A stretch of 64,000 nucleotides of DNA. Origin: Parcubacteria group bacterium Athens0714_12. GTDB lineage: Bacteria > Patescibacteriota > Patescibacteriia > UBA2591 > VMGY01. The notes below the pieces were generated by a model that saw nothing but the letters and a program-made list of their open reading frames with translations, had not been told where the DNA came from and ran no database searches. Below, piece by piece: positions 1 to 64,000 of this stretch (position 1 is the stretch's first letter; each line of letters opens with the position of its first letter). The stretch covers positions 38,804 through 102,803 of the forward strand of contig VMGY01000001.1 in assembly GCA_007378955.1 (NCBI GenBank). The letters run 5' to 3'. The position numbers were made by a program, and so were the translations under genes.

Positions 1-768
1 AAAACCACCACACTTTACACAATTCTTAATATTTTAAACACCGCGGAAGTTAATATTTCAACCATTGAAGACCCGATTGAATATAGATTGACAGGAATTA
101 ATCAAAGTCAAGTCAATCCTCGCATCGGCTATACTTTTGCCACTGGCTTGAGGTCGCTTTTAAGACAAGACCCGAATGTTATTATGGTGGGAGAAATCCG
201 AGACAACGAAACCGCCAACATCGCGATTAACGCCGCTTTAACAGGCCATTTAGTCCTTTCCACTTTGCATACCAATGACGCGATAACAAGTTTGCCGCGG
301 CTTTTAGATATGCAAGTGCCCGCTTTTTTAATCGCTTCCACCATTAATGTGATTGTCGCTCAGCGATTAGCGAGAAAAATTTGCCCAAACTGCATCCAAA
401 GCTATAATTTGGATAAAAAACAGATAGAAGAATTGAAAAAAAACTTTGAACTTGATTCCATCATGCAAACTTTAATCAGAGAAAAAATAATTTCCCCAAA
501 AGAAAAAAATTGGGAGTCTCTGCTTTTTTACAAAGGAAAAGGATGTAAGCAATGCGATAATAATGGTTATAAAGGAAGAGTGGGAATATATGAAGTTTTG
601 GAGCTAAATGAAGAATTAAGAGATTTGGTTACTAAAGAGGCCGACACCGACCAATTAAAAAAAATAACGAAAAAACACGAAATGATTACTATTTTGGAAG
701 ACGCTTTTATTAAAGCGAAAAACGGCCTCACTTCTTTGGAAGAAATTATCAGAGTAACAAAAGAATAA
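1..768 (+). CDS. pilB: Type IV pilus/T2SS assembly ATPase (GspE/PilB family), C-terminal part; 5' end lies outside the window
   Basis: The frame is open from nt 1. The EDPIEY motif, the His-box '[11 protein letters not shown]' and a C-terminal tetracysteine (CPNC...CKQC) zinc finger are typical of GspE/PilB and absent from PilT. Confidence 0.85.
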
Positions 769-769
769 A

Positions 770-2119
770 ATGTTCCAACAAATAAGCCCTTATTCAATCC
801 CCGTCGGGATAGCATCAATAGGATTTTTATTTCTTTCGTCACTTGTTTATTTAAAAAATAAAAAATCTTCCGTAAACATTAATTTCGCTGTTTTTAATTT
901 TTTAATTTTTGTCTGGCTGTTTTCATACGCTATTTGCTATTCAACGCAAAACGATAAAATCGCTTACTTCTTCGCGAAAACAGCTTGCGTCGCCGTATTT
1001 CTGTTTGTCCTTTTTTATTTTTATAATGCTCTTTATTATGGCGAAATGGAAAGGGAAAAAGAAAAAGTAGAAAATATGATTTCTTTTATGCCGGACGGTT
1101 TAATTCTTTTAGATGAAAAAAATAAAATTCTTCACCTTAATCCGAAAGCTAAAGAAATTTTAAAGATGGAAGATATAAATAAAAAAGATTTATCCATGGA
1201 GGCTCTTGTTAATTATCCTTTTTTTACTACTTTTTTATCTTTTATTGAAAAACAAAAAAAATTGCGGGAGACAGGCAAATTGGAAGAAGCTCTATTTTTA
1301 AAAGATGATCATGGAAATGATTTAATTTATGAAACGACTTTGTCTTATTCTAAAGAACTTAAAGGAATTTTGATTATTTTGCGCGATATCACCAGAGAAA
1401 AAGCGGTTGATAAAATGAAATCAGAATTTATTTCCATCGCCGCCCATCAGCTTAGAACGCCTCTTTCCGCCATTAAATGGGTGATAAAAATGATTTTAGA
1501 TGGCGATACCGGAGTAATCAACGCGGAACAAAAAAATCTTTTAAATAAAGGATATCAAAGCAATGAAAGAATGATCAAGTTGATTAATGACCTGCTTAAT
1601 GTTTCCCGAATAGACGAAGGAAGATTTTTATATCAATTTTCCGAGGAATCTTTAGAAAAATTAATTAAAGAAATAATCAATTTAATAAATCCTTTGGCGA
1701 AAAAAAATAAAATTAAAATTATTTTCAATAAATCCGCAGAAACCCTGCCAAAAATAAAGATTGACAAAGAAAAAATATTCTTGGCCATTCAAAATTTAGT
1801 TGAAAATGCCATTAGATACAGTTCTAATAACAGCGAGGTGATTATTTCCGTAAAATATGATAAAATAGAAAAGAAAGCAGTGGTGGAGGTGAAAGACAAG
1901 GGCATTGGCATTCCAAAAAACCAGCAATCTAGAGTTTTTACTAAATTTTTTAGAGAAAATAATATAACTAAAACTCAAACTGAGGGCAGCGGATTGGGGC
2001 TATTTATCGTTAAAAACATTATTGAAGCGCATAAAGGCAAGATATGGTTTGAAAGCGAGGAAAAAAAAGGGAGCAGTTTTTATTTTAGTTTGCCTCTATA
2101 TAATAATAAAAAATTATAA
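770..2119 (+). CDS. Sensor histidine kinase (multi-TM N-terminus, PAS-like region, HisKA, HATPase_c)
   Basis: Contains the H-box 'SIAAHQLRTPLSAI' and the N/G boxes 'ENAIRYS' and 'GSGLGLFIVKNIIEAHKGKIWFES'. The N-terminus is hydrophobic. Confidence 0.85.
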   Translation: MFQQISPYSIPVGIASIGFLFLSSLVYLKNKKSSVNINFAVFNFLIFVWLFSYAICYSTQNDKIAYFFAKTACVAVFLFVLFYFYNALYYGEMEREKEKVENMISFMPDGLILLDEKNKILHLNPKAKEILKMEDINKKDLSMEALVNYPFFTTFLSFIEKQKKLRETGKLEEALFLKDDHGNDLIYETTLSYSKELKGILIILRDITREKAVDKMKSEFISIAAHQLRTPLSAIKWVIKMILDGDTGVINAEQKNLLNKGYQSNERMIKLINDLLNVSRIDEGRFLYQFSEESLEKLIKEIINLINPLAKKNKIKIIFNKSAETLPKIKIDKEKIFLAIQNLVENAIRYSSNNSEVIISVKYDKIEKKAVVEVKDKGIGIPKNQQSRVFTKFFRENNITKTQTEGSGLGLFIVKNIIEAHKGKIWFESEEKKGSSFYFSLPLYNNKKL

Positions 2120-2126
2120 AAAAACT

Positions 2127-2519
2127 ATGCCCAAACAAAATCAAACAAAAATTTTAATTATTGAAGACGATCAATTCTTAAGGGAGCTTTGTGAAAAAAA
2201 GCTCAAAAAAGAAGGTTTTAATGTTCTAACCGCCATTGACGGCAAATCAGGTTTGGAAAAAATTATAGAAGAAAAACCGGATTTGGTGTTGCTTGATATT
2301 GTCCTGCCCATGATGGATGGATTTGAAGTTTTAAAAAGAATCAGGCAGCAAAATGATATGGAAATAATCACTATTCCTATTATTATTTTATCTAATTTAG
2401 GCCAGGAAAACGATCTAGAAAAAGCTAAAAAATTAGGCGCTAACGACTATTTAATAAAAGCCCAGTTTACGACTGACGAAATTACGGAAAAAATAAAAAA
2501 AAATTTAAAAAATAAATAA
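2127..2519 (+). CDS. Single-domain CheY-like response regulator (receiver only)
   Basis: 'KILIIEDD...' and 'DLVLLDIVLPMMDG' with the phospho-acceptor Asp, plus a conserved Lys near 'LIKAQ'. The start is placed at the ATG at 2127 (MPKQNQ); the track ORF beginning at 2022 overlaps the kinase. Confidence 0.85.
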   Translation: MPKQNQTKILIIEDDQFLRELCEKKLKKEGFNVLTAIDGKSGLEKIIEEKPDLVLLDIVLPMMDGFEVLKRIRQQNDMEIITIPIIILSNLGQENDLEKAKKLGANDYLIKAQFTTDEITEKIKKNLKNK

Positions 2520-2545
2520 ATTTTTCTATTTTTAATAATTTATAA

Positions 2546-3643
2546 ATGGCTGATTTAAATTCTAAAAATACAAATAAAAAAAATATTTTTTCTTGGGGGA
2601 TTTTTGGCAGAATAAGCATGAAAGAAAAAATATTTTTTACTAAAAATTTGGCGGTAATGGCAAAATCTGGACTGTCTCTTTCCGTTGCTTTGGAAATTTT
2701 AGCCAATCAAACGACAAATAAAAAATTTGAAATTGTTTTAAAAAATATCAAAGCAAACGTGGAAAAAGGAAATTCCTTGACATCTTCTTTGTCAAAATAC
2801 CCTGAAATTTTTTCTGAAATAACCGTTAATATGATAGAAGCCGGCGAAAAAAGCGGAAAATTAGAAGATGCTTTAAATCAAGTGACGTTGCAAATGAAAA
2901 AAAATTATGAATTAGTTTCAAAAATAAAAAGCGCGCTGACCTATCCCCTTTTTATTTTAACCGTGATGGCAATAATTGGAATTTTTATGTTTCTTTTTAT
3001 TATTCCTAAAATGCTGGCTATTTTTGAAGAAATCGACGCCCCTCTGCCATTAGTAACAAAAATTCTAATAAAAACGAGCGATTTATTTTCCCAATACGCG
3101 ATTTATTTTCTATTCGGATTGATAATTTTAATTATCTTATTTATAAAATTTAAAAAAACAAAAAAAGGAAAAATAATTATTCAAGGAATGTTATTAGAAA
3201 CGCCCATTTTTTCCGAGATAATAAAAAAAATAAATTTGGCTAAATTTTGCCGCACCTTCAGTTCTCTCTTAACAACTGATATTCCCATTGTCCAAACTCT
3301 TAAAATCACGGCCAATGTTCTGAATAATGTTCATTACAAGCAATTAATAATAGAATCTTGCGAAGAAGTAAAAAAGGGTAATTCTGTCGCCGCTCTTTTG
3401 GAAAAAAAACCGAAATTATTCCCCCCTCTCTTAACGCAAATGGTCAAAGTAGGCGAACAAACCGGAACTTTGGATAATATTTTAAATGATTTGACTCTTT
3501 TTTACGAACAAGAAGTAAAAGATACTTTAGACACCTTAGCTTCCTTGATAGAGCCGATTTTAATTGTTGTTTTAGGCGTCGGCGTCGGGCTAATCGCGTC
3601 TGCCATTATTTTACCGATGTATTCAATGACGCAAGCGTTTTAA
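2546..3643 (+). CDS. pilC: Type IV pilus/T2SS inner-membrane platform protein (GspF/PilC family)
   Basis: Two T2SS_F-like repeats with about three TM segments. Its size and its position beside the GspE-like ATPase fit PilC. Confidence 0.85.
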   Translation: MADLNSKNTNKKNIFSWGIFGRISMKEKIFFTKNLAVMAKSGLSLSVALEILANQTTNKKFEIVLKNIKANVEKGNSLTSSLSKYPEIFSEITVNMIEAGEKSGKLEDALNQVTLQMKKNYELVSKIKSALTYPLFILTVMAIIGIFMFLFIIPKMLAIFEEIDAPLPLVTKILIKTSDLFSQYAIYFLFGLIILIILFIKFKKTKKGKIIIQGMLLETPIFSEIIKKINLAKFCRTFSSLLTTDIPIVQTLKITANVLNNVHYKQLIIESCEEVKKGNSVAALLEKKPKLFPPLLTQMVKVGEQTGTLDNILNDLTLFYEQEVKDTLDTLASLIEPILIVVLGVGVGLIASAIILPMYSMTQAF

Positions 3644-3651
3644 AATTTAGT

Positions 3652-5820
3652 ATGAAACAAAATTCTGGTCTTACTTTAATAGAACTTATTATTACTATAA
3701 GTATTTTTATTATTGCCTCTTTGGGAATTTTAGGCCTTTTTTCTTATAGTTTTAAAACGGTCGGCAATAGCAAGGCAATTTTAACCGCGACAGGCTTGGC
3801 CGCCAAACAAATAGAAATTATCAGAAATATGCCTTATGATAAACTCGGAACAACGGAAGGCTGGCCGCCTGGCGATATTCCGTCTTCTCAAATAATAAAT
3901 CAAAACAAAATTAATTATACCATTCAAACGATTATTGAATATGTTGATGACCCTTATGACTCCCTATTCCCCGATGATACGACCGGAAATGATTACAAAA
4001 AAGCGGAAGTAATGGTTAGTTGGGATAAATTTTTTTCTATAAATCCAGTTAAGCTGACTACTAATGTCTGCGCCAAAGGATTAGAAATTCCTAATGGCGC
4101 CGGCGGCTTAAAAATTAATCTTTTTGACAATAATGGCAATCCGGTAAGTCAAGCTTCTGTTAAAATAGAAAATCTTGCTCTTGACCCAAATATTAAGATT
4201 AATAGAGAAACTAATAATGCGGGAATTTTGCAAATTTTAGACCTTCCTCCTTCCGGGGAAAATTATCATATCATTGTTTCCAAAGAGGGATACTCGCAAG
4301 ACTATACCATCGCGCCAGACTCTTTAGGCGCCTCTACTCCGCTTCAGCCAGATTTAAGAGTAATTGAGAAAGAGTTGACTGAAAAAACTTTTTCCATTGA
4401 TAAAATCAGCAGCTTAAAAATATCTACTTTAACAAAATATTGCTCTTCTGTTCCAAATATTTCTTTTAATATGCGAGGACAAAAATTAATCGGCCGAGAC
4501 CCCGATGTCTTTAAATATTACCAGAATTTAAGCACAAATAGTTCAGGAGAGTTAATTATTGATAATTTAGAATTTGATACTTATAATATAGCTTTAAACT
4601 CTCTGGCTTATGATCTTGCCGGCGCTAATCCCTTAATACCTTTGATACTCTTGCCTAATACCAACCAAAATTTTTATTTTATTTTAAAGCCTCATCAAGC
4701 TCATACTCTTTTAGCGACAGTTAAAGATAACAGCACGGGCTTAGTTTTATCGGGAGCGGAAGTAAAACTATCTAAAATCGGCTATGAAGAAACTTTAATC
4801 ACCGGCAAAGGCATTTGGCGGCAAACTGATTGGCAAGGAGGAAGCGGACAAGAAAATTGGGAGGAAGAAGATATGTATTTTGATGATGATGGAAATATTA
4901 ACACTAATAATTCTGAAGAAATGAAATTAGCTGGTGGCCATACTCAGCAAAATTTTAACGAAACATTTGATGACGCGGCTTATGAAAATTTTTCCGCCAC
5001 CACGGCTGATTGGAACACTACTTTAAAAGAATTAAGATTGCCTAAAATAGGAACGGACTTTTCTTCTTCCGCCACCGGGGAATCGCTAAAAATAAATTCC
5101 GCCGCTTATACGATTACTAAGGCTTATTTAAATGCCAGCCATACGTTAAACGGCGAAACAATAAATTATTATTTATCCGCTAATGGAGGCATTGATTGGG
5201 AAAATGTAATTTCCGGCGTTGAATATATTTTTATTAATCAAGGCAATGATTTGCGATGGAAAGCGGAATTATCCACGAATACTGTTTCTATCACGCCTTC
5301 TATTCAAAGCATCTCTATTAATTACACTGATTCAAATCCTTTTGCTAATAATGGCTTCTTAATATCTTCTTCTTATGATACCGGCACAAATAAAACGATT
5401 TGGGGCAATTTAAGCTGGGAACCTCAAAATCAAGCAATAGAATTAGGAGAATCACCAATAAAATTTCAAATTGCCGCGAATAATGACAAGGCGACTTGGA
5501 ATTTTAAAGGGCCTGATGGCACTGAAGAAACTTTTTATACCAGCCCGGACGCCTCTATTAATCCCATCCATAACAATCATCAATATATAAGATACAAAAT
5601 TTTACTTTCTACTGAAAACTCTTCTTTCAGCCCGATTGTTTCGGATATTACCATTGACTTTACTTCCGGCTGCAGCACCCCGGGTCAAGTCTTTTTTTCT
5701 CCTTTGGAAGAAACGGCTTACGATTTAGATATAAGCTTGGCGGGATATCAAGGTTATTTTGAAAGCATAAATGTTTCCGGAAATAATTCCACGAAAATTT
5801 TTTTAAATCCAAATCCATAA
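3652..5820 (+). CDS. Large pilin-like protein with a prepilin-type N-terminal cleavage/methylation domain
   Basis: The N-terminus 'GLTLIELIITISIFIIASLGILG' is a class III signal (G/LTLIE, Glu at +5). The 700-aa tail is Ser/Thr/Asn-rich. Confidence 0.7.
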   Translation: MKQNSGLTLIELIITISIFIIASLGILGLFSYSFKTVGNSKAILTATGLAAKQIEIIRNMPYDKLGTTEGWPPGDIPSSQIINQNKINYTIQTIIEYVDDPYDSLFPDDTTGNDYKKAEVMVSWDKFFSINPVKLTTNVCAKGLEIPNGAGGLKINLFDNNGNPVSQASVKIENLALDPNIKINRETNNAGILQILDLPPSGENYHIIVSKEGYSQDYTIAPDSLGASTPLQPDLRVIEKELTEKTFSIDKISSLKISTLTKYCSSVPNISFNMRGQKLIGRDPDVFKYYQNLSTNSSGELIIDNLEFDTYNIALNSLAYDLAGANPLIPLILLPNTNQNFYFILKPHQAHTLLATVKDNSTGLVLSGAEVKLSKIGYEETLITGKGIWRQTDWQGGSGQENWEEEDMYFDDDGNINTNNSEEMKLAGGHTQQNFNETFDDAAYENFSATTADWNTTLKELRLPKIGTDFSSSATGESLKINSAAYTITKAYLNASHTLNGETINYYLSANGGIDWENVISGVEYIFINQGNDLRWKAELSTNTVSITPSIQSISINYTDSNPFANNGFLISSSYDTGTNKTIWGNLSWEPQNQAIELGESPIKFQIAANNDKATWNFKGPDGTEETFYTSPDASINPIHNNHQYIRYKILLSTENSSFSPIVSDITIDFTSGCSTPGQVFFSPLEETAYDLDISLAGYQGYFESINVSGNNSTKIFLNPNP

Positions 5821-5866
5821 AAAGCTATAAATTCCAAACTCTAAATTTAAAATTTTATAAATAATT

Positions 5867-6760
5867 ATGTCTAAATTTTATTTTTCCATTTTAACTTTAA
5901 TAGTAATTATCGGGGCTGTGACAGCGGCAACTATTTTTAAAATTAAAACCTCGGAAAAAAATAAATCTAATTCGGTCGTAATTTCTCAATCCAGTTCTCT
6001 TGAAGAAATCAATGAACTAATCGCCCAAGCTAATAATTACGAAGCTAAATTAAAAATTATCGCTCCTTCAGATAAAACTTACCTGGGCTACGTTTATGTT
6101 TCTTCCGATAAAATAAAAATTTCTTATCAAATAAAAGAAAAAATATTTTTTTCCGTGTCTGATTTAAATAAAAATGAAATTATAAATTATGAATTAAAAA
6201 ACAAAACAGGCGTTAAAATGCCTGTTCAAACTGAAAAAAAAGAAACTCTTTTTAAAAAATTGCCCGTGGGAGCGAAAATAATCAAAGAAAATGAAATATT
6301 CAATAATCTTAATTGCTGGGTAGTGGAAATTAAAAAGGGAAATGAAATAGAAACCTTATGGATTTCTAAAGACGACGGCATTATTATTAAAAAAGAAATC
6401 ATCAACTTTTTAGGAACAACTATCTTTGAATTAACAGAAATTGAAAATAAAGAAATAACGGAAAAAGAAACGGAAATACCTGAAGGAATAGAAATCATGG
6501 ATTTAACCTCTGAAGAATTTATTTCTTTTGTCCAAGAAAATCCAAATGATGCCGCTATTATCACTTCCTTGCCTTCCCTGCCCGCTTCTTCTGTAGAACC
6601 GGCCATTTCTCCTTATTTATCAACTGAATTCACGGGACAGTCAATACCAACTCTTAAAGAACAAGAATTCACAAATAGTTCTTATCCGAATGTCTTTGAT
6701 GAAGGAATTTATGAAGAAACTAATCCTCACCTGCCTTCGGAAATCATCCCATCATATTAA
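5867..6760 (+). CDS. Hypothetical membrane-anchored protein within the pilus cluster
   Basis: The ORF has a single N-terminal TM helix and shows uniform codon usage. I recognise no motif. Confidence 0.4.
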   Translation: MSKFYFSILTLIVIIGAVTAATIFKIKTSEKNKSNSVVISQSSSLEEINELIAQANNYEAKLKIIAPSDKTYLGYVYVSSDKIKISYQIKEKIFFSVSDLNKNEIINYELKNKTGVKMPVQTEKKETLFKKLPVGAKIIKENEIFNNLNCWVVEIKKGNEIETLWISKDDGIIIKKEIINFLGTTIFELTEIENKEITEKETEIPEGIEIMDLTSEEFISFVQENPNDAAIITSLPSLPASSVEPAISPYLSTEFTGQSIPTLKEQEFTNSSYPNVFDEGIYEETNPHLPSEIIPSY

Positions 6761-6780
6761 ATCAATATTAATATAAAATT

Positions 6781-7374
6781 ATGCGCGGCTTTACTTTAAC
6801 AGAAATTATTATCGCAGTCTCTTTGCTAACTTTAGTCGTTTTAATGGTGTGTTCTTTTATAATTCAAAGTTACAGAACATGGGATTTAATTCAAATACAA
6901 GGCGGCGCGCAAGAACAAATAAAAACCGAACTTAATAAAATAACCAAAGAAATGAGAAAAGCGCAAATGGCTGAAACAGGCGCTTATCCCATAAAAGAAG
7001 CTTCTCCCCTTTCTCTGACATTTTACGCTAATATTGACTCTGATCCGGAAATCGAACAAATCCGATATTTCCCGCAAGGAACAAATCTAATAAAAGGAAT
7101 TATTAAGCCGACTGGCAATCCGCCCGCTTATTCTTCGGAAGAACAAAATAAAATTATCGCTTCTTCAGTAAGAAATGATGATGAAAATCCAATTTTCAGT
7201 TATTTTGATGAAAATTATACTGGCGCGGAAGAGCCGCTTTCTTATCCTTTGGAAATAAATCAAATCAGATTAATAAAAATAAATTTAATTGTGGACGTTG
7301 ACACGGAAAAAAATCCTCCGCCTTATATCTTGGAAACAGAAGTTAATCTGCGAAACCTAAAAACAAATATCTAA
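6781..7374 (+). CDS. Prepilin-type (pseudo)pilin
   Basis: 'MRGFTLTEIIIAVSLLTLVVLMV' is a canonical G|FTLxE prepilin leader followed by a hydrophobic helix. Confidence 0.65.
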   Translation: MRGFTLTEIIIAVSLLTLVVLMVCSFIIQSYRTWDLIQIQGGAQEQIKTELNKITKEMRKAQMAETGAYPIKEASPLSLTFYANIDSDPEIEQIRYFPQGTNLIKGIIKPTGNPPAYSSEEQNKIIASSVRNDDENPIFSYFDENYTGAEEPLSYPLEINQIRLIKINLIVDVDTEKNPPPYILETEVNLRNLKTNI

Positions 7375-7383
7375 TTTAACGTT

Positions 7384-8772
7384 ATGTTAATAAAAAATCG
7401 AAAAATTTATTTATCCGGTTCTACCTTGGTTTTATCTATTGTTTTTATTGCCATTTTTCTGACTTTAAGCATTTCCGCTTTAAATTGGGTTTTGTTGCAA
7501 AATAAAAAAAGTTTTCGCGACCAAATAAAAGAAAAAGTTTTCGCGATTGCTGAAGCAGGCATAGATTATTATCACTGGCATTTAGCTCATGACCCTCAGG
7601 ACTATCAAGATGGAACTGGCGAGCCGGGACCGTATATTCATGATTATTATGATATCAACGGCAATTTAATCGGCAAATTTGAGTTAGAAATAATACCCCC
7701 GCAAATTGGCTCTACGATCGTCACTGTTAAATCTACCGGTTATTTAATTTCACAACCTCAAATTAAAAGAACAATTGCCACCAAACAAGGCATCCCCTCT
7801 CTCACAACTTACGCGGTAATAGCTAATGACAATATGCGATTCGGCCCTGACACTGAAACTTACGGAAAAGTCCATTCTAATGGAGGAATTAGGTTTGACG
7901 GGGTGGCTCATAATATTGTCTCAAGCTATAAAGAAACTTACACCGACCCTGACAGCGGCTTAACCAAACCAGGCGTTTGGACGGCTTTGCCTAATGAGAA
8001 CGAAGTCTTTTTAGCCGGCAAAAAATATCCCGCGCCTTTAGTGGATTTCAATAAAATCACTAAAGATTTAAATGATATTAAATCTGACGCGCAAGCTAAC
8101 GGAATTTATCTTCCTCCTTCGGGAAATAGAGGTTATTATATCCATTTGCGCGATGACCAAAAATTGGATATTTACAAAGTTACCGGCGTAAGCTCTCAAT
8201 GCGATGGTAAGGATACCGACCGAATTAATAATAAAAAAACTTTTACTTATCAAGGAGAAAGTTCTATTGGCATAGCGATGCCTGTTAATGGCTTAATATT
8301 TGTGGAAGATAAGCTTTGGATTGACGGCAAAATAAATAATAATCGCTTAACTATTGCTGTCGGATTTTCCACCAGCAATGACATTATTATTAATAATGAC
8401 CTTACTTATACTAATTATGACGGCAGTGATAGTTTGGGATTGATCGCCCAAAATAATATCAGCGTTGGACTCTACAGCGAAAATGATTTAGAAATTAACG
8501 GCGCTTTATTCGCGCAAACCGGAAGAGTGGGAAGAAATTATTTTCCTTCTAATTGCAGTTCTACTTATTATAAAAGAAATTCCCTCACTTTAAGAGGCGC
8601 GTTGGGCACTAATAAAAGATATGGCTTTCGTTGGGTATGCGGGGGTTCGTACTGTTCCGGCTACGAATACCGCTATCTTACTTTTGACGAAAATCTAATT
8701 TTTATGCCGCCGCCTTCTTTTCCTACGGCGCCTACTTCCACTTACTCTATTATTTCTTGGATTGAAGAATAA
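7384..8772 (+). CDS. Hypothetical N-terminally anchored protein, possibly a PilX-like minor pilin
   Basis: It has an N-terminal TM helix but no clear Glu+5 motif. It is the last gene of the pilus cluster, and a strong palindrome follows the stop codon. Confidence 0.4.
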   Translation: MLIKNRKIYLSGSTLVLSIVFIAIFLTLSISALNWVLLQNKKSFRDQIKEKVFAIAEAGIDYYHWHLAHDPQDYQDGTGEPGPYIHDYYDINGNLIGKFELEIIPPQIGSTIVTVKSTGYLISQPQIKRTIATKQGIPSLTTYAVIANDNMRFGPDTETYGKVHSNGGIRFDGVAHNIVSSYKETYTDPDSGLTKPGVWTALPNENEVFLAGKKYPAPLVDFNKITKDLNDIKSDAQANGIYLPPSGNRGYYIHLRDDQKLDIYKVTGVSSQCDGKDTDRINNKKTFTYQGESSIGIAMPVNGLIFVEDKLWIDGKINNNRLTIAVGFSTSNDIIINNDLTYTNYDGSDSLGLIAQNNISVGLYSENDLEINGALFAQTGRVGRNYFPSNCSSTYYKRNSLTLRGALGTNKRYGFRWVCGGSYCSGYEYRYLTFDENLIFMPPPSFPTAPTSTYSIISWIEE

Positions 8773-8784
8773 TTTTTTCAAAAA

Positions 8785-8815
8785 GAAAATGTCAAGGTTG
8801 AACCTTGACATTTTC
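8785..8815. terminator. Perfect 15-bp-arm palindrome between convergent genes (bidirectional terminator-like)
   Basis: The sequence is GAAAATGTCAAGGTT|GAACCTTGACATTTTC, followed by a T-rich run. Confidence 0.5.
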
Positions 8816-8886
8816 TTGAATAAAATACAAAAATAGTAGGTTTGTAATTCGTAAAATATAATGAGTTTTGCAACCATCTCAATAAC

Positions 8887-9882
8887 TTAACCAATATATT
8901 CCGCCAACTCCACTAATCTGCAGGCATAAGCCCATTCATTATCATACCAAGCGACAACTTTTACTAAATTATTTTTAGCCATCGTCAGAGCAAGGTCTAC
9001 AATGGAAGACTTGTCATTTCCTTTATAATCCATAGATACTAACGGCTCATCGCTGACATCTAAAATTCCTTTTAATTCTTTCTCTTGCGCTTTAATAAAA
9101 GCCTTATTAACTTGTTCGGCCGTGGCGTCATTGTTAATTATCGCTTGAAAATCAATAATTGAGACAGTCGGCGTCGGCACGCGCAAGGCAATGCCATCTA
9201 ATTTTCCTTTTAATTCGGGAATTGTTTTTTCCACTGTTTTTGCCGCGCCGGTAGTAGTGGGGATAATTGACAGACCTGCCGCTCTAGCTCGCCGCAAATC
9301 TTTATGCGGCAAATCTAAAATTTTTTGGTCATTGGTATAGCTATGGATTGTCGTCATAAATCCTTGTTTAATGCCAAAATTCTGATGCAAAACTTTTACC
9401 ACCGGCGCCAAACAATTAGTCGTGCAAGAACCGCAGGAAATAATTTTTTCCTTTGAATTATATTTTTTTTCATTAACTCCCAAAACATAAGTGGGAATAT
9501 CATGGCTTTTTGAAGGCGCGCTAATAATTACTTTTTTTGCTCCGGCTTTTAAATGTTTCTCCGCTTCTTCTTTTAAAGTAAATCTGCCCGTGCACTCCAA
9601 AACAATATCTATGCCCAATCTTTTCCAAGGTAATTTTTCCGGGTCGCTTTCGGCAAATACTTTGATTTTTTTACCATTGATTATTAAATATTCTTTATCA
9701 AAATTAATTTCTTTTTCATACTTGCCGTATAAAGAATCGTATTTCAACAAATGGGCAAGTGTTTTATTGTCCGTCAAATCATTAATGGCGGTTATTTCCA
9801 AATTTTTTTTAGTTAAAATGGCTTTTAAGCTTTGCCTACCTACTCTGCCAAAGCCATTGATGGCGATTTTTATTTTTTTCAT
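8887..9882 (-). CDS. gap: Glyceraldehyde-3-phosphate dehydrogenase, type I
   Basis: 'INGFGRVGR' NAD-binding N-terminus and the 'SCTTNCLAP' active-site Cys; 331 aa. Confidence 0.92.
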   Translation of the reverse strand: MKKIKIAINGFGRVGRQSLKAILTKKNLEITAINDLTDNKTLAHLLKYDSLYGKYEKEINFDKEYLIINGKKIKVFAESDPEKLPWKRLGIDIVLECTGRFTLKEEAEKHLKAGAKKVIISAPSKSHDIPTYVLGVNEKKYNSKEKIISCGSCTTNCLAPVVKVLHQNFGIKQGFMTTIHSYTNDQKILDLPHKDLRRARAAGLSIIPTTTGAAKTVEKTIPELKGKLDGIALRVPTPTVSIIDFQAIINNDATAEQVNKAFIKAQEKELKGILDVSDEPLVSMDYKGNDKSSIVDLALTMAKNNLVKVVAWYDNEWAYACRLVELAEYIG

Positions 9883-9916
9883 ATTTTGTTTAAAATTTAA
9901 TATTCTTAAGTATTAA

Positions 9917-10777
9917 TTACTTCTTAAAAGGAATTTCAATGAAATTTCCGTTATCAATTTCAACTTTGATTGTCTGCTTTAAAATATTTCTTCCCACCAC
10001 CTTGCCTTTCCCTTTTTCTGTTTTTATGATACTGCCGAGAGCGGGAAGATTATTAGCTAATTCTTTATACATTGGCTCGTTATAAGCCAAACAGCAATAT
10101 AATCTGCCGCAAGAGCCGGACAAACGTTCAGCGCCCCGATGATTTAATTGCTGGTCAAAAATAAAATCCGTGCTGATATTGCCTAAATTTTTTAAAAACT
10201 TAAGGCAGCATAACTCTCTTCCGCAAGGTCCGATTCCTCCCATTATTTTCGCTTCTTCGCGCACTCCTATCTGTTGCAACCTGATTGACTTATGAAAAAT
10301 ACCGGTTAATTCCTTGACTAAGTTTCTAAAATCAATTCTTTCCGGAGCCGTAAAAGCGAAAGTTATCCTTCCGCCGTCAAAAGAAAATTTAACATCTATT
10401 AATTTAGCTGGTAAATTATATTTTTTTATTAGATTTCGGCAAGTTTTTAAAGTTTCCGCTCTGTTTTTATTTCTAAAATTAACTTTTTCTATGTCGCTTA
10501 AATTCGCTTTTCTTAAAATTGGCTTTAATTCTTTGATAGCTTTAAAATTTTCAATGCTTTTTATTCCTATTATTTCCCCTATTTCTATTCCTAATTCAGT
10601 CTTAACAATTACCTGGTCGCTTGTCTTTAATTTATGACTATCGGAATTAAAATTATAAATTTTATCCCACGGCGCAAATTGAACCTGAATTACCTTCGCC
10701 TCGCTGGAAATTTTTTGTTGCTGGAACATAAAAGCGAGCTTATAAATTTTAAAGAGGTTATAAGCTAAATTTGACAA
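9917..10777 (-). CDS. PSP1 C-terminal domain protein (YaaT/RicT-like)
   Basis: Contains the Cys clusters 'GPCGRELCCLKF' and 'GSCGRLYCCLAYNEP'. The start may instead be the internal Met at about 10729, because the annotated start overlaps tsf by 20 nt. Confidence 0.6.
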   Translation of the reverse strand: MSNLAYNLFKIYKLAFMFQQQKISSEAKVIQVQFAPWDKIYNFNSDSHKLKTSDQVIVKTELGIEIGEIIGIKSIENFKAIKELKPILRKANLSDIEKVNFRNKNRAETLKTCRNLIKKYNLPAKLIDVKFSFDGGRITFAFTAPERIDFRNLVKELTGIFHKSIRLQQIGVREEAKIMGGIGPCGRELCCLKFLKNLGNISTDFIFDQQLNHRGAERLSGSCGRLYCCLAYNEPMYKELANNLPALGSIIKTEKGKGKVVGRNILKQTIKVEIDNGNFIEIPFKK

Positions 10778-11348
10778 ATCTTTTCACTTGAATATTTTCA
10801 CCAAGCTTGGCAATCGCTTGTTTGATTAGTTCTTCAATCGTAATTTTGTCTTCTTTTATAAACGGCTGTTTTAATAAGCAAACTTCCTGATAATATTTTT
10901 GCAGTTTGCCCTGCATAATTTTATCAAGCATATTTTCCGGCTTGCCTTCCTTCAATAATTGCTCTTTGTAAATCTCTTTTTCTTTTTCTATCTCTTTAGC
11001 GGGGATATCTTCAAGGCTTAAATATTTAGGATTGGCCGCGACGACCTGCATTGCTAAATTATGAACCAATTTCTTAAATTCTTCATTTCGAGCGACAAAA
11101 TCCGTTTCGCAATTTACTTCTATTAAAGACGCTATTTTATTATTACTATGCATATAACTTCCAATCAATCCTTCTTTAACTGTTCGGCTTGATTTTTTTT
11201 CAACTATTTTTTGCCCTTGTTTTCTCAAAATTTCTATTGCTTTGTCAATGTCGCCGCCGGCTTGTTCTAAAGCATTTTTACAATCCAATATCGCAGCGCC
11301 TGTTTTTTCCCTAAGTTGTTTAATTGTTTCCGCGCTAATCATATTCAT
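10758..11348 (-). CDS. tsf: Elongation factor Ts (short form)
   Basis: Begins with a UBA-like N-terminus 'IKQLREKTGAAILDCKNAL' and contains 'CETDFVARNEEF'. It lies downstream of rpsB, as in the conserved rpsB-tsf pair. Confidence 0.85.
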   Translation of the reverse strand: MNMISAETIKQLREKTGAAILDCKNALEQAGGDIDKAIEILRKQGQKIVEKKSSRTVKEGLIGSYMHSNNKIASLIEVNCETDFVARNEEFKKLVHNLAMQVVAANPKYLSLEDIPAKEIEKEKEIYKEQLLKEGKPENMLDKIMQGKLQKYYQEVCLLKQPFIKEDKITIEELIKQAIAKLGENIQVKRFVKFSL

Positions 11349-11459
11349 TATACTTAAAAATAAATTTTAAATTTTTATTTCATTCTGATTGAGCGATTTC
11401 AAAGAATCCCATTTTTATCCCGCGGGTTCCTTCAGTCGTCTGCCAGCTGGCGGACTCCT

Positions 11460-12167
11460 TTAGGATGACGCCTCAGGAGTCACTTTCCTTCCTTCTTCTA
11501 TCGCCTGCGCCACCAAGTTAGTAATCATCTCTACTGACTTTATGGCGTCGTCATTCGCCGGAATGGGATAAACAGCTTCTTCGGGATTGCAATTTGTATC
11601 CACAATGCCAATCGTGGGGAGTTTTAATTTTTTTGCTTCTCTAATCGCGGTCTTTTCATCCTTGGTGTCAAGCATAAAAATAGCTTCCGGAAGTTTGTCT
11701 AAATTTTTAATGCCTTTGATTACTTTATTTAATTTTTCTATTTCCGTATTAAATTTACTCTGTTCTTTTTTCGCGTACTTCGCGAATTCCCCTTTTTCTT
11801 TTTTATTTTCCAAATCTTTTAATTTTTTTATCAAACGGGAAATAACCGAGAAATTAGTCATTGTGCCTCCGATCCATTTTTCATTGATATAAGGCATATT
11901 GACTTTTTCGGCGTATTTTTTAGTAACTTCTTTAATCGTCTTTTTTGTCCCTAAAAATAAAATCACGCCGTTTTTTTCCATCACTTCTTTTACAAAATCC
12001 AAAGCTTCTTTTAATTTTTCCTGGGTTTTTTCCAAATTAATAAGATGCACCGTATTTTTAACGGTGTAAATATATGGCTCCATTTTTGGATGCCACTTGG
12101 AGGTGCGATGCCCGAAGTGGACGCCGGCCTTTATCATTTCTAATAAACTCGGTATTTTTATTGGCAT
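11460..12167 (-). CDS. rpsB: 30S ribosomal protein S2
   Basis: 'LEMIKAGVHFGHRTSKWHPKMEPYI', with 'GIVDTNCNP' near the C-terminus. Confidence 0.92.
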   Translation of the reverse strand: MPIKIPSLLEMIKAGVHFGHRTSKWHPKMEPYIYTVKNTVHLINLEKTQEKLKEALDFVKEVMEKNGVILFLGTKKTIKEVTKKYAEKVNMPYINEKWIGGTMTNFSVISRLIKKLKDLENKKEKGEFAKYAKKEQSKFNTEIEKLNKVIKGIKNLDKLPEAIFMLDTKDEKTAIREAKKLKLPTIGIVDTNCNPEEAVYPIPANDDAIKSVEMITNLVAQAIEEGRKVTPEASS

Positions 12168-12260
12168 ATTATTAAAATATTATGGCATTATGAAAACATT
12201 GTCAAGCTAAAATCGCGGCTGTAAAATAAAAAGAGCCGTTCTTTTTGTCAAATGAAATGA

Positions 12261-12289
12261 TTGACTTAAAAACGATTTTATACTAAGAT
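12261..12289 (+). promoter_or_regulatory. Candidate sigma70-like promoter for rpmE (TTGACT-17-TAAGAT)
   Basis: The -35 is TTGACT at 12261-12266, followed by a 17-nt spacer and the -10 TAAGAT at 12284-12289, 31 nt upstream of the rpmE ATG. Confidence 0.4.
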
Positions 12290-12319
12290 TGGAATTAGAA
12301 TTATTAAATTTTTAAAAAT

Positions 12320-12568
12320 ATGAAAAAAGACACGCACCCGACTTATTACCCTGACGCGAAAATTATCTGCGCTTGCGGCAACACTTTAACCACAGGAAGC
12401 ACGCTTAAAGAAATCCGCGTGGAAATTTGTTCCAAATGCCATCCTTTTTTTACGGGAAAACAAAAATTGGTTGACACGGCCAAGCGAGTGGACAGATTTA
12501 AAAAATTGATGGAAAAAAGGGAGGAAATCAGGAAGAAAGTAAAAGGCAAATCTCCAAAAAAATCCTAA
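12320..12568 (+). CDS. rpmE: 50S ribosomal protein L31
   Basis: '[10 protein letters not shown]', with a CxC...CxxCHPF zinc ribbon. Confidence 0.9.
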
Positions 12569-12574
12569 ATTCGA

Positions 12575-12593
12575 TCCTGAACTTGATTCAGGA
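12575..12593 (+). terminator. Hairpin downstream of rpmE
   Basis: TCCTGAA-cttga-TTCAGGA directly after the rpmE stop. The T-tract is weak. Confidence 0.35.
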
Positions 12594-12725
12594 CTAAATC
12601 CCAAACAAATCCAAAATCCAAATAACCAAAATTCAAAACAAAAAACTATTTTTTGTCATTTGAATTTATAATTTAAAATTTATTTAGGGTTTAGATATTA
12701 GGATTTAGAATTTGTTTATAATAAT

Positions 12726-13601
12726 ATGCCTGACATCAAAGAATTAGAAAAAAAAATAGAAGAACTGGGAAACGCATTCCAGGACCCTTCTATTTGCAGT
12801 AACCCGCAAAAAATCCAGCGGCTTTCCCAGGAATACAACAAAGCGAAAGAAGAATTAAAAAAACTCAAAGGAAGAGAAGATAAAAATGTGATCATAGAAA
12901 TCAGGGCCGGTGTCGGCGGCGACGAAGCGGAATTATTTGCCGCCGAACTTTTTAGAATGTATAACCGATACAGCCAAAATAAAAACTGGAAAATCCGGAT
13001 CATGAACAGCAATAAAACCCCTTTGGAAGGATTTAAGGAAATAACTTTTGAAATTTCCGGCTCTAAAGTCTACGACAATTTAAAATACGAATCCGGCGTT
13101 CATCGGGTGCAAAGAATTCCCGCCACGGAAAAAAATGGCAGAATCCACACTTCAACCGTCAGTGTGGCTGTATTGCCCGAAGCTTCTTCGGTGGATATTC
13201 AAATTGACCCGAAAGATTTAAGAGTTGACACTTTCTGCGCTTCCGGACACGGCGGCCAAAGCGTTAATACCACTTATTCAGCAGTCAGAATTACCCACTT
13301 GCCTACTAATCTAGTTGTCGGCTGCCAAGATGAAAGATCTCAAAGACAGAATAAGGATAAGGCGATGATTGTTTTAATGACAAAATTATTATCCTTGGAA
13401 GAAGAAAAAAAACAAAAAGAAGAAGCGCAAAAAAGAAAAGAACAAATCGGCACGGCCATGAGAGCGGAAAAAACAAGAACTTATAATTTTCCCCAGGACC
13501 GAATCACCGACCACCGAATACAACAAAGTTGGCACGGCATAGAACAAATTATGGAAGGAAATTTAGACCCGATTATAGAAAAATTAAAAAATACAAATTA
13601 A
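12726..13601 (+). CDS. prfA: Peptide chain release factor 1, N-terminally short (291 aa)
   Basis: Carries the GGQ motif ('SGHGGQSVNTT') and the RF1 tripeptide 'PAT' ('RIPATEKNG'). It lacks about 65 aa of N-terminal domain 1 relative to E. coli RF1. Confidence 0.85.
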   Translation: MPDIKELEKKIEELGNAFQDPSICSNPQKIQRLSQEYNKAKEELKKLKGREDKNVIIEIRAGVGGDEAELFAAELFRMYNRYSQNKNWKIRIMNSNKTPLEGFKEITFEISGSKVYDNLKYESGVHRVQRIPATEKNGRIHTSTVSVAVLPEASSVDIQIDPKDLRVDTFCASGHGGQSVNTTYSAVRITHLPTNLVVGCQDERSQRQNKDKAMIVLMTKLLSLEEEKKQKEEAQKRKEQIGTAMRAEKTRTYNFPQDRITDHRIQQSWHGIEQIMEGNLDPIIEKLKNTN

Positions 13602-13604
13602 TAA

Positions 13605-13642
13605 ATAAAAAAAGGATTCGCGCTGATGCAAATCCTTTTTTT
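13605..13642. terminator. Bidirectional rho-independent terminator between prfA and the convergent minus-strand gene
   Basis: AAAAAAAGGATTcgcgctgatgcAAATCCTTTTTTT has a stem flanked by A and T runs on both sides. Confidence 0.7.
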
Positions 13643-13649
13643 ATTTATT

Positions 13650-14711
13650 TTAATAACTGATAATTTTTTCATCAGGCGCCACCTCAACCCAAGTTATCCC
13701 TCGGTTAAACTTGATTTCCCGGCCATTTTCATCAAAAAAATTAGTCCTGTCGCCTTTTCTGAATTTTTGCCAAGTTCCTTTAATTACTCCTCCATCCTGA
13801 AAAATAAAAGCATTCCCCTCTCCGATAATTTTTATTTCCTTTCTCCCTTCTTTGTCAAGAATTGTTGTTTTTGCCGTTTGAACAATAATATTTTTTGCCC
13901 TGATTTGTTTTTCATCTTCTTCTAAATATATCTTATTCTCTTGTTCCCGCAGATAATCATTTTTTTCCGCGTCATATTTCCATTTTACTTGATATTCAGG
14001 ATAAGAATATTCAATCGCCAAATCTTTGCCTTTTATAGGGCGATTTTCTGGATTCAAATCTTCTTTGAATTGCCAAGAGCTTAATTCCGACGGCTTGGCT
14101 CCTTTTTCTTTTAACGCTCTTTGAAAAAGATCGGATGAAGTATAAACATTAAAAGGAGCTTTTTTTGTTTTTAAGCGCCAAAAATATTGCGCGTTAAAAA
14201 ATTGGTCTAAATTATACAAGCTGTATTCTTTATTTTTAAGCGATTCAAGCGCCGCCGGACTTCCGCCGACATGCATAAATAAAGACCCGTACTCTTCCGA
14301 TAAATCCAAAAAATAAGGTCTGGCGCTTCTGACAGGCCCGATTTTTATTACTTCTTTATCAGGCGTGTAAAAAGCCAAAAAACGAGTGATTCCCGCTTCA
14401 GTTAAAAATTCATAAACCAAATTTGCTTCGCTTAAACCGCTTAAAGGCCTGGATTCCGTAAAATTATCTATCACGATTCCTATCAAGTAAGGATTTACTT
14501 CTTCCTTATTTTCCACTTCTACGCCGTCCAAAGAGCGATAAAATTTATCTTCTTTTTTTTCAATTTCGGCAGATTGGATTAGATGATTATCGCCAAAGCC
14601 AACAGCTGTTTCTTTGTTTCTAAAAATAAAATAGCCGCTAAAAAAGGCTATTGAAACTAAAATCAAAAAAACCGGAATTAAAAATAAATATTTATTCTTT
14701 GATGAGCGCAT
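13650..14711 (-). CDS. Hypothetical membrane-anchored extracytoplasmic protein (DUF3048-like)
   Basis: Has an N-terminal TM helix. The 'GPVRSARPYFLDL' region resembles DUF3048 lipoproteins; this is from memory only. Confidence 0.4.
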   Translation of the reverse strand: MRSSKNKYLFLIPVFLILVSIAFFSGYFIFRNKETAVGFGDNHLIQSAEIEKKEDKFYRSLDGVEVENKEEVNPYLIGIVIDNFTESRPLSGLSEANLVYEFLTEAGITRFLAFYTPDKEVIKIGPVRSARPYFLDLSEEYGSLFMHVGGSPAALESLKNKEYSLYNLDQFFNAQYFWRLKTKKAPFNVYTSSDLFQRALKEKGAKPSELSSWQFKEDLNPENRPIKGKDLAIEYSYPEYQVKWKYDAEKNDYLREQENKIYLEEDEKQIRAKNIIVQTAKTTILDKEGRKEIKIIGEGNAFIFQDGGVIKGTWQKFRKGDRTNFFDENGREIKFNRGITWVEVAPDEKIISY

Positions 14712-14810
14712 TTTTAATTAATCTAATCGAGTTCCAATAATTAAATAGTTGGTAATCAAAAGATTAAGCTGATTATTGAAACTTAAAATTTATTAAGAAA
14801 TTAGTATGTT

Positions 14811-15470
14811 TTATTTCTTGTCTTTTTTAGTTGGTTCGGCTTCTTTCTTTTCTTCTGTTTTTTCTTCAGTTGCTTCCGCTTTTACCTCTTCAACAACTTC
14901 TGCTTCTACTTTTACTTCCTCCGCTCTTGGCGGAAGAACCAAGACCACGGTTTCGTCTTCTTTTTCCAAAACTTTGATTTTTTCCGGAATAGCAAGATCT
15001 TTCACCTTGATTGAATCTTCAAAAGTATTTAATTTGGAAATGTCCACTTTAATATTATGGATTAAATTTTCAGGCAAGCATTCTATCTTTATTTTATTTA
15101 AATTTTTAACTAAAACGCCTTTTAATTCTTTAACCGCTTTTGATTCTCCGACAAATTCTAACTCCACTTCCACATTAACCTTTTCGCCTTTTTTAATCTG
15201 ATAAAAATCAATATGATTTAAGACATTGGAAAGATAATCTTTTTTAATGTCATAAATTAAAGCTTTGACGGATTCCTTATCATCTATCTTTAAATCAATT
15301 ATGGTGTTTTCTCCGGCTTCTTCGTAAATTTTTTTGAAATCTAAAAAATTAACCTGTAAAATTTTAGGCTCTACCTTATGGCCATAAAGAACAGCGGGGA
15401 TAATATTTTTTTTCCTTAATGTTTTTACGTTTTTTCCTTTGATGATTCTTGCCGCGGCATTTAATTCCAT
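14811..15470 (-). CDS. rplY: 50S ribosomal protein L25/general stress protein Ctc, with an E/K-rich C-terminal tail
   Basis: 'IPAVLYGHKVEP...NVEVELEFVGE' matches the L25 family. The tail reads EEVKVEAEVVEEVKAE...KKDKK. Confidence 0.8.
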   Translation of the reverse strand: MELNAAARIIKGKNVKTLRKKNIIPAVLYGHKVEPKILQVNFLDFKKIYEEAGENTIIDLKIDDKESVKALIYDIKKDYLSNVLNHIDFYQIKKGEKVNVEVELEFVGESKAVKELKGVLVKNLNKIKIECLPENLIHNIKVDISKLNTFEDSIKVKDLAIPEKIKVLEKEDETVVLVLPPRAEEVKVEAEVVEEVKAEATEEKTEEKKEAEPTKKDKK

Positions 15471-15529
15471 AAATAAAATTATTAATTTTTAAACTGAAGA
15501 TAACATCACTTTTTAATTATATATAAAAA

Positions 15530-16648
15530 TCAAAAATTGTCAACGCTGGCGGTTTTATGCAAGAGAATGCTCTCTAAAATGCCGAACATTATTAAAGTGG
15601 TAATTAAAGAGCTTCCGCCGTAACTCAATAACGGCAAAGGAATGCCGACAATAGGGACCATGCCCATATTCATACCGATATTGATGACTATCTGAATTAT
15701 AAAAATGGAAGCAAATCCTAAAATTAAAATCAAAGCAAAATCATCATAAGCCGACTTAGTCAAAACCATCAAGCGGTAAAACAAAATTAAATAAAAAATT
15801 AAAACCAAGGAAACGCCCGCCAAGCCCATTTCTTCGGCGATAACGCTAAAAACAAAATCCGTTTTGGTTTGGGGCAAAAAACGAAGCTGGCTTTGCGGCC
15901 CCAAGCCCAATCCTCGGCCGAAAAGTTTTCCCGAGCCGACGGCGATAATAGATTGGGTAATTTGATATCCCCGGCCAAAAGGGTCTTCTTGCGGATTCAG
16001 ATAAGTTAAAATTCTTCCTTTTTGATAATCTTTTAATAAAAAATTCCAGGTGGACAAAAAAATCAGCGCGGCTAAAATTAAAATCCAAATAAGATGCTTG
16101 ATTTTGCGGTCAATGGCTAATAAAATCAAAAACCAAGTTGCTAATAAAATAGAAGCCGAGCCGAAGTCCGGCTGTAAAAGCACTAAGATAAAAGGCGGCA
16201 GAACCAAAAGTCCGCTTAAAATTATTTCCTTGAAATAAATTCCATTTTTAATTTTAGCGCTCCAAAATTTAGCCAGAGATATGACTAAAATTATTTTAGC
16301 CAACTCCACCGCTTGAAAATTGAAAGGCCCGAGAGCCAGCCAGCCCTTTGTCCCCCTTAAAGTGATGCCTATAAATAATATTAAAACTAAAATAATTAAA
16401 AGAATAAAATATAAAAGATGGGAATGCGCCTTGAAATTGCGGTAATCAATAAAACTCAATAAAAAAAATAAAGCTATTCCTAAAATAGCGAAAATAAGCT
16501 GGTGGTTAAAGGAAGTGAAATCATTCTGCTCCAGCCCCAAGCAAAGAGTGTATTGGATGGCCAAGCTGATGGAAATTAAAATAAAAACAATAAGGAATAA
16601 AGACCAGTCAAAAGATTTAAAAAAAGAAAAATATTTTTTCAAAAACAT
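15530..16648 (-). CDS. SEDS-family peptidoglycan polymerase (FtsW/RodA)
   Basis: Has about ten TM segments and the SEDS motifs 'QPDFGSA' and 'KTDFVFSVIAEEMGLAG'. Confidence 0.85.
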   Translation of the reverse strand: MFLKKYFSFFKSFDWSLFLIVFILISISLAIQYTLCLGLEQNDFTSFNHQLIFAILGIALFFLLSFIDYRNFKAHSHLLYFILLIILVLILFIGITLRGTKGWLALGPFNFQAVELAKIILVISLAKFWSAKIKNGIYFKEIILSGLLVLPPFILVLLQPDFGSASILLATWFLILLAIDRKIKHLIWILILAALIFLSTWNFLLKDYQKGRILTYLNPQEDPFGRGYQITQSIIAVGSGKLFGRGLGLGPQSQLRFLPQTKTDFVFSVIAEEMGLAGVSLVLIFYLILFYRLMVLTKSAYDDFALILILGFASIFIIQIVINIGMNMGMVPIVGIPLPLLSYGGSSLITTLIMFGILESILLHKTASVDNF

Positions 16649-16666
16649 AAAGCGCTCCTTATCTGT

Positions 16667-17485
16667 TTATTCCGCCTTGATCGGCATAAAATTATTCTCG
16701 TCTAAAATATTTACTTCCGGTTCTATAATTGCTCGGGTAAAGTAAGGGAAGTCGCCCTGAAAAGGAATTTCAATCAATCTCTCTTGGCCGGATAAAAATT
16801 TATTGGCTGGAATTTTATTAACCGCCGAAACTTTATCGCCTTGATAAAGAATGCTCTTGAAATAAACCGTCCAAAAATTATAAGCTGAATTATTTTTAAC
16901 TTGAAAAGAGATTCTTTTCAAGGACGGGTTGGAAGAAATATCTTTAACCGCGAAATCCGAAGATTTAAAATCAGGAATTTTATTTTTGGCAGTTATTCTT
17001 TTCCACCCGACTTCTAAAAATTCCAAATTTAAACCTTTCGGTTCAATATCGCTTTTTATGTTTAAAACTAAAAGAAATTTTTTTTCTTGGGCTAAAATAA
17101 AAGTTGACTGCCCTGCCTCCCTGCCCTCCCAAAAAAATCTATAATCCAAACGAGAAACCGCCCACTTGTTATTAGGGTTGTTTATTTGGGCGACTAAATC
17201 GTATCTTGAATTTCCCAATGGAATGAAAGAAATATCAGAAATCTCCAAAGGCAAAAAATCATTTTTTGAATGAATGGCTTGCCAATCAATAAAATTTTGC
17301 CCTATTTCTTCCATAGACTGCTGGAACTTGACTGTTTCTTGGGCATAACGAAACCACTTATAAATATTTATCCCCCACAAAAAAACGCTTAAAATTATTA
17401 AAAATAAAACCCAAGCCATTTTTAAGCGCTGTTTATTGGCGATTAGCCAATAATTTATCTTTAATTGTGTTTTTGATATATTCAT
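16667..17485 (-). CDS. Hypothetical membrane-anchored protein
   Basis: Has an N-terminal TM helix and no recognisable motif. Confidence 0.35.
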   Translation of the reverse strand: MNISKTQLKINYWLIANKQRLKMAWVLFLIILSVFLWGINIYKWFRYAQETVKFQQSMEEIGQNFIDWQAIHSKNDFLPLEISDISFIPLGNSRYDLVAQINNPNNKWAVSRLDYRFFWEGREAGQSTFILAQEKKFLLVLNIKSDIEPKGLNLEFLEVGWKRITAKNKIPDFKSSDFAVKDISSNPSLKRISFQVKNNSAYNFWTVYFKSILYQGDKVSAVNKIPANKFLSGQERLIEIPFQGDFPYFTRAIIEPEVNILDENNFMPIKAE

Positions 17486-17528
17486 AATTTTATTATATCA
17501 CATTTTTATTGTTTGTTAATTATTGTTG

Positions 17529-17537
17529 TGGTATACT
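17529..17537 (+). promoter_or_regulatory. Candidate extended -10 element (TGnTATACT) upstream of the small ORF
   Basis: TGGTATACT lies 45 nt upstream of the ATG at 17582. A weak -35 (TTGTTT) sits about 17 nt further upstream. Confidence 0.3.
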
Positions 17538-17581
17538 ATTATTATATTAACAAAGGTCTTTTTAAAATAATTTAAATTATT

Positions 17582-17869
17582 ATGCTCCAAACATCTCAAG
17601 ATTTGCTCTTTATCGTAATCGCCATCTCCGTCTTATGGCTTACTGTCTTTCTATCCATCATTCTTTACTATTTTTTTGTTATTGTCAGGCAGAGCTCTAA
17701 AATTATAAAAGAATGGGGGAATAGATTTAAAAAAATTGATGAAATTATTAATTTAATCAAAGAAAAAATCGGCCACCCTGCCGCTTCATTCGTAATGCTG
17801 GCTGAAGGAATTAAACAGATAATAAATTTTTTGAAAATCAAACGGCAAACGAAGAAAAAGAGCAAATGA
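17582..17869 (+). CDS. Hypothetical small membrane protein
   Basis: 95 aa with one TM helix and a basic C-terminus. Confidence 0.3.
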   Translation: MLQTSQDLLFIVIAISVLWLTVFLSIILYYFFVIVRQSSKIIKEWGNRFKKIDEIINLIKEKIGHPAASFVMLAEGIKQIINFLKIKRQTKKKSK

Positions 17870-17928
17870 ATTTCTATTGAATGGATTTTTATTAGACATT
17901 AAAAATTTGGCATTAGACATTTTTATAT

Positions 17929-20900
17929 ATGTTCACTCATCTCCATGTTCACTCCCATTATAGCCTGCTTGACGGCCTGGCAAAAATAGACGGGCTGATC
18001 GCCAAAGCGAAAGAATATAAAATGAACGCTTTGGCGCTGACTGACCATGGCGTTATGTACGGAGCGATAGAATTTTATAAAAAATGCAAAGCCGAAGGAA
18101 TCAAACCGATTATCGGCGTGGAGGCATATTTAGCCCGGCATAGCAGGCTGCAAAAAAGAGCCAGGATAGATGAAAAACCATTTCATCTTCTTTTATTGGC
18201 AAAAAACATTAAAGGCTACCAAAATTTGCTTAAATTAACCAGCATCGCTCACTTGGAGGGATTTTATTACAAACCAAGAGTTGATTGGGAAATTTTAGAA
18301 AAACATTCTTCGGGATTAATCGCTTTAACCGCCTGCATTCAAGGAGAAATTCCCCAGCTTATTTTAGAAAATAAATTAGAAAAAGCGGAAGAAGCCATAA
18401 TCAAATATCAAAATATTTTTGGAAAAGAAAATTTCTACTTGGAAGTAATGGATTTAAAAGAGCAAAATAAAATCAATCAAGCTCTTTTTGATTTAGGAAA
18501 AAAATTAAATGTGCCCGTCGCCGCGACCAATGATGTCCATTATTTAAATCCTGAAGATGATGAAGTGCAAGATATTTTACTTTGTTTGCAGACAAAAAGG
18601 AAAAAAAATGAAAAAAATCGGCTTTGCATGCTGGGTGATAATTTTTCTTTTAAAAGCCCTGAAATAATGGAGGAGGCATTTAAAAATCATTTGGAAGCAA
18701 TAGAAAATACCCAGAAAATAGCGGATCAATGCGATTTAGAGATAGAATTGGGTAAAATAAAACTGCCTTACTTTGAAGTGCCTAACTCTAAAGCGCCTGA
18801 TGAATATTTAAAAGATTTGTGCGAAGAAGGCGTTAAAAAAATTTACGGCCAAAAAAATAAACAAATTGAGGAACGTCTTGACCATGAATTAAAAACAATA
18901 GAAAAAACCGGCTTTGCTCCTTATTTTTTAATTGTCCAGGATTTTGTCAATTGGGCAAAGGAACGCGAAATCGTGGTCGGCCCGGGCAGAGGAAGCGCCG
19001 GCGGCAGTTTAGTTTCTTATCTGCTGAATATCACTGAAATCGACCCCTTAAAATACGATTTGCTGTTTGAAAGATTTTTGACTGATTCAAGATTTTCTCC
19101 GCCAGATATTGATTTGGATTTCGCCGACACAAGGAGAAATGAAGTCATAAAATACGTGGAAGAAAAATATGGCAAAGATCATGTCTGCCAAATAATCACT
19201 TTCGGAACAATGGCGGCGCGCGCCGGTGTCAGGGATGTCGCCAGAGTACTTGATTATCCTTATGCTCTTGGCGATAAAATTTCTAAACTAATTCCGCCTT
19301 TCGCAAAATTAGACGAAGCATTAAACACTGTTTCCGAACTTAAAGAAATGTACCAAAACGACCCTGACGTTAAAAAAACTATCGACGCGGCAAAAAAATT
19401 AGAAGGGGTGGTGAGGCACGCTTCCACCCATGCTTGCGGCGTGGTAATTACCAGAGAGCCCTTGGACCATTATCTTCCTTTACAATACGCGTCTTCGTCC
19501 GACCGAACCGTTGTTTCCCAGTATGATATGAAATTAGTGGAAGCCATCGGGCTTTTAAAAATGGATTTTCTGGGCTTAAAAAATTTAACCTTAATTGAAC
19601 AAGCGACAAAAATTATTGAAAAAACAAGAGATGTTAAAATTGATTTTGAAAAAATACCCTCTGATGATAAAAAAACTTTTAAATTATTAAGAGAAGCGAA
19701 AACCACGGGCGTATTTCAATTAGAATCAGCGGGAATGAAGCGCTATCTGAAACAACTAAAACCAACTGAATTTGAAGATATTATCGCGATGGTGGCGCTT
19801 TTCAGGCCGGGACCAATGGAATTTATTCCTCAATATATCGCGGGCAAGCATGACGTTATCAAGCCGAGTTATATCCACCCAAAATTAAAACCAATTTTAG
19901 AAAAAACTTACGGAATAATAATTTATCAGGAACAATTAATGCAAATCGCCCAGCATTTAGCCGGTTTCAGTTTGGTTGAAGCTGATGTTTTAAGAAAAGC
20001 CGTGGGCAAAAAAATAAAGGAACTCTTATTGAAGCAAGAAAAAAAATTAATAGACGGAATGATAAAAAACGGCATCAAAAAAGAAGTGGCGGAAAAAATC
20101 TGGAGCTGGATTTTACCTTTTGCCAGTTATGGCTTTCCCAAAGCTCATGCTACTGCTTACGCCACTATCGCCTACCAGACCGCTTACCTTAAAGCCCATT
20201 ATCCCGAAGAATTTATGGCCGCTCTCTTAACATCAGACCAAAATGATATGGACAGAATAGCGATTGAAGTAGATGAATGCAAACAAATAGGTATTAAAGT
20301 CCTGCCGCCTGATATTAATGAAAGTTTTGAAAATTTCACTGTTGTCCAGCAAAAAGAAACAGACGGCAAACCGCTAATCCGCTTTGGATTGAAGGCGATA
20401 AAAAATATCGGCTCGGGAATCGTCAATGCCATTATTGACGAAAGAAAAGAAAACGGCTTTTATCAAAGCTTGGAAGATTTTTTAAAAAGAGTTAAAAATA
20501 AAGACTTGAATAAAAAATCTTTAGATGGCTTGGCAAAAGCGGGCGCCTTGGATAAATTCGGTGAAAGAAACCAAATATTAGAAAATATAGACAAGTTATT
20601 GAATTTCATTAAACAAATAAATAAGGAAAGAAATAACGGGCAGGTAAATTTATTTAATAATATCCCCGCTCATAACGGAACTTCTTTAAAATTGGATTAC
20701 GCGCCGCCGATAGACACTAAGCAAAAATTAGCTTGGGAAAAAGAATTTATCGGCTTGTATATTTCCGACCATCCTTTAAGGGAATTTATGCCTTATTTGG
20801 AAAAATTTATCACTCCTTGCGATAAAATTTATGAATCTTTTAATAAAGGATTGCGGGAAATTAAAATTCTTGGCGTGATTACTAAAATTAAAAAATTCTT

Positions 20901-21147
20901 CACCAAAAAAAACGAACCAATGCTTTTTGTAAAATTAGAAGATAGTTCAGGCAGTGTGGAAGTAATTGTCTTTCCTTCAAACTTAAAAAATGAAACTGAT
21001 GTCTGGCAGGAAGAAAAAATTATTCTGCTCAAAGGAAAACTCTCAAAAAAAGAAAATGAAATGAAAATTTTAAGCGACAAGGCGATGGAAATGAACCAAG
21101 AAAATTTGGCCAAAATAACAATAAAATCGCGAGCTTGCGCTCATTAA
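17929..21147 (+). CDS. dnaE: DNA polymerase III alpha subunit
   Basis: Starts with the PHP domain 'HLHVHSHYSLLDGL' and contains 'GVVITREPL'. It also has an OB fold and a C-terminal region; 1072 aa. Confidence 0.95.
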   Translation: MFTHLHVHSHYSLLDGLAKIDGLIAKAKEYKMNALALTDHGVMYGAIEFYKKCKAEGIKPIIGVEAYLARHSRLQKRARIDEKPFHLLLLAKNIKGYQNLLKLTSIAHLEGFYYKPRVDWEILEKHSSGLIALTACIQGEIPQLILENKLEKAEEAIIKYQNIFGKENFYLEVMDLKEQNKINQALFDLGKKLNVPVAATNDVHYLNPEDDEVQDILLCLQTKRKKNEKNRLCMLGDNFSFKSPEIMEEAFKNHLEAIENTQKIADQCDLEIELGKIKLPYFEVPNSKAPDEYLKDLCEEGVKKIYGQKNKQIEERLDHELKTIEKTGFAPYFLIVQDFVNWAKEREIVVGPGRGSAGGSLVSYLLNITEIDPLKYDLLFERFLTDSRFSPPDIDLDFADTRRNEVIKYVEEKYGKDHVCQIITFGTMAARAGVRDVARVLDYPYALGDKISKLIPPFAKLDEALNTVSELKEMYQNDPDVKKTIDAAKKLEGVVRHASTHACGVVITREPLDHYLPLQYASSSDRTVVSQYDMKLVEAIGLLKMDFLGLKNLTLIEQATKIIEKTRDVKIDFEKIPSDDKKTFKLLREAKTTGVFQLESAGMKRYLKQLKPTEFEDIIAMVALFRPGPMEFIPQYIAGKHDVIKPSYIHPKLKPILEKTYGIIIYQEQLMQIAQHLAGFSLVEADVLRKAVGKKIKELLLKQEKKLIDGMIKNGIKKEVAEKIWSWILPFASYGFPKAHATAYATIAYQTAYLKAHYPEEFMAALLTSDQNDMDRIAIEVDECKQIGIKVLPPDINESFENFTVVQQKETDGKPLIRFGLKAIKNIGSGIVNAIIDERKENGFYQSLEDFLKRVKNKDLNKKSLDGLAKAGALDKFGERNQILENIDKLLNFIKQINKERNNGQVNLFNNIPAHNGTSLKLDYAPPIDTKQKLAWEKEFIGLYISDHPLREFMPYLEKFITPCDKIYESFNKGLREIKILGVITKIKKFFTKKNEPMLFVKLEDSSGSVEVIVFPSNLKNETDVWQEEKIILLKGKLSKKENEMKILSDKAMEMNQENLAKITIKSRACAH

Positions 21148-21201
21148 TAAGCCAAAACTTTTGCCAAAATAATATTTAACGGCGGATTTAATATAAAACC
21201 C

Positions 21202-21230
21202 TTGATAAACTGCTTTAAATAAGGTAAGAT
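21202..21230 (+). promoter_or_regulatory. Candidate promoter TTGATA-17-TAAGAT, giving a nearly leaderless transcript
   Basis: The -10 ends 7 nt before the ATG at 21238. It shares the -10 hexamer with the rpmE candidate promoter. Confidence 0.4.
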
Positions 21231-21237
21231 CGTAAAA

Positions 21238-22362
21238 ATGCCCAAAGAAAAAAAAACAAAATTAAAAACATCTAATTTATATCCTTACAAAAAAATTGTA
21301 AACGTTTATCTTTTTTTAACCGTAATTTTAATTATCTCCATATTTTATTTAATTTCTTCAAAAGCCTTGGTTTTAATTATTTTTGAACCGGAAAAAATCA
21401 GTTCTAATTTCATTATCCAGCTCGGCTCTGAAACAAATTTGGAAAAAGAAACCATCAAAAGCGAATTTGCCGAGGAAATTATAGAAAAAGAAGAGACCTT
21501 TTCGCCCAAATCCGAAACAATGGAAAGCAAGGCTTCGGGAGAGGTGACAATTATAAATAATTACGGCAAAAATCAGCCGTTAGTCGCCACGACCCGCTTG
21601 CTTTCGCCGGAAGGGTTTTTATTCAGAACCGCTGAATATGTGATGGCGCCGGCAGGCGGCAAAGTTAAAGTCAAAGTTAAGACCGACCAAGAAGGGCAAA
21701 AATACGAAATTGGACCGTCCACCTTTACCATTCCCGGCTTATGGGAAGGGCTTCAGGATAAAATTTACGGCCAAAGCTTTGAACCAATGAAGAGAAATGT
21801 TAAAAAAATAAGCGCGATTATCCAAGAAGATATAGACAAAGCCAAAGAAAAAATTAAAGGAGACGCGGTTAAAGAGGTTTTAGAAAAAATAAAAAACGAG
21901 CCCAAAATTATTAAAACGGAAATTCTGGAAGAATTTTCCGACAGCCAGCCGAATGAGGAAAAGGAAAATTTCAAAGTTAAGTTAAAAATAAAAATTATGA
22001 TGATTGACTTTAGCGATAAATCATTGGAAGATTTTCTTTCTTTTAGTTTTAAAGCTTTAATCCCGCAGGAAAAAAAATTATTGTCCATTAATAAAAATAA
22101 TTTAACTCATACTTTATTAAATTACGACTCGGATAAAAAATCCGGAAAAATAAAAGTTTCCGCGGAAGGCAACTTCGCGCCTGATTTAGAACTTTTAAAT
22201 TTCCCCAAAGATAAGCTTGTCGGCTTAACTGAAGAAGAAGTTAAAGAATATCTTAAAAATTTTACAATCATCAAGGATGTTAAAGTGGAATTAAAGCCTT
22301 TTTGGCTTAAAACTATGCCTTTATTAAGCGATAAAATTGAAATTAAAATCATGGGAGAATAA
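21238..22362 (+). CDS. Hypothetical protein with a basic N-terminus and a TM helix
   Basis: 374 aa. The N-terminus 'MPKEKKTKLK' is followed by a TM segment. Confidence 0.4.
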   Translation: MPKEKKTKLKTSNLYPYKKIVNVYLFLTVILIISIFYLISSKALVLIIFEPEKISSNFIIQLGSETNLEKETIKSEFAEEIIEKEETFSPKSETMESKASGEVTIINNYGKNQPLVATTRLLSPEGFLFRTAEYVMAPAGGKVKVKVKTDQEGQKYEIGPSTFTIPGLWEGLQDKIYGQSFEPMKRNVKKISAIIQEDIDKAKEKIKGDAVKEVLEKIKNEPKIIKTEILEEFSDSQPNEEKENFKVKLKIKIMMIDFSDKSLEDFLSFSFKALIPQEKKLLSINKNNLTHTLLNYDSDKKSGKIKVSAEGNFAPDLELLNFPKDKLVGLTEEEVKEYLKNFTIIKDVKVELKPFWLKTMPLLSDKIEIKIMGE

Positions 22363-22425
22363 TATGAAATTGAAAATTAGAAATGATTTTGAAATTTATT
22401 TTTTGATTTTTTATATTCAAATATT

Positions 22426-24168
22426 ATGCCTAAAATAAATCAATCTCAATTAGAGATAATGCGCCATTCTTGCGGCCATTTGATGGCCGCGGCTGTGCAA
22501 AAACTTTTTCCCGAAACAAAATTTGGCATCGGACCGAACATAGAAAACGGTTTCTATTATGATTTTGAATTGCCTGCAACTTTAACGCCCGAGTTTCTGC
22601 CAAAAATCAAAAAAGAAATGAAAAAAATGATCGGGCAAAATCTGCCTTTTATCAAAAAAGAAATGCCCGTTGATGAAGCGATTAAATTATTTAAAAGCAT
22701 AAACCAGCCTTATAAAATTGAATTATTGGAAGAAATGAAAAAGCAAGGCGAAAAATCGGTCAGCATTTATCAAACTGGCGATTTTATCGACCTTTGCCGA
22801 GGACCGCACCTTAAATCAACCGGAGAAATCGGCGCTTTTAAATTAACGAAAATAGCCGGCGCTTATTGGCGCGGCAATGAAAAAAATAAAATGCTCACCA
22901 GAATTTACGGCTTGGCTTTTTCCCATGAAGAAGAATTAAATAATCATTTAAAAGTTTTGGAAGAAGCGGAAAAAAGAGACCACCGGAATTTAGGCAAAGA
23001 ACTGGAATTATTTTCTTTTGAAGAAGAAATCGGCGCGGGCCTGCCCTTATGGCACCCAAAAGGCGCTTTTCTCCGCCATTTAATTGAAAATTATCTTTAT
23101 AAAGAATTAAATTCATCCGGCTACCAATGGGTGGTAACGCCGCATATCGGCAATATTAATCTATGGAAAACTTCCGGCCATTGGAATTTTTACCGCGAAA
23201 ATATTTATTCGCCGATAAAAATCGACGAGGAAGAATTTTTATTAAAGCCGATGAACTGCCCTTTTCATATCAAGATTTATAATTCTAAAATTCGCAGCTA
23301 TAAAGAATTACCCATCAGATTCGCTGAATTTGGCACAGTCTACCGTTATGAAAAATCAGGCGTTCTGCATGGCTTGACCCGAGTCCGCGGCTTTACCCAG
23401 GACGACGCTCATATTTGGTGTACTTTAGACCAATTGCCGAAAGAAATAAACAATCTTTTAAAAGACGGCTTAAAAATCCTCAGAAGATTCGGCTTTAAAG
23501 ATTTTAATATTTTTCTTTCCACCCGGCCGGAAAAATTTACCGGCGACCCTAAACATTGGGACAAGGCGGAAGAATCTTTGAAAAACGCCTTGGAAAAATC
23601 AAAGCTTAATTACCAAATTGACCCTGGCGCCGGAGTTTTTTACGGCCCTAAAATTGACATTAAAATAAAAGACAGTTTAGGCAGAGAATGGCAATGCACC
23701 ACCATTCAAGTTGATTTTAATCTGCCGGAAAAATTTGAATTAAATTATATCAATAAAGAAGGCAAGAAAGAACAGCCGATTATGATCCATCGCGCTCTTT
23801 TGGGCTCTTTGGAAAGATTTATCGGCGTCTTAATAGAACATTACGCCGGCGCCTTTCCAGTCTGGCTGGCGCCAATTCAAGTTCGCGTCGTCCCTGTCGG
23901 CTCCAAGCATATTAAAGCCAGTCAAAAATTAGCCCGAGAATTAAAAGAAAAAGATATCAGATGCGAGGTTGATGATTTGAATGAAACAGTCGGTTATAAA
24001 GTCAGAAAAGCGGAAAAACAAAAAATTCCTTATGTTTTAGTCATCGGTGATAAAGAAATAGACAGCAAAAATTTAACAGTCAGGATCAGAGGCAAAAAAG
24101 AAATGATTAAAATGTCCAGAAAAAAATTTGAAGAAAAAATCAGAGAAGAAATAGAAAAGAAAAAATAA
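22426..24168 (+). CDS. thrS: Threonyl-tRNA synthetase lacking the N-terminal TGS domain
   Basis: Begins at the editing-domain motif 'RHSCGHLMA', followed by a class II catalytic core and an anticodon-binding domain; 580 aa. Confidence 0.92.
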   Translation: MPKINQSQLEIMRHSCGHLMAAAVQKLFPETKFGIGPNIENGFYYDFELPATLTPEFLPKIKKEMKKMIGQNLPFIKKEMPVDEAIKLFKSINQPYKIELLEEMKKQGEKSVSIYQTGDFIDLCRGPHLKSTGEIGAFKLTKIAGAYWRGNEKNKMLTRIYGLAFSHEEELNNHLKVLEEAEKRDHRNLGKELELFSFEEEIGAGLPLWHPKGAFLRHLIENYLYKELNSSGYQWVVTPHIGNINLWKTSGHWNFYRENIYSPIKIDEEEFLLKPMNCPFHIKIYNSKIRSYKELPIRFAEFGTVYRYEKSGVLHGLTRVRGFTQDDAHIWCTLDQLPKEINNLLKDGLKILRRFGFKDFNIFLSTRPEKFTGDPKHWDKAEESLKNALEKSKLNYQIDPGAGVFYGPKIDIKIKDSLGREWQCTTIQVDFNLPEKFELNYINKEGKKEQPIMIHRALLGSLERFIGVLIEHYAGAFPVWLAPIQVRVVPVGSKHIKASQKLARELKEKDIRCEVDDLNETVGYKVRKAEKQKIPYVLVIGDKEIDSKNLTVRIRGKKEMIKMSRKKFEEKIREEIEKKK

Positions 24169-24191
24169 AAAACATTATAAAATTTTTTATA

Positions 24192-24366
24192 GAGATGGTT
24201 ACAAAACTGCTTCGTCGCGAAATTTAGATAGTTTCAGCCAAGACGAGGAAAACAAGCAAAATGATTTGAGTCGTAATAGAATTACGGCGAAAATCATTTT
24301 GCGCAGTTTGACGAAGTATTGGCTGAAAATAGCAAATTACAGCAGAAGTAGTTTTGTAACCATCTC
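24192..24366. repeat. 175-bp element bounded by 17-bp inverted repeats (GAGATGGTTACAAAACT / AGTTTTGTAACCATCTC) with nested internal palindromes
   Basis: The terminal inverted repeats are at 24192-24208 and 24350-24366. Inside are the nested palindromes CAAAATGATTT...AAATCATTTTG and CGTAAT-aga-ATTACG. Related motifs occur at 8863-8880 and 48384-48401. Confidence 0.6.
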
Positions 24367-24369
24367 ATA

Positions 24370-25038
24370 CTAGTAATTCGTAAAATAATTGATTTTTGCT
24401 TGAGACCTAAGAGAATTAATTAATAAATTAGCCGCCTCTGACATTTTTTGCTGTTCAATTTGATCTTTAATCTGCGCTTTATAACTATCTTCCTGGCCTT
24501 TGGGAATCTCAACTTTATTATCTTTAATGTATTTTGCCACTTCATCATCAGTAACTTGCACTTGGTCAGCGAGAAGTTTTTCTAATTTTTTTTGAATAAC
24601 AATCTTTTTCTTAAAATTCTCTTGCGTTAAGCCCTGCGCCGCGAGCGCTTGCGATAACGTCATGCCCTGCGCTTCAACTTGATTTTCCACGTTTTTTATT
24701 TCCGCGTCAATTTCATCATTGCTTACCGTAATTCCTTTTTTTAGCACTTCGTCATTAATAAGTTTTTGGGTGATAAGCGCGTCCAGCGCGTTTTTACCCG
24801 ACACGCTTTCAAGCTCTTTAATGACAGCAAACCGGCTGATGGGAGTTCCATTTACCATAGCGGCAATGAACAATCTTTTATAATAAAAAGCGAAAAATCC
24901 GATTAGAACGACCAAAACAACAATCGCCGCAATTTTTATGCCAAAAAGCCTTTGTCTTTTAATCTCTTTTAAATAATTTTCTCGTGTTAGAGGAGATTCT
25001 GTTGTTGTGGGTTGCGTTGTTTTAAAATTTTCATTCAT
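24370..25038 (-). CDS. Membrane-anchored SurA-N/PrsA-like chaperone-domain protein (hypothetical)
   Basis: Has a TM helix and a helical periplasmic-chaperone-like region; the similarity is weak. Confidence 0.35.
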   Translation of the reverse strand: MNENFKTTQPTTTESPLTRENYLKEIKRQRLFGIKIAAIVVLVVLIGFFAFYYKRLFIAAMVNGTPISRFAVIKELESVSGKNALDALITQKLINDEVLKKGITVSNDEIDAEIKNVENQVEAQGMTLSQALAAQGLTQENFKKKIVIQKKLEKLLADQVQVTDDEVAKYIKDNKVEIPKGQEDSYKAQIKDQIEQQKMSEAANLLINSLRSQAKINYFTNY

Positions 25039-25167
25039 AATTAATGTTTTAAAATTATTAATTTAATCGCCGCTCTATTTGTGGCAGTGTATATTAATTA
25101 TTATAGCTCATTGCCTTAAATCTTTCAAGAAAAGGCGCGACGAGATGAACATAATTATCTTAATGGA

Positions 25168-25947
25168 TTAAAAAAGAGTTTTGCGGTTATATTTTCTTTC
25201 TTCCTCGCCGGCTGCCGCGCGATAACGGCAAAAATCGCAATCAGGCGAAGCGCCGGGAATATTGTCGCTCATTAAACATTTGCGCGCTTCAAGTAAAACG
25301 TTTTCAATCCAAGAATCATCGCCTTTATAAGGGATTAATTCAATATCAAATTCTAATTTGGCGTCAAAAGCCTTACAGTCTGTTTTGCCATTGCAATAAA
25401 CAAAATAACCAACCGGCGAAACTTGGTAGCCATTTTGGCGAAAAAGCCATTGATAAATTTCCATCTGCCTCTTATAGCCAATCTGCCAATCCGCGTCCAA
25501 GTTTAACTGCCCTGTTTTTGAAGTCGCTTTGTAATCAACAATGATAAATTCTCCCTTTGGATTAACCCAAAGGTCGTCAATTCCGCCGGTAACAAAAAAA
25601 TTGCTCGGCTTGTGCAAAAAAGCGATTCCGCCGCGCAAAGCGTCTCGCCAAAAATCCAATTCTTTATGCGCCAAAGGCACCGCGTCAAGGCCATAAGTTT
25701 TCATTAAAGGATGGATTGTATTTTTTGCCCGATGAAGGTCAAATTCTTTTTTGAGCAACGCGTCAACCGCGGAATTAAGGGTGAAAGGATAACCCGGCGG
25801 CTGGCCGACGCCCAATCGCCTGTCAAGATAAAAACAGCGCGGACAATTCAAAAATAAATCAATTTTTGAACGGCTTAATCTGAAAGGATATTTTGAATTC
25901 GGGTCAAATAAATTCGATTTTCTTTTAGGGGTATAATATTTTGACAT
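25168..25947 (-). CDS. PD-(D/E)XK nuclease-superfamily protein (Cas4/RecB-nuclease-like) with cysteine clusters
   Basis: 'GIDDLW' and 'IVDYKATSK' fit the D...D/ExK core. Cysteines occur at the N-terminus 'CPRC' and the C-terminus 'CDFC', as in Fe-S Cas4/AddB nuclease domains. Confidence 0.6.
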   Translation of the reverse strand: MSKYYTPKRKSNLFDPNSKYPFRLSRSKIDLFLNCPRCFYLDRRLGVGQPPGYPFTLNSAVDALLKKEFDLHRAKNTIHPLMKTYGLDAVPLAHKELDFWRDALRGGIAFLHKPSNFFVTGGIDDLWVNPKGEFIIVDYKATSKTGQLNLDADWQIGYKRQMEIYQWLFRQNGYQVSPVGYFVYCNGKTDCKAFDAKLEFDIELIPYKGDDSWIENVLLEARKCLMSDNIPGASPDCDFCRYRAAAGEEERKYNRKTLF

Positions 25948-25968
25948 ATGATTATTGAACAGTTAAAA

Positions 25969-26003
25969 TTTGATTGATAATTGATAATTGATAATTGATA
26001 ATT
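25969..26003. repeat. Tandem heptamer (TTGATAA)x~4.5, followed by a GCGATAA-aaaa-TTATCGC hairpin
   Basis: The repeat is visible by direct reading and lies in the intergenic space between the nuclease and helicase genes. Confidence 0.6.
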
Positions 26004-26024
26004 TTCACGTTTTGCGATAAAAAA

Positions 26025-27665
26025 TTATCGCGCGTCAGATTCTTTCAAAAACAGCCGCGCGAGGCGCAGTTCGCGGTAGGAAAAACTTTCGCCGAGAATC
26101 TCGCGGACCACCGTCAATCTCGTATCCCCGGTCTCCTTAAAAACATTTTTTATTAATTCAAACCTTTTGCCCCATGGCCGCAAATATGACAAATCAAGGT
26201 TTTCATCCCGCTCAATTAATTTTTCCAGATGCCCTAAAATCGTATCCTCGGTCAAGCCGCGCTTTTCGGCAATTTCTTTAATGGAAAATTTTTGTAAAAC
26301 TAACATTTCCGTTTCCTCATATGTTGAAACGGATTTTAATTTTTCCGCCGGCGCGACAGATTTTAAAAATTCTTCCTGATTTTTTTCTTTTTCCAATTGG
26401 TTTAATTTTCTTAATCCAATACTAACCATCTCTGACATTCGCATTAATTCTTTATCTAATAATAACACTTCTTCATTGACTTGAAGAGCGATCTGATTCA
26501 AGCCCATCAATTTCAATCCCTCAAATGAGCGGACCCGCGAAAGCGCGACATAACCCATTCCTTCAACAAATGATTTGGAAAGGTCAATTTCCACCGCGTC
26601 CAAGCTCATCCCCTGGCTTTTATGCACGGTGATTGCCCAGGCCAAACGAAGCGGTATTTGGATAATTTCCGCTTTCGCCATCCCCTCTTCTTCTATCCGC
26701 CAGCTTTCCGGGCCGGCGATTATTTCTTTTCCTGTTTTACAAACCCGTACCACGGGAAAACCGTCTTCGTCAAAATCTTCAACTATACCAAGAGTGCCGT
26801 TCACGTAGCCTTTGTCAAAATTATTTTTAACAAACATCACCGCCGCTCCCCTTTTAAGTCGCAATTCCTCCGGCGCAAGACAGTTTTTTTTGAGAAAAGC
26901 CGCCAATTTTTTGTTGCCGCGGCTAGTCGCGAAATATGTTTTCATCTCTCCGCCAAGCGCTTCAAGATTTTTCTTATTGATAATATCAACATCAATATTA
27001 TGCGTGTAAAGTTTGGTCGCGGTAGAAAAATTTCGCGGACTTTTTTGGTATCTTTCTCTTAAAAATGACAATGTCCGCTCTCCCGCCTTATTCGCCCTGA
27101 TGTCGTTTAAGACTTTGATTAAAACGTCATCGCCCTGCCGATACTGCTCGCTTAAATAACAAATCTTTAAATTCATTTCCTGCCATATTTTTGATTTATT
27201 GGCAAAAGTTCTTTCCGTGCTGTTTTTTGAAACCGGTGGCAATTGAAAAAAATCTCCGCAAAGGACGACTTGCATACCGCCGAATGGCCGATTGTCTTTT
27301 TTGAAAGCCCGGCATACTTTATCAACCAAATCCAAATAAAAATAATGAAGCATGGAAACTTCATCGATGATTAAAACTTTGGTTTTTTCAAACCTTTTGG
27401 CGAGATAACGTTTTTTTGAAAGATCGCTGATTTCTCTTTCAGACATACTCTCTTTTATGCCGATTCCCGCCCAAGAATGAATCGTGATGCCATTCAGATG
27501 CGTGGCGGCAATTCCCGTGGAAGCGGTAACGCCGACGCCGACGCCCTTATTTTTTAAAAAATCAATATAAGCGTTAAGCGCGAATGTCTTCCCGCTTCCG
27601 GCCGGTCCAGTCAAAAAAACATTTTTTCCTAATTTTAATATTTCCAACGCCTCTTTTTGTGTCAT
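26025..27665 (-). CDS. Pif1/RecD-like SF1 DNA helicase with a C-terminal helicase-HTH domain
   Basis: Walker A 'GPAGSGKT', Walker B 'VLIIDEVSM', and 'VHKSQGMS' (motif VI-like). The C-terminal HTH reads 'KEIAEKRGLTEDTILGHLEKL'. Confidence 0.8.
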   Translation of the reverse strand: MTQKEALEILKLGKNVFLTGPAGSGKTFALNAYIDFLKNKGVGVGVTASTGIAATHLNGITIHSWAGIGIKESMSEREISDLSKKRYLAKRFEKTKVLIIDEVSMLHYFYLDLVDKVCRAFKKDNRPFGGMQVVLCGDFFQLPPVSKNSTERTFANKSKIWQEMNLKICYLSEQYRQGDDVLIKVLNDIRANKAGERTLSFLRERYQKSPRNFSTATKLYTHNIDVDIINKKNLEALGGEMKTYFATSRGNKKLAAFLKKNCLAPEELRLKRGAAVMFVKNNFDKGYVNGTLGIVEDFDEDGFPVVRVCKTGKEIIAGPESWRIEEEGMAKAEIIQIPLRLAWAITVHKSQGMSLDAVEIDLSKSFVEGMGYVALSRVRSFEGLKLMGLNQIALQVNEEVLLLDKELMRMSEMVSIGLRKLNQLEKEKNQEEFLKSVAPAEKLKSVSTYEETEMLVLQKFSIKEIAEKRGLTEDTILGHLEKLIERDENLDLSYLRPWGKRFELIKNVFKETGDTRLTVVREILGESFSYRELRLARLFLKESDAR

Positions 27666-27756
27666 AATTATAATTATTATCGCGCTTGATATGTAATTAA
27701 TTACTTACATCCATTATACCAAAAACCGTCGTTTACGGCGATTTCTAAAATCTTAA

Positions 27757-27909
27757 ATAATAGATTCTGTGAATTACGAAATGCGTTTTTTAAAACAAAA
27801 ATACGCGGGTAGATTGGAGCCTCTGCTCCAATCTTAGCTAATCTTGCTCCGAGTAGAGGCTCGGAGCTACCCATTTCGTATTTCGTAATTCACAGATAGA
27901 TTATTAATT
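27757..27909. mobile_element. MITE-like mini-element with ~25-bp terminal inverted repeats and two internal GC-rich hairpins
   Basis: The left arm TAATAGATTCTGTGAATTACGAAATG pairs with the right arm CATTTCGTATTTCGTAATTCACAGATAGATTATTA. Inside are the hairpins AGATTGGAGC-ctct-GCTCCAATCT and GCTCCGAG-tagagg-CTCGGAGC. No ORF is present. Confidence 0.5.
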
Positions 27910-28174
27910 TTATTCTTTAATAATTTTTCCATTCAATATAACACATTCAATAAAAAATAATGTTAAATAAGCAAAACTTAGAGCAACCATAAATGAAATA
28001 TTATATTTCAAAGGTATATTCTTATGTATTATTTTTTCATTTCTTATGACTCACGAATTATCTAATGCCAAAACTATATCTCTACTTACCCCAAACTTTT
28101 TTCATTTATCATTGGAGTCCCTTAGATAAGCTAATTTTTTACTAATTTTACCTTTTTTATTTATTGAAAATGTA

Positions 28175-28183
28175 TGTGGATAA
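28175..28183. promoter_or_regulatory. Perfect DnaA-box 9-mer (TGTGGATAA, the reverse complement of TTATCCACA) in the promoter region of the LexA-MTase gene
   Basis: Exact match to the E. coli-type consensus. It sits about 30 bp upstream of the TATAAT at 28214-28219. Confidence 0.4.
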
Positions 28184-28213
28184 CTTATTGTTTTCATTTC
28201 GGTGAATGTTCGG

Positions 28214-28219
28214 TATAAT
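28214..28219 (+). promoter_or_regulatory. Consensus -10 hexamer TATAAT for the LexA-MTase gene, immediately followed by a GATC site
   Basis: 'ggTATAATGATCg' lies 69 nt upstream of the ATG at 28288. Confidence 0.4.
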
Positions 28220-28287
28220 GATCGTATATAATAAATTTAATACTCTCGTCAATCTTCGCCAAGTCTTTGATTGACGCAATCAATAAT

Positions 28288-29760
28288 TTTATGCCTACGC
28301 TTACTAAAAGACAAAAACAAATTTACGATTATATTAAAAGCTATGTAGAAAAAAATGGCCTCTCCCCTACTTTTAATGAAATAAAAAAACATTTCAAATT
28401 GTCGGCTGCTTCAACAGTCCATCAGCACATTGGGGCTTTGGTAGAAAAAGAAATGCTTATTAAAAATAATTACAACTCTCGCGGAATTGAATTAAATAAA
28501 AAAAATAGAAAAGATTTAATCAAAATTCCTCTTGCGGGAACTATTGCCGCCGGCCAACCAATTGAAACGTTCCAAACAAACGAAACAATCACGGTTCCTA
28601 AAAATCTTCTTTCAAAATCCGGCGAGCATTTTGCCCTTAAAGTTAAAGGCGACAGTATGATTGACGAAGGTATTTTTGACGACGACACTGTTATAATCAG
28701 AAAACAAGATACCATTGAAAACGGGGAAACTGCGGTCGCTCTGATAAACGGCAATGAGGTTACATTAAAAAAAATATACAAAGAAAAAAATCGCATCCGG
28801 CTTCAGCCGGCGAATCCAAATTTAAAACCTCTTTTTGTTAAAAATGTTATCATTCAGGGCAAAGTTATCAGCGCTTTTAGAAATATAGAAAAAATTGAAG
28901 AAGAAGATACTATTTTAAAATCTGACGAAAAATCAAAAGGACTTGCGGCAATAGAGCAAAAACATTATTTCAATAGAAATAATTTTGTTTTATACCATAG
29001 CGACTGCGTCTCAATGCTCAATAGTATGAAGGAAAACTCTGTGGATATGATTTTCGCTGATCCGCCTTATCTTCTTTCAAATGGCGGTTTTAGCGTTCAT
29101 GCCGGGCGGCGCGTAAGCGTTGATAAGGGCGAATGGGATAAAAGCAACGGACTTAAAAAAGATTTTGAATTTCATCTTGAATGGATACAAGCCGCGAGGC
29201 GCGTTCTAAAGCCGCACGGAACTATTTGGATTAGCGGCACTTACCATTCCATATATCAATGCGGTTTCGCGGTTCAGGTCGCCAAATTTCATATTTTAAA
29301 CGATATCGCGTGGTTCAAGCCAAACGCTTCTCCGAATTTAAGTTGCCGTTATTTCACCGCAAGCCACGAAACCTTGCTTTGGGCGCGTAAAGATAAAAAC
29401 GCAAAGCATGCTTTTGATTATGATTTGATGAAAAATGGCAACTGGCCGGAAGATCAGCTCAAAAAACCCGGGTTTCAGATGCGTTCGGTTTGGGCGATGG
29501 GAACGCCGAAACGGATTGAAAAAAAATTTGGGAAACATCCAACGCAAAAACCGGAGGATTTATTAAAAAGAATTATTCTCGCGAGTACAAATAAAGACGA
29601 TTTAGTTGTCGATCCATTTACCGGAAGTTCTACGACAGGAATCGCTTCCCATCTTTTAGGAAGGCGCTTTATCGGCATTGATACCGAAAAAAAATATTTA
29701 GATTTATCAATTAAACGATTTGAAGAATTAGAACGTAATTTAAAAAATCCATCAAATTAA
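28288..29760 (+). CDS. Fusion protein: a complete LexA repressor (wHTH + S24 autopeptidase) fused to a beta-class DPPY N6A/N4C DNA methyltransferase
   Basis: The N-terminus 'LTKRQKQIYDYI...GLSPTFNEI...ASTVHQHIGALVEKEML' is the LexA DNA-binding domain. It is followed by 'AAGQPI', the nucleophile 'VKGDSMIDEG' and the general base 'EVTLKKIY'. The C-terminal half carries motif IV 'IFADPPYLL' before motif I 'VVDPFTGSSTTG', which is the beta-class order. The two halves form one uninterrupted ORF. The track starts it at a TTG at 28267; I use the ATG at 28288. Confidence 0.75.
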   Translation, partial: FMPTLTKRQKQIYDYIKSYVEKNGLSPTFNEIKKHFKLSAASTVHQHIGALVEKEMLIKNNYNSRGIELNKKNRKDLIKIPLAGTIAAGQPIETFQTNETITVPKNLLSKSGEHFALKVKGDSMIDEGIFDDDTVIIRKQDTIENGETAVALINGNEVTLKKIYKEKNRIRLQPANPNLKPLFVKNVIIQGKVISAFRNIEKIEEEDTILKSDEKSKGLAAIEQKHYFNRNNFVLYHSDCVSMLNSMKENSVDMIFADPPYLLSNGGFSVHAGRRVSVDKGEWDKSNGLKKDFEFHLEWIQAARRVLKPHGTIWISGTYHSIYQCGFAVQVAKFHILNDIAWFKPNASPNLSCRYFTASHETLLWARKDKNAKHAFDYDLMKNGNWPEDQLKKPGFQMRSVWAMGTPKRIEKKFGKHPTQKPEDLLKRIILASTNKDDLVVDPFTGSSTTGIASHLLGRRFIGIDTEKKYLDLSIKRFEELERNLKNPSN

Positions 29761-29773
29761 ACATGAAAAATAT

Positions 29774-30418
29774 ATGAAAATTATAACTCGCGCAATGGCA
29801 ATAAATAATCTAAAAAAATATATCGGCCAAGATTTACAAAAGTTAGCTTTAAAGTACGGTATTACAACCTATAAAGCTGGAAAACAAAACAAGGGTTGGA
29901 AAGGTCTTATTCTAGAAATACTAGCCGGATTGGAAAACAATATTTCTAAAGCTCCTAATGGCTTATCATACGAATTAAAATCCGTTAGTTCGCATTATAT
30001 AAAAAACAAGCTTGTGCCAAAAGAAACTATGGCGATAACTATGATTAATCCGCAAGAGTTAAAAGCCCATTCTTTTTTTGAAAGCCATTGTTGGGCAAAA
30101 TTAAAATCTCTAATTTTTTGCGCTGTGATGTGGCATGGAAAAAACGCGAAAACATCGGAATTATTAAAAGTCATAAGCTTGGATTTTGCGGAAAATGATG
30201 ATTTAATAAAGGAAGTAAGGGATGATTATGACTTCATACGAAACAAGCTAATTATTAATGGCTTTGACGCATTAACTGGAAAAGATGGGAAATGGATACA
30301 AGCAAGAACAAAAGGTATTGGCGGCATAAATCCTCAAACAGGAAAAAAACGGCCGGTAACTCGCGCGTTTTACGCAAGGCCTATTTTGATAAAAAAATTT
30401 TTTGAAATGGCAAATTAA
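29774..30418 (+). CDS. MutH/Sau3AI-family (GATC-type) restriction endonuclease
   Basis: 'KGWKGLILEILAGL...GLSYELKSV...KETMAITMINPQEL' aligns with the MutH core 'KGWIGVLLEIWLG...LGVELKTIP...ETTFVCVAPL'. The C-terminal 'RAFYARP' matches MutH 'RGFYLKK'. Confidence 0.7.
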   Translation: MKIITRAMAINNLKKYIGQDLQKLALKYGITTYKAGKQNKGWKGLILEILAGLENNISKAPNGLSYELKSVSSHYIKNKLVPKETMAITMINPQELKAHSFFESHCWAKLKSLIFCAVMWHGKNAKTSELLKVISLDFAENDDLIKEVRDDYDFIRNKLIINGFDALTGKDGKWIQARTKGIGGINPQTGKKRPVTRAFYARPILIKKFFEMAN

Positions 30419-30471
30419 TAAACAATAAATATACTTGATATCAAGGTTGAACCTCTATAACTTTAATTTTA

Positions 30472-30510
30472 TTTGGCGCATATTTAAATATGCGCCAAAT
30501 ATATTTTTTA
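30472..30510. terminator. Perfect 28-bp palindrome plus a T-run, terminating the R-M cassette and the convergent minus-strand gene
   Basis: TTTGGCGCATATTTAAATATGCGCCAAA is followed by TATATTTTTT. Confidence 0.65.
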
Positions 30511-30535
30511 GATTTTTTTGATGGCGAATTAACGG

Positions 30536-30889
30536 CTATTTATCTAATTTCGCGAGTTGTTTTTCGGCGAAATTTCCAATGACCGGCAATTTAAATTTTT
30601 CTCCGCTGTACGCTTTGTAAATCAAAACCAGCCAGAGAATTATCGTCAGGGGAGCGAAAGGCAACGCCAAAAAACCGATGAAAGGGATGACCGAGATTAA
30701 AAACAGCCCTAAAAACACCACCAAAGACTGCATCGCGTGGAACCGGACGAATTTATCTTCCTTTTCCAGCAATAAAAATACCACGCCGCTTACAAATCCA
30801 AAAACATAACAAAACGCTCCTTCTATATTTTCATCTAGATTAAGCGCTGTCTTGGATTTTTTCTCGATTTTGCTTTTTTTAGTTTTCAT
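30536..30889 (-). CDS. Small integral membrane protein (DUF4870-like), hypothetical
   Basis: 117 aa with 2-3 TM helices. The 'RFHAMQSL' motif is recalled from memory. Confidence 0.4.
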   Translation of the reverse strand: MKTKKSKIEKKSKTALNLDENIEGAFCYVFGFVSGVVFLLLEKEDKFVRFHAMQSLVVFLGLFLISVIPFIGFLALPFAPLTIILWLVLIYKAYSGEKFKLPVIGNFAEKQLAKLDK

Positions 30890-31000
30890 AATTCCTCCTA
30901 TTAAAAATTAATAATAAATATAATTGATTGCCTTTCCTTTTCAACGGGATTCTTCGTGGAGTTTATCCTGAGCGAAGTGGAAGGGCTTAAAATGACAATT

Positions 31001-31074
31001 TGGCTGCGGGGCAGGGATTCGGACCCCGATACTCGCCTCCAGAGGGCGATGTCCTACCATTAGACGACCCCGCA
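31001..31074 (-). tRNA. tRNA-Gln (anticodon CUG), with CCA encoded
   Basis: The minus-strand read TGCGGGGTCGTCTAATGGTAGGACATCGCCCTCTGGAGGCGAGTATCGGGGTCCGAATCCCTGCCCCGCAGCCA folds as a cloverleaf by hand. It has a 7-bp Watson-Crick acceptor stem with U1:A72 and G73 (bacterial Gln identity), U8, a D-loop containing GG, an anticodon loop CU-CUG-GA, and the T-arm CGGGG/TCCGAAT/CCCTG. Position 55 is C rather than U, which is unusual. Confidence 0.75.
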
Positions 31075-31104
31075 ATGGGTAACTGACAACTTCTAACTAA
31101 CAAC

Positions 31105-32205
31105 CTACAACTTGGAACCTTCACTGATTTCAATTATTGCCAATTCCAAAGGCAGTTGTGGAATTTCAGCATACTCCAAATCACGCCGCGCCTGAATAAA
31201 CATATTAATCATTCGGACTAAATCTTTTAATTCTATTTCTTTGCTTAATAAAATAATTTCCTCATCTTTAACCTTATCCAAACCATAATATATCCCTTTT
31301 GCCTCTTGGTCAATCTTTAAAATCATTAATTTTCGCAAAAATTCAATCAAATTGGAACTGAAATCTTTTAAATCAACGCCCTCTTCCACTAATTTATTAA
31401 TCAAAAAAATCGTTTTTTCTTTCTTCTTGCTTATTAAATTCTTAACAAAATCAATAATTAAATTAATGTCCGAGCGCGGAAAAAATATTTCCGCTTCTTC
31501 ATAAGTGATTTTTTTGTCGCCCAAAGAAAAAATCTGCTGGAGTAAAGTTTCCGCGTCCCTGATACAACCTTCGCTCTGGCCGGCAATTTTTTCCAAAACT
31601 CTATGGTCAATTTCTATATTCTCTTTTTTGGCGATTACTTTTAGCTTTTCCGCTATTTCTTTCAAATTAACTTTTTTAAAATCAAATCTTTGGCAGCGGG
31701 AAATAATTGTTTCCGGCAATTTATGGATTTCCGTGGTGGCTAAAATAAAAATTACATGGCTTGGCGGCTCTTCCAAGGTTTTTAAAAGAGCGTTAAAAGC
31801 TTCCGGGGTGAGCTGATGCGCTTCATCTATCACGAAAACTTTGTATTTAGATTTGGTCGGCGCGACGCGCGCGTGATCGCGCAATTCCCTGATTTCATTA
31901 ATTCCGCGATTGGAAGCGGCGTCAATTTCTATTAAATCCAAATTTCTGTTTCCGGCAATTTCCAGACAAGAACTGCATTTATTACAAGGTTCGTATTCGC
32001 CTTGCTTCCTGTTTTCGCAATTTATCGCTTTTGCCATTAAACGGGCCGTGGTCGTCTTCCCTATTCCCCGAGGCCCGGAAAACAAATAAGCATGGGATAT
32101 TTTCCCTGCTTTTATTTCATTCTGAAGCGTTGTTTTAATCACTTCCTGCCCTTCTATTTCACTGAATTTTTGAGGGCGGTATTTACGGTATAAAGTCGTA
32201 GACAT
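31105..32205 (-). CDS. dnaX: DNA polymerase III gamma/tau subunit, gamma-length (clamp-loader core only)
   Basis: 'YRPQKFSEIEGQE...HAYLFSGPRGIGKTT', a CxxC zinc module, and 'VFVIDEAHQL'. 366 aa with no tau C-terminal domains. Confidence 0.9.
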   Translation of the reverse strand: MSTTLYRKYRPQKFSEIEGQEVIKTTLQNEIKAGKISHAYLFSGPRGIGKTTTARLMAKAINCENRKQGEYEPCNKCSSCLEIAGNRNLDLIEIDAASNRGINEIRELRDHARVAPTKSKYKVFVIDEAHQLTPEAFNALLKTLEEPPSHVIFILATTEIHKLPETIISRCQRFDFKKVNLKEIAEKLKVIAKKENIEIDHRVLEKIAGQSEGCIRDAETLLQQIFSLGDKKITYEEAEIFFPRSDINLIIDFVKNLISKKKEKTIFLINKLVEEGVDLKDFSSNLIEFLRKLMILKIDQEAKGIYYGLDKVKDEEIILLSKEIELKDLVRMINMFIQARRDLEYAEIPQLPLELAIIEISEGSKL

Positions 32206-32211
32206 AAAAGT

Positions 32212-32811
32212 TTAAGCTGATTTTTGTTTGTAAATTACGGTCTTATTTTTGCCGCTATGTTTACCTTGATACAGCGCTTTATCGGCCTCTTCTATTAATT
32301 GTTCTACTGATTGTTCGTCACTTAAAGAAGCGATGCCTAAAGTTATGGTAACATTTATTGAACTGCCTTTCACTTCAATGGTTTTATTGCTGATTATTTC
32401 CCTGATTCTTTCCACTTTTTTAAAAGCGTCAATTTGGTTTGATTTTTCCAAAATAATAAGAAATTCTTCGCCGCCATAACGGGCAATTTTATCCGTAATC
32501 CTGATTTTATTCTTTATTAAACTGCTGACTTTTTTCAAAACCAAATCTCCCGCTTGATGACCATAAATGTCATTTTTCTGTTTAAAATTATCAATATCCA
32601 AAAAAACAATGCTTAACTCGCCTTTCTTGCTCGTTCGGCGATCGCTGTTTCCTCTTATCATGGAAACTTCCTGAAAAATTCTTTTTAATTCCACTTCTAT
32701 ATAGCGGCGATTATAAACTTTTGTCAACGGATCTAAAATAAGCAGATTTTCCAATTGCTCGATTTTTGATTTTAATTCTTTATTTTCTTTTATTAAATTT
32801 TTTTTATCCAC
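32212..32811 (-). CDS. GGDEF-domain diguanylate cyclase with an N-terminal coiled coil
   Basis: The active site 'RYGGEEFLIIL' is intact. Its stop lies 6 nt upstream of the dnaX start. Confidence 0.85.
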   Translation of the reverse strand: MDKKNLIKENKELKSKIEQLENLLILDPLTKVYNRRYIEVELKRIFQEVSMIRGNSDRRTSKKGELSIVFLDIDNFKQKNDIYGHQAGDLVLKKVSSLIKNKIRITDKIARYGGEEFLIILEKSNQIDAFKKVERIREIISNKTIEVKGSSINVTITLGIASLSDEQSVEQLIEEADKALYQGKHSGKNKTVIYKQKSA

Positions 32812-32851
32812 GAAATTTTAATTATATTTTTTGCTTAAAAATGATTTTTTC

Positions 32852-35140
32852 TTAATTTAATTTTGAAATTTCTTTTTCCACGATATTTTTGTCCTTGCCG
32901 TATTTCATACGCGATGATTCTTTTATCTTTTGGCTAATTTTGCCGTCTCCCGGCTCCAAATCAAAGGTTCTCATATTAAAAGCTCTGACTTGCTGATTAT
33001 CTATTAAAAGTTTAACACAAGCGTTAAATTTTTCAATATTAATAAGGTCTTGTTCTGAAAAAATCGGCTGAAACTCTTTGACTAAAATTTCCGCGTCCTC
33101 TATTCCCACTTTAAAAACAATCATTGTGCCGATGGTTCCTAAAACAGCATCCCTGATCTTGGTATCCTGTCCTTTAATAAGTTGGCCTAAATACTGATGG
33201 GCGACAGTTAAATTTAATCTGTATTTGCGCGCCTCTGATAAAATCGTGGAAATATTCTCGGTAATAAAATTTTGGAATTCATCAATATATAAATAAAAAT
33301 CATTTCTTTGCTCCAAGGGCATATTTGCTCTGCCTAAGGCCGCCATTTGCAGCTTTGCCACGATAATCAAACCCAATAAGTTGCTGTTTATTTCGCCGAT
33401 TTTTCCTTTTGACAAATTAACTAATAAAATTTTTCTTTCATCCATTATCCGCCGGAAATTAAAACTGCTGGCCGGCTGGCCGATAATATTCCGCATTACT
33501 TCATTTTCCGCGAATCTGCCGACTTTGCTGATAATATAGCCGTACATTTCTGATTTGTGAAAATCGCTTGTTTTCGCTATTTCTTTTTCCCAATAAAGGC
33601 GCACTTGGGGATTTTGAACTTTTTGCACTTTTACTTTTTGAAATTCCGGGTCTGTGAACAGGCGAGGAATTTCCACTAAAGTGCCGGAATTTTCTTTGTC
33701 TGCCATTAAAGTCAAAAGATTATTGCGCATATGATGCTCAAAAACCGGGCCTAAAATTTCCGGCGGAAACATTTTTTGCCAAATGGCAATCATTTCCTGA
33801 ACCGCGAAATCAACCTCTTGCGGCGTTTTTGCTTCCAGCATATTCAAACCGAGCGGCCGGCTGGTGTCCGAAGGGTCAAAAACAATCACCTCATTTACTC
33901 TTTCTTTGGGAATTCTTTGCAAAATATCTTCCACTAAATCGCCATGCGGGTCAATAACGCATACTCCGTGTCCATTTTTTATGTCCTGAATAGCCATATT
34001 GGCGATTAAAACGCTTTTTCCCGTTCCTGTCATGCCGGCAATATAAATATGCCTTCTGCGGTCATCGTCTTTAATTTTAATTATATTTTCCGCGCCGCGA
34101 TAACTATTTTTTCCTAAAATTATGCCTTCTTGCGCCATATTTGCCGGCGGCGCCGACTTTTTATAAAGCATCCATCGAATATTCGGAGTTTCTAAAGAAG
34201 GCAGAGGCGGATGGAATAAGCTGGCCAATTCTTCGGTATTAAGAATGATTTTCTTGCTTTCATCAAATTTTCTAAAAATAAAATTACTAATCAAACGATT
34301 TTGATTCCTTGGGATAATAGCATTAAAGCTATTTCCCGCTTCATAAATATTAAACTGGGTAAAAGTATTAATAATGCTATCCAAATCTCTTGACGCCATT
34401 TCTTTGCTTTTAGTGGAAACCAAAACTCTGACATTAACCCCTAATCCCATTTTAGACGCCTTTTCTTCCAAATTATTAATAATATTCTCTTCTATTGGCG
34501 AAAGGTGATGAGCTTGCTCTATTTCTTTTTCTTTCAACTTGCTTGGAAAAAAAATTTCTTTCAAATTTTTAAGCAATATCCCTTGCGAAACATTTGCCAT
34601 TGCTTCATTTAAATTTTCTCCTTGCTGCATTTGCGAAGCGATTTTTAATCCTCTTTTATGCCAATTTTGCGAAGTCGGCTTAATTAAAATCTGGATTACC
34701 GCGCTTTCCCCTCTTTTAAACTTGCTTAAAATGCTGGTTAATGAGTTTAAAGGGTTTGACTCCATTTTAAGGTATGTTTTGATGGGGAAAATGCTTTCTC
34801 TTTTTAAAATTAAATCAGCGCCTAAACAAGCGCCTTGGGGTAAAAAAATATTATAATCCCCCACTTCTTCCAATTCTGCCGATGGAAATTGAGCATGCAA
34901 TTGACGTTCAATAAACCTTTTCAGCGCCTCGGGATAAATTAAATAAAAAGTGATTAAATTATCTTTTTCCGCCGCGATCTCCAAGGCTAAATAATCTTTT
35001 TTACTCCAAAAATATTCCTTTTTCTTAATTCCTCCTAAATTGCCGTAAAAAGTCTCCATCAAAGCAATCAAATTTTTTGGCTCTTTTTTGGAAAATTCTT
35101 CGCTTAATTCTTTTGGCAAAAGCAAACGGCTGATAATCAT
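32852..35140 (-). CDS. Large P-loop ATPase of the conjugation/secretion AAA_10 group (VirB4/TraC/TraG-HerA-like)
   Basis: Has a mid-protein Walker A 'HIYIAGMTGTGKS' followed by 'VCVIDPHGD', a Walker B 'FYLYIDEFQNF', and 'EARKYRLNLTVAHQ' (RKxN...Q). It has no TM segment. The call rests on motifs only. Confidence 0.5.
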   Translation of the reverse strand: MIISRLLLPKELSEEFSKKEPKNLIALMETFYGNLGGIKKKEYFWSKKDYLALEIAAEKDNLITFYLIYPEALKRFIERQLHAQFPSAELEEVGDYNIFLPQGACLGADLILKRESIFPIKTYLKMESNPLNSLTSILSKFKRGESAVIQILIKPTSQNWHKRGLKIASQMQQGENLNEAMANVSQGILLKNLKEIFFPSKLKEKEIEQAHHLSPIEENIINNLEEKASKMGLGVNVRVLVSTKSKEMASRDLDSIINTFTQFNIYEAGNSFNAIIPRNQNRLISNFIFRKFDESKKIILNTEELASLFHPPLPSLETPNIRWMLYKKSAPPANMAQEGIILGKNSYRGAENIIKIKDDDRRRHIYIAGMTGTGKSVLIANMAIQDIKNGHGVCVIDPHGDLVEDILQRIPKERVNEVIVFDPSDTSRPLGLNMLEAKTPQEVDFAVQEMIAIWQKMFPPEILGPVFEHHMRNNLLTLMADKENSGTLVEIPRLFTDPEFQKVKVQKVQNPQVRLYWEKEIAKTSDFHKSEMYGYIISKVGRFAENEVMRNIIGQPASSFNFRRIMDERKILLVNLSKGKIGEINSNLLGLIIVAKLQMAALGRANMPLEQRNDFYLYIDEFQNFITENISTILSEARKYRLNLTVAHQYLGQLIKGQDTKIRDAVLGTIGTMIVFKVGIEDAEILVKEFQPIFSEQDLINIEKFNACVKLLIDNQQVRAFNMRTFDLEPGDGKISQKIKESSRMKYGKDKNIVEKEISKLN

Positions 35141-35308
35141 TTATTTGTTTATTATAGACCTGATGCCTAATAACTTTTTCTGCTGCAACTTGAAATTTTG
35201 GCTGCAAATTATTCAGAACTCCTCGCCTTATACTCCGTATAAAGCTTTGTCGTCCTTCATAATTTTCGCTCAAAATTTCCGCGTTTCGCAACGAAAAATT
35301 ATTACGCA
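35141..35308. repeat. 130-bp intergenic element flanked by an imperfect 18-bp inverted repeat (AGACCTGATGCCTAATAA / TTATTACGCATCAGGTCT)
   Basis: The inverted repeats were found by direct reading. The overlapping track ORF 35025..35309 is probably spurious. Confidence 0.45.
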
Positions 35309-35806
35309 TCAGGTCTTTATTTCTAAAATTTTTTTAGTTTTAATTTCAGCTTCTTTTTCTATGTAAAATTTATTTATGCCGGGAATAATTCTAAGCCACT
35401 CTCTTATTAATTCAAATATTCGCCTGAATACTGTTTTTGCCTTTTTTAATAAAGACTCTATTTTTAAGGCCGTTTCTTCGCCTTTGGCCTTGAAACTGTT
35501 TTTAACTGGTTCATCTAAAGAAAAATAAATGCTTTCCAAGTCTTCTTCCAAAATATTCTCTATTTTGCTTAAAGCCGGGCTTTTACTCGGAGTTTTTGAA
35601 GTTTTTTCAATAGAAATCGCGGCTGTGGTTTTTAACGGCTTTTTTTTAACTCCAATTTCTTTTTCTTTCTTGTAATCCCTTGTTTCATTTTCCCGACTAA
35701 GTTCTTCTTCTATTTCAACTGATTCTTTTTCCAAGCTTTTCAAATTTATATCTTCTAATTTTTTTTCTAAATTATTTTTATAAACCATAAATAGATTATA
35801 CCACAA
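35309..35806 (-). CDS. Hypothetical charged/coiled-coil protein
   Basis: 165 aa, K/E-rich, with no TM segment and no recognisable motif. Confidence 0.3.
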   Translation of the reverse strand: MWYNLFMVYKNNLEKKLEDINLKSLEKESVEIEEELSRENETRDYKKEKEIGVKKKPLKTTAAISIEKTSKTPSKSPALSKIENILEEDLESIYFSLDEPVKNSFKAKGEETALKIESLLKKAKTVFRRIFELIREWLRIIPGINKFYIEKEAEIKTKKILEIKT

Positions 35807-35853
35807 ATTTTAAGAAAAAAAAGCTTGTTTTATTTTTCCTGTTATTTTGCCAC

Positions 35854-35862
35854 TTATCCACA
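35854..35862 (+). promoter_or_regulatory. Perfect DnaA-box 9-mer TTATCCACA (box 1) at about -35 of the giant Cys-repeat gene promoter
   Basis: Part of the 11-mer ACTTATCCACA, repeated 63 bp downstream. Confidence 0.4.
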
Positions 35863-35916
35863 TTTATGATTTTCTATAAATATGGTAAAATATAATTAAA
35901 TAATAATATGTCCTAC

Positions 35917-35925
35917 TTATCCACA
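35917..35925 (+). promoter_or_regulatory. Perfect DnaA-box 9-mer TTATCCACA (box 2) between the -10 (TATAAT at 35891-35896) and the SD/start
   Basis: Same 11-mer ACTTATCCACA, in direct orientation. Confidence 0.4.
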
Positions 35926-35953
35926 ATTGGAAATTGGGACGATGGAGGTTAGA

Positions 35954-38900
35954 ATGAAAAAATTTACTCACTGCTTGAAAAAAATGGGGACGGGAATAAT
36001 CATTTTCGCCGTTCTTTTTATTTTTCAAGCGCAAGCGCAAACACCGGAAACAGATCTTCTGCCCGTGGTAGACGCTCCGCTATCCGGCAATCCGATCATT
36101 ACGGACACGGCAACCGACACGCCCGAAGCAACGAGCGCGCCTGAAACCGGGCTTCTCGCTAAAGAAACAGCTCCCCCGCCTGAAGTCTTGCAAGACACGC
36201 AAATCAGCGCGGAAGATTTAGGCGCGGTGAATGCCAGAATTAAACCGGGAAATTTCTTTCATCCTTTCAAGCAATTCGGCAGGGATGTCCAGGAATTTTT
36301 TACTTTTGACCCGGTTAAAAACGCTGAATTAAAACTCAAACACGCCAACCAGGAATTGTCAGAAATCCAACAGCTCGTGGAAGAAAAAGGCATTGAAAAC
36401 ATTAACCCGAAAATTCTGACTAATTCGGTTGATTGGTTTGAAAACAAAATGGAAAATATTAAAAATGCTTCGGAAAAAATCAAAGGCCAAAAAACTAAAA
36501 ATCCCGAAGGAATTGAGGAATTATTGAATAACCTGACAGATAAACAAATAAAGGAACATAAAATTTTGGAAAAATTCAATGAAGGCATTACTGAAAATAA
36601 AGAAAAAATCGTTGGCGCCGAAGACGCTTTTGCCGCTTTAAAAGATGTCCAAAGCAATGTTCTTAAACATTTCGGTGAAATTTTGACAAATGTAGATGAA
36701 CAGGAAAAAATCCCCGCAAGATTGAGCGCGGTAGCGAACGAGCAGCAAGGAAGCGAATTTAAACTTATAAAAACAACGGAAATTTTGAAAAAACTGCAAG
36801 AACAAGCTCCTGAAGAAACAAAAGACGCGATTAAAAAAGCCCAAACGAAAACCATGGAATTATTACAAGAAGATATGAAAGCCATGCCCGCGGTTGTCAG
36901 AGCGGAAAAATTTAAAACTTACACCAATGCTTTGCCCGGCAATGAAACAATCCAATTAAGCGTTTTTGAAGACTTAAAACAACTACCGAACATCCCGCAG
37001 GATATCTTGAAAAAAATTGAGGAAGTCAAAGAATTCGCCGTTAAAAGATTTGAAGAAAAAGCTATTAAATTTAAACAACCAGAAGTTCAAGAAAAATTTT
37101 TTGAAGATTTGAAAGGCGATTCTTTGGATGACATTATGGTTTTGGAAGAATTGAAAGCGAAAATTACCGCCAAACAGGAATCCCTAAAGAAAAAAGTGGA
37201 ACAAAAAAATATTGAAGGAATGGAAAAATTTAAAAAGAAATTTACCGATGCCCAGTCGCAAGAACAGGCAAAACAATTTGAAAAATTAGTTAAGGAAATG
37301 ACTGCTAATCCAAATCCGAAAACTTTAAAATTAATCAGTGAATTAGAAACTCAAGTCGCCCAGGACCCGGAGAAAAAAGCTTTTATTGAGGAAATAAAAA
37401 CTAAAACCAAAGCGGAAATGGAAACTAAATTCAGAATGGAAGGCGAACGATTTTTTGACCGAATGAGTTCTTTGAATCCGGAAGATATGATGGTCTTCCA
37501 AAAAATGGAGCAAGACCAATTTTACGACCCAATGATGATAGAGCAATTTTCACAACATCAAACTAATCGCTTTAAAGAATATGTCCAAGGAATTGATAAC
37601 ACGGAAAATTTTGACCGCTTTAATAAACGTTTCGGAACAGAAGTGGTGCAAATAATAAAAACAAAAGACACGGAATTCAGCAATGTAATGCAGTTCAAGT
37701 CCCGTAAAATCGCGGAAGCGGAAATGCAATTAAAAGAAAATGAGGCGCGGATGAAAATGGAATTAGAATGGAAAAAATCGGAAAATGATTTTCAGATGAA
37801 ATTAAGGCGAGCGGCTAATGACGAAGCTAAAAAAGCGCTTTATGAAGAAAAAAGGCAAAAAGAATTATCTTTAGTTGACCAAGAATTTGAAACGAGAAAA
37901 AAAATGATGCAAGAAAGAATTAAATTTGACCCTTTCTGCGACGAAATATGCCAGGTGATTCAAAAACAATTTCTTGAGCAAGATTCAAATTACAGAAAAC
38001 AAAATATTATGGAAGACGCGCGGATGAGAGAGTTTGAAATGGAATTAAGGACTCAACCTGCTATGGGTGGCGGCGACCCGTTCCAGGGAAAATGCCAAAG
38101 CCCTGAAACTTGCATGAAATTCTGCAAGGAAAATCTTAATTTTTCCGCTTGCCAAATGCTTGCCCCAATGCAAATGCAAATGCCGCCGCAGACGCAGCCA
38201 GTTGAAGGGCAAATGCCGCAAAATATCTACGCGAACAATCCAATGTATGGACCTCCTCCTTGCCCGCCAGGACAAATTAATATGCCGAAAGGTTCCGGAC
38301 AATGGGTATGCACCGACGACCCTTATCAAAAAATATCAGAAACTTTCAAAAAATGCCCTCCCGGCTATAACTGGAATGACATAAAAGCTTTCTGCGAATT
38401 CAACCAAGTAATGTTCAAAACATCCTGTCCGCAAGGCGAGTATTGGGATGAAGGGAAAAAAACTTGCATCAGGCCGGGAATGCCTCAAGCGTGTCCGCCT
38501 AGTCAATACTGGGACCCTGGAAAACAAGCTTGCGTAAGCTCTGGACAAAATCCTTGTCCGCCTAACCAATATTGGGACGCGGGAAAAAATGGCTGCGCGC
38601 AATACAAAACAGAACAAGCTTGTCCTCAAGGCCAATACTGGGACTCTGGCTTGCAAACTTGCAGAGGACAACAAATAACTCAACCAATGCCTGTTTTCTG
38701 CGGTCCGGGAGAATCTTGGGATAATATTCGCGGCTGTGTCCGTGAAAATTTCCAACAATGCGGTCCAGGCGAATATTTTGACTTCTATGAAAAACGTTGC
38801 AAAACAGACCAATGGAAATCTTGCCCGAGCGGCGAATACTGGGACCAGGGAAGAAATAGTTGTATTAGGGATATGATGGCTCAACCAGTTGAACAATGCG

Positions 38901-39778
38901 CTCAAGGATATTTCTGGGATTTCTATAAAAAACAATGCGTGAAAGATATGTATGCGCCACCACCCCCTGTTACTCCGCCTCAAGCCTGTCCGGCAGTTAT
39001 GCCTCGTCAATGTAACCCAGGCGAAACACCTACTTATGGTAATTGCGGCCCTTCCTGCACTATCCAATCCGCAACACCTTCCTGCCCATCAGGCCAATGG
39101 TGGTCTTCATCTGAAAATCGCTGTGCAGGCGGCGCCACTCCTACGCCAATAACAGGGGGTTGCGCCAGTATTATAGATAAAAACGTTTGCATGAGTAAAC
39201 CTGAATGCGGCGTTTGGTGCAGCGGAGATCCAAATCCGTGTTACGGACCAGGGCGCACCTGTGGAGGAAGTGGTACTTGCGGCAATAAAATCTGTGAAGG
39301 AAATGAAACAACAACTTCCTGCCCATCTGATTGCGGCGGCACTCCTCCTCCATCAGGCGGAGTCTGCGGCAATGGAACTTGTGAAAGCAGTGAAACGATG
39401 ACTTCCTGTCCAAGCGACTGCGGAACAACAAATTCCACTTGTCCATCAACCATTTACAACAACTACACTACTGGTTTTGCCTGTAATTATTCAAATTGCC
39501 CGAACGGCTGTATCTTTGACTACAAAGGCTGTCCTAACGGCTGCATAACCAGCACGACTATTTGCGGCAATGGCGTATGTGATAATGGAGAAACAACAAC
39601 CTCCTGCCCATCTGATTGCGGCGGCACTCCTCCTCCATCAGGCGGAGTCTGCGGCAATGGAACTTGTGAAAGCAATGAAACGATGACTTCCTGTCCATCT
39701 GATTGCGGCAATGTCCCGCCTCCGGGCTCTATCCTTCAAGCAATTCTTAATTTCTTTAAAAAGCTTTTCAGCAGATAA
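35954..39778 (+). CDS. Giant secreted protein: signal peptide, ~600-aa K/E-rich helical region, nine CPxGxYWDxGxxxC repeats, and C-terminal CGNGxCExxET..CPSDCG repeats
   Basis: The start is placed at the ATG at 35954, after GGAGG. The signal peptide is 'MKKFTHCLKKMGTGIIIFAVLFIFQAQAQ'. The repeats are visible directly, and two C-terminal blocks are near-identical at the DNA level. Confidence 0.7.
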   Translation: MKKFTHCLKKMGTGIIIFAVLFIFQAQAQTPETDLLPVVDAPLSGNPIITDTATDTPEATSAPETGLLAKETAPPPEVLQDTQISAEDLGAVNARIKPGNFFHPFKQFGRDVQEFFTFDPVKNAELKLKHANQELSEIQQLVEEKGIENINPKILTNSVDWFENKMENIKNASEKIKGQKTKNPEGIEELLNNLTDKQIKEHKILEKFNEGITENKEKIVGAEDAFAALKDVQSNVLKHFGEILTNVDEQEKIPARLSAVANEQQGSEFKLIKTTEILKKLQEQAPEETKDAIKKAQTKTMELLQEDMKAMPAVVRAEKFKTYTNALPGNETIQLSVFEDLKQLPNIPQDILKKIEEVKEFAVKRFEEKAIKFKQPEVQEKFFEDLKGDSLDDIMVLEELKAKITAKQESLKKKVEQKNIEGMEKFKKKFTDAQSQEQAKQFEKLVKEMTANPNPKTLKLISELETQVAQDPEKKAFIEEIKTKTKAEMETKFRMEGERFFDRMSSLNPEDMMVFQKMEQDQFYDPMMIEQFSQHQTNRFKEYVQGIDNTENFDRFNKRFGTEVVQIIKTKDTEFSNVMQFKSRKIAEAEMQLKENEARMKMELEWKKSENDFQMKLRRAANDEAKKALYEEKRQKELSLVDQEFETRKKMMQERIKFDPFCDEICQVIQKQFLEQDSNYRKQNIMEDARMREFEMELRTQPAMGGGDPFQGKCQSPETCMKFCKENLNFSACQMLAPMQMQMPPQTQPVEGQMPQNIYANNPMYGPPPCPPGQINMPKGSGQWVCTDDPYQKISETFKKCPPGYNWNDIKAFCEFNQVMFKTSCPQGEYWDEGKKTCIRPGMPQACPPSQYWDPGKQACVSSGQNPCPPNQYWDAGKNGCAQYKTEQACPQGQYWDSGLQTCRGQQITQPMPVFCGPGESWDNIRGCVRENFQQCGPGEYFDFYEKRCKTDQWKSCPSGEYWDQGRNSCIRDMMAQPVEQCAQGYFWDFYKKQCVKDMYAPPPPVTPPQACPAVMPRQCNPGETPTYGNCGPSCTIQSATPSCPSGQWWSSSENRCAGGATPTPITGGCASIIDKNVCMSKPECGVWCSGDPNPCYGPGRTCGGSGTCGNKICEGNETTTSCPSDCGGTPPPSGGVCGNGTCESSETMTSCPSDCGTTNSTCPSTIYNNYTTGFACNYSNCPNGCIFDYKGCPNGCITSTTICGNGVCDNGETTTSCPSDCGGTPPPSGGVCGNGTCESNETMTSCPSDCGNVPPPGSILQAILNFFKKLFSR

Positions 39779-39800
39779 AAATCTGAAAACTTTATCGCGG

Positions 39801-39838
39801 AAACCCCTGTCCATTGTCGGCAGGGGTTTCTTTTTTTT
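39801..39838 (+). terminator. Rho-independent terminator of the giant gene
   Basis: AAACCCCTG-tccattgtcgg-CAGGGGTTTC followed by TTTTTTTT. Confidence 0.8.
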
Positions 39839-39849
39839 AAAATTTATCT

Positions 39850-39950
39850 TATACTACGAAAGTATGAAAAAATACGAAAATTAAATTAAAATTATTTCGT
39901 AGTTTCGTACAATTTCGTACTTTCATGAGAGTTCGTAATTTCGTATGAGT
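39850..39950. promoter_or_regulatory. Array of about seven TTTCGTA / TACGAAA heptamers upstream of miaB
   Basis: The sequence reads tACGAAAgta, tACGAAAat, atTTCGTAg, TTTCGTAca, aTTTCGTAct, gTTCGTAaTTTCGTAtg. Confidence 0.4.
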
Positions 39951-39952
39951 AT

Positions 39953-41185
39953 ATGCAATACCATATTATCACCTACGGCTGCCAAATGAATAAATCTGAT
40001 TCAGAACGAATCGCCTCTGTTATAGAAAAATACGGCCTTTCCCCCGCGCCTAAAAAAGAAAATGCTGATTTAATCATTATTAATGCTTGTTCTGTCAGGC
40101 AATCGGCAATGGACAGAATTTATGGGCAAATCAGATATTTAAAATTAAAAAATAAAAAAATAAAAATTTTTCTGACTGGCTGTTTACTGGCTAAAGACAA
40201 AGAAAAACTTAGAAATAAAACGGATTTGATTTTTAAGATAAAAAATTTACTAAAACTTTCTAATTTTCTTAACCAAAAATTAAAAAAACAAATTAGCGAC
40301 GATTATTTTCAAATTTCCCCCAAATATCAAAACAAATTTTCCGCCTATATTCCCATTATGACCGGGTGCAATAATTTCTGCTCTTATTGCGTAGTCCCTT
40401 ATGTCCGCGGCCGCGAATATTGCCGTTCGCCAAAAAAAATTATCAAAGAAATAAAAAATTTAATAAAAAACGGCTGCAAACAAATAATTTTACTGGGGCA
40501 AAATGTGAATTCTTATAAATCCAAAGGAGTTAATTTCCCGAAACTTTTAAAAATGATTAATGATTTAAAAGGCGATTTCTGGCTGGCTTTTTTTACTTCC
40601 CATCCCAAAGATTTATCGGATGAACTTATAAAAACAATGGCGAAATCTAAAAAAATCAATCCTTATTTGCATTTGCCAATCCAATCGGGCGACAATCAAA
40701 TTTTAAAAAAAATGAACAGGAAGCATACGGCTGAAAATTATGAAAACTTAATAAAAAAAATCCGCCGAAAAATTCCCCAAATCGCCATTTCTACTGATAT
40801 TATTATCGGTTTTCCCGGGGAAACAAAAAATCAATTTCAAAATACGGCTGAATTAATGGAGAAAATAAAATTTGATATGGCTTATCTGAATAAATATTCT
40901 CCGCGCCAACAAACCGCCGCCTTTAAGTTAAAAGATGATGTTTCCCAAAAAGAAAAGAAAAGAAGGTGGGCGGTTTTGAATGAAATTTTAAAAAAAACCG
41001 CTTTGGAAAATAATCAGAAACTAATCGGCAAGACGATAGAAGTTTTGGCGGAAAAAAATAATTTCGGGCGCGGTTTTAATTTTAAAGACGTTCAATTTAA
41101 AGGCGATAAAAAATTAATCGGCAAATTTGTTAAAATAAAAATAACCCAAGCTAATCCCTGGAGCTTAAAAGGCGAATTAATATGA
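39953..41185 (+). CDS. miaB: MiaB/RimO-family radical-SAM methylthiotransferase (MiaB-like)
   Basis: MTTase N-terminus 'ITYGCQMNKSDSE' and radical-SAM 'CNNFCSYCVVP'. It is adjacent to miaA; the specific paralog is uncertain. Confidence 0.75.
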   Translation: MQYHIITYGCQMNKSDSERIASVIEKYGLSPAPKKENADLIIINACSVRQSAMDRIYGQIRYLKLKNKKIKIFLTGCLLAKDKEKLRNKTDLIFKIKNLLKLSNFLNQKLKKQISDDYFQISPKYQNKFSAYIPIMTGCNNFCSYCVVPYVRGREYCRSPKKIIKEIKNLIKNGCKQIILLGQNVNSYKSKGVNFPKLLKMINDLKGDFWLAFFTSHPKDLSDELIKTMAKSKKINPYLHLPIQSGDNQILKKMNRKHTAENYENLIKKIRRKIPQIAISTDIIIGFPGETKNQFQNTAELMEKIKFDMAYLNKYSPRQQTAAFKLKDDVSQKEKKRRWAVLNEILKKTALENNQKLIGKTIEVLAEKNNFGRGFNFKDVQFKGDKKLIGKFVKIKITQANPWSLKGELI

Positions 41186-41302
41186 AAATAAATAATAATT
41201 TAAAATCTATCAAAAGGGAAAAACAACGCCTAAAAATAAAGTACTGCTTAAAAGGCGGGACTTTGGCCGGACAAAAAAGAAAAATGGAAACAAATAAATT
41301 TT

Positions 41303-42244
41303 ATGAAAGAAAGAAAAAAACTTAACAAGTTAGTCGTTATTTTAGGCCCGACTGCTTCAGGCAAATCGTCAATGGCGATAAAGTTGGCTAAATTTTTTAA
41401 TGGCGAGATAATCTCGGCTGATTCAAGGCAAATTTATAAAGAAATGGATATTGGGACGAATAAAATCCCCCTCCTCTATCCTCCCCTTTTTCAAAAGGGA
41501 AGAATTAAAGGAGGGGGTTATATGATTGATATTACCAAACCGAACCAAAGTTTTACCGTGGCGCAATTTAAAAAAAAGGTAATAAAAATTATCAAAGATA
41601 TTCAAAAACGAAACAAAATTCCTTTTTTGGTCGGCGGCACTGGCTTGTATATCAGCGCCATAACCGATAATCTAAAAATTCCCGAAATAAAACCGAATGA
41701 AAAATTAAGAAAAAAAATAGAAAAAGAAATAAAAAAATATGGCTTGGGAAAAATTTATCAAAAACTTCTTAAATTAGACCCGGGAGCGAAAAATTTTATA
41801 GAAGAAAAAAATCCCAGAAGAATTATCAGGGCATTGGAAGTTTGCCTGACTGCCGGAAAATCATTTTCAGAATTAAGAAAAAAAGGGGAACCTTTATTTG
41901 ATGTTCTGAAAATCGGTATTAAAACGCCAAGGCAAATTTTATATAAAAAAATCAACCGGCGGGTTGATGAAATGCTCAAGCAAGGATTATTAAAAGAAGT
42001 TGAAAATTTAGCTAAAAAATATTCATGGCAATTGCCGGCGATGAGCGGCATTGGCTATAAGCAATTGGGAATGTATTTAAGAAAAGAAATTGACCTGAAT
42101 CAAGCGATTAATTTAATTAAAAGAGATACTCGCCGCTACGCCCGGAGGCAAATTTCCTGGTTTAAACGCGATAAAAATATTCACTGGATAAAAAATCGCC
42201 AAAAAGCCAAAAAAATAATTAAAGAATTTCTTTCAAAAGATTAA
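41303..42244 (+). CDS. miaA: tRNA dimethylallyltransferase
   Basis: P-loop 'ILGPTASGKSSMAI' and 'ISADSRQIYKEMDIGT'. Confidence 0.9.
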   Translation: MKERKKLNKLVVILGPTASGKSSMAIKLAKFFNGEIISADSRQIYKEMDIGTNKIPLLYPPLFQKGRIKGGGYMIDITKPNQSFTVAQFKKKVIKIIKDIQKRNKIPFLVGGTGLYISAITDNLKIPEIKPNEKLRKKIEKEIKKYGLGKIYQKLLKLDPGAKNFIEEKNPRRIIRALEVCLTAGKSFSELRKKGEPLFDVLKIGIKTPRQILYKKINRRVDEMLKQGLLKEVENLAKKYSWQLPAMSGIGYKQLGMYLRKEIDLNQAINLIKRDTRRYARRQISWFKRDKNIHWIKNRQKAKKIIKEFLSKD

Positions 42245-43697
42245 CAATTTGCCGGGCGTCCATCTTGCCTTTTGTTTCTTTCATTGCCTGGCCAACTAAA
42301 AACTGCAAAGCATTGGCTTTGCCTTTTTTATAATCTTCAACAACCTTAGGATTGCTTTTTATTATTTTTTTTAACGTTTCCTGAAGTGATTTTTCATCGC
42401 TCATTTGCGTCAAATCATCTTCTTCAATAATATGCTCTGGGTCGGAACCGGTTTTAAACATTTTCTCTAAAATTCTTTGGGCAAGATTGCTGGTAATTTT
42501 ATTTTGATAAATCAAGCTGATAAATTTAGCAAAACGAGCCGGGGTAATTTTTATTTCTTTAATTAAACTATCGCTTTCATCAACAATCTTATTTAATCGA
42601 TTAATTATCCAATTAGCGACTAATTTAACTAATTTTCTTTTATTCTCTTTCCATATTTCTTCTTCCGTTCCTTCCAATCCCAAAGTTAAAAGCCAAGTCC
42701 TTAGTTCTGAAATAACTTGTTCGGCATAGTAAGATAAATCCCTGTCATCAGTTAACGCTTTTGATTCTTCTGAATTAAACTCATATTCTTCCGCGAATCT
42801 TTTTCTTTTGGCTTGCGGCGTTTCCCTTTTCATTCTTTTTATTTTATTTATCCTTTCTTCGCCAATCTTTAAAGGAGGTAAATCCGGCTCGGGAAAATAT
42901 CTGTAATCAGACGCTTCTTCCTTGGTTCTTTGTTCAATCGTTACTCCCTTCGCGTCATCCCATCCTCTTGTTTCTTGTTCTTTCGGCGCTTTATTTTCTT
43001 CCCATAATTTAGCTTGTCTTTTAATTTCATATTCCAAAGCTCGCTCCACCGCCTTAAAAGAATTCAAATTTTTTATTTCTATTTTAGGATAAAGTTTTTT
43101 GCCGCCAATGGGCCTGAGAGAAATATTCGCGTCGCACCGCAAATGCCCTTTTTCCATATCAGCGCAAGAAACGCCCTGATAACGCATAATCAATCTTAAT
43201 TCCTGTAAAAATAATTTGGCTTCCTGCGGAGTTTTAATCTCCGGTTTGGTAACGATTTCCAATAATGGCGTGCCCGCGCGATTAAAATCAATTAAGGTTG
43301 AGTTTTTTTTGTGGATTAATTTAGCCGCGTCTTCCTCCAAATGAATTCGTTCAAGCTTGATTTTTCGATTATTTATTTCCAGATAGCCGCCGCTGACTAT
43401 CGGCAAATCATATTGGGAAATTTGATAACCTTTCGGCAAATCAGGGTAAAAATAATTTTTGCGGTCAAATTTAGAAAATTTAGCTATTTTGCCATTTAAA
43501 ACCATGCCGATTAAAATAGCCCAATCAATTGCCTGATTATTAATCACTGGCAAAGTTCCCGGCTGACCGGTGCAAATAGGGCAAATAGTTGTATTCGGCT
43601 CTTTATCCTCGCCTGTATTATCGCAAGCGCAAAACATCTTGGATTTAGTTTTTAATTGGATGTGTATCTCTAATCCAATTACCGGCTCGTATTTCAT
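42219..43697 (-). CDS. gatB: Asp/Glu-tRNA amidotransferase subunit B
   Basis: 'YEPVIGLEIHIQLKTKSKMFC' and a GatB/YqeY C-terminal domain; 492 aa. Confidence 0.92.
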   Translation of the reverse strand: MKYEPVIGLEIHIQLKTKSKMFCACDNTGEDKEPNTTICPICTGQPGTLPVINNQAIDWAILIGMVLNGKIAKFSKFDRKNYFYPDLPKGYQISQYDLPIVSGGYLEINNRKIKLERIHLEEDAAKLIHKKNSTLIDFNRAGTPLLEIVTKPEIKTPQEAKLFLQELRLIMRYQGVSCADMEKGHLRCDANISLRPIGGKKLYPKIEIKNLNSFKAVERALEYEIKRQAKLWEENKAPKEQETRGWDDAKGVTIEQRTKEEASDYRYFPEPDLPPLKIGEERINKIKRMKRETPQAKRKRFAEEYEFNSEESKALTDDRDLSYYAEQVISELRTWLLTLGLEGTEEEIWKENKRKLVKLVANWIINRLNKIVDESDSLIKEIKITPARFAKFISLIYQNKITSNLAQRILEKMFKTGSDPEHIIEEDDLTQMSDEKSLQETLKKIIKSNPKVVEDYKKGKANALQFLVGQAMKETKGKMDARQIVNLLKEIL

Positions 43698-43770
43698 ATA
43701 ATAATTTTTATTAAATATCTTTAATAAAACAATAGCACATTTTTATTAAAAAAACAATTCCACGCTAAAT

Positions 43771-44001
43771 TCAGCATGGAATTATTTTGGCTCTTTTTTC
43801 TAATTTAAAAAAATTCTTCGCTTGATGGTATGGTTCTGCCCTCCATTTTCTTATTCTATCCGCCCATTCTTTTAATTTCTGGTTTGTATTATACAAATTT
43901 TTTACCTTATTTCTTGACCCGAAAATGAATCTTTTTCCTTTTTTACTTTGTTTTTTACTCATTTTATCCTCCCTTAATTTTTGTAAAGAATAGCTTGGCA
44001 A
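43771..44001 (-). CDS. Hypothetical small basic protein (doubtful ORF)
   Basis: 76 aa and K/R-rich. It overlaps the downstream gene by 28 nt. Confidence 0.2.
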   Translation of the reverse strand: MPSYSLQKLREDKMSKKQSKKGKRFIFGSRNKVKNLYNTNQKLKEWADRIRKWRAEPYHQAKNFFKLEKRAKIIPC

Positions 44002-44405
44002 TTTGAATTTTCATTAATATAGTCCACTATCCTTCTTCTGTCTTCCAAATAATAAACGCACCTTTCTTTTTGCGCCATTCTTCCTTTATACTCTTGACAA
44101 CTTTCTTTCATGTTTTCACGAAGAATCAGTTTATCAAAAATTACTCCATTCCACTTAAGCCAACTTTCAAGCTCTTCACGATAATTTTCGCTATTGGCGG
44201 AAATTATCACGATTTTATTTCCTTGGCTTTTTAACCTTGCTATTGTTTTTCTTACCCCAGCGTCAACTTTTCTGAAAAATTTATCGTAAATTTTTCGGAA
44301 AAACCGCACTCTCAAAATCTGATAAACCATTAGTTCAAAATTTCTGCCGAAAAAACTAAACCCCTTGGAAATCACGCCGTCAATATCAAAACCATAAATA
44401 GCCAT
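43974..44405 (-). CDS. HAD-superfamily phosphatase-like protein
   Basis: The N-terminal 'GFDIDGVI' (DxDG) motif is the only motif recognised. Confidence 0.45.
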   Translation of the reverse strand: MAIYGFDIDGVISKGFSFFGRNFELMVYQILRVRFFRKIYDKFFRKVDAGVRKTIARLKSQGNKIVIISANSENYREELESWLKWNGVIFDKLILRENMKESCQEYKGRMAQKERCVYYLEDRRRIVDYINENSNCQAILYKN

Positions 44406-44452
44406 TTCTTCACCTCATCTTTATTTATTTTTAAAGAACAAAATGTTTAATT

Positions 44453-45022
44453 TTATTTAATCCTGAATTTTTTTAATATTTCTTCTAATTTTTTTCTTAA
44501 ATCTTCTATGCGGCCATTATTTTCTATAATCAAATCCGACATTTCCAAACAAGCTTCAACCTGCTGGCCGTGCACTTCCTGACCACTGCCTAAATCCCTT
44601 GAATCAACTTTGTAAAAATCTTCGGCTTTTTTGGGGTCGGAATCTCTGTTCCTTTTTAAATACCATTCTAATCTGGTTTCGCGTGAAGCAGTAATACCAA
44701 TAATAAATATATCTAATTTGTCTTTTAAAAAATTTATTTCTCCGGGATTTCTGATGCTATCTATCACAATATTGCGTGTTTCTTCGTTATTAATCATCGC
44801 CGCGGTTTTTTTCGCCAAAACATCTTTTCCAAACTCTTTTCTAAGATTATCACCTATGTTTTGCAAAGTCTCTCTTTCTAATGCCAATCCTCTGTTTTTT
44901 GCCTCTTCTCTTACCCTATCAGACAAAGAAAGATAAACAAATCCCGCGTCCTGAAAAAATTTAGCCGCCTCGCCTTTGCCGCTGGCGATTGGTCCCACTA
45001 ATCCGATAATCAATCTGAACAT
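44453..45022 (-). CDS. P-loop nucleotide/nucleoside kinase (dephospho-CoA-kinase/dNMP-kinase-like)
   Basis: 'IGLVGPIASGKGEA' P-loop. It lies adjacent to a dCMP deaminase. Confidence 0.5.
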   Translation of the reverse strand: MFRLIIGLVGPIASGKGEAAKFFQDAGFVYLSLSDRVREEAKNRGLALERETLQNIGDNLRKEFGKDVLAKKTAAMINNEETRNIVIDSIRNPGEINFLKDKLDIFIIGITASRETRLEWYLKRNRDSDPKKAEDFYKVDSRDLGSGQEVHGQQVEACLEMSDLIIENNGRIEDLRKKLEEILKKFRIK

Positions 45023-45034
45023 ATTAATTTTTAA

Positions 45035-45538
45035 TTAATAACCTTTTATTTTTAAGTCATTAAAATCTAAAATTTCTTCTTTAATCCAATTTTCTGGATT
45101 AATGCGTTCTATTTTGCCGTTTTTTTCAAAAATTACCTCTTTTAAGCCGGCATTAATAATCATTCTCTTGCATAGTTTGCATGGTTGGATATTTTCAACC
45201 GGAGTTCCATTAATATTTTCTCCATAAAGATATAAAACCCCGCCTAAAATAGAAACACCGGCCCTTGCCGCATTGATAATTACATTCATTTCAGCATGAA
45301 CACTGCGGCATAATTCATAACGTTCGCCCGATGGAATATTCGCTTTAGTTCTCGGGCAAATATCCAAATCTTGGCAATTTACCGCTTTTCTCGGCGCGCC
45401 TACATAGCCGGTGCTGATTATTTGGTCATCTTTAACGATTAAGGCGCCAAAACGCCTTCTTTGACAAGTTCCTCGCCGCGCTACTTGCTTGGCTATTTCC
45501 AAATAATATTCATCTTTATTGGGCCTTTGCTGTGTCAT
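45035..45538 (-). CDS. dCMP (deoxycytidylate) deaminase
   Basis: Zinc motifs 'HAEMNVIINA' and 'PCKLCKRMI'. Confidence 0.8.
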   Translation of the reverse strand: MTQQRPNKDEYYLEIAKQVARRGTCQRRRFGALIVKDDQIISTGYVGAPRKAVNCQDLDICPRTKANIPSGERYELCRSVHAEMNVIINAARAGVSILGGVLYLYGENINGTPVENIQPCKLCKRMIINAGLKEVIFEKNGKIERINPENWIKEEILDFNDLKIKGY

Positions 45539-45564
45539 ATTTTAATATATTAATCCTTTATAAT

Positions 45565-46672
45565 TTAAAAGGCAAGTTTATTTTTTTTCAAATACGCCTC
45601 TATAAAATCTTCCAATCCTCCTTCTAAAACATCTTTCGGATTTTTAGTTTCATAATTAGTCCGATGGTCTTTGACTAAATGGTATGGATGCAGAACATAG
45701 GAACGGATTTGATTGCCCCATTCCGCGCTTTTAAATTCGCCTTTGATTTTTTTTCTTTCCTCGTCTTTATGCTCTTGTTCATATTGGAATAATTTTGCTT
45801 TTAAAACTTTCAAAGCTTTTTCTTTATTCTGCCTTTGCGATCTCTCGTTTTGGCAAGAAACGGAAATTTTGGTCGGCAAATGGACTAATCTTACTGCTGA
45901 ATAAGTCGTTTGCACGCTTTGACCGCCATGGCCGGAAGCCAAAAAAGTGTCAATTCTTAAATCTTTAGAATTTATTTCAATCTCTTTTTCTTCCAACTCT
46001 TCTAATTCCGGCAAAACTTCCACCAAGGCGAAAGAAGTATGGCGCATTCTTTCCGCGTCAAAAGGCGAAATCCTGACTAAACGGTGAACCCCGGCTTCTG
46101 CCTTTAAATAACCATAAACGTATTTTCCTTTTATCTCTAAAGTCGCGCTTTTAATGCCCGCCTCACCTCCTTTTGATTGGTCCAAAATTTTTACTCCCCA
46201 TTTCTTTTTTTGGCAAAATTTCAAGTACATATTTAAAAGCATTTCCGCCCAATCCTGCGCGTCGTCTCCGCCGGCGCCGGCGTAAATGCTTAAAATCGCG
46301 TTATTTTTATCGTATTTTTGGTTAAATAAAATAAAAAATTCAAACCTCTCAAATTGTTTTTTGAGTTCATTGAATTTACTTTCTATATCTTCTCTCAAAT
46401 TAACGTTTTGGTCGTCTTCGTCCAAATTGGCGATTTCCAACAAATCATCGACTTCTTTCTTTATTTTTTCCCATTGCTCAATTTCTTCTTTTAATCCATC
46501 TAACTCTTGGCTTTTTATCTTCGCGTTTTTATTATCCCGCCAAAAATCTTTTTGACTTATTTCCGCTTCTAATTCTATTATCTTTTCTTTCTTTTTTTCA
46601 AAGTCAAAGCAACCTCCGCGCTTTTGCAATTCTTTTTTGCAAATCTTCAATTTTATTTATCAAATCCCGCAT
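45565..46672 (-). CDS. prfB: Peptide chain release factor 2, expressed via a programmed +1 frameshift
   Basis: GGQ motif and the RF2 tripeptide 'SPF'. ORF0 (ATG at 46672) runs 22 codons to CTT-TGA-C at 46609-46603, with GGAGG 3 nt upstream. The +1 frame continues into the 45565..46650 ORF as 'DFEKKKEK...'. This is the classic RF2 autoregulatory site. Confidence 0.85.
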
Positions 46673-46676
46673 AACT

Positions 46677-46901
46677 TTATTTTTTAAACATTTTATAAAT
46701 CGGTTTGATAGTAAAAATAATTGCTAAAACTAACCACCACCAAATACTCAACCAATTAGTTAAATCATAATCCCAAATAATTTTTATTCCTTTAAGCAAA
46801 ACAATCGTGAATAAAATCACGGCTAATTTCGCGCAAGATATGTCGCAACAATTCAATTTTTTAATTTTCTCGCTAATAAATTTACAACACATATTTCTCA
46901 C
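46677..46901 (-). CDS. Small Cys-rich two-TM membrane protein, translationally coupled to prfB
   Basis: 74 aa. Its stop lies 4 nt before the prfB ATG. Confidence 0.35.
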   Translation of the reverse strand: MRNMCCKFISEKIKKLNCCDISCAKLAVILFTIVLLKGIKIIWDYDLTNWLSIWWWLVLAIIFTIKPIYKMFKK

Positions 46902-47099
46902 CTCCTCTCGCCAATTTTATCTAAATTTTTGATTTGATTACAAAATTGAGCGTCCGCCGCAGCCTCTTGCCGACCGAAGCCTTGGTGAAGGCTGGTAGCG
47001 AAGGCGGACTCGCGAATTATTCACGAATTAACACAAATTAGTACAAATTAAATTATTATATTCGTAATAATTCGCGGAAATTTGTACTAATTCGCGATT

Positions 47100-48353
47100 T
47101 TATTTTCTCTCCTCCAATTTCGCTTTTACTTTTTTCTCTTTTCCTTTGCTTAAAATTTTTAATTCTATTTCATCGCCCGGCTTGTATTTAGAAATTTCTT
47201 TCGCCAAGGAACGTTTTTCATTTATTTTTTGGCCGTTAACTTCCAAAATTATGTCATTTTCCAATAAGCCTGCTTTGTCGGCCGGACTGCCGGGAATAAC
47301 CGCCAAATCAACGGCATTCTGGCCTCTCTGAATTAAGGCGCCATAATTCACTGAAAGATTATTCGCCTTGGCAATCGCCTCATTGATAATTAAATATCTG
47401 ACACCCAAATACGGCCTGACTATTCTACCGTATTTTTTAACGTTCTCAATTACTGCTTTTGCCTCATTAACCGGAATGGCAAAACCAATCAATTGTCCGC
47501 TTTGCGAAACAGCGGTATTAATGCCGATTACCTTGCCATTTAAATCAATAAGCGGCCCCCCTGAATTGCCTGGATTAATCGCCGCGTCTGTCTGGATTAC
47601 ATTTTCCAAAGTTTCGCTTCTGCCTAAAGTATCGCCGGCGACAATCGTCCGCCCAATACCGGAAATCACGCCCTGCGTCACCGTGTTTCTATACTCACCT
47701 AAAGCATTGCCAATCGCCACTACTGTCTGGCCTGCTTGCAATTTATCAGAATCGCCCAATTCCACGGGAATTAAATTTTTCGCTTCCACTTTAATGATAG
47801 CAATATCGTTTGTCGGGTCAACGGCCAAAATTTCGGCTTTGTATTTTTCACCGTCATTGGTTACTATGGTGTATTCCGCTTCTTCATCGCTGACGACATG
47901 TTTATTAGTCAAAACCATGCCATCTTGGGAGATTATAAATCCACTGCCCCAGCCGACTTCTTCTTTTTCTGTCTTTTGTTCTACTCTTGGCGTATAAAAT
48001 CTAAACGGGGAGCCATATCCGCCAAAAAAATCGTCATTAAAAAAATCTTCGGGAGAAGAAGGACTCTGATAATATTTAGTAACATCTTTAGTAATGACAA
48101 TACTGACCACTGAAGGAGAAATCTTTTTCACCGCTTTTATCGTGGAAGATTCTTCTATTTTAATTGAGTTATCGGAAACCGGAACCTCTTTGACGATTTT
48201 TTGAAACATCGGCGGCAAAGAATTCGGCAAATAATTGGAAAGATAGCTGCTGCCTAAAATTCCGGCAATCCCGCCGGTAAGACCGCCGACGAAAAAACTG
48301 ATAATTAAGGTAATAATAAATAATTTTTGAGGTTTTAAATTTTGGTTGTCCAT
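47100..48353 (-). CDS. htrA: HtrA/DegP-family serine protease (trypsin domain + PDZ)
   Basis: 'LTNKHVV' (His), 'DIAII' (Asp), 'GNSGGPL' (Ser), and a PDZ domain. It has an N-terminal TM helix. Confidence 0.9.
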   Translation of the reverse strand: MDNQNLKPQKLFIITLIISFFVGGLTGGIAGILGSSYLSNYLPNSLPPMFQKIVKEVPVSDNSIKIEESSTIKAVKKISPSVVSIVITKDVTKYYQSPSSPEDFFNDDFFGGYGSPFRFYTPRVEQKTEKEEVGWGSGFIISQDGMVLTNKHVVSDEEAEYTIVTNDGEKYKAEILAVDPTNDIAIIKVEAKNLIPVELGDSDKLQAGQTVVAIGNALGEYRNTVTQGVISGIGRTIVAGDTLGRSETLENVIQTDAAINPGNSGGPLIDLNGKVIGINTAVSQSGQLIGFAIPVNEAKAVIENVKKYGRIVRPYLGVRYLIINEAIAKANNLSVNYGALIQRGQNAVDLAVIPGSPADKAGLLENDIILEVNGQKINEKRSLAKEISKYKPGDEIELKILSKGKEKKVKAKLEERK

Positions 48354-48412
48354 AAAACTTTATTTAATCCCTAAATGTATAATGAGATGGTTGTAAAACT
48401 CTTTTTTCTATT

Positions 48413-48790
48413 TTATTTGGCATTTATAATATTGGGATTATTCAGAAACATTTCCGCTCCCGGGAGCTTTTGCAAAGTTTCAAACAAATTTTTCTGCTGT
48501 CCGCCCAATTCCTGGATAAGTTCTTGATAGGGCGCGATAAAATTCTGAATCAATGGCGGCAAATAAATCAACCCGATAACAAAAATGGCGATAATCACCA
48601 AAACTTTAATTATCCTCCAAATCCTTTGCCAAAAAATATAACTGTAAATAAATTTAACTTGTTTTTTTATTTCTTCAATAGATTCTGAATTTTTTAGCAA
48701 AAGTTCTTTTATTTCTTCTGAAGTTGAATTATTTTCATTGTTATTAGCCATAATTTTAATTATTTTATAAACGAACTTCTGTATTTTCAA
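48413..48790 (-). CDS. Hypothetical membrane protein
   Basis: 125 aa with one TM helix. Confidence 0.3.
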   Translation of the reverse strand: MKIQKFVYKIIKIMANNNENNSTSEEIKELLLKNSESIEEIKKQVKFIYSYIFWQRIWRIIKVLVIIAIFVIGLIYLPPLIQNFIAPYQELIQELGGQQKNLFETLQKLPGAEMFLNNPNIINAK

Positions 48791-49514
48791 CGAATTTTTT
48801 CGCCGCCTTTTGCATCTCTTTTAATTTGCTCTCGGCGTATGGCTTAATTTTTTTATATTCTTCTTTCAAAACGCTTTCTTTCGGATTAAACTGCTGTAAA
48901 ACAAATTTTTTTGCCCCTTTTAGAAATTTAGCTATTTTTATTATATCATTTTTAGTCAAAATTGGAACAATGGTAGTTTTAAATTCATAGTCAATGCTTG
49001 AATTTTTGATTATGCCAATACTTTCTTTTATCTTTTTTAAATTTACTTTTACGCCTGTTAATTCGTCGTATTTATTTGGTTGTAGGTTGTGAGTTGTAAG
49101 TTGTGAGTTGTAAGTTGTTAATTGTAAGTTATCTACTGGCGCTTTTATATCCATCGCGACAAAATTTAATAATTTTTCTTTAATCATTTTTTTCAACATC
49201 TCCGGGTTACTGCCATTAGTTTCTATCCCAATTAAAAATTTTAATTTTTTAACTTTTTTAATAAAATTTTGTAACCCCTTTTTTAAAGTCGGTTCTCCAC
49301 CGGTAATTATTATTCCGTCTAAAAGTTTTTTTCTTGTTTTTAAAAAATCTAGAATTTCCCCCTCTTTAAATGAAGGCAATTTTTCTGAATTTAAAACTAA
49401 ATCTTTATTATAGCACCAAGGGCAGCGCCAATTGCATCCCCCTACCCACAAAACCGAAACAATCTTGCCCGGATATTCAATTAATGATGTCTTTTGCCAA
49501 CCGCGAAAAATCAT
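48765..49514 (-). CDS. nrdG: Anaerobic ribonucleotide reductase activating protein (radical SAM), containing an in-frame heptanucleotide STR
   Basis: 'GCNWRCPWCYN'. It overlaps nrdD by 4 nt. (GTTGTRA)x~7 at 49078..49130 encodes 'NLQLTTYNSQLTTHNLQ'. Confidence 0.8.
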   Translation of the reverse strand: MIFRGWQKTSLIEYPGKIVSVLWVGGCNWRCPWCYNKDLVLNSEKLPSFKEGEILDFLKTRKKLLDGIIITGGEPTLKKGLQNFIKKVKKLKFLIGIETNGSNPEMLKKMIKEKLLNFVAMDIKAPVDNLQLTTYNSQLTTHNLQPNKYDELTGVKVNLKKIKESIGIIKNSSIDYEFKTTIVPILTKNDIIKIAKFLKGAKKFVLQQFNPKESVLKEEYKKIKPYAESKLKEMQKAAKKFVENTEVRL

Positions 49515-51631
49515 TTATTAAAAGTAGGCTGCGGAGTTTCTATCTTATATGTTTTGCGTTCGCGAAATTCCTGCTGTTTTCCAATATTATATTGGGACAC
49601 GGGCCTAAGGTAGCCGACGACGCGCGAATACACTTCGCAAGGCTGTTTAAAAGCGCATTTTGGGCAATCAAAATGTTCGCCTGCTATATAGCCATGCGTC
49701 GGACAAATAGAAAAAGTCGGGGTTAAAGTAATATAAGCTAAATGAAAATTTTCAAAAATCTTTTTGACTAAATTTTTTACCGCCCGCACATTGTAAATTT
49801 TTTCCCCTAAAAATAAATGCATTACCGTGCCTCCCGTGTATTTGCATTGCAAATCATCTTGAAGCTTTAACGCCTCAAAAACATCGTCAGTATAATTAAC
49901 CGGTAATTGTGTTGAATTCGTGTAAAATGGAATTTCTCTGGTGCCCGAGGTAATAATATCCGAATACCTTTCCTTGTCTGCTTTCGCTTGGCGATAACTC
50001 GTTCCTTCGGCGGGCGTCGCTTCAAGATTATAAAGATGCCCTGTTTCTTCCTGATATTTTACCAGCGCGTCTCTCATATAATCCAAAACTTCCAAAGAAA
50101 AATTCCTGCCTTCCTCCGCGCCAATATCCTTGCCGATAAAATTAAGAGACGCTTCATTCATGCCGATTAAGCCAATCGTGGAAAAATGATTGCCATAATA
50201 TGTATTTCTTATCTTTTTAATTGAAGATAGATAATGCTTAGAGTAGGGATAAAGCCCTTTTTCCATAAAATTATCTAGAGTCTTTCTCTTGATTTCCAGG
50301 CTTTCTTTTGCCAAATCCATCAGACGTTTTAATCTTTCAAAAAATTCATTTTTTGATTTTGATAAATAGCCGATTCTTGGCATATTGATTGTCACCACGC
50401 CGATACTTCCCGTGAGCGGCGCTGAGCCAAAAAGTCCGCCGCCTCTTTTATAAAGCTCTTTATTCGAAAGACGAAGTCTGCAGCACATACTGCGAAAATC
50501 TTCTGGGTTCATGTCTGACTTAACAAAATTTTGAAAATAATTTACGCCATATTTTGCCGTCGCCTCCCACATTGCTTCCAAAGCGGGGTTATCCCAATTA
50601 AAATCATCTCCAATTGATACTGTCGGAATAGGAAAAGTAAATGGCCTTCCTTTGGCGTCGCCTTCCATTAAACATTCATAAAAAGCGCGGTTAAACATAT
50701 TCATTTCTTCCTGAAACTCGCCATAAGTCTCTTCTTTTGCTTCGCCGCCGATAACAACTGGTTGTTCGGCTAAAAACTTTGGCGGTTTTATGTCCAAGCT
50801 TACATTTAAGAATGGCGTCTGAAAGCCGGTTCTCGTGGGCACCGAACAATTAAAAAGAAATTCCTGCATTGCTTGCTTTACTTGATGATAACTCAAGTCA
50901 TCGTATTTTATAAAAGGAGCTAAAAGAGTATCAAAATTTGATACGGCCTGAGCGCCAGCGTTCTCCCCTTGCAATGTATAAAAAAAATTAACAAGCTGGC
51001 CTAAAGCGGTTTTAAAATGTTTTGCCGGCTTTGATTCAATTTTTGCCGCCACGCCGCCAAATCCTCTTATTAATAAATCATAAAGATCCCATCCCATGCA
51101 ATAACAGCTGATGGTGTCTAAATTATGAATATGGAAATCTTCATTTATCGCCGCTTCCCTTATTTCCTTGGGATAAATTTTATTCAGCCAATATTTTTTG
51201 GCAGCCGATGAAATTATATACTGATTTAATCCCTGCAAAGAGTAAGTCATATTGGCGTTTTCGTGAACCTGCCAATCTAACTCTTGAATATATTTATCTA
51301 CTAATTTCGTGGACTCGTCAATCGCCGCCGCCGATTCTCTAATCCTTCTTCTTTGTTCTCGATATAAAATATAAGCCTTGGCAGTTTCTAATAAGCCTTC
51401 TGAAATTAAAACATCTTCCACGATATTCTGGATTTGTTCCACTTGGGGTATTTCCCCATCTTTAAATTTACTCTCTGCGATCTGCGATACTTTATTAGAT
51501 AATTCTTTTGATTTTTCTCCATCCCCTTGATTAGTGGCTGTGAGGGCTTTAAAAATAGCATTAGTAATTTTTTCTTGGTCAAAACTGGCAATTTGGCCGT
51601 TTCTTTTTTTTATTTCCTTGATTATCGCCAT
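49511..51631 (-). CDS. nrdD: Anaerobic (class III) ribonucleoside-triphosphate reductase
   Basis: N-terminal ATP cone, a C-terminal Zn ribbon 'CPTHG...CPKC', and the glycyl-radical motif 'RVVGYL'. Confidence 0.9.
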   Translation of the reverse strand: MAIIKEIKKRNGQIASFDQEKITNAIFKALTATNQGDGEKSKELSNKVSQIAESKFKDGEIPQVEQIQNIVEDVLISEGLLETAKAYILYREQRRRIRESAAAIDESTKLVDKYIQELDWQVHENANMTYSLQGLNQYIISSAAKKYWLNKIYPKEIREAAINEDFHIHNLDTISCYCMGWDLYDLLIRGFGGVAAKIESKPAKHFKTALGQLVNFFYTLQGENAGAQAVSNFDTLLAPFIKYDDLSYHQVKQAMQEFLFNCSVPTRTGFQTPFLNVSLDIKPPKFLAEQPVVIGGEAKEETYGEFQEEMNMFNRAFYECLMEGDAKGRPFTFPIPTVSIGDDFNWDNPALEAMWEATAKYGVNYFQNFVKSDMNPEDFRSMCCRLRLSNKELYKRGGGLFGSAPLTGSIGVVTINMPRIGYLSKSKNEFFERLKRLMDLAKESLEIKRKTLDNFMEKGLYPYSKHYLSSIKKIRNTYYGNHFSTIGLIGMNEASLNFIGKDIGAEEGRNFSLEVLDYMRDALVKYQEETGHLYNLEATPAEGTSYRQAKADKERYSDIITSGTREIPFYTNSTQLPVNYTDDVFEALKLQDDLQCKYTGGTVMHLFLGEKIYNVRAVKNLVKKIFENFHLAYITLTPTFSICPTHGYIAGEHFDCPKCAFKQPCEVYSRVVGYLRPVSQYNIGKQQEFRERKTYKIETPQPTFNK

Positions 51632-51697
51632 AGCTTAAAATATCTAATAATAAATTTTAGTTTCTAATAAAACATCTTTTTTTAAAACGCGAAAAAA

Positions 51698-52825
51698 TTA
51701 CATCATTTTTTTTCTGATAAAAGCGGGGATATCCAATTCTTTATCTTCATCTGTTTTTTCTTCATTAAAAATTATTTGCTTAAGAGCTTCTTTTTTTTCA
51801 AAAAAATGAGAATTTTTTAAATTTATAATCGGCTTTTCTTCTTCTATTAATAATTTTTCTTTCTTAAAAAAATCTTTTCCAAAGCCCGTGGCAATGACCG
51901 TGATTTTTATATCATTCTTTAAAGATTCGTCGATTACCGCGCCAAAAATAATTTTAGCGTTAGAATCGGAATTTTCCGTAATCACTTTAGCCGCTTCTTC
52001 AACTTCGTGCATCGTTAAATCTTTTCCGCCGGTAACAGTAAATAAAATTCCTTTCGCGCCTTCAATAGAAAGTTCTAAAAGAGGACTGCTAATCGCCTGT
52101 TTTGCCGCCTCAACCGCCCTATTTTCGCCTGACGCTTTGCCAATTCCCATTAAAGCGCTGCCAGCGTCTTTCATAATTGCTTTAACATCAGCAAAGTCTA
52201 CGTTAATTAATCCGGGAATAGTAATAATTTCAGAAATACCTTGCACTCCTTGCCTCAAAACATCATCCACTATTTTAAAAGCGTCTAATAAGGAAGTTTT
52301 TTTATCCACGATTTGCAAAATTCTATCATTAGGAATTGTAATAATAGCATCCACTTTTTCTCTCAATTCTTCCCATGCTTTTTCAGCTATTTCAATTCTT
52401 TGCGCTCCTTCAAAAGAAAATGGCTTGGTAATCACTGCGATAGTCAAAGCGCCTAAGTCGCGGGCAATTTCCGCGATAACAGAAGAAGCGCCGGAACAAG
52501 TTCCTCCTCCCAAGCCACCAGTAATAAAAACCATATCCGCCCCCTTTAAAGCGTCATTGACTTCGCTTTCATTTTCTTCGGCGGATTTACGGCCCAATTC
52601 CGGATTCATCCCCGCACCCAAACCGCGAGTTGTATTTTTACCGATATGTATTTTTTTAGGAGCCGGAATATGATGCAAAGCCTGGGCATCAGTATTTATC
52701 ACCACAAACTCCACCCCCCTGATTTTTGACTGAATCATTCTTGAAATAGCCGCGCCTCCACCTCCCCCCACGCCAACTACTTTAATTTTAGCGAAAGTTT
52801 CTAAATTTGGCTTCACTTCTGGCAT
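51698..52825 (-). CDS. ftsZ: Cell division GTPase FtsZ
   Basis: 'GGGTCSGASSVIAEIA' tubulin signature. Confidence 0.95.
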   Translation of the reverse strand: MPEVKPNLETFAKIKVVGVGGGGGAAISRMIQSKIRGVEFVVINTDAQALHHIPAPKKIHIGKNTTRGLGAGMNPELGRKSAEENESEVNDALKGADMVFITGGLGGGTCSGASSVIAEIARDLGALTIAVITKPFSFEGAQRIEIAEKAWEELREKVDAIITIPNDRILQIVDKKTSLLDAFKIVDDVLRQGVQGISEIITIPGLINVDFADVKAIMKDAGSALMGIGKASGENRAVEAAKQAISSPLLELSIEGAKGILFTVTGGKDLTMHEVEEAAKVITENSDSNAKIIFGAVIDESLKNDIKITVIATGFGKDFFKKEKLLIEEEKPIINLKNSHFFEKKEALKQIIFNEEKTDEDKELDIPAFIRKKMM

Positions 52826-52950
52826 ATAAATAGTTTTAAATTTAATATTTCATTATATTAGACCTACTGCATAATAATTATGCAATAGGTCTAATTTTAA
52901 AATCCTAAACTTTTACTGCTTGCAATTTGTCTAGGATTTTAAAATTATTT

Positions 52951-54180
52951 TTACGGTATTAATTTTTTAAACAATTTTTTTATTATTTTTGATATTTTAT
53001 TGCTTAATTTGGCTAAAAATTTTACCTCGCCGGTTGTTTTTTCTGTTTGCGCTCCCCATAAAACCAATCCTAAGGCGCAAGAAAATATTGGGTCGTAAAT
53101 TTTATCAACAGCGCTAATTACGTTTTGATTTACCCCCAAACTAGCCGGTAACTTAAATTCTTCCTTTGCTATTTCAATTATGCCTTCTAATTTGCTTCCG
53201 CCGCCGGTTAAAACTATTCCTGCTGGCAGTTTACCACTTCTGCTGATTCTATGCAATTCTTGATCAGCCATTTTAAAAATTTCTTCTATTCTGGCTCCAA
53301 TAATTTCTCCTATCTGCCTTTTGGAAATTATGCCATTTTCATTTTCATCTATTTCATTTAAATTAATCTCGCCTCTCCTTCCTCCGCGCCAAAGAGAAGA
53401 CGAACCATAAAGCAATTTTATCTTTTCAGCCATTTCTATTGAAGTTTTCAGACCAATGGCAATATCTGACGTGATATGATTGCCGCCTACCGGCAAAACT
53501 TTAGCCGTTAAAAGGTCTCCTTCTTCAAAAACCGCCAAACTAGTGGTGGCGCCGCCTAAATCTATCACCGCCGCGCCCAATTCTTTTTGCTTTTTATTTA
53601 AAACTGCCTCGCTGGTGGCAATAATAGAAAAAACCAAATCCTCTATTTCCAAACCAGTCCGATAAATTACTTTGGTTAAATTTTTTACTTGATTTGACAA
53701 TCCTTCAATTATTTCCGCTTCAACCTCTAATCTTATTCCTGCCATGCCAAGGGGATCTTTTATTCCGGATTGATTATCGATCGTGAAAGACTTTGGAATG
53801 ACATGCAAAATTTCATAATTAGGAGGAGTGGCCACTGCTTGGGCCGCTTCCAATACTCTTTCTATATCTTCCTCTTTTATTTCACCGTCAGCTTTAGAGA
53901 TGGTGACAACTCCCTTAGTTTCTTGCGAGGTAATATGATTTCCTGAAATTCCCACGTAAGCCTTTTCCAAAGGGACGCCGATCATTCTTTCCATTTTTTC
54001 CAAGCAAGCGGAAATGCTGGATACCGCGTCTTCAACGCTGCTAATTGTCCCTTTACTCACTCCCTCGGATTGTTTTTCCGTAGCGCCGATAATATGAATT
54101 TTATCTTCCAATAATTGAGCCGCTACCGCCTTTATAGCGGTAGTTCCTATATCCAAACCAATGATAACTTTTTCTTTCAT
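52951..54180 (-). CDS. ftsA: Cell division protein FtsA
   Basis: Actin-like fold with 'IGLDIGTTAIK' and 'VIDLGGATT'. Confidence 0.9.
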   Translation of the reverse strand: MKEKVIIGLDIGTTAIKAVAAQLLEDKIHIIGATEKQSEGVSKGTISSVEDAVSSISACLEKMERMIGVPLEKAYVGISGNHITSQETKGVVTISKADGEIKEEDIERVLEAAQAVATPPNYEILHVIPKSFTIDNQSGIKDPLGMAGIRLEVEAEIIEGLSNQVKNLTKVIYRTGLEIEDLVFSIIATSEAVLNKKQKELGAAVIDLGGATTSLAVFEEGDLLTAKVLPVGGNHITSDIAIGLKTSIEMAEKIKLLYGSSSLWRGGRRGEINLNEIDENENGIISKRQIGEIIGARIEEIFKMADQELHRISRSGKLPAGIVLTGGGSKLEGIIEIAKEEFKLPASLGVNQNVISAVDKIYDPIFSCALGLVLWGAQTEKTTGEVKFLAKLSNKISKIIKKLFKKLIP

Positions 54181-54243
54181 ATAATATTATTATACAAAAA
54201 ATTTAATTAATATAAAAGCGCAAATAAAAAAATAAAAATTTAT

Positions 54244-54600
54244 TTAAAAAAAATACGGCATAAAAATCAACAAACCTATGATTATCGCGGCAATCGTCGC
54301 GATTAAAACCGTCCCCGCTAAAATATCTTTTATGTCTTTTATATAATGATGAATTCTAGGTTTTAAAATGTCGCTTAATTTTTCAAAAACAGTATTAATC
54401 AGCTCTAAAACCAATACGGAACTAATAACCAAAACTAAACTAATTTTTTCCCAAACTTTCAATTTAAAATAAAAAGCAAGAATTAAAACCAAAACCGCTA
54501 CGACTATTTGAAATTGAAAACTTTGCTCGTAACGAAAAGCATGGCTTAATCCCTTAAAAGCATTGTGAAAACTCTTAAAAAATCTTTTAAAATTAGCCAT
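54244..54600 (-). CDS. dgkA: Prokaryotic diacylglycerol/undecaprenol kinase family protein
   Basis: 118 aa with three TM helices. 'ELINTVFEKLSD...AGTVL' matches the DgkA pattern. Confidence 0.65.
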   Translation of the reverse strand: MANFKRFFKSFHNAFKGLSHAFRYEQSFQFQIVVAVLVLILAFYFKLKVWEKISLVLVISSVLVLELINTVFEKLSDILKPRIHHYIKDIKDILAGTVLIATIAAIIIGLLIFMPYFF

Positions 54601-54731
54601 CTTATGCTCCTTTTTTAGCCATACTTAAATAAATTCTAAATCCTAATATCTAAATCCTAAAAAAATTCTAAATTCAAATGTTCAAAATTCAAAACCCTTT
54701 TGATTATTTGGATTTTGTATTTTGAATTTGT

Positions 54732-55139
54732 TTAGGATTTCAAATTTTGTATTTCGAATTTTAACAATCTCTTCTCCAATCTCTCCATCTTTAAAGCGTC
54801 TTTTTCTTTCTGATGGTCATATCCCAATAAATGCAAAAGGCCATGAATCAATAAAATTTCTATTTCTTTTTTTATGGAATGTTTTTTCTCTTTCGCCTGC
54901 CTTTTTGCCTGTGGATAACAAATAATAATTTCCTTAACATCTTCAAAACTTAATACATCGGTGATACGATTTTTTTTTCTGTAAATTTTATTTAAATTTT
55001 TTATCGCCTTGTCCCCGACAAAAGCAATGGAAATTTCCTTGCTTTCTTTTTCCGCCATTTCTTTTAAACATTCTTTAATTATCTTTTTTATCCATCCTTT
55101 GCTAATCGACGCTTTAACTAAATTATTAATTTCAATCAT
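54732..55139 (-). CDS. ybeY: Endoribonuclease YbeY
   Basis: 'HGLLHLLGYDH' zinc motif. Confidence 0.85.
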   Translation of the reverse strand: MIEINNLVKASISKGWIKKIIKECLKEMAEKESKEISIAFVGDKAIKNLNKIYRKKNRITDVLSFEDVKEIIICYPQAKRQAKEKKHSIKKEIEILLIHGLLHLLGYDHQKEKDALKMERLEKRLLKFEIQNLKS

Positions 55140-55173
55140 TGTAATATAATACTAATCGGCGAATTTACATAAA

Positions 55174-56532
55174 TTATTCTATTTTTAAGCTATTTTTCAT
55201 CATTTCAAATGTATTTTTGAAATTTAATTCTACTTTATCCCCATAATTATAAATCAGGCCATAAATTTTATCCAGCTCGCCAAAATAAATAATTTTTTGT
55301 CCTGAAGTATGGGAAATTTCTATTCCCTCATAATCAGCTACTTTTACATTTTTAATTTTTTCCAAATTCAATTTTTCTTCCGCGGTAAATTGTTCCTCGT
55401 ACCATTTTAAAGCGCTCAGCCGCCCCGGATTATCTAAAGTTAAAATCTCCATGAATTCTCCTGTCGCGGAAGTAAAAATAATATTGGCGTAAGTTTCATC
55501 CAATGTTTGGGCTATCCAGCTCGCCGGATAAAAAATGCTGTATTTAAAAATGGGATTGCTGTAAATATTAATCAAGCCGGACGTGTCAAGCTTTCCCGTT
55601 CTTGAAACAGGACTATAAAGCTTAACTACTTCTTCACCGTCTAAATAATTATCGCCGTCGCTATCCGAATTAAGGGGGTTGGTTTTATAAATTTTTTCTT
55701 CCTCGTCGGTCAAGCCGTCTTTATCCAAATCCGCGCCGGAAAACAATTCTTCGCCAGGCAATTCTATTTCGCTTTCTAAAGAAATAATGATGGCATAAGT
55801 ATAACTTTCTAATTTATCCAAAGAAACAGAAATCGTGTTATTTTGCTCGTCAATATTTCCTTCTAAAGTTTGCCATCCTTTATCGCCCCAAGAGCCTATC
55901 TTTAAATCTTTTGTTTGTTTTTCAATCTTTAAAAGTTCTTCTCCCGCGCAAGTCAAATAAAGAGTAACGGGCTTGAATAAGCTGATTAATTGCGGCTCTA
56001 AAAAATAAACCGGACCGATAATTTGAATTGTTGGGTCAAAATCTTCGTATACTTCTTTTGGGTAAGCCGTAATTTTAATATTCAAACCTTCTTCAACCGC
56101 CCCGACAGGAACAACTAATTTCGCTTTTCCAATTACCTTGCCTTTTTCATCTTTTAGTTCTTGAGCAATGACCTGCTCCGAAGCTATTTCCGGCGAGGGA
56201 TTAATGGCGGTTTCTTCTTGTTCAATATTTTGTTCAACTTTTTCAACCGGTTCTTTTTTTTCTATTTCTCCCAACCTATCCCATAACAGCTTAAAAAAGA
56301 AAATCCCGATTCCTATCGCTAAAATTATAAAAAAAGAAACTAAAATAATTAAAATTATAACTTTTTTATTTTTATTCTTCTTTTTTATCTTAGGAATAAA
56401 TTTTTCCGGCATTACATAAATCTTCTCTTCTCCCGCCGAAAGATTAGAAATGGAAGAATCAGAAAAAAAAATTTCTTCTTTATTTATTTTTTGTTCTTCG
56501 TCAAGATTTATTTTTTTTGGAGCCTCAAACAT
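55174..56532 (-). CDS. Hypothetical membrane-anchored protein with TSP3-like DxDxDG calcium-binding repeats
   Basis: Has a TM helix and the repeat region 'DLDKDGLTDEEE...NSDSDGDNYLDGEEV'. Confidence 0.4.
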   Translation of the reverse strand: MFEAPKKINLDEEQKINKEEIFFSDSSISNLSAGEEKIYVMPEKFIPKIKKKNKNKKVIILIILVSFFIILAIGIGIFFFKLLWDRLGEIEKKEPVEKVEQNIEQEETAINPSPEIASEQVIAQELKDEKGKVIGKAKLVVPVGAVEEGLNIKITAYPKEVYEDFDPTIQIIGPVYFLEPQLISLFKPVTLYLTCAGEELLKIEKQTKDLKIGSWGDKGWQTLEGNIDEQNNTISVSLDKLESYTYAIIISLESEIELPGEELFSGADLDKDGLTDEEEKIYKTNPLNSDSDGDNYLDGEEVVKLYSPVSRTGKLDTSGLINIYSNPIFKYSIFYPASWIAQTLDETYANIIFTSATGEFMEILTLDNPGRLSALKWYEEQFTAEEKLNLEKIKNVKVADYEGIEISHTSGQKIIYFGELDKIYGLIYNYGDKVELNFKNTFEMMKNSLKIE

Positions 56533-56562
56533 AATAAGTAACTTATAATTAATAACTAATTT

Positions 56563-57150
56563 TTACTTTAATTTCTCTATCTCCGCGTTTAAGTCTAATA
56601 ATTTTGCTCCTTTAGCCGGATTATTCGGGTCGTAGCCACTCCTTACTTCTTGACCGTCTAAAAAACCGTCTCCGTCCGAATCCGGATTAAGCGGGTTTAT
56701 GTTATAAACCCTTGCTTCTTCCCTATCGCTCAAACCGTCTCCGTCCGTGTCAATTTTATATATGCTGGTTCCTAATCCGATTTCTTCCTGGTCACTCAAG
56801 CCATCAGCGTCGCTGTCTTTTGAAAGAAGGGGAATTTTCACTTTTTGCTGATTTATTTTTTCTGTTTCAATTGTTGATTTTTCTTTTCTATTTTTAAATA
56901 CTTCCGACAGTTTGAGATAAGCGAGATAACTGCCGCAAACCGCGCCTGTCACGATTAAAAAACCAATCACGATGGTTATTAATTTTTTCCATATTGGCGA
57001 TTTTTCATCTTTAAAATCAAAAATATCTTTTTGTTTTTCCGCCACTGGCTTCACGCCAAACTTTTCCGTATTAGAAAAAATATCCTCTGGTTCATTTTTT
57101 TGAGGGTTGTCGGCGGAAAATGGATAGCTTTGCCTTTTTTCTTCAAACAT
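56563..57150 (-). CDS. Hypothetical membrane-anchored paralog with the same DxDxDG repeats
   Basis: 'DSDADGLSDQEE...DTDGDGLSDREE...DSDGDGFLDGQEV'. Confidence 0.4.
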   Translation of the reverse strand: MFEEKRQSYPFSADNPQKNEPEDIFSNTEKFGVKPVAEKQKDIFDFKDEKSPIWKKLITIVIGFLIVTGAVCGSYLAYLKLSEVFKNRKEKSTIETEKINQQKVKIPLLSKDSDADGLSDQEEIGLGTSIYKIDTDGDGLSDREEARVYNINPLNPDSDGDGFLDGQEVRSGYDPNNPAKGAKLLDLNAEIEKLK

Positions 57151-57228
57151 AAAATTAATTAATAATAATTATAACACTAATTATTAAAACCAACAATTTT
57201 TTTAACGGATATTTTTTAATTAAAAACA

Positions 57229-60200
57229 TTAAGGCGAACTTACGGAAATACTGCTAATTGTCGGAGAAACATCGTCGCTTTCCGAACTAAGAACTATTTC
57301 AATTTGCAGCCAACGATCTGTTTCGATGATAATATTTCTTTCTGTATAATAATCAGACCATTCTGCCGCCGCTAAACTATCTTCATTGACCGCGCTTTTA
57401 ATTCTGGTTCTGATATTGGTAAGAGGGGGTTCTTCTGTTTCCAAAACAATCTGACTTTGATGCATTCCTATTCTTTGGCTGTCAAAATTAGTCCGCCAAA
57501 TTCCCGCTCGCATTGTGATACTGCGCAAAGCATACCCAGTCATATCCGAGTATGTATAAGGATTATTACCTACTGGATATGTTCCTAAAACTACACCATC
57601 AAGTCCTCTTAATTTTGTCGCGTTCCCGCTGTTAAGATTAATCACCCAGATATTGCCGTCGCTGTCCGACGCCACGCCTATAGGATGTTCGCCTACCCCG
57701 TAACGCCCTAATAGACTTCCTTGATTATTAAGATTTACAACTGTGTTATCACCGGACATAGCCATCCAAATATTATTATTTTTATCTACTGCTATGCCTC
57801 GGCCATTTCCTTCAATACTAAAAAAAGTTCTCAAGCCAGTCACTGGATCCAATTTAGTCGCTCCAGATGGGTCATAATTAGCAATCCAAACATTATTATC
57901 CCTGTCTATCGCAATGCCATAAGGAGAAATAATATCCGTATAATTAGTTAATCTGCTGTTACTAATCTCAATTCTATCTATTTTATTAGCTCCTCTATTG
58001 GAAATCCATACATTGCCCAGGCCATCCACAACCGCGCCATAAGGCCCGCCGCCAACATTAATAGTTTCTAAAATCTGACAATTTGTATCATCGCCAGAAA
58101 GCTTCATAATTGTGCCGTTTATACCATCTTCATAATTCGCTATCCAAACATAACCCTGGTTATCAATCGCCGCGCCCTTTGGTCCATTGCCAACCGAACA
58201 AGTTTTTAATAAACCGCCGTCAGCGCCTCTTAATTTAGTTACATTGGCTGAATCGCGATTGGCAATCCAAACATCCCCGCTAATATCAACCGCGGTGCGC
58301 GAAGGATTAACGCCGACTAGATAAGCACCGACCAATGAACCGTCCTCTATATTTAATTTAACCACTCTATTATCAGAAGAATTGGCAAGCCAAATATATT
58401 CTGTTTCAATTTCCTGTAAATCCAATTGAATTTGATTGCCGTTTAAATTTACATTAACTTGTTCGCCTTCGCTAAATTCTAAAGATGAATCCCATGTCTT
58501 AGCTAAAATATCGCAATTAGCGCTGCAATATCCCGGTTGTCCATTTAAAAATCCATCGTCGCAAGTTTCATTTGGCTCTCTTATTCCATTGCCGCAAGAA
58601 CCCAAGGCCAAGCATTCCGTCCATTCGCCAAAAACGCAATTATTGCCGCAAATTCTTTTTCTTGCGCCCTGATAACCTCCTGGCGCAAGACAAGAAGCTG
58701 TTTCATCATTTCCATCGCATTCTTCTCCGCATTGGGTTACTTTATTGCCGCAAGAATTTTTCCATTCGCCCAAAACGCAATAATATCCGCTTCCATTTGG
58801 ATGGCAGGAAGAAAAAGAATAGCAATTATTTTCAAATTCACATTGGCTAAGCTCTTGGCAGGCATTGGTTGGGTATTCAGAAACATAATTCAAGGAATAA
58901 GTTTTTCCTTGATCAAAAGTAGTGTAAATATAAATATAACTCTCTTCTGGAAATTCTTCGGGCAAATTTCCATCAAACTCCTTTCTTTCCTCATTCCAGC
59001 AGGTTTTGGCATCATAGCCGGGACAAAGGCCAAATTCATTAACAGGGTCAATCGGCAAAACCGCTCCCAAATCTTTACCTAAAGTATCCTGCCAAGACTT
59101 CCAGGCAGAAACAGAAATTCCTTTAAGGTAACTGCCTGATTCTAATTTCGGGTAATAACCATAACTATTTTTATATTTTTCCAATAAATCGCTTATTTCG
59201 TTTATGTCGCCCCATCTTTTGACATTCCTTTGCAAGGCGATTTTTTCCTGTAAACTTTCTATGTTAGTGTTAAACCTTAAATTATTCAGCATTTGATTAA
59301 AAATATCTATCGTCTCTTTAGCGGCATCTTGGTTGTAAGAAATTAAATAAATATTAGTATAAGTTATTCCGCCTGCTGAGTTGGCCGCATTAACATAGAC
59401 CGTTCTTCCATCTTTCCATGCTTCATATCCATCAATAATCAAAGAAGCGGGATTTCCCGGATTTGGCGCGTTTTCTCGGTACCATGCCAAAGAATCTAAT
59501 TTTTTGGAGTTTTTCATTACTCTGATGCCAATCGCGTCTTTGCCGTTGTTTTCTTTAAATAAAAATTCTTTTACCACTTCGCCTCTGCCGAGAATAACCA
59601 CTTGGCTGTCAAAATTAGGCAGTAAGGTTTTTCCGTCTCGGCAATAAGTGGTGGAAAAATTCGTTTCATTGTCAATATAAGGAAATTCTATCAAAGAAGG
59701 CCATGGATTTTCACAAATAAACACGTCAATGCTTATTCCTCCCATACCCATACTTGATTCATTTTCAAAGCCTTGCGTTTCCGCTTGAACTTTTAAAAAA
59801 GCCCGGCCGTTTTTACTTTGCGCCGTAATAAATGGATTATTTATAGAATTAGAGGAAATATTTATTATTTCTTGAGGGTCTATTTCAGCCCAAATATAAG
59901 AAACGGAAAGTAAATTACCACTGCTGTCTAAAGCTTGAGCAATATAACGGTGCTGATTTCCAGGCATCGCGTTTTGGTCATTAGGGCAATCATTCCTACC
60001 CGCGCATTCAAATAAATCTTTTTCTTTTACTTCTCCCGGCGGTTCCACCATAATTTCCACTTTATCAATCTGGCAAATAGTGTTTCCCGTGGTAAAATTC
60101 CAATTATAGTCGCTGTTCATACTTATGCCTTGCCGGCTTTTCACCCCGTCTAATCCTCCTCTAATGGAAACCTGATGCGCGGAATTTTCCGCCAATAAAT

Positions 60201-61929
60201 TTTTTGGCGAAAAAGTCAAAATCGTCCGGTCAACTATCCTGTCATTATTAGAATCTATGCTATAACCGGAAACACCACCCTCAATTATTTGTTCGTTTGA
60301 AGTTAAAAAAACATTGTTTTTAAAACTCCCGACATCCATTAATTGGTCAAAGGAAGCTGAAATTAAAATATTGCGGCAAACATTGGAAGCATTGGCGGGC
60401 GGCGCGGTGCTACCAACAGAAGGGATAACCACAGAAGCGCATTGTTCCTGCCTGGCGCACCTGTCACTTCTACAGCAAGCGCTGGCGCATTCATTATTCC
60501 AAACACAAGCATCGCCTTCATCTCCGCCGTCAGAGCCGCACCGATTGGCCGAAGCGCACACATCATTACTGCAACAATTGGAAACGCAATCGCTATGGTA
60601 AACGCAATAACTTCCTATTTGGTCATTGGTTTTAAATTCCCAAATAAAAGAAGATGTTAAAGGATTATTGCAAAGGTCTGTTATATTATTCAAAGTGATT
60701 CTATACCAAGTCAAAGAATCAAAAAGGTAATTATTATTTAAAATCAAATAAAATCCTTTTTCTTTGATCTCAATTTCAAAATTGCTATTATTTAAAGTTT
60801 CCAATATCTGCCCTTCTTGAACGCTAATTCTCTGAATAATAATATTATTAGCTATTGGCATAAACGAATTTTCTTCAATCACTGTGCTGGCATCTATCGC
60901 TTCGGAAAAATTAACACTGATTATCGGGGAACGGAAAACATTTTCATCGGGATAATCTTCAGATGATCTGTTGGAAATCGGATAAGTGGAAGTAATCCTC
61001 GGGGATTCGGAATCACTCTCCTCGCCGCTGGTGAAATTCCAAATAAATGACGTTTCAGTCTCTTGGCAGCCGCCGCTTGCCACGCAGGCTCTTAAAAATT
61101 TTGGCGGATTTTGGGTATTGGAAATGGTTTTAGGAAAAATAGCTTGGTATTCCGCATTGCTTTCAAAAATTGACGGGTGTTTAAAAATAACCGTGTTGCC
61201 CGCAGTTTGCCAACTTCCTTCCAGATTGGAATTATTTAACCTTCTGATAATATTTAAGGTTCCCGAAGATTCAGCGCTTTCAACGCTTCCCCTCTCAACC
61301 CAATTATTAAATCTGGTTTGAATATTGCTGCATAAATAAACATTTTGGTGATAACCGCCCGGCTGGGCATAAGTTGTTTCTATTCCTCTTATTTGAAATC
61401 TGTCGCCGGGAAAAATATCGCCTCCTCCGCCTCCCCCGCCGCCTCCCCCGCCATTAACGGCAGATTCCAATTGCCCGATAACAAAACTGGCGATGGCGTA
61501 AGAAAGAAAAATAATAATCAAGCCGATTATCGCGTTGACGATAATCATTTTGGCCTTCTTTATGCTCTCCGCGCTTCCGCCAGCAGTCATCCAAATAAAG
61601 CCGCCATAAATTATAAATCCTACCGCGATTATTCCCAAAAATGATAAAAATATTCTAATGGCATTATTTACAATATCAATCAATTCAGCTTTTCCTAACC
61701 CCATATTAATATTCTCAAAACCATAGCTTCCTTGGGCAAAAACAGGTTCTATTTTCACTAAATTTGCGACAAATAAGAAAAAAATAAAAAAAGCTGCCAC
61801 GACTAAAATAGTCGGGCAGCTTAAAATAAAAATTTTATAAATTTTATTTCCTCCTGAAATCATAAAAAATGTAGAAATTCCCGTGCTAAATCGCGTAGCA
61901 CTCCTTGGGGAGTACCGCAACCTTGGCAA
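57229..61929 (-). CDS. Giant (1566 aa) surface protein: VirB2/TrbC-pilin-like N-terminus, Gly10 tract, Cys-rich modules, and a C-terminal beta-propeller repeat region
   Basis: N-terminal pattern 'VFAQG...AIRIFLSFLGIIAVGFIIYGGFIWMTAGGS...KKAKMIIVNAIIGLIIIFLSYAIASFV'. C-terminal blades include 'GDVWIANRDSANVTKL', 'GYVWIANYEDG', 'GNVWISNRGANKI', 'NNVWIANYDPSGATKL' and 'GNIWVINLNSGNATKL'. An alternative start lies at about 61863 (MISGG). Confidence 0.6.
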   Translation of the reverse strand: MPRLRYSPRSATRFSTGISTFFMISGGNKIYKIFILSCPTILVVAAFFIFFLFVANLVKIEPVFAQGSYGFENINMGLGKAELIDIVNNAIRIFLSFLGIIAVGFIIYGGFIWMTAGGSAESIKKAKMIIVNAIIGLIIIFLSYAIASFVIGQLESAVNGGGGGGGGGGGDIFPGDRFQIRGIETTYAQPGGYHQNVYLCSNIQTRFNNWVERGSVESAESSGTLNIIRRLNNSNLEGSWQTAGNTVIFKHPSIFESNAEYQAIFPKTISNTQNPPKFLRACVASGGCQETETSFIWNFTSGEESDSESPRITSTYPISNRSSEDYPDENVFRSPIISVNFSEAIDASTVIEENSFMPIANNIIIQRISVQEGQILETLNNSNFEIEIKEKGFYLILNNNYLFDSLTWYRITLNNITDLCNNPLTSSFIWEFKTNDQIGSYCVYHSDCVSNCCSNDVCASANRCGSDGGDEGDACVWNNECASACCRSDRCARQEQCASVVIPSVGSTAPPANASNVCRNILISASFDQLMDVGSFKNNVFLTSNEQIIEGGVSGYSIDSNNDRIVDRTILTFSPKNLLAENSAHQVSIRGGLDGVKSRQGISMNSDYNWNFTTGNTICQIDKVEIMVEPPGEVKEKDLFECAGRNDCPNDQNAMPGNQHRYIAQALDSSGNLLSVSYIWAEIDPQEIINISSNSINNPFITAQSKNGRAFLKVQAETQGFENESSMGMGGISIDVFICENPWPSLIEFPYIDNETNFSTTYCRDGKTLLPNFDSQVVILGRGEVVKEFLFKENNGKDAIGIRVMKNSKKLDSLAWYRENAPNPGNPASLIIDGYEAWKDGRTVYVNAANSAGGITYTNIYLISYNQDAAKETIDIFNQMLNNLRFNTNIESLQEKIALQRNVKRWGDINEISDLLEKYKNSYGYYPKLESGSYLKGISVSAWKSWQDTLGKDLGAVLPIDPVNEFGLCPGYDAKTCWNEERKEFDGNLPEEFPEESYIYIYTTFDQGKTYSLNYVSEYPTNACQELSQCEFENNCYSFSSCHPNGSGYYCVLGEWKNSCGNKVTQCGEECDGNDETASCLAPGGYQGARKRICGNNCVFGEWTECLALGSCGNGIREPNETCDDGFLNGQPGYCSANCDILAKTWDSSLEFSEGEQVNVNLNGNQIQLDLQEIETEYIWLANSSDNRVVKLNIEDGSLVGAYLVGVNPSRTAVDISGDVWIANRDSANVTKLRGADGGLLKTCSVGNGPKGAAIDNQGYVWIANYEDGINGTIMKLSGDDTNCQILETINVGGGPYGAVVDGLGNVWISNRGANKIDRIEISNSRLTNYTDIISPYGIAIDRDNNVWIANYDPSGATKLDPVTGLRTFFSIEGNGRGIAVDKNNNIWMAMSGDNTVVNLNNQGSLLGRYGVGEHPIGVASDSDGNIWVINLNSGNATKLRGLDGVVLGTYPVGNNPYTYSDMTGYALRSITMRAGIWRTNFDSQRIGMHQSQIVLETEEPPLTNIRTRIKSAVNEDSLAAAEWSDYYTERNIIIETDRWLQIEIVLSSESDDVSPTISSISVSSP

Positions 61930-61956
61930 AATTATTATAAATATTTCACAAAAATT

Positions 61957-62238
61957 TTAGCGGATTATTTTTTTTCGCCCGTATTTTTCTTTGATGTCAG
62001 GCAATTTTCCAATTTTTCTCAAATATTCTCTTTTTTCTTGCACGCCCTTTTTTCTTAGGGCTTCTTCTCTTACTTCTCTTTTGCTTTTATCCTTTTGGCG
62101 AAATTGTCTTTCCTTTGCCCTAATTAAAATTCTGCCTCTTTGCAATCCTTGTTTAAATCGCCTTAATAAATTTTCACTTGATTCGTTTTGCCTTCTTTTG
62201 ACTTCAAACACCTTCTCCACCTCCTTCTTTTGGCGCAA
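61957..62238 (-). CDS. rpsU: 30S ribosomal protein S21 with an extended basic tail
   Basis: 'NESSENLLRRFKQGLQRGRIL...ERQFRQK' matches the S21 core 'ALRRFKR...AGVL...REFY'. Confidence 0.55.
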   Translation of the reverse strand: MRQKKEVEKVFEVKRRQNESSENLLRRFKQGLQRGRILIRAKERQFRQKDKSKREVREEALRKKGVQEKREYLRKIGKLPDIKEKYGRKKIIR

Positions 62239-62472
62239 ACCCCTCGCCGCAAAACCTTGCGCTTAAACACGGAAACAAACCGAAAAAAACCAGAAAAACA
62301 TAATCCAAAGCCACTGGTCTTGATCTATAGCGAGGCGTAAATAAATTATTATTAAATTTATAAAACATATATTTTTATAATAACAAAATTTTAAAAAAAT
62401 AACAAGCTGCGATTACGCGATTTAGAATTAGTAATATTATTTTTTTAAAAACTGGTTTGTAGGCGCGCGAAC

Positions 62473-63846
62473 TTATGCCGCGCCATTAGACATGCCCAAC
62501 CTTTTTTTTACTTCCTTGACAATTTTTTTTAAATCCACCACTTCCTGAACGCCGTTTTCCATATCCCTGATAATCACGGTTTCGTTCAATATTTCCTCCT
62601 GGCCCAAAATTAAAGTGAATTTAACTCCTAATTTATCAGCCATTTCCAATTGCCCCCTTAATCCTTCTTTAGATAAACTCTCGCTCATTAAAACCCCTTC
62701 TTTTCTTAAGTCTTCAAATATTTTTAGGCATTTTTTTCTTGCTTCTTCTCCTAATTGGGCAATAAAAATTTGCGGCTTAATCTCTTCAAAAACTATCTCT
62801 TTTTCTTTTAGCTTGGAAATAATTCTTTCTATGCCAAAAGCCACGCCGCTGGCAGCCGTTTCCCTTCCGCCCAACATTTTTACCAAATAATCATATCTGC
62901 CCCCGCCGCCTAAAGCTAATTGACCGCTACTCTCTTTTTCTTCCGCGGATTTTGGAAAAATTTCAAAAATAGTTCTACAATAATAATCTAATCCTCTTAC
63001 AAGTCTGGAATTTAAAACATAAGGAACTTCCACTTCATCTAAATATTCTAAAACTTTAATAAAATGATTTTTACAAGAATCGCATAAATAATCCACGATT
63101 TGCGGCACTTTAAAAGTGACTTCGTGGCATTTTTCTTCTTTGCAATCCAAAACCCGAAGAGGATTTTTTAAATATCTTGATTGGCAGCTGGAGCAAAGAA
63201 AATTCTTTTTCGGTTTTAAATAATTTAATAAAACTTTTTTATAGCGCTCGCGGCAAGTATTGCACCCCAAACTGTTAATATTAATTTCTGTTTCCAAGCC
63301 GATTTCTTTATAAAAAACATAAGAAAATAAAATAATTTGGGCGTCAATCACTGGCAGGGCGTTGCCTAAAACTTCCAGGCCAAACTGGTAAAATTGCCTC
63401 TGTCGGCCGGATTGGGGCCTATTATATCTAAAAAACGGGCCGTAATAATATAATTTTACGGGCTGGGGCAAATTAAACATTCCGTGCTCTATATAAGCTC
63501 GGGCAACGCTTGCTGTCGCTTCAGGCCTAAGAGAAACCTTTTCGCCGCCTTGGTCAATAAAAGAAAACATTTCTTTTTCCACGATGTCAGTTTCCATGCC
63601 CACGCCCCTTTTAAACAAAGAAGTCTCCTCGATGATCGGAGTTTCAATTTTCTTGAAGCCATTATCCTTAGCCAATTTTATAGCCTTATCTAAAATCAAG
63701 TCCCAATATTTCTGGTCTTCCGGCAAAATATCTTTCATTCCTCTTAATAATTGAGGAATTTTAAGAACTTCTCTTTTACTTTTTTTTGCTTTTTGGCGAA
63801 TTATTTTTTTGAGCTTTGATTTTTTATCTTTGGTTTTTTTGGGCAT
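62473..63846 (-). CDS. hisS: Histidyl-tRNA synthetase with a ~30-aa Lys-rich N-terminal extension
   Basis: Class II motifs and the HisRS signatures 'FRYNRPQSGRQRQFYQFGLE' and 'GGGRYDYL'. The N-terminal extension reads 'MPKKTKDKKSKLKKIIRQKAKKSKRE'. Confidence 0.9.
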   Translation of the reverse strand: MPKKTKDKKSKLKKIIRQKAKKSKREVLKIPQLLRGMKDILPEDQKYWDLILDKAIKLAKDNGFKKIETPIIEETSLFKRGVGMETDIVEKEMFSFIDQGGEKVSLRPEATASVARAYIEHGMFNLPQPVKLYYYGPFFRYNRPQSGRQRQFYQFGLEVLGNALPVIDAQIILFSYVFYKEIGLETEININSLGCNTCRERYKKVLLNYLKPKKNFLCSSCQSRYLKNPLRVLDCKEEKCHEVTFKVPQIVDYLCDSCKNHFIKVLEYLDEVEVPYVLNSRLVRGLDYYCRTIFEIFPKSAEEKESSGQLALGGGGRYDYLVKMLGGRETAASGVAFGIERIISKLKEKEIVFEEIKPQIFIAQLGEEARKKCLKIFEDLRKEGVLMSESLSKEGLRGQLEMADKLGVKFTLILGQEEILNETVIIRDMENGVQEVVDLKKIVKEVKKRLGMSNGAA

Positions 63847-63899
63847 ATAAAATAAATTGTTTTTATTATTATGACTATTGCTAAAATTAATATAATAAT

Positions 63900-64000
63900 T
63901 TAAAAATCATAGTTTGGCGCGCCAAAATAAGTCGCTCTATTAATCGGCCAGCCGCGCACCAAAGCCTTGCCGATAATAAATTCTTTCTTGACCGGCCCGA
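63900..64000 (-). CDS. 3' end of an unidentified minus-strand CDS; the rest lies beyond the window
   Basis: The frame is open to the window edge and reads '...KEFIIGKALVRGWPINRATYFGAPNYDF*' with a stop at 63900-63902. It is too short for the ORF track. Confidence 0.25.
   Translation of the reverse strand, partial: GPVKKEFIIGKALVRGWPINRATYFGAPNYDF

Follow-up and report, generated by a model that had tools for sequence, protein, structure and literature searches.

An intergenic 18-base motif in a Parcubacterial genome as the probable end of an IS5-family insertion sequence and a 175-bp MITE

The window (the whole 64-kb stretch of DNA analysed here) carries four copies of an 18-base motif, GAGATGGTTRYAAAACT, which is very probably (probability about 0.9) the terminal inverted repeat of an IS5-family insertion sequence (IS), with the segment at 24192–24366 being a non-autonomous MITE and the two solo copies being truncated relics. 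The window is AT-rich (35.5% GC) and its ThrRS is nearest to Patescibacteria (Parcubacteria/Minisyncoccia-type) proteins. We propose that an IS5-family IS of ~909 bp with orfA and orfB circulates in Patescibacteria (CPR bacteria) and that its transposase would recognise the 17–18-mer. A 175-bp derivative that keeps only the IS ends would be mobilised presumably by transposase supplied in trans, and may still be active in the source genome. This MITE would have been pasted into an A/T-rich T-A-n-A-W-T site between thrS and a SurA-like gene with duplication of ATA, and the solo copies would have been left as the remains of earlier insertions. For annotation, the puzzling intergenic repeats would then be explained as transposon ends, i.e. 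ordinary selfish DNA, and the adjacent TATAAT should not be taken as a promoter nor the hairpin as an RNA gene.

The motif and the 175-bp element in the window

The pattern GAGATGGTTGYAAAACTC has four matches in the 64-kb window, at 8863–8880 (minus), 24192–24209 (plus), 24349–24366 (minus) and 48384–48401 (plus). Only 0.11 matches are expected by chance and none of 100 dinucleotide shuffles gets to four, which bears out the original prediction of a repeated 18-mer at these positions. Two of the four copies fit the pattern exactly and the other two have two mismatches, at the degenerate position and at the last base; the 17–18-mer form is written GAGATGGTTRYAAAACT(C). Neither a relaxed scan (up to four mismatches) nor a gapped scan reveals further copies near these four. 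By the ORF calls every copy is intergenic and the flanking genes converge at two of the three loci, as had been claimed; the third, at 48.38 kb, is between two minus-strand genes. What had been overlooked is that the copies at 24192 and 24349 are the two ends of a single element.

This element (24192–24366) is a non-coding long hairpin of 175 bp, with the motif forming terminal inverted repeats of 17–22 bp. It is placed on the plus strand, defined as the orientation with the conserved loops GACGAGGAA in the left arm and TGACGAAG in the right arm. The left repeat, GAGATGGTTACAAAACTG, is at 24192–24209 (plus) and the right repeat, which reads GAGATGGTTACAAAACTA on the minus strand, is at 24349–24366; the arms are perfect over 17 bp, or extend to 22 bp with one G.T (24192–24213 and 24345–24366). 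A 3-bp direct repeat, ATA, flanks the element as its target-site duplication, with the left copy at 24189–24191 and the right copy at 24367–24369, directly before the stop codon of the SurA-like gene (24370–24372). The element sits between the stop codons of the convergent thrS (22426–24168) and SurA-like (24370–25038) genes and nearly fills the gap between them, which would be ~26 bp if the element were removed. The longest frame from an internal ATG is 10 codons and no ORF is listed there. A small-ORF reading (GAG ATG GTT ...) was rejected on inspection, the frames being of 8–10 codons in the MITE or overlapping real genes on the opposite strand.

Removal of the element would give the junction …TTTTTTATA-CTAGTAATT…, and no such empty site was found among the same-species contigs examined, all of which carry the MITE and both solo copies (one of them, L119, has 16 differences from the window in 21.7 kb). 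The nearest other relatives (78–80% ThrRS identity) have a different gene order and are not syntenic. The window element is alignable with elements at 14 other loci in Patescibacteria-type MAGs, with a mean column identity of 83%, and with 61 unique metagenome copies.

Distribution of the family and its insertion sequence partner

A scan for GAGATGGTTRYAAAACT in one genome per prokaryotic species returned at least 118 stretches, and roughly half of the matches listed are in Patescibacteria MAGs or in unlabelled MAGs of the same type. The hosts listed include Falkow-, Gribaldo-, Kerfeld-, Kuenen- and Staskawiczbacteria, Paceibacterota, Parcubacteria and Saccharibacteria. Among the matches listed, inverted motif pairs ~160 nt apart are present in Falkowbacteria, Gribaldobacteria, Paceibacterota and Parcubacteria, pairs in Saccharibacteria are shorter (~45–115 nt apart), and the motif is single in Kerfeldbacteria and Kuenenbacteria. 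There are several element copies per genome among these matches, and several contigs end ~120 nt inside the element, as is expected because repeats break assemblies; such repeats fragment MAG assemblies, and could be used to trace recent gene flow among CPR lineages. The matches listed in unrelated phyla are single, mostly GC-richer and apparently coding, with no similarity past the 17-mer. Viral contigs contribute 30 matches, each a single 17-mer without extended similarity to the element, and carriage by phages was rejected, these single matches being consistent with a chance background.

In the genome loci the same ends bound non-coding forms of several sizes, including minis of 49–76 bp, a 130-bp form in Saccharibacteria, 175–178-bp elements and longer ones with insertions, and perfect 3-bp flanking repeats are present in 19 of 32 genome elements. 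The 130-bp form is one sequence at three sites, in both orientations (L011, L054 and L112). Other size classes, including the 49–76-bp minis, are represented at L062, L072, L106, L010, L085, L086 and L071, most with 3-bp duplications, and have terminal repeats in common but unrelated interiors. With several size classes sharing one end sequence, a single transposon end therefore serves several MITE subfamilies.

A metagenome scan for two arms 135–160 nt apart returned at least 120 stretches, yielding at least 132 elements at no fewer than 111 distinct sites with at least 62 distinct sequences; groundwater metagenomes are among the sources. Among the matches listed, 86 of 111 sites have a perfect 3-bp direct repeat around the element, whereas a shifted control gives 4 of 111. 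At least 42 distinct sites are occupied by a single 175-nt sequence without any difference, and at least 13 by another, among these matches, and up to three element copies are found within 10 kb, such that the family is clearly multi-copy in relatives of the source genome. The identical copies at these 42 or more sites are from a single groundwater population. The duplicated triplets in the matches listed are ATT (25), AAT (18), ATA (16), TTA (5), TAA (5) and others, and the outer flanks at both ends read T(−6) A(−5) n A(−3) W(−2) T(−1), which points to an A/T-rich target that is palindromic. Such a preference explains why TATAAT immediately precedes the 48384 copy and why −10-like hexamers lie beside many copies elsewhere, without invoking promoters. 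About 112 of the 120 metagenome sites listed are intergenic, and there is no orientation bias relative to genes either among the matches listed (42 versus 41 and 43 versus 47) or in the small set.

The same 17–18-mer forms the terminal inverted repeats of insertion sequences of 908–909 bp at two Patescibacteria loci. The first (L044, Kuenenbacteria, 2817–3724) is a 908-bp element bounded by motif repeats and containing two consecutive ORFs in frames 0 and −1, encoding a 131-aa DUF4096 protein and a 136-aa DDE_Tnp_1 protein. These ORFs match positions 1–108 and 134–255 of NCBIfam NF033580, ‘IS5 family transposase’; the E value is 1e-28 for each half-ORF, with 1.5e-23 for PF13340 and 1.1e-13 for PF01609, all in this partner IS and not in the window. 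The half-ORFs score 100 and 99 bits, slightly below the whole-protein cutoff of 110 because the transposase gene is split. The second full copy (L103, 2582–3490) is 909 bp long and has 78% protein identity to the first. In both, orfB is in the −1 frame relative to orfA and the inverted repeats are 17–18 bp; L103 is flanked by a perfect 3-bp duplication (TAC|TAC) and L044 is not (TAT/AAT). No transposase of an NF033580-type IS is present in the 64-kb window, which contains only non-autonomous copies. The MITE resembles the IS only in the 17–18-bp ends and not at all in its interior, and is therefore not a simple deletion derivative.

Members of the IS1031 subgroup are ~857 bp long with 17-bp inverted repeats, orfA and orfB with a −1 frameshift, and exclusively 3-bp direct repeats (PMC12016507). 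The partner resembles IS1031-like elements (e.g. ISLrh; PMC12016507) in its length of ~0.9 kb, its 17–18-bp repeats starting with GA, its ORFs for a DUF4096 N-terminal and a DDE_Tnp_1 C-terminal part in frames 0 and −1 (L044 and L103), and its 3-bp direct repeats. It differs in its target, which is reported as TNA for IS1031 (PMC12016507) and is A-W-T within T-A-n-A-W-T here, the leading duplications being ATT, AAT and ATA. Because these duplications do not fit TNA, the partner is best described, from its sequence, as an IS5-family member that is IS1031-like by architecture only. The existence of an IS with matching ends and the published IS1031 architecture argues that the motif is a transposon end.

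The 175-bp element accordingly has properties by which a MITE is recognised: it is non-coding and shorter than 500 bp, is multi-copy, has terminal inverted repeats and a duplication of fixed length, and there is an autonomous element with the same ends. It is like bacterial MITEs in being small, bounded by inverted repeats with a short duplication, intergenic in either orientation, and able to fold as a long hairpin. The Correia elements of Neisseria are bacterial MITEs with a TA target duplication. The family described here differs from them in its IS5-type partner, its 3-bp duplication and its host clade, and also in its 175-bp interior, in which covarying stems and GA-rich loops are conserved over many lineages. 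Tourist-type MITEs belong to PIF/Harbinger, an IS5-related superfamily of eukaryotes (PMC12730594). They too are non-autonomous, depend on IS5-related DDE transposases and have 3-bp duplications of A/T-rich trinucleotides (PMC12730594), but are eukaryotic and without sequence relationship to the 175-bp element, such that the likeness is mechanistic only. A literature search of incomplete coverage, and thus weak evidence of novelty, found no description of MITEs in Patescibacteria/CPR; the present family documents an active-looking IS5-type IS/MITE pair in these lineages, which have very small genomes.

A constrained hairpin and competing readings of the motif

The plus strand of 24192–24366 is predicted to fold as RNA into a near-perfect hairpin of −83 kcal/mol (z −13); the opposite strand gives −66.5 kcal/mol, 17 kcal/mol worse, and the DNA fold is −51 kcal/mol (z −13). 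In a comparison of 15 genome copies, each set in a different lineage context, compensatory double changes are present at 26 of 62 pairs, and pairing holds in 96.6% of cells as against 89.3% in shuffles. Covariation scores 0.304, whereas shuffles give 0.152 and none of 500 attains 0.304; slid controls are at 0.10 or below. In the 62 unique sequences compared (the window and 61 from metagenomes, among the matches listed), at least two Watson-Crick types are present in 30 of 53 pairs. Two unpaired motifs are near-invariant, GRC-GA-G-GA-AAAC in the left arm and GTTT-GA-C-GAA-GYC in the right arm (5′-GUUU-GA-C-GAA-GYC as RNA). These GA-rich motifs are direct and not inverted repeats, and are therefore not explicable by end symmetry; they would face each other as tandem G.A-type loops. 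Neither the compensatory changes nor the conserved loops are predicted for plain ‘junk’.

These features could be taken to indicate that the 175-nt element is first of all a gene for a structured non-coding RNA, or else a cis-regulatory RNA (a 3′-UTR stabiliser or terminator), with ends that pair and with dispersal as a secondary matter, and a conserved regulatory or RNA element was one of the two possibilities raised originally. The very stable fold, the compensatory changes and the conservation of unpaired GACGAGGAA and TGACGAAG favour such an RNA, as does an excess of G.U over A.C cells on one strand (157 versus 42). We nonetheless regard it as improbable, in that nothing beyond the fold points to it. 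No relevant Rfam 15 covariance model matches at the gathering score or at E≤10 (the best at the motif loci are spurious miRNA and antitoxin hairpin models at E>1), orientation is unbiased with respect to neighbouring genes, the stem lacks a following U-tract and no terminator is called, and identical copies with 3-bp duplications occupy at least 42 unrelated sites. The DNA strand folds as well relative to shuffles, and the G.U excess is gone when counted per pair position (17 versus 16, balanced). The other possibility raised, a MITE/REP-like family, holds in its MITE part, the motif being common to the IS5-family IS and the 175-bp element, and fails in its REP-like part. Spread as a REP/REPIN-type element by a RAYT (an IS200/IS605-like tyrosine/HUH transposase) acting on single-stranded hairpins would fit a long intergenic palindrome kept by compensatory changes, one strand of which folds somewhat better, and the two families have in common that they are dispersed intergenic palindromes with a hairpin maintained by selection. 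REP elements make no target duplication and have no DDE partner; the 175-bp element has both, with 3-bp duplications at the 86 of 111 listed sites and ends that also bound an IS with a DDE (DDE_Tnp_1) transposase, and is thus not a member. With no RAYT or IS200-like gene found beside any copy either, this origin deserves almost no credence.

The 18-mer might instead be a protein-binding operator or promoter element, comprising a TATAAT −10 box and an adjoining conserved site, by which the host would control nearby genes, with the solo copies as functional units. TATAAT comes directly before the motif at 8857 and 48377, where the original prediction had correctly placed TATAATGAG; the 48384 copy has htrA close downstream, every same-species contig has the solo copies, and other CPR loci have solo copies near gene starts. 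Yet mobile copies have the −10-like T-A-n-A-W-T flank at each of their ends, which makes it a target preference, and the placement is inconsistent, after stop codons at 8.86 and 24.2–24.4 kb and before a start codon at 48.4 kb. A promoter scan is not above shuffles at 24.2 and 48.4 kb and at 8.86 kb finds only an inward-facing match, and several solo copies in other CPR loci retain 5–6 more bases of the MITE interior. A promoter was also rejected for want of a consistent −35/−10 arrangement in either motif orientation, and we consider an operator or promoter role very unlikely.

If the element is a MITE, its structurally constrained interior raises the question of what selects hairpins in MITEs. 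Since orientation relative to genes is random, selection most plausibly acts on the element's own propagation; a hairpin or cruciform might conceivably bring the ends together, or the loops might be subterminal protein-binding sites. A bolder and rather doubtful suggestion is that the 175-nt element goes beyond a passive MITE and that selection acts on the folded single strand. This strand might be a transposon-carried protein-binding RNA module, or alternatively a cruciform or ssDNA hairpin might be needed by the DDE IS5-type transposase for synapsis; we know of no such requirement in the IS5-type transposase family.

Solo copies, other repeats and neighbouring genes

The solo terminal repeat at 8863–8880 (minus; GAGATGGTTGCAAAACTC) has ATT on both sides and lies 6 nt past the stop codon of the GAPDH gene (8887–9882, minus strand; 7 nt stop-to-start). 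It is present with unchanged spacing in all same-species contigs. A terminator-like hairpin visible on inspection nearby (~8788–8818) could serve both convergent genes, although the terminator scan called none. The other solo repeat (48384–48406, plus) consists of GAGATGGTTGTAAAACTC and five further bases and is preceded by TATAAT, the preferred target. It is 30 nt upstream of the htrA-like start codon, within the 59 nt that separate the start of the HtrA-like protease gene (47100–48353) from a small minus-strand ORF, and is also present in same-species contigs. Neither solo copy has a partner arm at up to four mismatches or in the gapped scan, and a hand-aligned 49-nt mini-element (8832–8880) was rejected as not above background, hundreds of windows scoring equally in the gapped scan. 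The copy ending at 8880 has 21 nt in common with the IS end in L014, L103 and L113, and the 48384 copy has 23 nt in common with the MITE end in L117, including a rare GT variant. Because of this extended end identity, limited to 21–23 nt and weak as evidence for the 8880 copy, and of the interior bases retained by solo copies elsewhere, the copies at 8863–8880 and 48384–48401 are read as probable truncated relics of earlier insertions.

The 14-mer GTAATTCGTAAAAT is identical at 8844–8857 and 24373–24386, as noted originally, and as a pair alone is not beyond chance in 64 kb. It is part of a 28-nt segment (8843–8870, plus) made up of GTAATTCGTAAAAT, ATAAT and the inner 8 nt (8863–8870) of the solo repeat. 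A second copy (24373–24399, plus; 24 of 28 positions identical, one gap) ends in a degenerate repeat fragment, GATTTTTGC, adjoins the MITE and extends over the final codons of the SurA-like ORF. The two segments have a local score of 39, where the best of 3000 random window pairs reaches 36, and neither is more than 6 nt from a motif copy; no further exact copies of GTAATTCGTAAAAT are present in the 118 genome-scan loci. The simplest reading, which is tentative, is that the two segments are relics of one further subfamily; the GTAATTCGTAAAAT segment would probably be the subterminal sequence of such a relic, with 24373–24399 an older one.

Related AATTCGTAA cores had also been assigned to the family. 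The words TTCGTAA/TTACGAA are indeed present at 27.77, 27.88, 39.85–39.95 and 47.02–47.09 kb, but they are not counted as members because only a 7-mer is in common. TACGAAA/TTTCGTA is the most intergenic-enriched 7-mer of the window (nine intergenic versus two coding), and its copies are concentrated at 27767–27895 and 39846–39950. The 27.8-kb cores belong to a separate MITE-like inverted-repeat element (27767–27895), which has perfect 16-bp ends (CTGTGAATTACGAAAT/ATTTCGTAATTCACAG) and a GC-rich branched core, folds with about −63 kcal/mol whichever strand is taken, is flanked by the 7-bp direct repeat ATAGATT and has no Rfam match. An end-like ATTTCGTAATTCAAA is also found in L122, just downstream of thrS in a relative, and in L185 and L231. 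At 39846–39950, just before miaB (39953–41185), is an imperfect palindrome of seven TTTCGTA/TACGAAA units, two of them inverted and five direct; it may be an array bound by a regulator or else a third inverted-repeat element. In a relative whose ThrRS is 80% identical (L121, 2321–2464) miaB directly follows thrS, and the spacer contains a GC-rich hairpin (CCCCGCACATAA.TCGTAC ... GTACGAATTATGTGCGGGG) with ACGAATTA-type words. The region at 46940–47100, which follows the htrA-like gene and leads up to a small SD-preceded membrane ORF (~46690–46893, minus), has a GC-rich hairpin (46950–47010) and after it two inverted repeats that interleave (CGCGAATTATT.ACGAAT... and AATTAGTACAAATT...), much as alternative hairpins would; its Rfam matches are only spurious. 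A further dispersed intergenic repeat (CTAAATCC.AAA..AAT.C.AAAT...AAAATTCAAAAC) is found at 12594–12718 and 54626–54761, with 83% direct and 74% inverted similarity, and a local 64-nt inverted repeat is present at 54631–54761.

An unusual gene cluster at 25168–30418 encodes a PD-(D/E)XK nuclease and a Pif1-family helicase with an HTH_40 domain, and includes a non-coding stretch of 600 nt (27666–28266) that contains a single perfect DnaA-box, TGTGGATAA (28175–28183). The following gene (28267–29760) encodes a single fusion protein with a LexA DNA-binding domain, an S24 peptidase and an N6/N4 DNA methylase, and is followed by a gene for a MutH-like endonuclease; the LexA-methylase fusion beside MutH suggests a damage-regulated restriction-modification or nicking system.

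What the first reader, a model, noticed from the sequence alone, without database searches (positions are those of the whole stretch)
27700..31074. The R-M cassette looks like an insertion next to the 3' end of tRNA-Gln, flanked by a MITE-like element
The interval between the helicase gene and tRNA-Gln contains a TIR-bearing mini-element at 27757..27909, about 350 bp of ORF-free AT-rich DNA, the R-M cassette, a perfect palindromic terminator at 30472..30499, and a small membrane-protein gene. It ends at the 3' end of tRNA-Gln at 31001. The 3' ends of tRNA genes are classic integration sites. I found no direct repeat of the tRNA 3' end on the far side, so the boundaries remain inferred.
Basis: inference. 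Interest (0 to 1): 0.5.

Follow-up and report, generated by a model that had tools for sequence, protein, structure and literature searches.

The report
LexA-fused restriction-modification operon, not a tRNA island

Summary
Every listed feature is present at the stated coordinates. The tRNA-island reading fails. The membrane-protein gene (DUF4870) next to tRNA-Gln is native: a relative (L168) keeps dnaX, tRNA-Gln and DUF4870 in the same order, with DUF4870 87% identical. I found no repeat of the tRNA 3' end, no recombinase gene, and no k-mer or codon-usage deviation. GATC is depleted across the whole window (observed/expected 0.31).

The hairpin element is MITE-like. It has 20-nt terminal inverted repeats and an exact 5-bp flanking duplication (TAGAT). 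Its 13-nt arm core recurs at other sites in this genome and in two other CPR (Patescibacteria) genomes, none next to an R-M gene. It lies only on one side of the cassette, upstream of the pif1 promoter.

The cassette (28175-30501) has its own promoter, gene pair and terminator. The first gene fuses a complete LexA (DNA-binding domain plus self-cleaving S24 peptidase) to a DpnA/CcrM-like adenine methylase. The second is a MutH/Sau3AI-like nuclease, so the target is probably GATC. At least 120 CPR proteins share the fusion. They sit in different neighbourhoods and pair with different nucleases, so the module moves over evolutionary time. Whether it was inserted here is unresolved, because no contig from a close relative spans the site.

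The parts
26025..27665 (-). Pif1-family helicase gene (left flank)
   Evidence: Pfam PIF1 4.6e-42 plus HTH_40. The best relative anywhere is only 67% identical.
27713..27721 (-). Likely pif1 promoter with an extended -10 (TGGTATAAT on the - strand). It lies between the element and the pif1 ATG.
   Evidence: Read from the sequence. Inference. It implies the element is upstream of the promoter, not in the 5' UTR.
27761..27901 (.). MITE-like element: 5-bp duplication TAGAT (27761-65 and 27897-901), terminal inverted repeats 27766-85 and 27877-96, and two internal hairpins
   Evidence: The 13-nt core TGAATTACGAAAT is invariant in 7 arms from 3 genomes. The L018 copy has AAGAT on both sides. No Rfam match even at E<=1.
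27902..28174 (.). AT-rich, ORF-free spacer; not alignable to the closest cassette relative
   Evidence: GC about 0.26-0.28. Homology with L081 begins only at 28175.
28175..28183 (+). Perfect DnaA-box-like 9-mer TGTGGATAA. The extended box TGTGGATAAC ends 29 nt before the -10.
   Evidence: The same box sits at the same 29-nt spacing upstream of the fusion genes in L081, L082 and L083, and inverted in L068.
28196..28223 (+). Candidate LexA operator: direct repeat ATTTCGGTg-aATGTTCGGT with a 10-nt period. It overlaps the -10 TATAAT (28214-19) and is followed by GATC (28220-23).
   Evidence: Promoter scan gives 10/12. The operator-like repeat is conserved in L081 and L068, and as TTTCTAc-N3-TGTTCTA in L082 and L083. 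Patescibacterial LexA is reported to use a direct-repeat motif (PMC7739468). Binding is inferred.
28291..29760 (+). LexA (winged HTH plus S24 self-cleaving domain) fused to a beta-class N6-adenine DNA methyltransferase
   Evidence: Pfam LexA_DNA_bind, Peptidase_S24 and N6_N4_Mtase. NCBIfam lexA equivalog scores 184 bits against a cut-off of 111. The Ala-Gly cleavage site and the Ser/Lys dyad align with E. coli LexA. Best PDB matches are CcrM 2.4e-59, LexA 1.2e-34 and DpnA 7e-28. At least 120 full-length homologues exist.
29774..30418 (+). MutH/Sau3AI-like restriction endonuclease (probably GATC)
   Evidence: Pfam MutH 3.8e-9. PDB MutH 7.5e-7. NCBIfam Sau3AI 1.9e-12 and MutH 3.8e-12, both below the equivalog cut-offs.
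30470..30501 (+). Intrinsic terminator of the R-M operon (14-pair stem followed by a T run)
30536..30889 (-). DUF4870 membrane-protein gene: native neighbour of tRNA-Gln, not cargo
   Evidence: Pfam DUF4870. It is 87% identical and in the same position after tRNA-Gln in L168.
31001..31074 (-). tRNA-Gln (CTG)
   Evidence: ARAGORN. Rfam 56.3 bits.
31105..32205 (-). dnaX (DNA polymerase III gamma/tau), right-flank backbone
   Evidence: Pfam. Relatives at 76-81% identity share the TraD-like and dnaX genes.

Best explanation
The interval is a mosaic of three independent things, not one inserted island.

(1) Native backbone. The TraD-like gene, GGDEF, dnaX, tRNA-Gln and DUF4870 form a conserved stretch. 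The gene touching the tRNA 3' end belongs to the host.

(2) A self-contained 2.3-kb Type II R-M operon at 28175-30501. One promoter drives a LexA-methyltransferase fusion and a MutH/Sau3AI-like endonuclease, and the operon ends in its own terminator.
- Likely mechanism (inferred): the LexA domain represses its own promoter through a direct-repeat operator that overlaps the -35/-10 region.
- RecA-stimulated self-cleavage at the conserved Ala-Gly site would detach the DNA-binding domain. That would de-repress the operon after DNA damage, including damage from self-restriction.
- The methylase marks GATC adenines and the nuclease cuts unmarked GATC.
- The module belongs to a large CPR family that is mobile over evolutionary time. 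In this genome it looks long-resident and compositionally assimilated.

(3) A 131-nt non-coding MITE-like element with 20-nt inverted ends and a 5-bp target duplication, upstream of the pif1 promoter. It belongs to a dispersed intergenic repeat family that has nothing to do with the R-M genes.
For: Backbone:
- L168 has the TraD-like gene, dnaX, tRNA-Gln (CTG) and DUF4870 (87% aa) in order, with a contiguous 74% nucleotide alignment over window 31101-30627.
- L289 has dnaX followed by tRNA-Gln.

Not an island:
- No att repeat.
- No recombinase.
- k-mer z between -0.5 and +0.3; codon z of -0.2 for the fusion.
- GATC observed/expected 0.31, third lowest of 256 tetramers.

Operon:
- Domain calls.
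- LexA catalytic and cleavage residues are conserved.
- Promoter and terminator.
- Operator-like direct repeat and DnaA-like box are conserved upstream of five of six fusion genes.

Family and mobility:
- At least 120 three-domain homologues at 57-91% identity.
- Different neighbourhoods: after rpoC, after Fic, beside RadC, beside pif1.
- Nuclease partners differ: MutH-like, PDDEXK_11 or TaqI-like.
- The 88% nucleotide match to L081 covers only 28175-29747.
- The stand-alone methylase (71% identical) sits in a Dam-type MTase + this MTase + PDDEXK_11 nuclease cassette next to a large serine recombinase on an IMG/VR contig. This also supports GATC specificity.

Element:
- Inverted ends, duplication and fold.
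- Arms at L018 (pair, with AAGAT duplication), L167, L292 and L293.
Against: - No contig from a close relative spans the space between DUF4870 and pif1. Absence of an insertion event here is therefore not shown, only absence of its usual signatures.
- The REase gene is mildly atypical in codon usage (z = +1.7), but so are the flanking pif1 and PDDEXK genes.
- GATC density inside the cassette (4 in 2.2 kb) is about twice the window average. This is not significant.
- The methylase half scores higher against CcrM (GANTC) than against DpnA (GATC), so GATC specificity is indirect.
- LexA-operator binding, self-cleavage and SOS coupling are all inferred.
- Only one complete element copy plus two solo arms were seen in about 84 kb of this genome, so high copy number is not shown.
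Confidence: 0.65

Rival explanations
1. Everything from the element to the DUF4870 gene (27757-31000) is one island that integrated site-specifically into the 3' end of tRNA-Gln.
For: The interval does end at the tRNA 3' end. It contains an R-M system, which is typical island cargo. The region downstream of dnaX differs among relatives L166, L167 and L168.
Against: DUF4870 is conserved next to tRNA-Gln in L168 at 87% aa identity, higher than dnaX at 76%. There is no att repeat, no integrase and no compositional deviation. The element family occurs at sites unrelated to R-M genes.
Confidence: 0.05
2. The R-M operon alone (about 28175-30501) was acquired horizontally. It was inserted between DUF4870 and the pif1 upstream region by illegitimate or homologous recombination, without an integrase, and has since taken on host composition.
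For: The module has variable neighbourhoods and nuclease partners. The methylase half is unusually conserved (mean 75% identity, against 54% for the LexA half and about 55-60% for dnaX at similar ranks). A stand-alone homologous cassette sits on a recombinase-bearing viral contig. Relatives with dnaX 76-81% identical show other arrangements after dnaX.
Against: No junction scars, flanking repeats or compositional signal were found. Host-wide GATC depletion argues against a recent arrival. No empty site has been observed.
Confidence: 0.25
3. lexA is ancestral at this spot, divergent from pif1. A methylase-nuclease module was captured in place by fusion to the 3' end of lexA. The left half of the 'cassette' would then be native and only the right half foreign.
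For: L068 has a LexA fused to a different methylase (24% identity) plus a TaqI-like nuclease, also divergent from pif1. L074 has a stand-alone lexA 1.6 kb from pif1. The LexA half diverges like a housekeeping gene while the methylase half does not. Stand-alone versions of the methylase exist.
Against: lexA lies within 10 kb of pif1 in only about 5 of 160 loci, near the chance expectation. The closest fusions (L081-L085) are not next to pif1. The whole fusion, including its promoter, is 88% identical to L081, so the fusion predates this genome.
Confidence: 0.12
4. The hairpin element is not a transposon relic. It is a functional structured RNA or a protein-binding regulatory module for pif1.
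For: Two complete copies both lie 60-100 nt upstream of pif1 genes that are only 53% identical, with identical arm cores but unrelated interiors. The fold is very stable. A weak promoter-like site (27936-27907) and a small hairpin with a T run (27739-27725) bracket it on the pif1 strand.
Against: Exact 5-bp direct repeats abut both complete copies. Solo arms occur upstream of murB, between parB and topA, and after dnaX. It is absent from about 160 other pif1 loci. There is no Rfam match. It lies upstream of the likely pif1 promoter. Stem sequence is conserved rather than covarying.
Confidence: 0.15

Closest known systems
Type II R-M systems in which the methyltransferase carries an N-terminal HTH and represses its own promoter (SsoII/Ecl18kI-type; reviewed in PMC3874152)
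   Same: A DNA-binding domain is fused to the N-terminus of the methylase. A candidate operator overlaps the promoter of the M gene. The nuclease gene follows in the same unit.
   Different: Here the fused regulator is a complete LexA, with the S24 self-cleaving domain, the Ala-Gly site and the Ser/Lys dyad. Repression could therefore be relieved irreversibly by RecA and DNA damage. I found no description of this architecture in the searched literature.
DpnII / Sau3AI / MboI-type GATC restriction-modification systems
   Same: The methylase is beta-class and DpnA-like (PDB 5hek, 7e-28). A 71% identical stand-alone relative sits in a DpnM-like + DpnA-like + nuclease cassette. The nuclease is MutH/Sau3AI-like. 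GATC is strongly depleted in the host.
   Different: There is only one methylase and no Dam-type partner. The nuclease is a 214-aa single MutH-like domain rather than the 475-aa Sau3AI. The best methylase match is CcrM (GANTC). Specificity is untested.
tRNA-targeted integrative genomic islands
   Same: An R-M cassette lies within 600 bp of a tRNA 3' end, in a region that varies among relatives.
   Different: There is no integrase, no att duplication and no compositional shift, and a conserved host gene lies between the tRNA and the cassette.
Bacterial MITEs / dispersed intergenic palindromic repeats
   Same: Short (131 nt) and non-coding, with 20-nt terminal inverted repeats, a 5-bp flanking duplication, solo ends elsewhere in the genome, related copies in other genomes, and an assembly break at an arm (L167).
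   Different: Copy number looks low. Interiors of the two complete copies are unrelated. No parent transposase was identified. The arms share the heptamer TTTCGTA with tandem arrays elsewhere in the genome.
Canonical LexA SOS repressor
   Same: It passes the NCBIfam lexA equivalog cut-off, keeps the cleavage and catalytic residues, and has a candidate autoregulatory operator of the direct-repeat type reported for Patescibacteria.
   Different: It carries a 270-aa DNA methyltransferase at its C-terminus and is co-transcribed with a restriction nuclease. Whether it is also the cell's global SOS repressor is unknown. No second lexA lies in the 64-kb window.

Membership tests
tRNA-targeted integrative island | Integrase or recombinase gene within or beside the island | tested here: not met
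   Pfam on every gene from 24370 to 35140 gives a SurA-like protein, PDDEXK, Pif1, LexA-MTase, MutH, DUF4870, DnaX, GGDEF and a T4SS coupling protein. No integrase or transposase.
tRNA-targeted integrative island | Direct repeat of the tRNA 3' end at the far boundary (attL/attR) | tested here: not met
   12-25-mers from 31001-31050 were searched with mismatches on both strands between 15 and 45 kb. No hit fell in 27-31 kb.
tRNA-targeted integrative island | Foreign DNA starts directly at the tRNA 3' end | tested here: not met
   DUF4870 follows tRNA-Gln in L168 at 87% aa identity, with a contiguous nucleotide alignment.
tRNA-targeted integrative island | Compositional or codon deviation from the host | tested here: not met
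   Tetranucleotide distance z between -0.5 and +0.3. GC within the host range. Codon z of -0.2 for the fusion and +1.7 for the REase.
tRNA-targeted integrative island | Empty site in close relatives | tested here: inconclusive
   The contigs from relatives (L166-L168) end before the junction. The best pif1 relative is 67% identical.
MITE | Terminal inverted repeats | tested here: met
   20 nt, 19/20 complementary; 0 matches in 100 shuffles.
MITE | Target-site duplication | tested here: met
   TAGAT abuts both ends. The L018 copy has AAGAT at both ends.
MITE | Short, with no coding capacity | tested here: met
   131 nt. The only overlapping ORF (57 aa) has no Pfam hit.
MITE | Multiple copies per genome | tested here: inconclusive
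   One complete copy plus two solo arms in about 84 kb of this genome.
MITE | Ends shared with an autonomous transposon | not tested
   No transposase was seen in any locus held. A viral 14-mer scan gave only single chance hits.
Type II R-M system | Methyltransferase with catalytic DPPY and SAM-binding FxGxG motifs | tested here: met
   PF01555 at 7.8e-59. The motifs FADPPY and DPFTGSSTTG are visible in the translation, in beta-class order.
Type II R-M system | Adjacent cognate endonuclease | tested here: met
   A MutH/Sau3AI-like ORF starts 13 nt downstream, on the same strand and with a shared terminator.
Type II R-M system | Defined recognition sequence (GATC proposed) | not testable with these tools
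   Indirect only: the nuclease family, GATC observed/expected 0.31, and the homologue in a Dam-type cassette. The CcrM similarity leaves GANTC open (observed/expected 0.65-0.75).
LexA repressor | LexA HTH plus S24 domain above the family threshold | tested here: met
   TIGR00498 scores 184 bits against a cut-off of 111. PDB LexA 1.2e-34.
LexA repressor | Ala-Gly cleavage site and Ser/Lys catalytic dyad | tested here: met
   IAAGQP, GDSM and TLKK align with E. coli A84-G85, S119 and K156.
LexA repressor | Operator in its own promoter; RecA-dependent cleavage | tested here: inconclusive
   A conserved 10-nt-period direct repeat overlaps the promoter in five of six fusion loci. Binding and cleavage need experiments.

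The most novel reading that the evidence does not exclude
The LexA-methylase fusion may be a widespread CPR device that wires a GATC restriction-modification system to the RecA/SOS signal. In one version, self-inflicted or external DNA damage cleaves the repressor domain and boosts methylase and nuclease expression, giving a damage-sensing R-M controller. In a more speculative version, the LexA core docks on RecA-coated single-stranded DNA and so delivers a DpnA-like single-strand methylase to incoming transforming DNA, protecting it from the cell's own nuclease. In some lineages this fusion could be the only LexA, tying the whole SOS regulon to the methylation machinery.
Probability: 0.3. Interest if true: 0.7.

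Novelty: new variant of a known kind. Interest (0 to 1): 0.4.

Why it matters
As a mobile-element claim the finding is ordinary. It is another case where being near a tRNA does not mean integration at it.

The value lies in what the cassette turned out to be. A complete, apparently cleavage-competent LexA is fused to an R-M methylase. The fusion is conserved in at least 120 CPR proteins, has a conserved operator-like promoter, and pairs with interchangeable nucleases. CPR bacteria mostly lack CRISPR and are thought to rely on R-M systems and on natural competence. A direct link between SOS/RecA sensing and restriction-modification would bear on how these reduced genomes balance defence against DNA uptake. 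It can be tested with a few recombinant proteins and with methylome data.

Tried and rejected
- Genome and metagenome scans with Pif1 for an empty site: the best relatives are 66% and 61% identical and share no synteny with dnaX or tRNA-Gln. Uninformative for this question.
- Protein searches with dnaX and Pif1: dnaX relatives at 76-81% identity were found, but their contigs stop before the junction. Pif1 reaches only 67%.
- att search around the tRNA: nothing. The weak 16/20 hit at 44.6 kb is in the wrong orientation and distant, and I treat it as chance.
- Exact 14-mer scan of viral contigs with the arm: 120 or more single, unpaired hits, consistent with chance.
- Rfam at gathering thresholds and at E<=1: no family matches the element.
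- The element as a pif1 5'-UTR leader: rejected. An extended -10 promoter lies between it and the ATG, and solo arms occur at unrelated genes.
- The arms as LexA boxes: they share only CGAAATG with the putative operator, and the repeat spacing differs (7 against 10 nt). Left unsupported.
- Other LexA-box-like direct repeats in the window: none. The single half-site at 36984 is inside a coding region.
- The AT-rich spacer with a DnaA box as a replication origin: only one box is there, and local gene orientation is convergent at 24.2 kb, not divergent. Rejected.
- lexA-pif1 linkage as a conserved pair: about 5 of 160 loci, near the chance expectation.
- Flanking repeats around the cassette: the 26-nt inverted pair 27903/30903 (81%) and the direct pair 30417/30906 (87%) are AT-rich low-complexity matches among 121 such pairs. 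Not taken as junctions.
- Phage collection: no full-length fusion.

Full report
**Source and layout.** The window comes from a CPR bacterium. Identical proteins are named 'Parcubacteria group bacterium Athens1014_10'. GC is 0.355.

The features around the finding are listed below.

| Coordinates | Strand | Feature |
|---|---|---|
| 26025-27665 | - | Pif1-type helicase |
| 27766-27896 | . | long inverted-repeat element |
| 27902-28174 | . | AT-rich spacer |
| 28291-29760 | + | 489-aa ORF (LexA-methylase fusion) |
| 29774-30418 | + | 214-aa ORF (nuclease) |
| 30470-30501 | + | palindromic terminator |
| 30536-30889 | - | 117-aa DUF4870 membrane protein |
| 31001-31074 | - | tRNA-Gln (CTG) |
| 31105-32205 | - | dnaX |

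**Observation.**
- The 20-nt arms match 19/20 and have no counterpart in 100 shuffles.
- The element folds with z of about -9.5 on either strand.
- The terminator is a 14-pair stem followed by a T run.
- I also confirm there is no repeat of the tRNA 3' end anywhere between 15 and 45 kb.

**What the 'R-M cassette' is.**
- *The first ORF is a three-domain fusion.* It combines a LexA DNA-binding domain, an S24 peptidase domain and an N6/N4 methyltransferase.
- *The LexA part is a genuine LexA.* It exceeds the NCBIfam lexA equivalog cut-off, at 184 against 111 bits. It aligns end to end with E. coli LexA and keeps the Ala-Gly cleavage site and the Ser/Lys dyad.
- *The methylase part is beta-class.* The best solved relatives are CcrM (2.4e-59) and DpnA (7e-28).
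- *The second ORF is MutH/Sau3AI-like*.
- *GATC is the likely target.* GATC is the third most depleted of all 256 tetramers in the window, at observed/expected 0.31. GANTC is only mildly low, at 0.65-0.75.
- *A stand-alone relative also points to GATC.* A methylase 71% identical to this one lies between a Dam-type (D12) methylase and a PD-(D/E)XK nuclease, in a DpnII-like layout, next to a large serine recombinase on an IMG/VR contig.
- GATC is therefore the probable target but is untested.

**The fusion is a family, not an accident.**
- The best 120 hits all cover at least 86% of the query at 57-91% identity. All but two carry all three domains. They come from Parcubacteria, Woesebacteria and other CPR groups.
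- Across them the methylase half averages 75% identity and the LexA half 54%.
- Upstream of the gene, five of six loci share three things:
  - a DnaA-box-like TGTGGATAAC (29 nt before the -10 in four loci, inverted in L068);
  - a 10-nt-period direct repeat, ATTTCGGTgaATGTTCGGT here and TTTCTAc-N3-TGTTCTA in others;
  - a TATAAT.
- A direct-repeat LexA motif has been reported for Patescibacteria (PMC7739468, citing Sanchez-Osuna et al. 2017). I therefore read the repeat as the autoregulatory operator. This is an inference.
- I found no paper describing a LexA-methylase fusion.

**Is the interval an island at tRNA-Gln? No.**
- *Native neighbour.* Relative L168 (dnaX 76% and TraD-like 82% identical) has dnaX, an extra small ORF, tRNA-Gln (CTG) and then DUF4870 at 87% identity. 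The DNA aligns contiguously with window 31101-30627. The gene touching the tRNA 3' end is therefore native.
- *Deeper linkage.* A more distant genome (L289) also keeps dnaX followed by tRNA-Gln.
- *No recombinase.* None lies among the genes at 24.4-35.1 kb.
- *Composition.* Tetranucleotide distance for windows covering 27.7-31 kb is within -0.5 to +0.3 SD of the window mean. Codon usage of the fusion gene is typical at z = -0.2. The REase (+1.7) is no more unusual than pif1 (+1.1) or the PDDEXK gene (+1.8).
- *GATC.* Depletion across the whole window argues for long exposure to GATC restriction.

**Is the cassette nevertheless non-ancestral here? Possibly.**
- Fusion genes sit after rpoC (L083), after a Fic gene in a defence cluster (L082), beside radC (L084) and beside pif1 (L068 and the window).
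- The nuclease partner is MutH-like (window, L084/85), PDDEXK_11 (L081, L083) or TaqI-like (L068).
- The closest cassette (L081, 91% aa) matches the window at 88% nucleotide identity from 28175 to 29747 only. That span covers the promoter plus the methylase gene, and a different nuclease follows.
- The region after dnaX differs in each of three relatives.
- None of their contigs reaches the DUF4870/pif1 junction. Pif1 itself has no relative above 67% identity. The empty-site test could not be done.

**The 'MITE-like' element.**
- The structural description holds, and it is strengthened by an exact 5-bp direct repeat (TAGAT) abutting both inverted ends.
- A second complete copy lies 60 nt upstream of the pif1 gene of L018 (Pif1 53% identical). 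It has the same arm core, an unrelated interior and AAGAT on both sides.
- Single arms occur in three more places:
  - 40 nt after dnaX in L167, where the contig breaks;
  - upstream of murB in the source genome outside the window;
  - between parB and topA in the source genome outside the window.
- The core TGAATTACGAAAT is invariant in all seven arms.
- The arms contain the heptamer TTTCGTA. This heptamer also forms tandem arrays at 39855-39945, upstream of a MiaB-like gene, and in the parB/topA spacer. Such arrays were seen only in this genome among 2.3 Mb of held loci, and in 1 of 20 shuffles.
- None of these sites adjoins an R-M gene, and the cassette has the element on one side only. The element is thus a member of a dispersed repeat family and unrelated to the cassette.
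- An extended -10 (TGGTATAAT, 27721-27713 on the - strand) lies between it and the pif1 start. It is therefore not a 5'-UTR leader. There is no Rfam match.

**Mechanism proposed.**
- *Shown:* the domain architecture, the catalytic residues, the operon structure, the conserved promoter elements and the GATC depletion.
- *Inferred:*
  - LexA-domain autorepression at the direct repeat;
  - RecA-stimulated self-cleavage that releases repression of both genes after DNA damage, including damage from self-restriction;
  - GATC m6A protection with cleavage of unmethylated GATC.
- *Speculative:* delivery of a DpnA-like single-strand methylase to RecA-coated incoming DNA.

**Verdict.** The tRNA-island interpretation is largely refuted. 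The MITE-like call is supported, but the element is unconnected to the cassette. The noteworthy item is the LexA-fused R-M operon, a new variant of regulator-fused Type II systems.

Noticed in passing
window 28175-28183; also 35854-35862, 35917-35925 and 54910-54918: Perfect DnaA-box 9-mers (TGTGGATAA). One sits at a fixed 29-nt distance from the -10 of the LexA-methylase promoter, and the same is true in L081, L082 and L083. Two more lie in the divergent intergenic region at 35.8-35.9 kb. This could be DnaA control of the operon or a lineage-specific promoter element.
   Followed up: partly
window 39855-39945; L293 1648-1734: Tandem and inverted arrays of the heptamer TTTCGTA/TACGAAA lie upstream of a MiaB-like gene and in the parB/topA spacer. 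The two loci share a 27-nt identical stretch (AAATTAAAATTATTTCGTAGTTTCGTA). The same heptamer is embedded in the arms of the MITE-like element.
   Followed up: partly
window 37500-39500: This is the strongest tetranucleotide deviation in the whole window (distance up to 0.58 against a mean of 0.26). It falls inside a 1283-aa ORF (35927-39778) whose only Pfam hit is DUF5667. The ORF is probably a repetitive surface protein.
   Followed up: no
whole window: Other short palindromes are also strongly avoided: TCGA 0.21, CTAG 0.27, CTNAG 0.32 (CTCAG 0.38) and GGCC 0.51. This suggests a history of several further restriction specificities. A TaqI-like (TCGA) nuclease partners a LexA-methylase fusion in L068.
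   Followed up: no
L068 1775-3985: A second kind of LexA-methylase fusion (502 aa). Its LexA half is 52% identical to the window's, and its methylase half only 24%. It is convergent with a TaqI-family nuclease and divergent from pif1. LexA has therefore been joined to more than one methylase lineage.
   Followed up: partly
L295 1876-5555 (IMG/VR contig): A DpnII-like three-gene GATC cassette: a D12 Dam-type methylase, a beta-class methylase 71% identical to the window's, and a PDDEXK_11 nuclease. It sits directly beside a large serine recombinase and is a candidate mobile form of the module.
   Followed up: partly
L084 11462-11890; L083 8750-9178: A conserved 142-aa ORF with no Pfam match is inserted between the fusion methylase gene and the nuclease gene in some relatives. 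It is absent from the window.
   Followed up: no
L166 2893-3471: In the relative with the closest dnaX (81%), the DNA after dnaX has no tRNA. It is filled with copies of short palindromic repeats such as GATGACACTGCTGTGTCAGTT and GATCCTGAAACAAGTTCAGGAT.
   Followed up: no
L167 1-3200 compared with window 1-187, window 35300-35600 and L292: In relative L167 the block (165-aa gene, TraD-like gene, dnaX) directly follows mraY. In the source genome mraY is followed by ftsW, murG, murC and murB, and the block lies about 35 kb away. A large rearrangement separates the two genomes. An arm of the repeat family sits at the dnaX end of the block in L167, and a solo arm sits upstream of murB in the source genome.
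   Followed up: partly
window 25168-27665: pif1 is paired with a PD-(D/E)XK nuclease gene. Both have mildly atypical codon usage (z +1.1 and +1.8). pif1 has no relative above 67% identity, although dnaX, TraD-like and DUF4870 have relatives at 76-87%. The helicase side of the junction may be the less ancestral one.
   Followed up: partly

What the first reader, a model, noticed from the sequence alone, without database searches (positions are those of the whole stretch)
28141..30510. LexA repressor fused in one ORF to a DPPY DNA methyltransferase, followed by a MutH-like endonuclease: a possible SOS-coupled restriction-modification cassette
The sequence shows a complete LexA (wHTH, the Ala-Gly cleavage-site region 'AAGQPI', the Ser nucleophile in 'GDSM' and the Lys in 'TLKK') continuing without a stop into a beta-class (DPPY before FxGxG) amino-methyltransferase. 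A MutH/Sau3AI-family endonuclease gene starts 13 nt downstream. Established knowledge: N-terminal HTH domains are known to autoregulate some methyltransferases (M.SsoII-type), whereas a self-cleaving LexA module on an R-M methyltransferase is not a textbook arrangement. Inference: RecA*-stimulated autocleavage could separate the DNA-binding domain from the methyltransferase, coupling R-M expression or activity to DNA damage; alternatively the organism's only LexA may have been captured by the cassette. A GATC site immediately follows the -10 hexamer, which fits a GATC-specific system regulating itself.
Basis: partly seen in the sequence, partly recalled or inferred. Interest (0 to 1): 0.8.

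Follow-up and report, generated by a model that had tools for sequence, protein, structure and literature searches.

The report
LexA repressor fused to DNA methyltransferase
In this tiny-genome (CPR/Patescibacteria) bacterium the DNA-damage (SOS) repressor LexA is joined in one protein to a DNA adenine methyltransferase and co-transcribed with a MutH-like nuclease, and related genomes show this is a recurrent way of placing restriction-modification genes under the lexA promoter.

Summary
ORF 28291-29760 encodes a complete LexA joined by a disordered linker to a beta-class N6-adenine MTase, and a MutH/Sau3AI-fold nuclease gene starts 13 nt downstream. It is not an assembly artefact: more than 120 protein clusters and 34 stop-free loci from CPR bacteria carry the same fusion, with the Ala-Gly, Ser and Lys self-cleavage residues invariant.

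- The LexA half is the lineage's ordinary LexA. It is 55-68% identical to stand-alone CPR LexA and keeps the native promoter.
- That promoter has a direct-repeat operator, (G/T)TTC-N7-(G/T)TTC, which co-varies with the recognition helix, and a DnaA-box-like TGTGGATAA.
- The MTase, with or without the nuclease, is a mobile module whose boundary is its own start codon. Most copies are unfused, and 23 of 32 fusions lack the nuclease.
- In 10 of 11 sampled lexA loci, unrelated R-M genes sit directly downstream of lexA. LexA is also fused to C5 and gamma-class MTases.

So the cell's lexA has captured an R-M module, and expression is probably SOS-inducible. The promoter GATC argument fails because the site is not conserved. 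Specificity is unresolved (GATC favoured, GANTC possible), and all biochemistry is inferred.

The parts
28175..28183 (+). DnaA-box-like element TGTGGATAA (reverse complement of TTATCCACA), just upstream of the -35 hexamer
   Evidence: A perfect copy lies 40-95 nt upstream of the ATG in 25 of 31 lexA-fusion loci against 1 of 121 unfused MTase loci. It is also present at stand-alone lexA promoters. The window holds 4 copies against 0.39 expected. Binding by DnaA is an inference.
28191..28219 (+). Promoter: -35 TTTTCA (28191-28196), 17-nt spacer, -10 TATAAT (28214-28219)
   Evidence: Best sigma-70-like match in 27600-30700, 10 of 12 positions. Homologous promoters have the same layout.
28198..28214 (+). 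Candidate LexA operator: direct repeat TTCGGT-N5-TTCGGT (11-bp period) filling the promoter spacer and abutting the -10
   Evidence: The only perfect copy in the window. TTCGG-N6-TTCGG occurs 21 times at lexA promoters and 4 times elsewhere in 1.66 Mb. The repeat sequence co-varies with the LexA recognition helix. Binding itself was not tested.
28291..29760 (+). lexA-MTase fusion gene (489 aa plus stop)
28291..28485 (+). LexA winged-HTH DNA-binding domain; recognition helix 'STVHQHI'
   Evidence: Pfam LexA_DNA_bind 48.6 bits; co-variation with the operator.
28549..28554 (+). Ala87-Gly88 self-cleavage bond
   Evidence: Invariant in 25 diverse fusions. Aligns with LexA structures.
28528..28869 (+). 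Peptidase S24 catalytic and dimerisation domain: Ser122 (28654-28656) and Lys160 (28768-28770)
   Evidence: Pfam 104.6 bits. Ser122 and Lys160 are invariant.
28885..28956 (+). Flexible linker (residues 199-222)
   Evidence: AF2 pLDDT about 30. Across fusions it is 16-47 aa, hydrophilic, and falls into several unrelated sequence groups.
28957..29757 (+). Beta-class N6-adenine DNA methyltransferase module: DPPY at 29059-29070, FxGxG-type motif at 29611-29640
   Evidence: Pfam N6_N4_Mtase 199.7 bits. CcrM catalytic domain (6PBD) 205 bits, but no CcrM C-terminal domain. The module boundary equals the N-terminus 'MQKPYYEK' of unfused homologs.
29774..30418 (+). MutH/Sau3AI-fold endonuclease gene (214 aa), presumed cognate restriction enzyme
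30470..30511 (+). Intrinsic terminator: 14-bp stem followed by a T-run, closing the two-gene unit
   Evidence: Hairpin -19.3 kcal/mol, z = -7.0.

Best explanation
The gene is the bacterium's own SOS repressor gene, lexA, still under its native autoregulated promoter. It has become joined in frame to the methyltransferase of a mobile Type II R-M-like module (MTase plus MutH/Sau3AI-fold nuclease) that landed in the slot directly downstream of lexA.

Proposed working. The intact protein dimerises through its S24 domain. It binds the direct-repeat operator in the promoter spacer and keeps lexA-MTase and the nuclease at a low, self-limiting level. The MTase domain, on a flexible linker, methylates the genome, probably at GATC. 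DNA damage or other RecA-ssDNA filaments trigger self-cleavage at Ala87-Gly88. This detaches the DNA-binding domain from the S24-MTase part, lifts repression, and raises MTase output first and nuclease output second. Repression can only return by making new intact LexA, each copy carrying one MTase. So every SOS episode ends with a burst of modification capacity.

Shown here: the domain architecture, conservation of the cleavage residues, the promoter, operator and terminator anatomy, orthology to stand-alone LexA, modular mobility of the MTase, and recurrence of lexA->R-M linkage.

Inferred: operator binding, RecA-dependent cleavage, co-transcription, methylation and cleavage specificity, and any physiological benefit.
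For: - Complete LexA above the equivalog cutoff, plus a beta-class MTase, in one ORF.
- Fusion found in more than 120 clusters and 34 stop-free loci.
- Ala87, Gly88, Ser122 and Lys160 invariant; linker variable and predicted disordered.
- The LexA half is 55-68% identical to 195-200-aa stand-alone CPR LexA, the same range as among the fusions.
- Fused and stand-alone lexA share one promoter layout: the TGTGGATAA box, then an 11-bp-period direct repeat inside the -35/-10 spacer.
- Operator and recognition helix co-vary: HQH with TTCGG, HFH or NHY with TTCTA, and class B SSNQxLLD with the palindrome CCGACCA-N2-TGGTCGG.
- Homology between fused and unfused MTases starts exactly at the MTase N-terminus. 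L097 is a lexA-stop-9 codons-ATG intermediate.
- Fused MTases are up to 95-96% identical to unfused ones, and the fused state is scattered on the MTase tree.
- 10 of 11 sampled lexA loci have R-M genes at -19 to +73 nt downstream on the same strand. These include DpnI, HinfI, Tsp45I, DraIII-linked, N6_N4, Eco57I-type and C5/Vsr genes.
- LexA is also fused to C5 and gamma-class MTases.
- The window unit is bounded by one good promoter and one strong terminator, with a 13-nt M-R gap.
Against: - No experiment. Binding, cleavage, methylation and restriction are all inferred.
- The 64-kb window contains no second good operator and no recA, so control of a wider SOS regulon by this protein is not shown.
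- A second lexA elsewhere in the genome cannot be excluded. Only the window was searched, and L170 shows a second S24 gene near lexA.
- 23 of 32 fusions lack the nuclease, so the fusion is not specifically an R-M control device.
- The nuclease has an invariant Asn where MutH has catalytic Asp70.
- Fusion rather than simple operon linkage may add nothing functionally, as genome compaction would also produce it.
- MTase specificity is unresolved.
Confidence: 0.6

Rival explanations
1. Neutral compaction. lexA and the MTase were simply neighbours in an operon, and loss of a stop codon fused them. The two halves work independently, and self-cleavage has no consequence for methylation beyond ordinary co-expression.
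For: - L097 shows the unfused intermediate, with only 9 codons between the lexA stop and the MTase ATG in the same frame.
- Linkers are variable and disordered.
- Fused MTase domains are indistinguishable from unfused ones, at up to 95-96% identity.
- Other MTase families next to lexA are mostly unfused but overlapping.
Against: - Fusion recurs with at least two LexA classes, several unrelated linker groups and three MTase families, and it persists down to 57% identity without decaying. This suggests it is at least tolerated under selection.
- When this MTase family lies next to lexA, it is fused in 34 of 35 cases.
Confidence: 0.25
2. Dedicated controller. The LexA-like module is not the cell's SOS repressor. 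It is a C-protein or M.SsoII-like autoregulator that belongs to and travels with the R-M element, while a separate LexA runs the SOS response.
For: - N-terminal DNA-binding regions that autoregulate MTases are known (established knowledge: M.SsoII, M.EcoRII, M.MspI).
- The only good operator in the window is at the gene's own promoter.
- A second S24 gene lies near lexA in L170.
Against: - LexA does not travel with the MTase. Homology between fused and unfused copies begins at the MTase start, and most copies of the module have no LexA.
- The LexA half scores as a LexA equivalog and is as close to stand-alone CPR LexA as orthologs are.
- Stand-alone lexA genes have the same box and operator.
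- No second LexA in the 64-kb window.
Confidence: 0.1
3. Not restriction-modification but strand discrimination. The adenine MTase plus MutH homolog is a Dam/MutH-type methyl-directed mismatch-repair module wired to the SOS repressor.
For: - The MutH DNA-reading motifs (D/N)KGW and Q-x-R-x-K are conserved.
- MutH is a nickase, which would fit a possibly weakened active site with Asn62.
Against: - The distribution is patchy and mobile. The nuclease is present in about 40% of MTase loci, needing 35 gain or loss steps on the MTase tree, with high identity across distant lineages.
- GATC is strongly depleted in the window (O/E 0.31), which is typical of restriction pressure.
- It scores far below the MutH equivalog cutoffs, 46 against 243 bits.
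- The same genomic slot holds classical restriction enzymes in relatives.
Confidence: 0.05

Closest known systems
Canonical LexA (SOS repressor, MEROPS S24; e.g. E. coli and Thermotoga maritima LexA, PDB 1JHH and 3K2Z)
   Same: It has the winged-HTH plus S24 domain with the Ala-Gly bond and Ser/Lys dyad. It scores above the TIGR00498 cutoff. An operator lies in its own promoter, implying autoregulation.
   Different: It carries about 265 extra C-terminal residues forming an active-looking DNA MTase. The operator is a direct repeat, (G/T)TTC-N7-(G/T)TTC, rather than the usual palindrome. From memory, this resembles the alphaproteobacterial GTTC-N7-GTTC box. A DnaA-box-like element flanks the promoter.
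MTases with an N-terminal autoregulatory DNA-binding region (M.SsoII, M.EcoRII, M.MspI) and C-protein-controlled R-M systems
   Same: A DNA-binding module physically or genetically coupled to the MTase represses the R-M promoter. This is an analogy in logic, drawn from established knowledge.
   Different: Those are C5 MTases with a short HTH region, or use separate small C proteins. None has a self-cleaving protease domain or any link to RecA and the SOS response. Here the regulator is the cell's global LexA, not an element-specific controller.
CcrM / M.HinfI group of beta-class N6-adenine MTases (GANTC)
   Same: CcrM is the best solved match, at 205 bits over CcrM residues 7-257. Conserved with CcrM are DPPY, Y93/H94, K118, P123, H134/E135 and T191/K193.
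   Different: It scores 241 bits against the CcrM equivalog cutoff of 830 and has no C-terminal DNA-binding domain. The G-reading Arg44 aligns to His and the T-reading Arg129 aligns to Tyr. It is therefore not a CcrM ortholog, and GANTC specificity is not established.
MutH and Sau3AI (GATC-specific PD-(D/E)XK nucleases)
   Different: Only 15-18% identical and far below the equivalog cutoffs. It is single-domain, unlike Sau3AI. It has an invariant Asn62 in place of MutH Asp70. It is paired with a beta-class MTase rather than Dam or the C5 M.Sau3AI.
Pneumococcal DpnI/DpnII alternative cassettes with competence-induced DpnA
   Same: One chromosomal slot holds alternative restriction modules. In relatives, lexA is followed by DpnI (L163, L165) or by MTase-containing modules. 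A beta-class adenine MTase is placed under a stress or ssDNA-responsive regulator (the comparison itself is from memory).
   Different: The regulator here is LexA rather than the competence sigma factor. The cassettes are of many unrelated families, and the MTase can be fused to the regulator.
DNA-damage-responsive regulators of defence systems (CapH/CapP for CBASS; WYL-domain BrxR)
   Same: A repressor inactivated on DNA damage sits next to defence genes. In L167, lexA is flanked by CBASS and GmrSD genes as well as an MTase. BrxR and WYL papers surfaced.
   Different: Those are dedicated local regulators of other families. Here it is LexA itself, and it is covalently joined to an effector enzyme.

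Membership tests
LexA (TIGR00498 / Peptidase S24 repressors) | N-terminal LexA-type winged-HTH domain | tested here: met
   Pfam LexA_DNA_bind 48.6 bits against cutoff 23.7, covering the full profile.
LexA (TIGR00498 / Peptidase S24 repressors) | S24 domain with an Ala-Gly scissile bond and a Ser/Lys catalytic dyad | tested here: met
   Peptidase_S24 104.6 bits. A87, G88, S122 and K160 are invariant in 25 fusions.
LexA (TIGR00498 / Peptidase S24 repressors) | Whole-protein score above the curated equivalog cutoff | tested here: met
   184.1 bits against 110.95. Class B fusions are borderline at 110.7 and 121.6 bits.
LexA (TIGR00498 / Peptidase S24 repressors) | Operator in its own promoter (autoregulation) | tested here: met
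   The direct repeat lies in the -35/-10 spacer, is specific to lexA promoters (21 sites against 4 elsewhere) and co-varies with the recognition helix. Physical binding was not tested.
LexA (TIGR00498 / Peptidase S24 repressors) | Controls a DNA-repair (SOS) regulon | tested here: inconclusive
   No further good operator and no recA in the 64-kb window. The rest of the genome could not be reached.
LexA (TIGR00498 / Peptidase S24 repressors) | RecA*-stimulated self-cleavage | not testable with these tools
   Needs biochemistry.
Beta-class N6-adenine DNA MTase (PF01555) | Motif IV (DPPY) N-terminal to motif I (FxGxG), with the Pfam model above cutoff | tested here: met
   DPPY at residues 257-260 and DPFTGSSTTG at 441-450. 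N6_N4_Mtase 199.7 bits against 26.7.
CcrM orthologs (NF050803) | Equivalog score, C-terminal DNA-binding domain, and the GANTC-reading residues Arg44 and Arg129 | tested here: not met
   241 bits against cutoff 830. The match ends at CcrM residue 257. Arg44 aligns to His and Arg129 to Tyr.
MutH/Sau3AI endonuclease family (PF02976) | Family HMM above cutoff and the MutH fold | tested here: met
MutH/Sau3AI endonuclease family (PF02976) | Catalytic E...D...E-x-K constellation (MutH E56, D70, E77, K79) | tested here: inconclusive
   E48 and E67-L-K69 are invariant, but Asn62 aligns to Asp70 and is itself invariant. The model has low confidence in this loop, residues 57-65.
MutH or Sau3AI orthologs (NF003458 / NF040973) | Equivalog score | tested here: not met
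   45.8 against 243 bits and 46.9 against 300 bits.
Type II restriction-modification system | Adjacent, co-oriented MTase and nuclease genes whose pairing is conserved across genomes | tested here: met
   13-nt gap in the window. The nuclease follows this MTase in 54 of the loci scored, though about 80 other loci have the MTase alone.
Type II restriction-modification system | Shared recognition sequence, with methylation protecting against cleavage | not testable with these tools
   Indirect tests were indecisive. GATC O/E is 0.31 in the window, but there is no difference between loci with and without the nuclease.
M.SsoII-type autoregulatory MTases | C5-MTase with a short N-terminal HTH region that represses the R-M promoter | tested here: not met
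   Here the MTase is an N6-adenine beta-class enzyme and the N-terminal part is a full LexA with a protease domain. The resemblance is functional only.

The most novel reading that the evidence does not exclude
In Patescibacteria, LexA would be the master switch of restriction-modification and defence, not only of repair. On this reading the slot downstream of lexA is a dedicated, SOS- and possibly DnaA-controlled docking site for R-M modules. Covalent LexA-MTase fusion would make RecA-triggered self-cleavage directly alter the modification enzyme, through its stability, dimerisation or targeting. DNA damage or incoming ssDNA would then reprogramme the balance between methylation and restriction, giving either built-in restriction alleviation or damage-triggered self-restriction.
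Probability: 0.25. Interest if true: 0.85.

Novelty: new variant of a known kind. Interest (0 to 1): 0.7.

Why it matters
R-M systems are known to be controlled by C proteins or by HTH regions on the MTase. The SOS response is known to be triggered by R-M imbalance. A physical and genetic merger of the SOS sensor-repressor with R-M enzymes has not, as far as I could find, been described.

If the mechanism holds, it gives a simple circuit in which DNA damage, including self-restriction, feeds back on modification capacity. It also identifies lexA as the anchor of a defence hot spot in a huge, mostly uncultured bacterial radiation with very few regulators.

It also gives practical handles:
- a predicted LexA operator family, with recognition-helix/operator pairs, for reconstructing CPR SOS regulons
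- a correction for hundreds of database entries currently named only 'DNA modification methylase'
- a compact self-cleaving repressor-enzyme fusion that can be tested directly in E. coli.

Tried and rejected
- **Assembly or frameshift artefact.** Rejected. More than 120 clusters and 34 stop-free loci carry the fusion. My first frame-only criterion misclassified L097, which has stops, and I corrected this.
- **Promoter GATC as methylation-sensitive self-control.** Rejected. The site is not conserved.
- **Fixing specificity from site avoidance.** GATC is depleted in the window (O/E 0.31), but so are TCGA and CTAG. Pooled and per-locus comparisons of loci with and without the nuclease show no difference. 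Inconclusive.
- **Fixing specificity from CcrM similarity.** The catalytic scaffold is conserved, but two base-reading arginines are not. The PDB chain labelled 'DpnA' (5HEK) cannot be used as a GATC reference on its label alone.
- **Comparison with the MTase paired with a HinfI-family nuclease (L169).** The two MTases are unrelated, so this was uninformative.
- **Search for further operators or a second LexA in the window.** None found.
- **Virus-borne cassette.** No fusions in IMG/VR, and only one distant MutH-like neighbour.
- **Literature.** Six full-text searches found no description of the fusion, of lexA-R-M operons or of a DnaA box at lexA. The most relevant paper (Sanchez-Osuna, Barbe and Erill 2017, Environ Microbiol 19:3465, on the Patescibacteria SOS network) is not held, so prior mention there cannot be excluded.
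- **One tree-building script timed out** and was redone with a faster method.


Full report
**1. What is in the window**

A single ORF runs from 28267 (TTG) to the stop at 29760. Alignment with 24 homologs shows the real start is ATG 28291 ('MPTLTKRQ...'). This gives 489 aa, identical to a database protein from 'Parcubacteria group bacterium Athens1014_10' that is annotated only as 'DNA modification methylase'.

Pfam finds LexA_DNA_bind, Peptidase_S24 and N6_N4_Mtase, all well above their cutoffs. NCBIfam scores the N-terminal 200 residues as a LexA equivalog, 184 bits against a cutoff of 111.
- Ala87-Gly88
- Ser122 in GDSM
- Lys160 in TLKK
- DPPY (257-260) ahead of DPFTGSSTTG (441-450), which is the beta-class order.

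The best promoter-like site in the region is TTTTCA-17-TATAAT at 28191-28219. A strong hairpin terminator (-19.3 kcal/mol, z = -7) closes the unit at 30470-30511. Surrounding genes are core chromosomal (DnaE, ThrRS, DnaX, NrdD, FtsA/FtsZ, GatB, RF, HisRS), with a PIF1-type helicase and a PD-(D/E)XK nuclease transcribed divergently upstream.

**2. The fusion is real and widespread**

A search of about 5.8 billion proteins returned 120 listed clusters at 57-100% identity. Of these, 118 carry all three Pfam domains and the other two are N-terminally truncated.

Scans of species-representative genomes and of metagenomes gave 161 loci containing this MTase. After an explicit stop-codon check, 34 are true in-frame LexA-MTase fusions.

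Across 25 diverse fusions, the scissile Ala-Gly and the Ser/Lys dyad are invariant, and so are the MTase motifs. The linker is 16-47 aa, hydrophilic, and falls into several unrelated sequence groups. AlphaFold predicts both halves folded and the linker (residues 199-222) disordered, with pLDDT about 30.

**3. Three separable modules**

The MTase core is very common in CPR genomes and unusually conserved, at 68-89% identity across distant lineages. This fits a horizontally mobile gene.

Counts among loci that could be scored on both sides:

| | nuclease present | nuclease absent |
|---|---|---|
| LexA fused | 10 | 23 |
| not fused | 44 | 57 |

Stop-codon reclassification changes the fused row to 9 with and 23 without, plus one operon-type locus. 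Fusion and nuclease presence are therefore independent accessories.

On an MTase tree the fused state is scattered, needing about 16 parsimony steps. Several fused MTases are 95-96% identical to unfused ones.

DNA and protein homology between such pairs begins within a few nucleotides of the unfused MTase's own start ('MQKPYYEK...'). Most fusion linkers end '...QKP', which is the MTase N-terminus minus its Met. L097 preserves an intermediate: the lexA stop, nine codons, then the MTase ATG in the same frame.

Two LexA classes only about 25% identical to each other are fused to MTases that are 85-90% identical. So fusion has happened more than once, or MTase alleles recombine freely behind a resident lexA.

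**4. The LexA half is the lineage's ordinary LexA with its native promoter**

Searching with residues 1-205 alone finds stand-alone CPR LexA proteins (195-200 aa, several named 'transcriptional repressor LexA') at 55-68% identity. That is the same range as among the fusions.

Upstream of fusion genes there are two conserved elements.
- **A perfect TGTGGATAA**, the reverse complement of the DnaA-box consensus. It lies within 250 nt upstream in 25 of 31 fused loci but in only 1 of 121 unfused MTase loci. So it belongs to lexA, not to the MTase.
- **A repeat filling the -35/-10 spacer.**

Stand-alone lexA genes have the same layout. The repeat co-varies with the recognition helix:

| Recognition helix | Repeat |
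|---|---|
| ST(V/I)HQHI | TTCGG-N6-TTCGG |
| STAHFHV or STVNHYM | TTTCTA-N5-(T/G)TTCTA |
| class B SSNQxLLD | palindrome CCGACCA-N2-TGGTCGG |

TTCGG-N6-TTCGG occurs 21 times at lexA promoters and only 4 times elsewhere in 1.66 Mb of fetched DNA. This is good comparative evidence that these are the LexA operators.

In the window the operator is TTCGGTGAATGTTCGGT (28198-28214), abutting the -10. Its general form, (G/T)TTC-N7-(G/T)TTC, resembles the alphaproteobacterial direct-repeat LexA box. That comparison is from memory and was not tested.

**5. The wider pattern: lexA is followed by R-M genes**

I looked up eleven lexA loci chosen only for LexA similarity and contig length. Ten have restriction or modification genes immediately downstream on the same strand, at -19 to +73 nt.

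| Locus | Directly downstream of lexA |
|---|---|
| L162 | DUF6996/6997, then an N6_N4 MTase |
| L163 | DpnI (plus a DpnII fragment) |
| L165 | DpnI |
| L166 | Eco57I-type N6 MTase overlapping lexA, with a convergent DraIII-family gene |
| L167 | Eco57I-type N6 MTase overlapping lexA, with CBASS and GmrSD genes divergent |
| L169 | N6_N4 MTase, then a HinfI-family nuclease |
| L170 | N6_N4 MTase |
| L171 | Eco57I-like MTase, then a Tsp45I-family nuclease |
| L172 | Vsr, then a C5 MTase |
| L164 | C5 MTase fused to LexA, beside an Mrr/SRA gene |

The eleventh locus (L168) has an overlapping 344-aa gene of unknown family, close to dnaN and dnaA. These MTases are unrelated, or only distantly related, to the window's MTase. 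LexA fused to a gamma-class N6 MTase also exists (P0135).

The window's gene is therefore the extreme end of a general arrangement in which R-M modules sit in the lexA transcription unit.

**6. Specificity**

This remains unresolved.

Points toward GATC:
- Every close structural relative of the nuclease (MutH, Sau3AI) is GATC-specific.
- The MutH DNA-reading motifs (D/N)KGW and Q-x-R-x-K are conserved.
- GATC is strongly depleted in the window: 52 observed against 168 expected, O/E 0.31.
- Relatives carry methyl-GATC-dependent DpnI in the same slot.
- HinfI-type (GANTC) nucleases belong to a different Pfam family.

Points toward GANTC:
- The MTase's best characterised relative is CcrM, at 205 bits.

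Against reading too much into the CcrM match:
- It is far below the CcrM equivalog cutoff.
- It lacks the CcrM C-terminal domain.
- The base-reading Arg44 and Arg129 described in PMC6787082 are not conserved.

Comparing site depletion between loci with and without the nuclease gave no signal: GATC p = 0.92 and GANTC p = 0.07. My estimate is GATC about 55%, GANTC about 30%, other about 15%.

**7. A caveat on the nuclease**

The residue aligned to MutH catalytic Asp70 is an invariant Asn (N62). E48 and E67-L-K69 are conserved. The model has low confidence in exactly this loop.

The family is large (2,390 hits) and strongly conserved, so it is under selection. Whether it is a standard double-strand restriction enzyme, a nickase or something else cannot be decided here.

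**8. Most likely mechanism**

Shown here:
- the architecture and the conserved cleavage residues
- the operator inside the promoter
- a single promoter and terminator around both genes
- orthology to stand-alone LexA
- modular mobility of the MTase
- recurrence of lexA-R-M linkage.

Inferred:
- The intact dimer represses its own promoter, holding LexA-MTase and the nuclease at a low steady level.
- RecA filaments, formed on DNA damage, self-restriction breaks or incoming ssDNA, trigger cleavage at Ala87-Gly88. This separates the DNA-binding domain from S24-MTase.
- Derepression raises the MTase first and the nuclease second.
- Repression is restored only by new intact protein, each molecule bringing one MTase.

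Whether cleavage also changes MTase stability, dimerisation or targeting is open. So is whether fusion adds anything beyond operon linkage.

Rivals considered:
- neutral compaction, 0.25
- a dedicated R-M controller distinct from the SOS LexA, 0.10
- a Dam/MutH-type mismatch-repair module, 0.05.

An assembly artefact is excluded.

**9. Novelty**

The proteins are in public databases but are named only as methylases. Six full-text searches found no description of LexA-MTase fusions, of lexA-R-M operons or of a DnaA box at lexA. The one paper most likely to touch on it, Sanchez-Osuna et al. 2017 on the Patescibacteria SOS network, is not held, so I cannot exclude prior mention.

I rate it a new variant of a known kind: regulator-coupled R-M, here using the self-cleaving global SOS repressor. 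Interest is 0.7. It would surprise both SOS and R-M specialists, it is widespread, and it is directly testable. Every functional step is still inference.

Noticed in passing
window 28175-28183; also 35854-35862(-), 35917-35925(-), 54910-54918(+): A perfect DnaA-box sequence (TGTGGATAA / TTATCCACA) sits just upstream of the -35 of lexA promoters: 25 of 31 fused loci against 1 of 121 unfused MTase loci, and also at stand-alone lexA. The window has 4 copies against 0.39 expected. Two of them lie in the intergenic region upstream of the 1283-aa DUF5667 gene (35927-39778). This suggests DnaA input into lexA expression in CPR bacteria. I found no literature on it.
   Followed up: partly
L162-L172 (stand-alone lexA loci): The position immediately downstream of lexA holds R-M genes of at least 5 unrelated families in 10 of 11 sampled loci: DpnI, HinfI, Tsp45I, DraIII-linked, N6_N4, Eco57I-type and C5+Vsr. 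They often overlap lexA, so this looks like an R-M hot spot or operon under the lexA promoter.
   Followed up: partly
P0175, P0206 (L164:1521-2540), P0209, P0135, P0121: LexA is also fused to C5 cytosine MTases (PF00145) and to gamma-class N6 MTases (PF02384, MADS2/Alw26I-like). P0128 shows LexA followed by an epimerase/dehydratase-like fragment on a short contig, which may be an artefact.
   Followed up: partly
L009, L099-L103, L105 (promoters about 30-60 nt upstream of the fusion ATG): A second, divergent LexA class (about 25% identical; TIGR00498 110.7-121.6 bits, around the cutoff) is fused to the same MTase family. It has a different, palindromic operator, CCGACCA-N2-TGGTCGG, between TTGACA and TATTAT, and keeps the TGTGGATAA box.
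   Followed up: partly
LexA residues about 41-47 (window 28411-28431) and operators in 40 loci: The LexA recognition helix and the operator half-site co-vary cleanly: HQH with TTCGG, and HFH or NHY with TTCTA. This is a ready-made specificity code for CPR LexA.
   Followed up: yes
window, whole 64 kb: Three 4-bp palindromes are strongly depleted: TCGA (O/E 0.21), CTAG (0.28) and GATC (0.31). GGCC is at 0.51. This suggests past or present pressure from several restriction systems.
   Followed up: partly
window 29954-29959 (REase residues P61-N62): The MutH-like nuclease family has an invariant Asn where MutH has catalytic Asp70, while the E...E-x-K residues are kept. This may be a non-canonical active site or a nickase.
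   Followed up: partly
L167:1-3843: A CBASS operon (SMODS/AGS_C cyclase plus SLATT_4 effector) and GmrSD are transcribed divergently from a lexA promoter region. LexA may control a small defence island there.
   Followed up: no
L159:171-222: Two TTCTA-type LexA operators in opposite orientation, each next to a -10-like hexamer, lie in front of an unfused copy of the MTase at a contig end. This could be a LexA-regulated MTase without fusion.
   Followed up: no
L002, L003, L004, L005, L085-L087, L089, L090 (14-17 nt upstream of the ATG): A conserved (G)AGTCAA(Y) element sits at a fixed distance upstream of the start codon in a subset of fusion genes. In some it creates a GANTC site. Its function is unknown.
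   Followed up: no
window 25168-27665 (- strand): A PIF1-family helicase with a C-terminal HTH_40 domain and a PD-(D/E)XK nuclease (PDDEXK_1) are transcribed divergently from the lexA-MTase promoter region across a 625-bp spacer. They may be repair or defence genes sharing the regulatory region.
   Followed up: no
L163:3733-3775, L169:3686-3730, L082:3243, L168:3970-4010: In several loci the box-plus-operator promoter lies 250-750 nt upstream of, or inside, the annotated lexA start. This implies long leaders, small upstream ORFs or mis-called start codons in public annotations.
   Followed up: no
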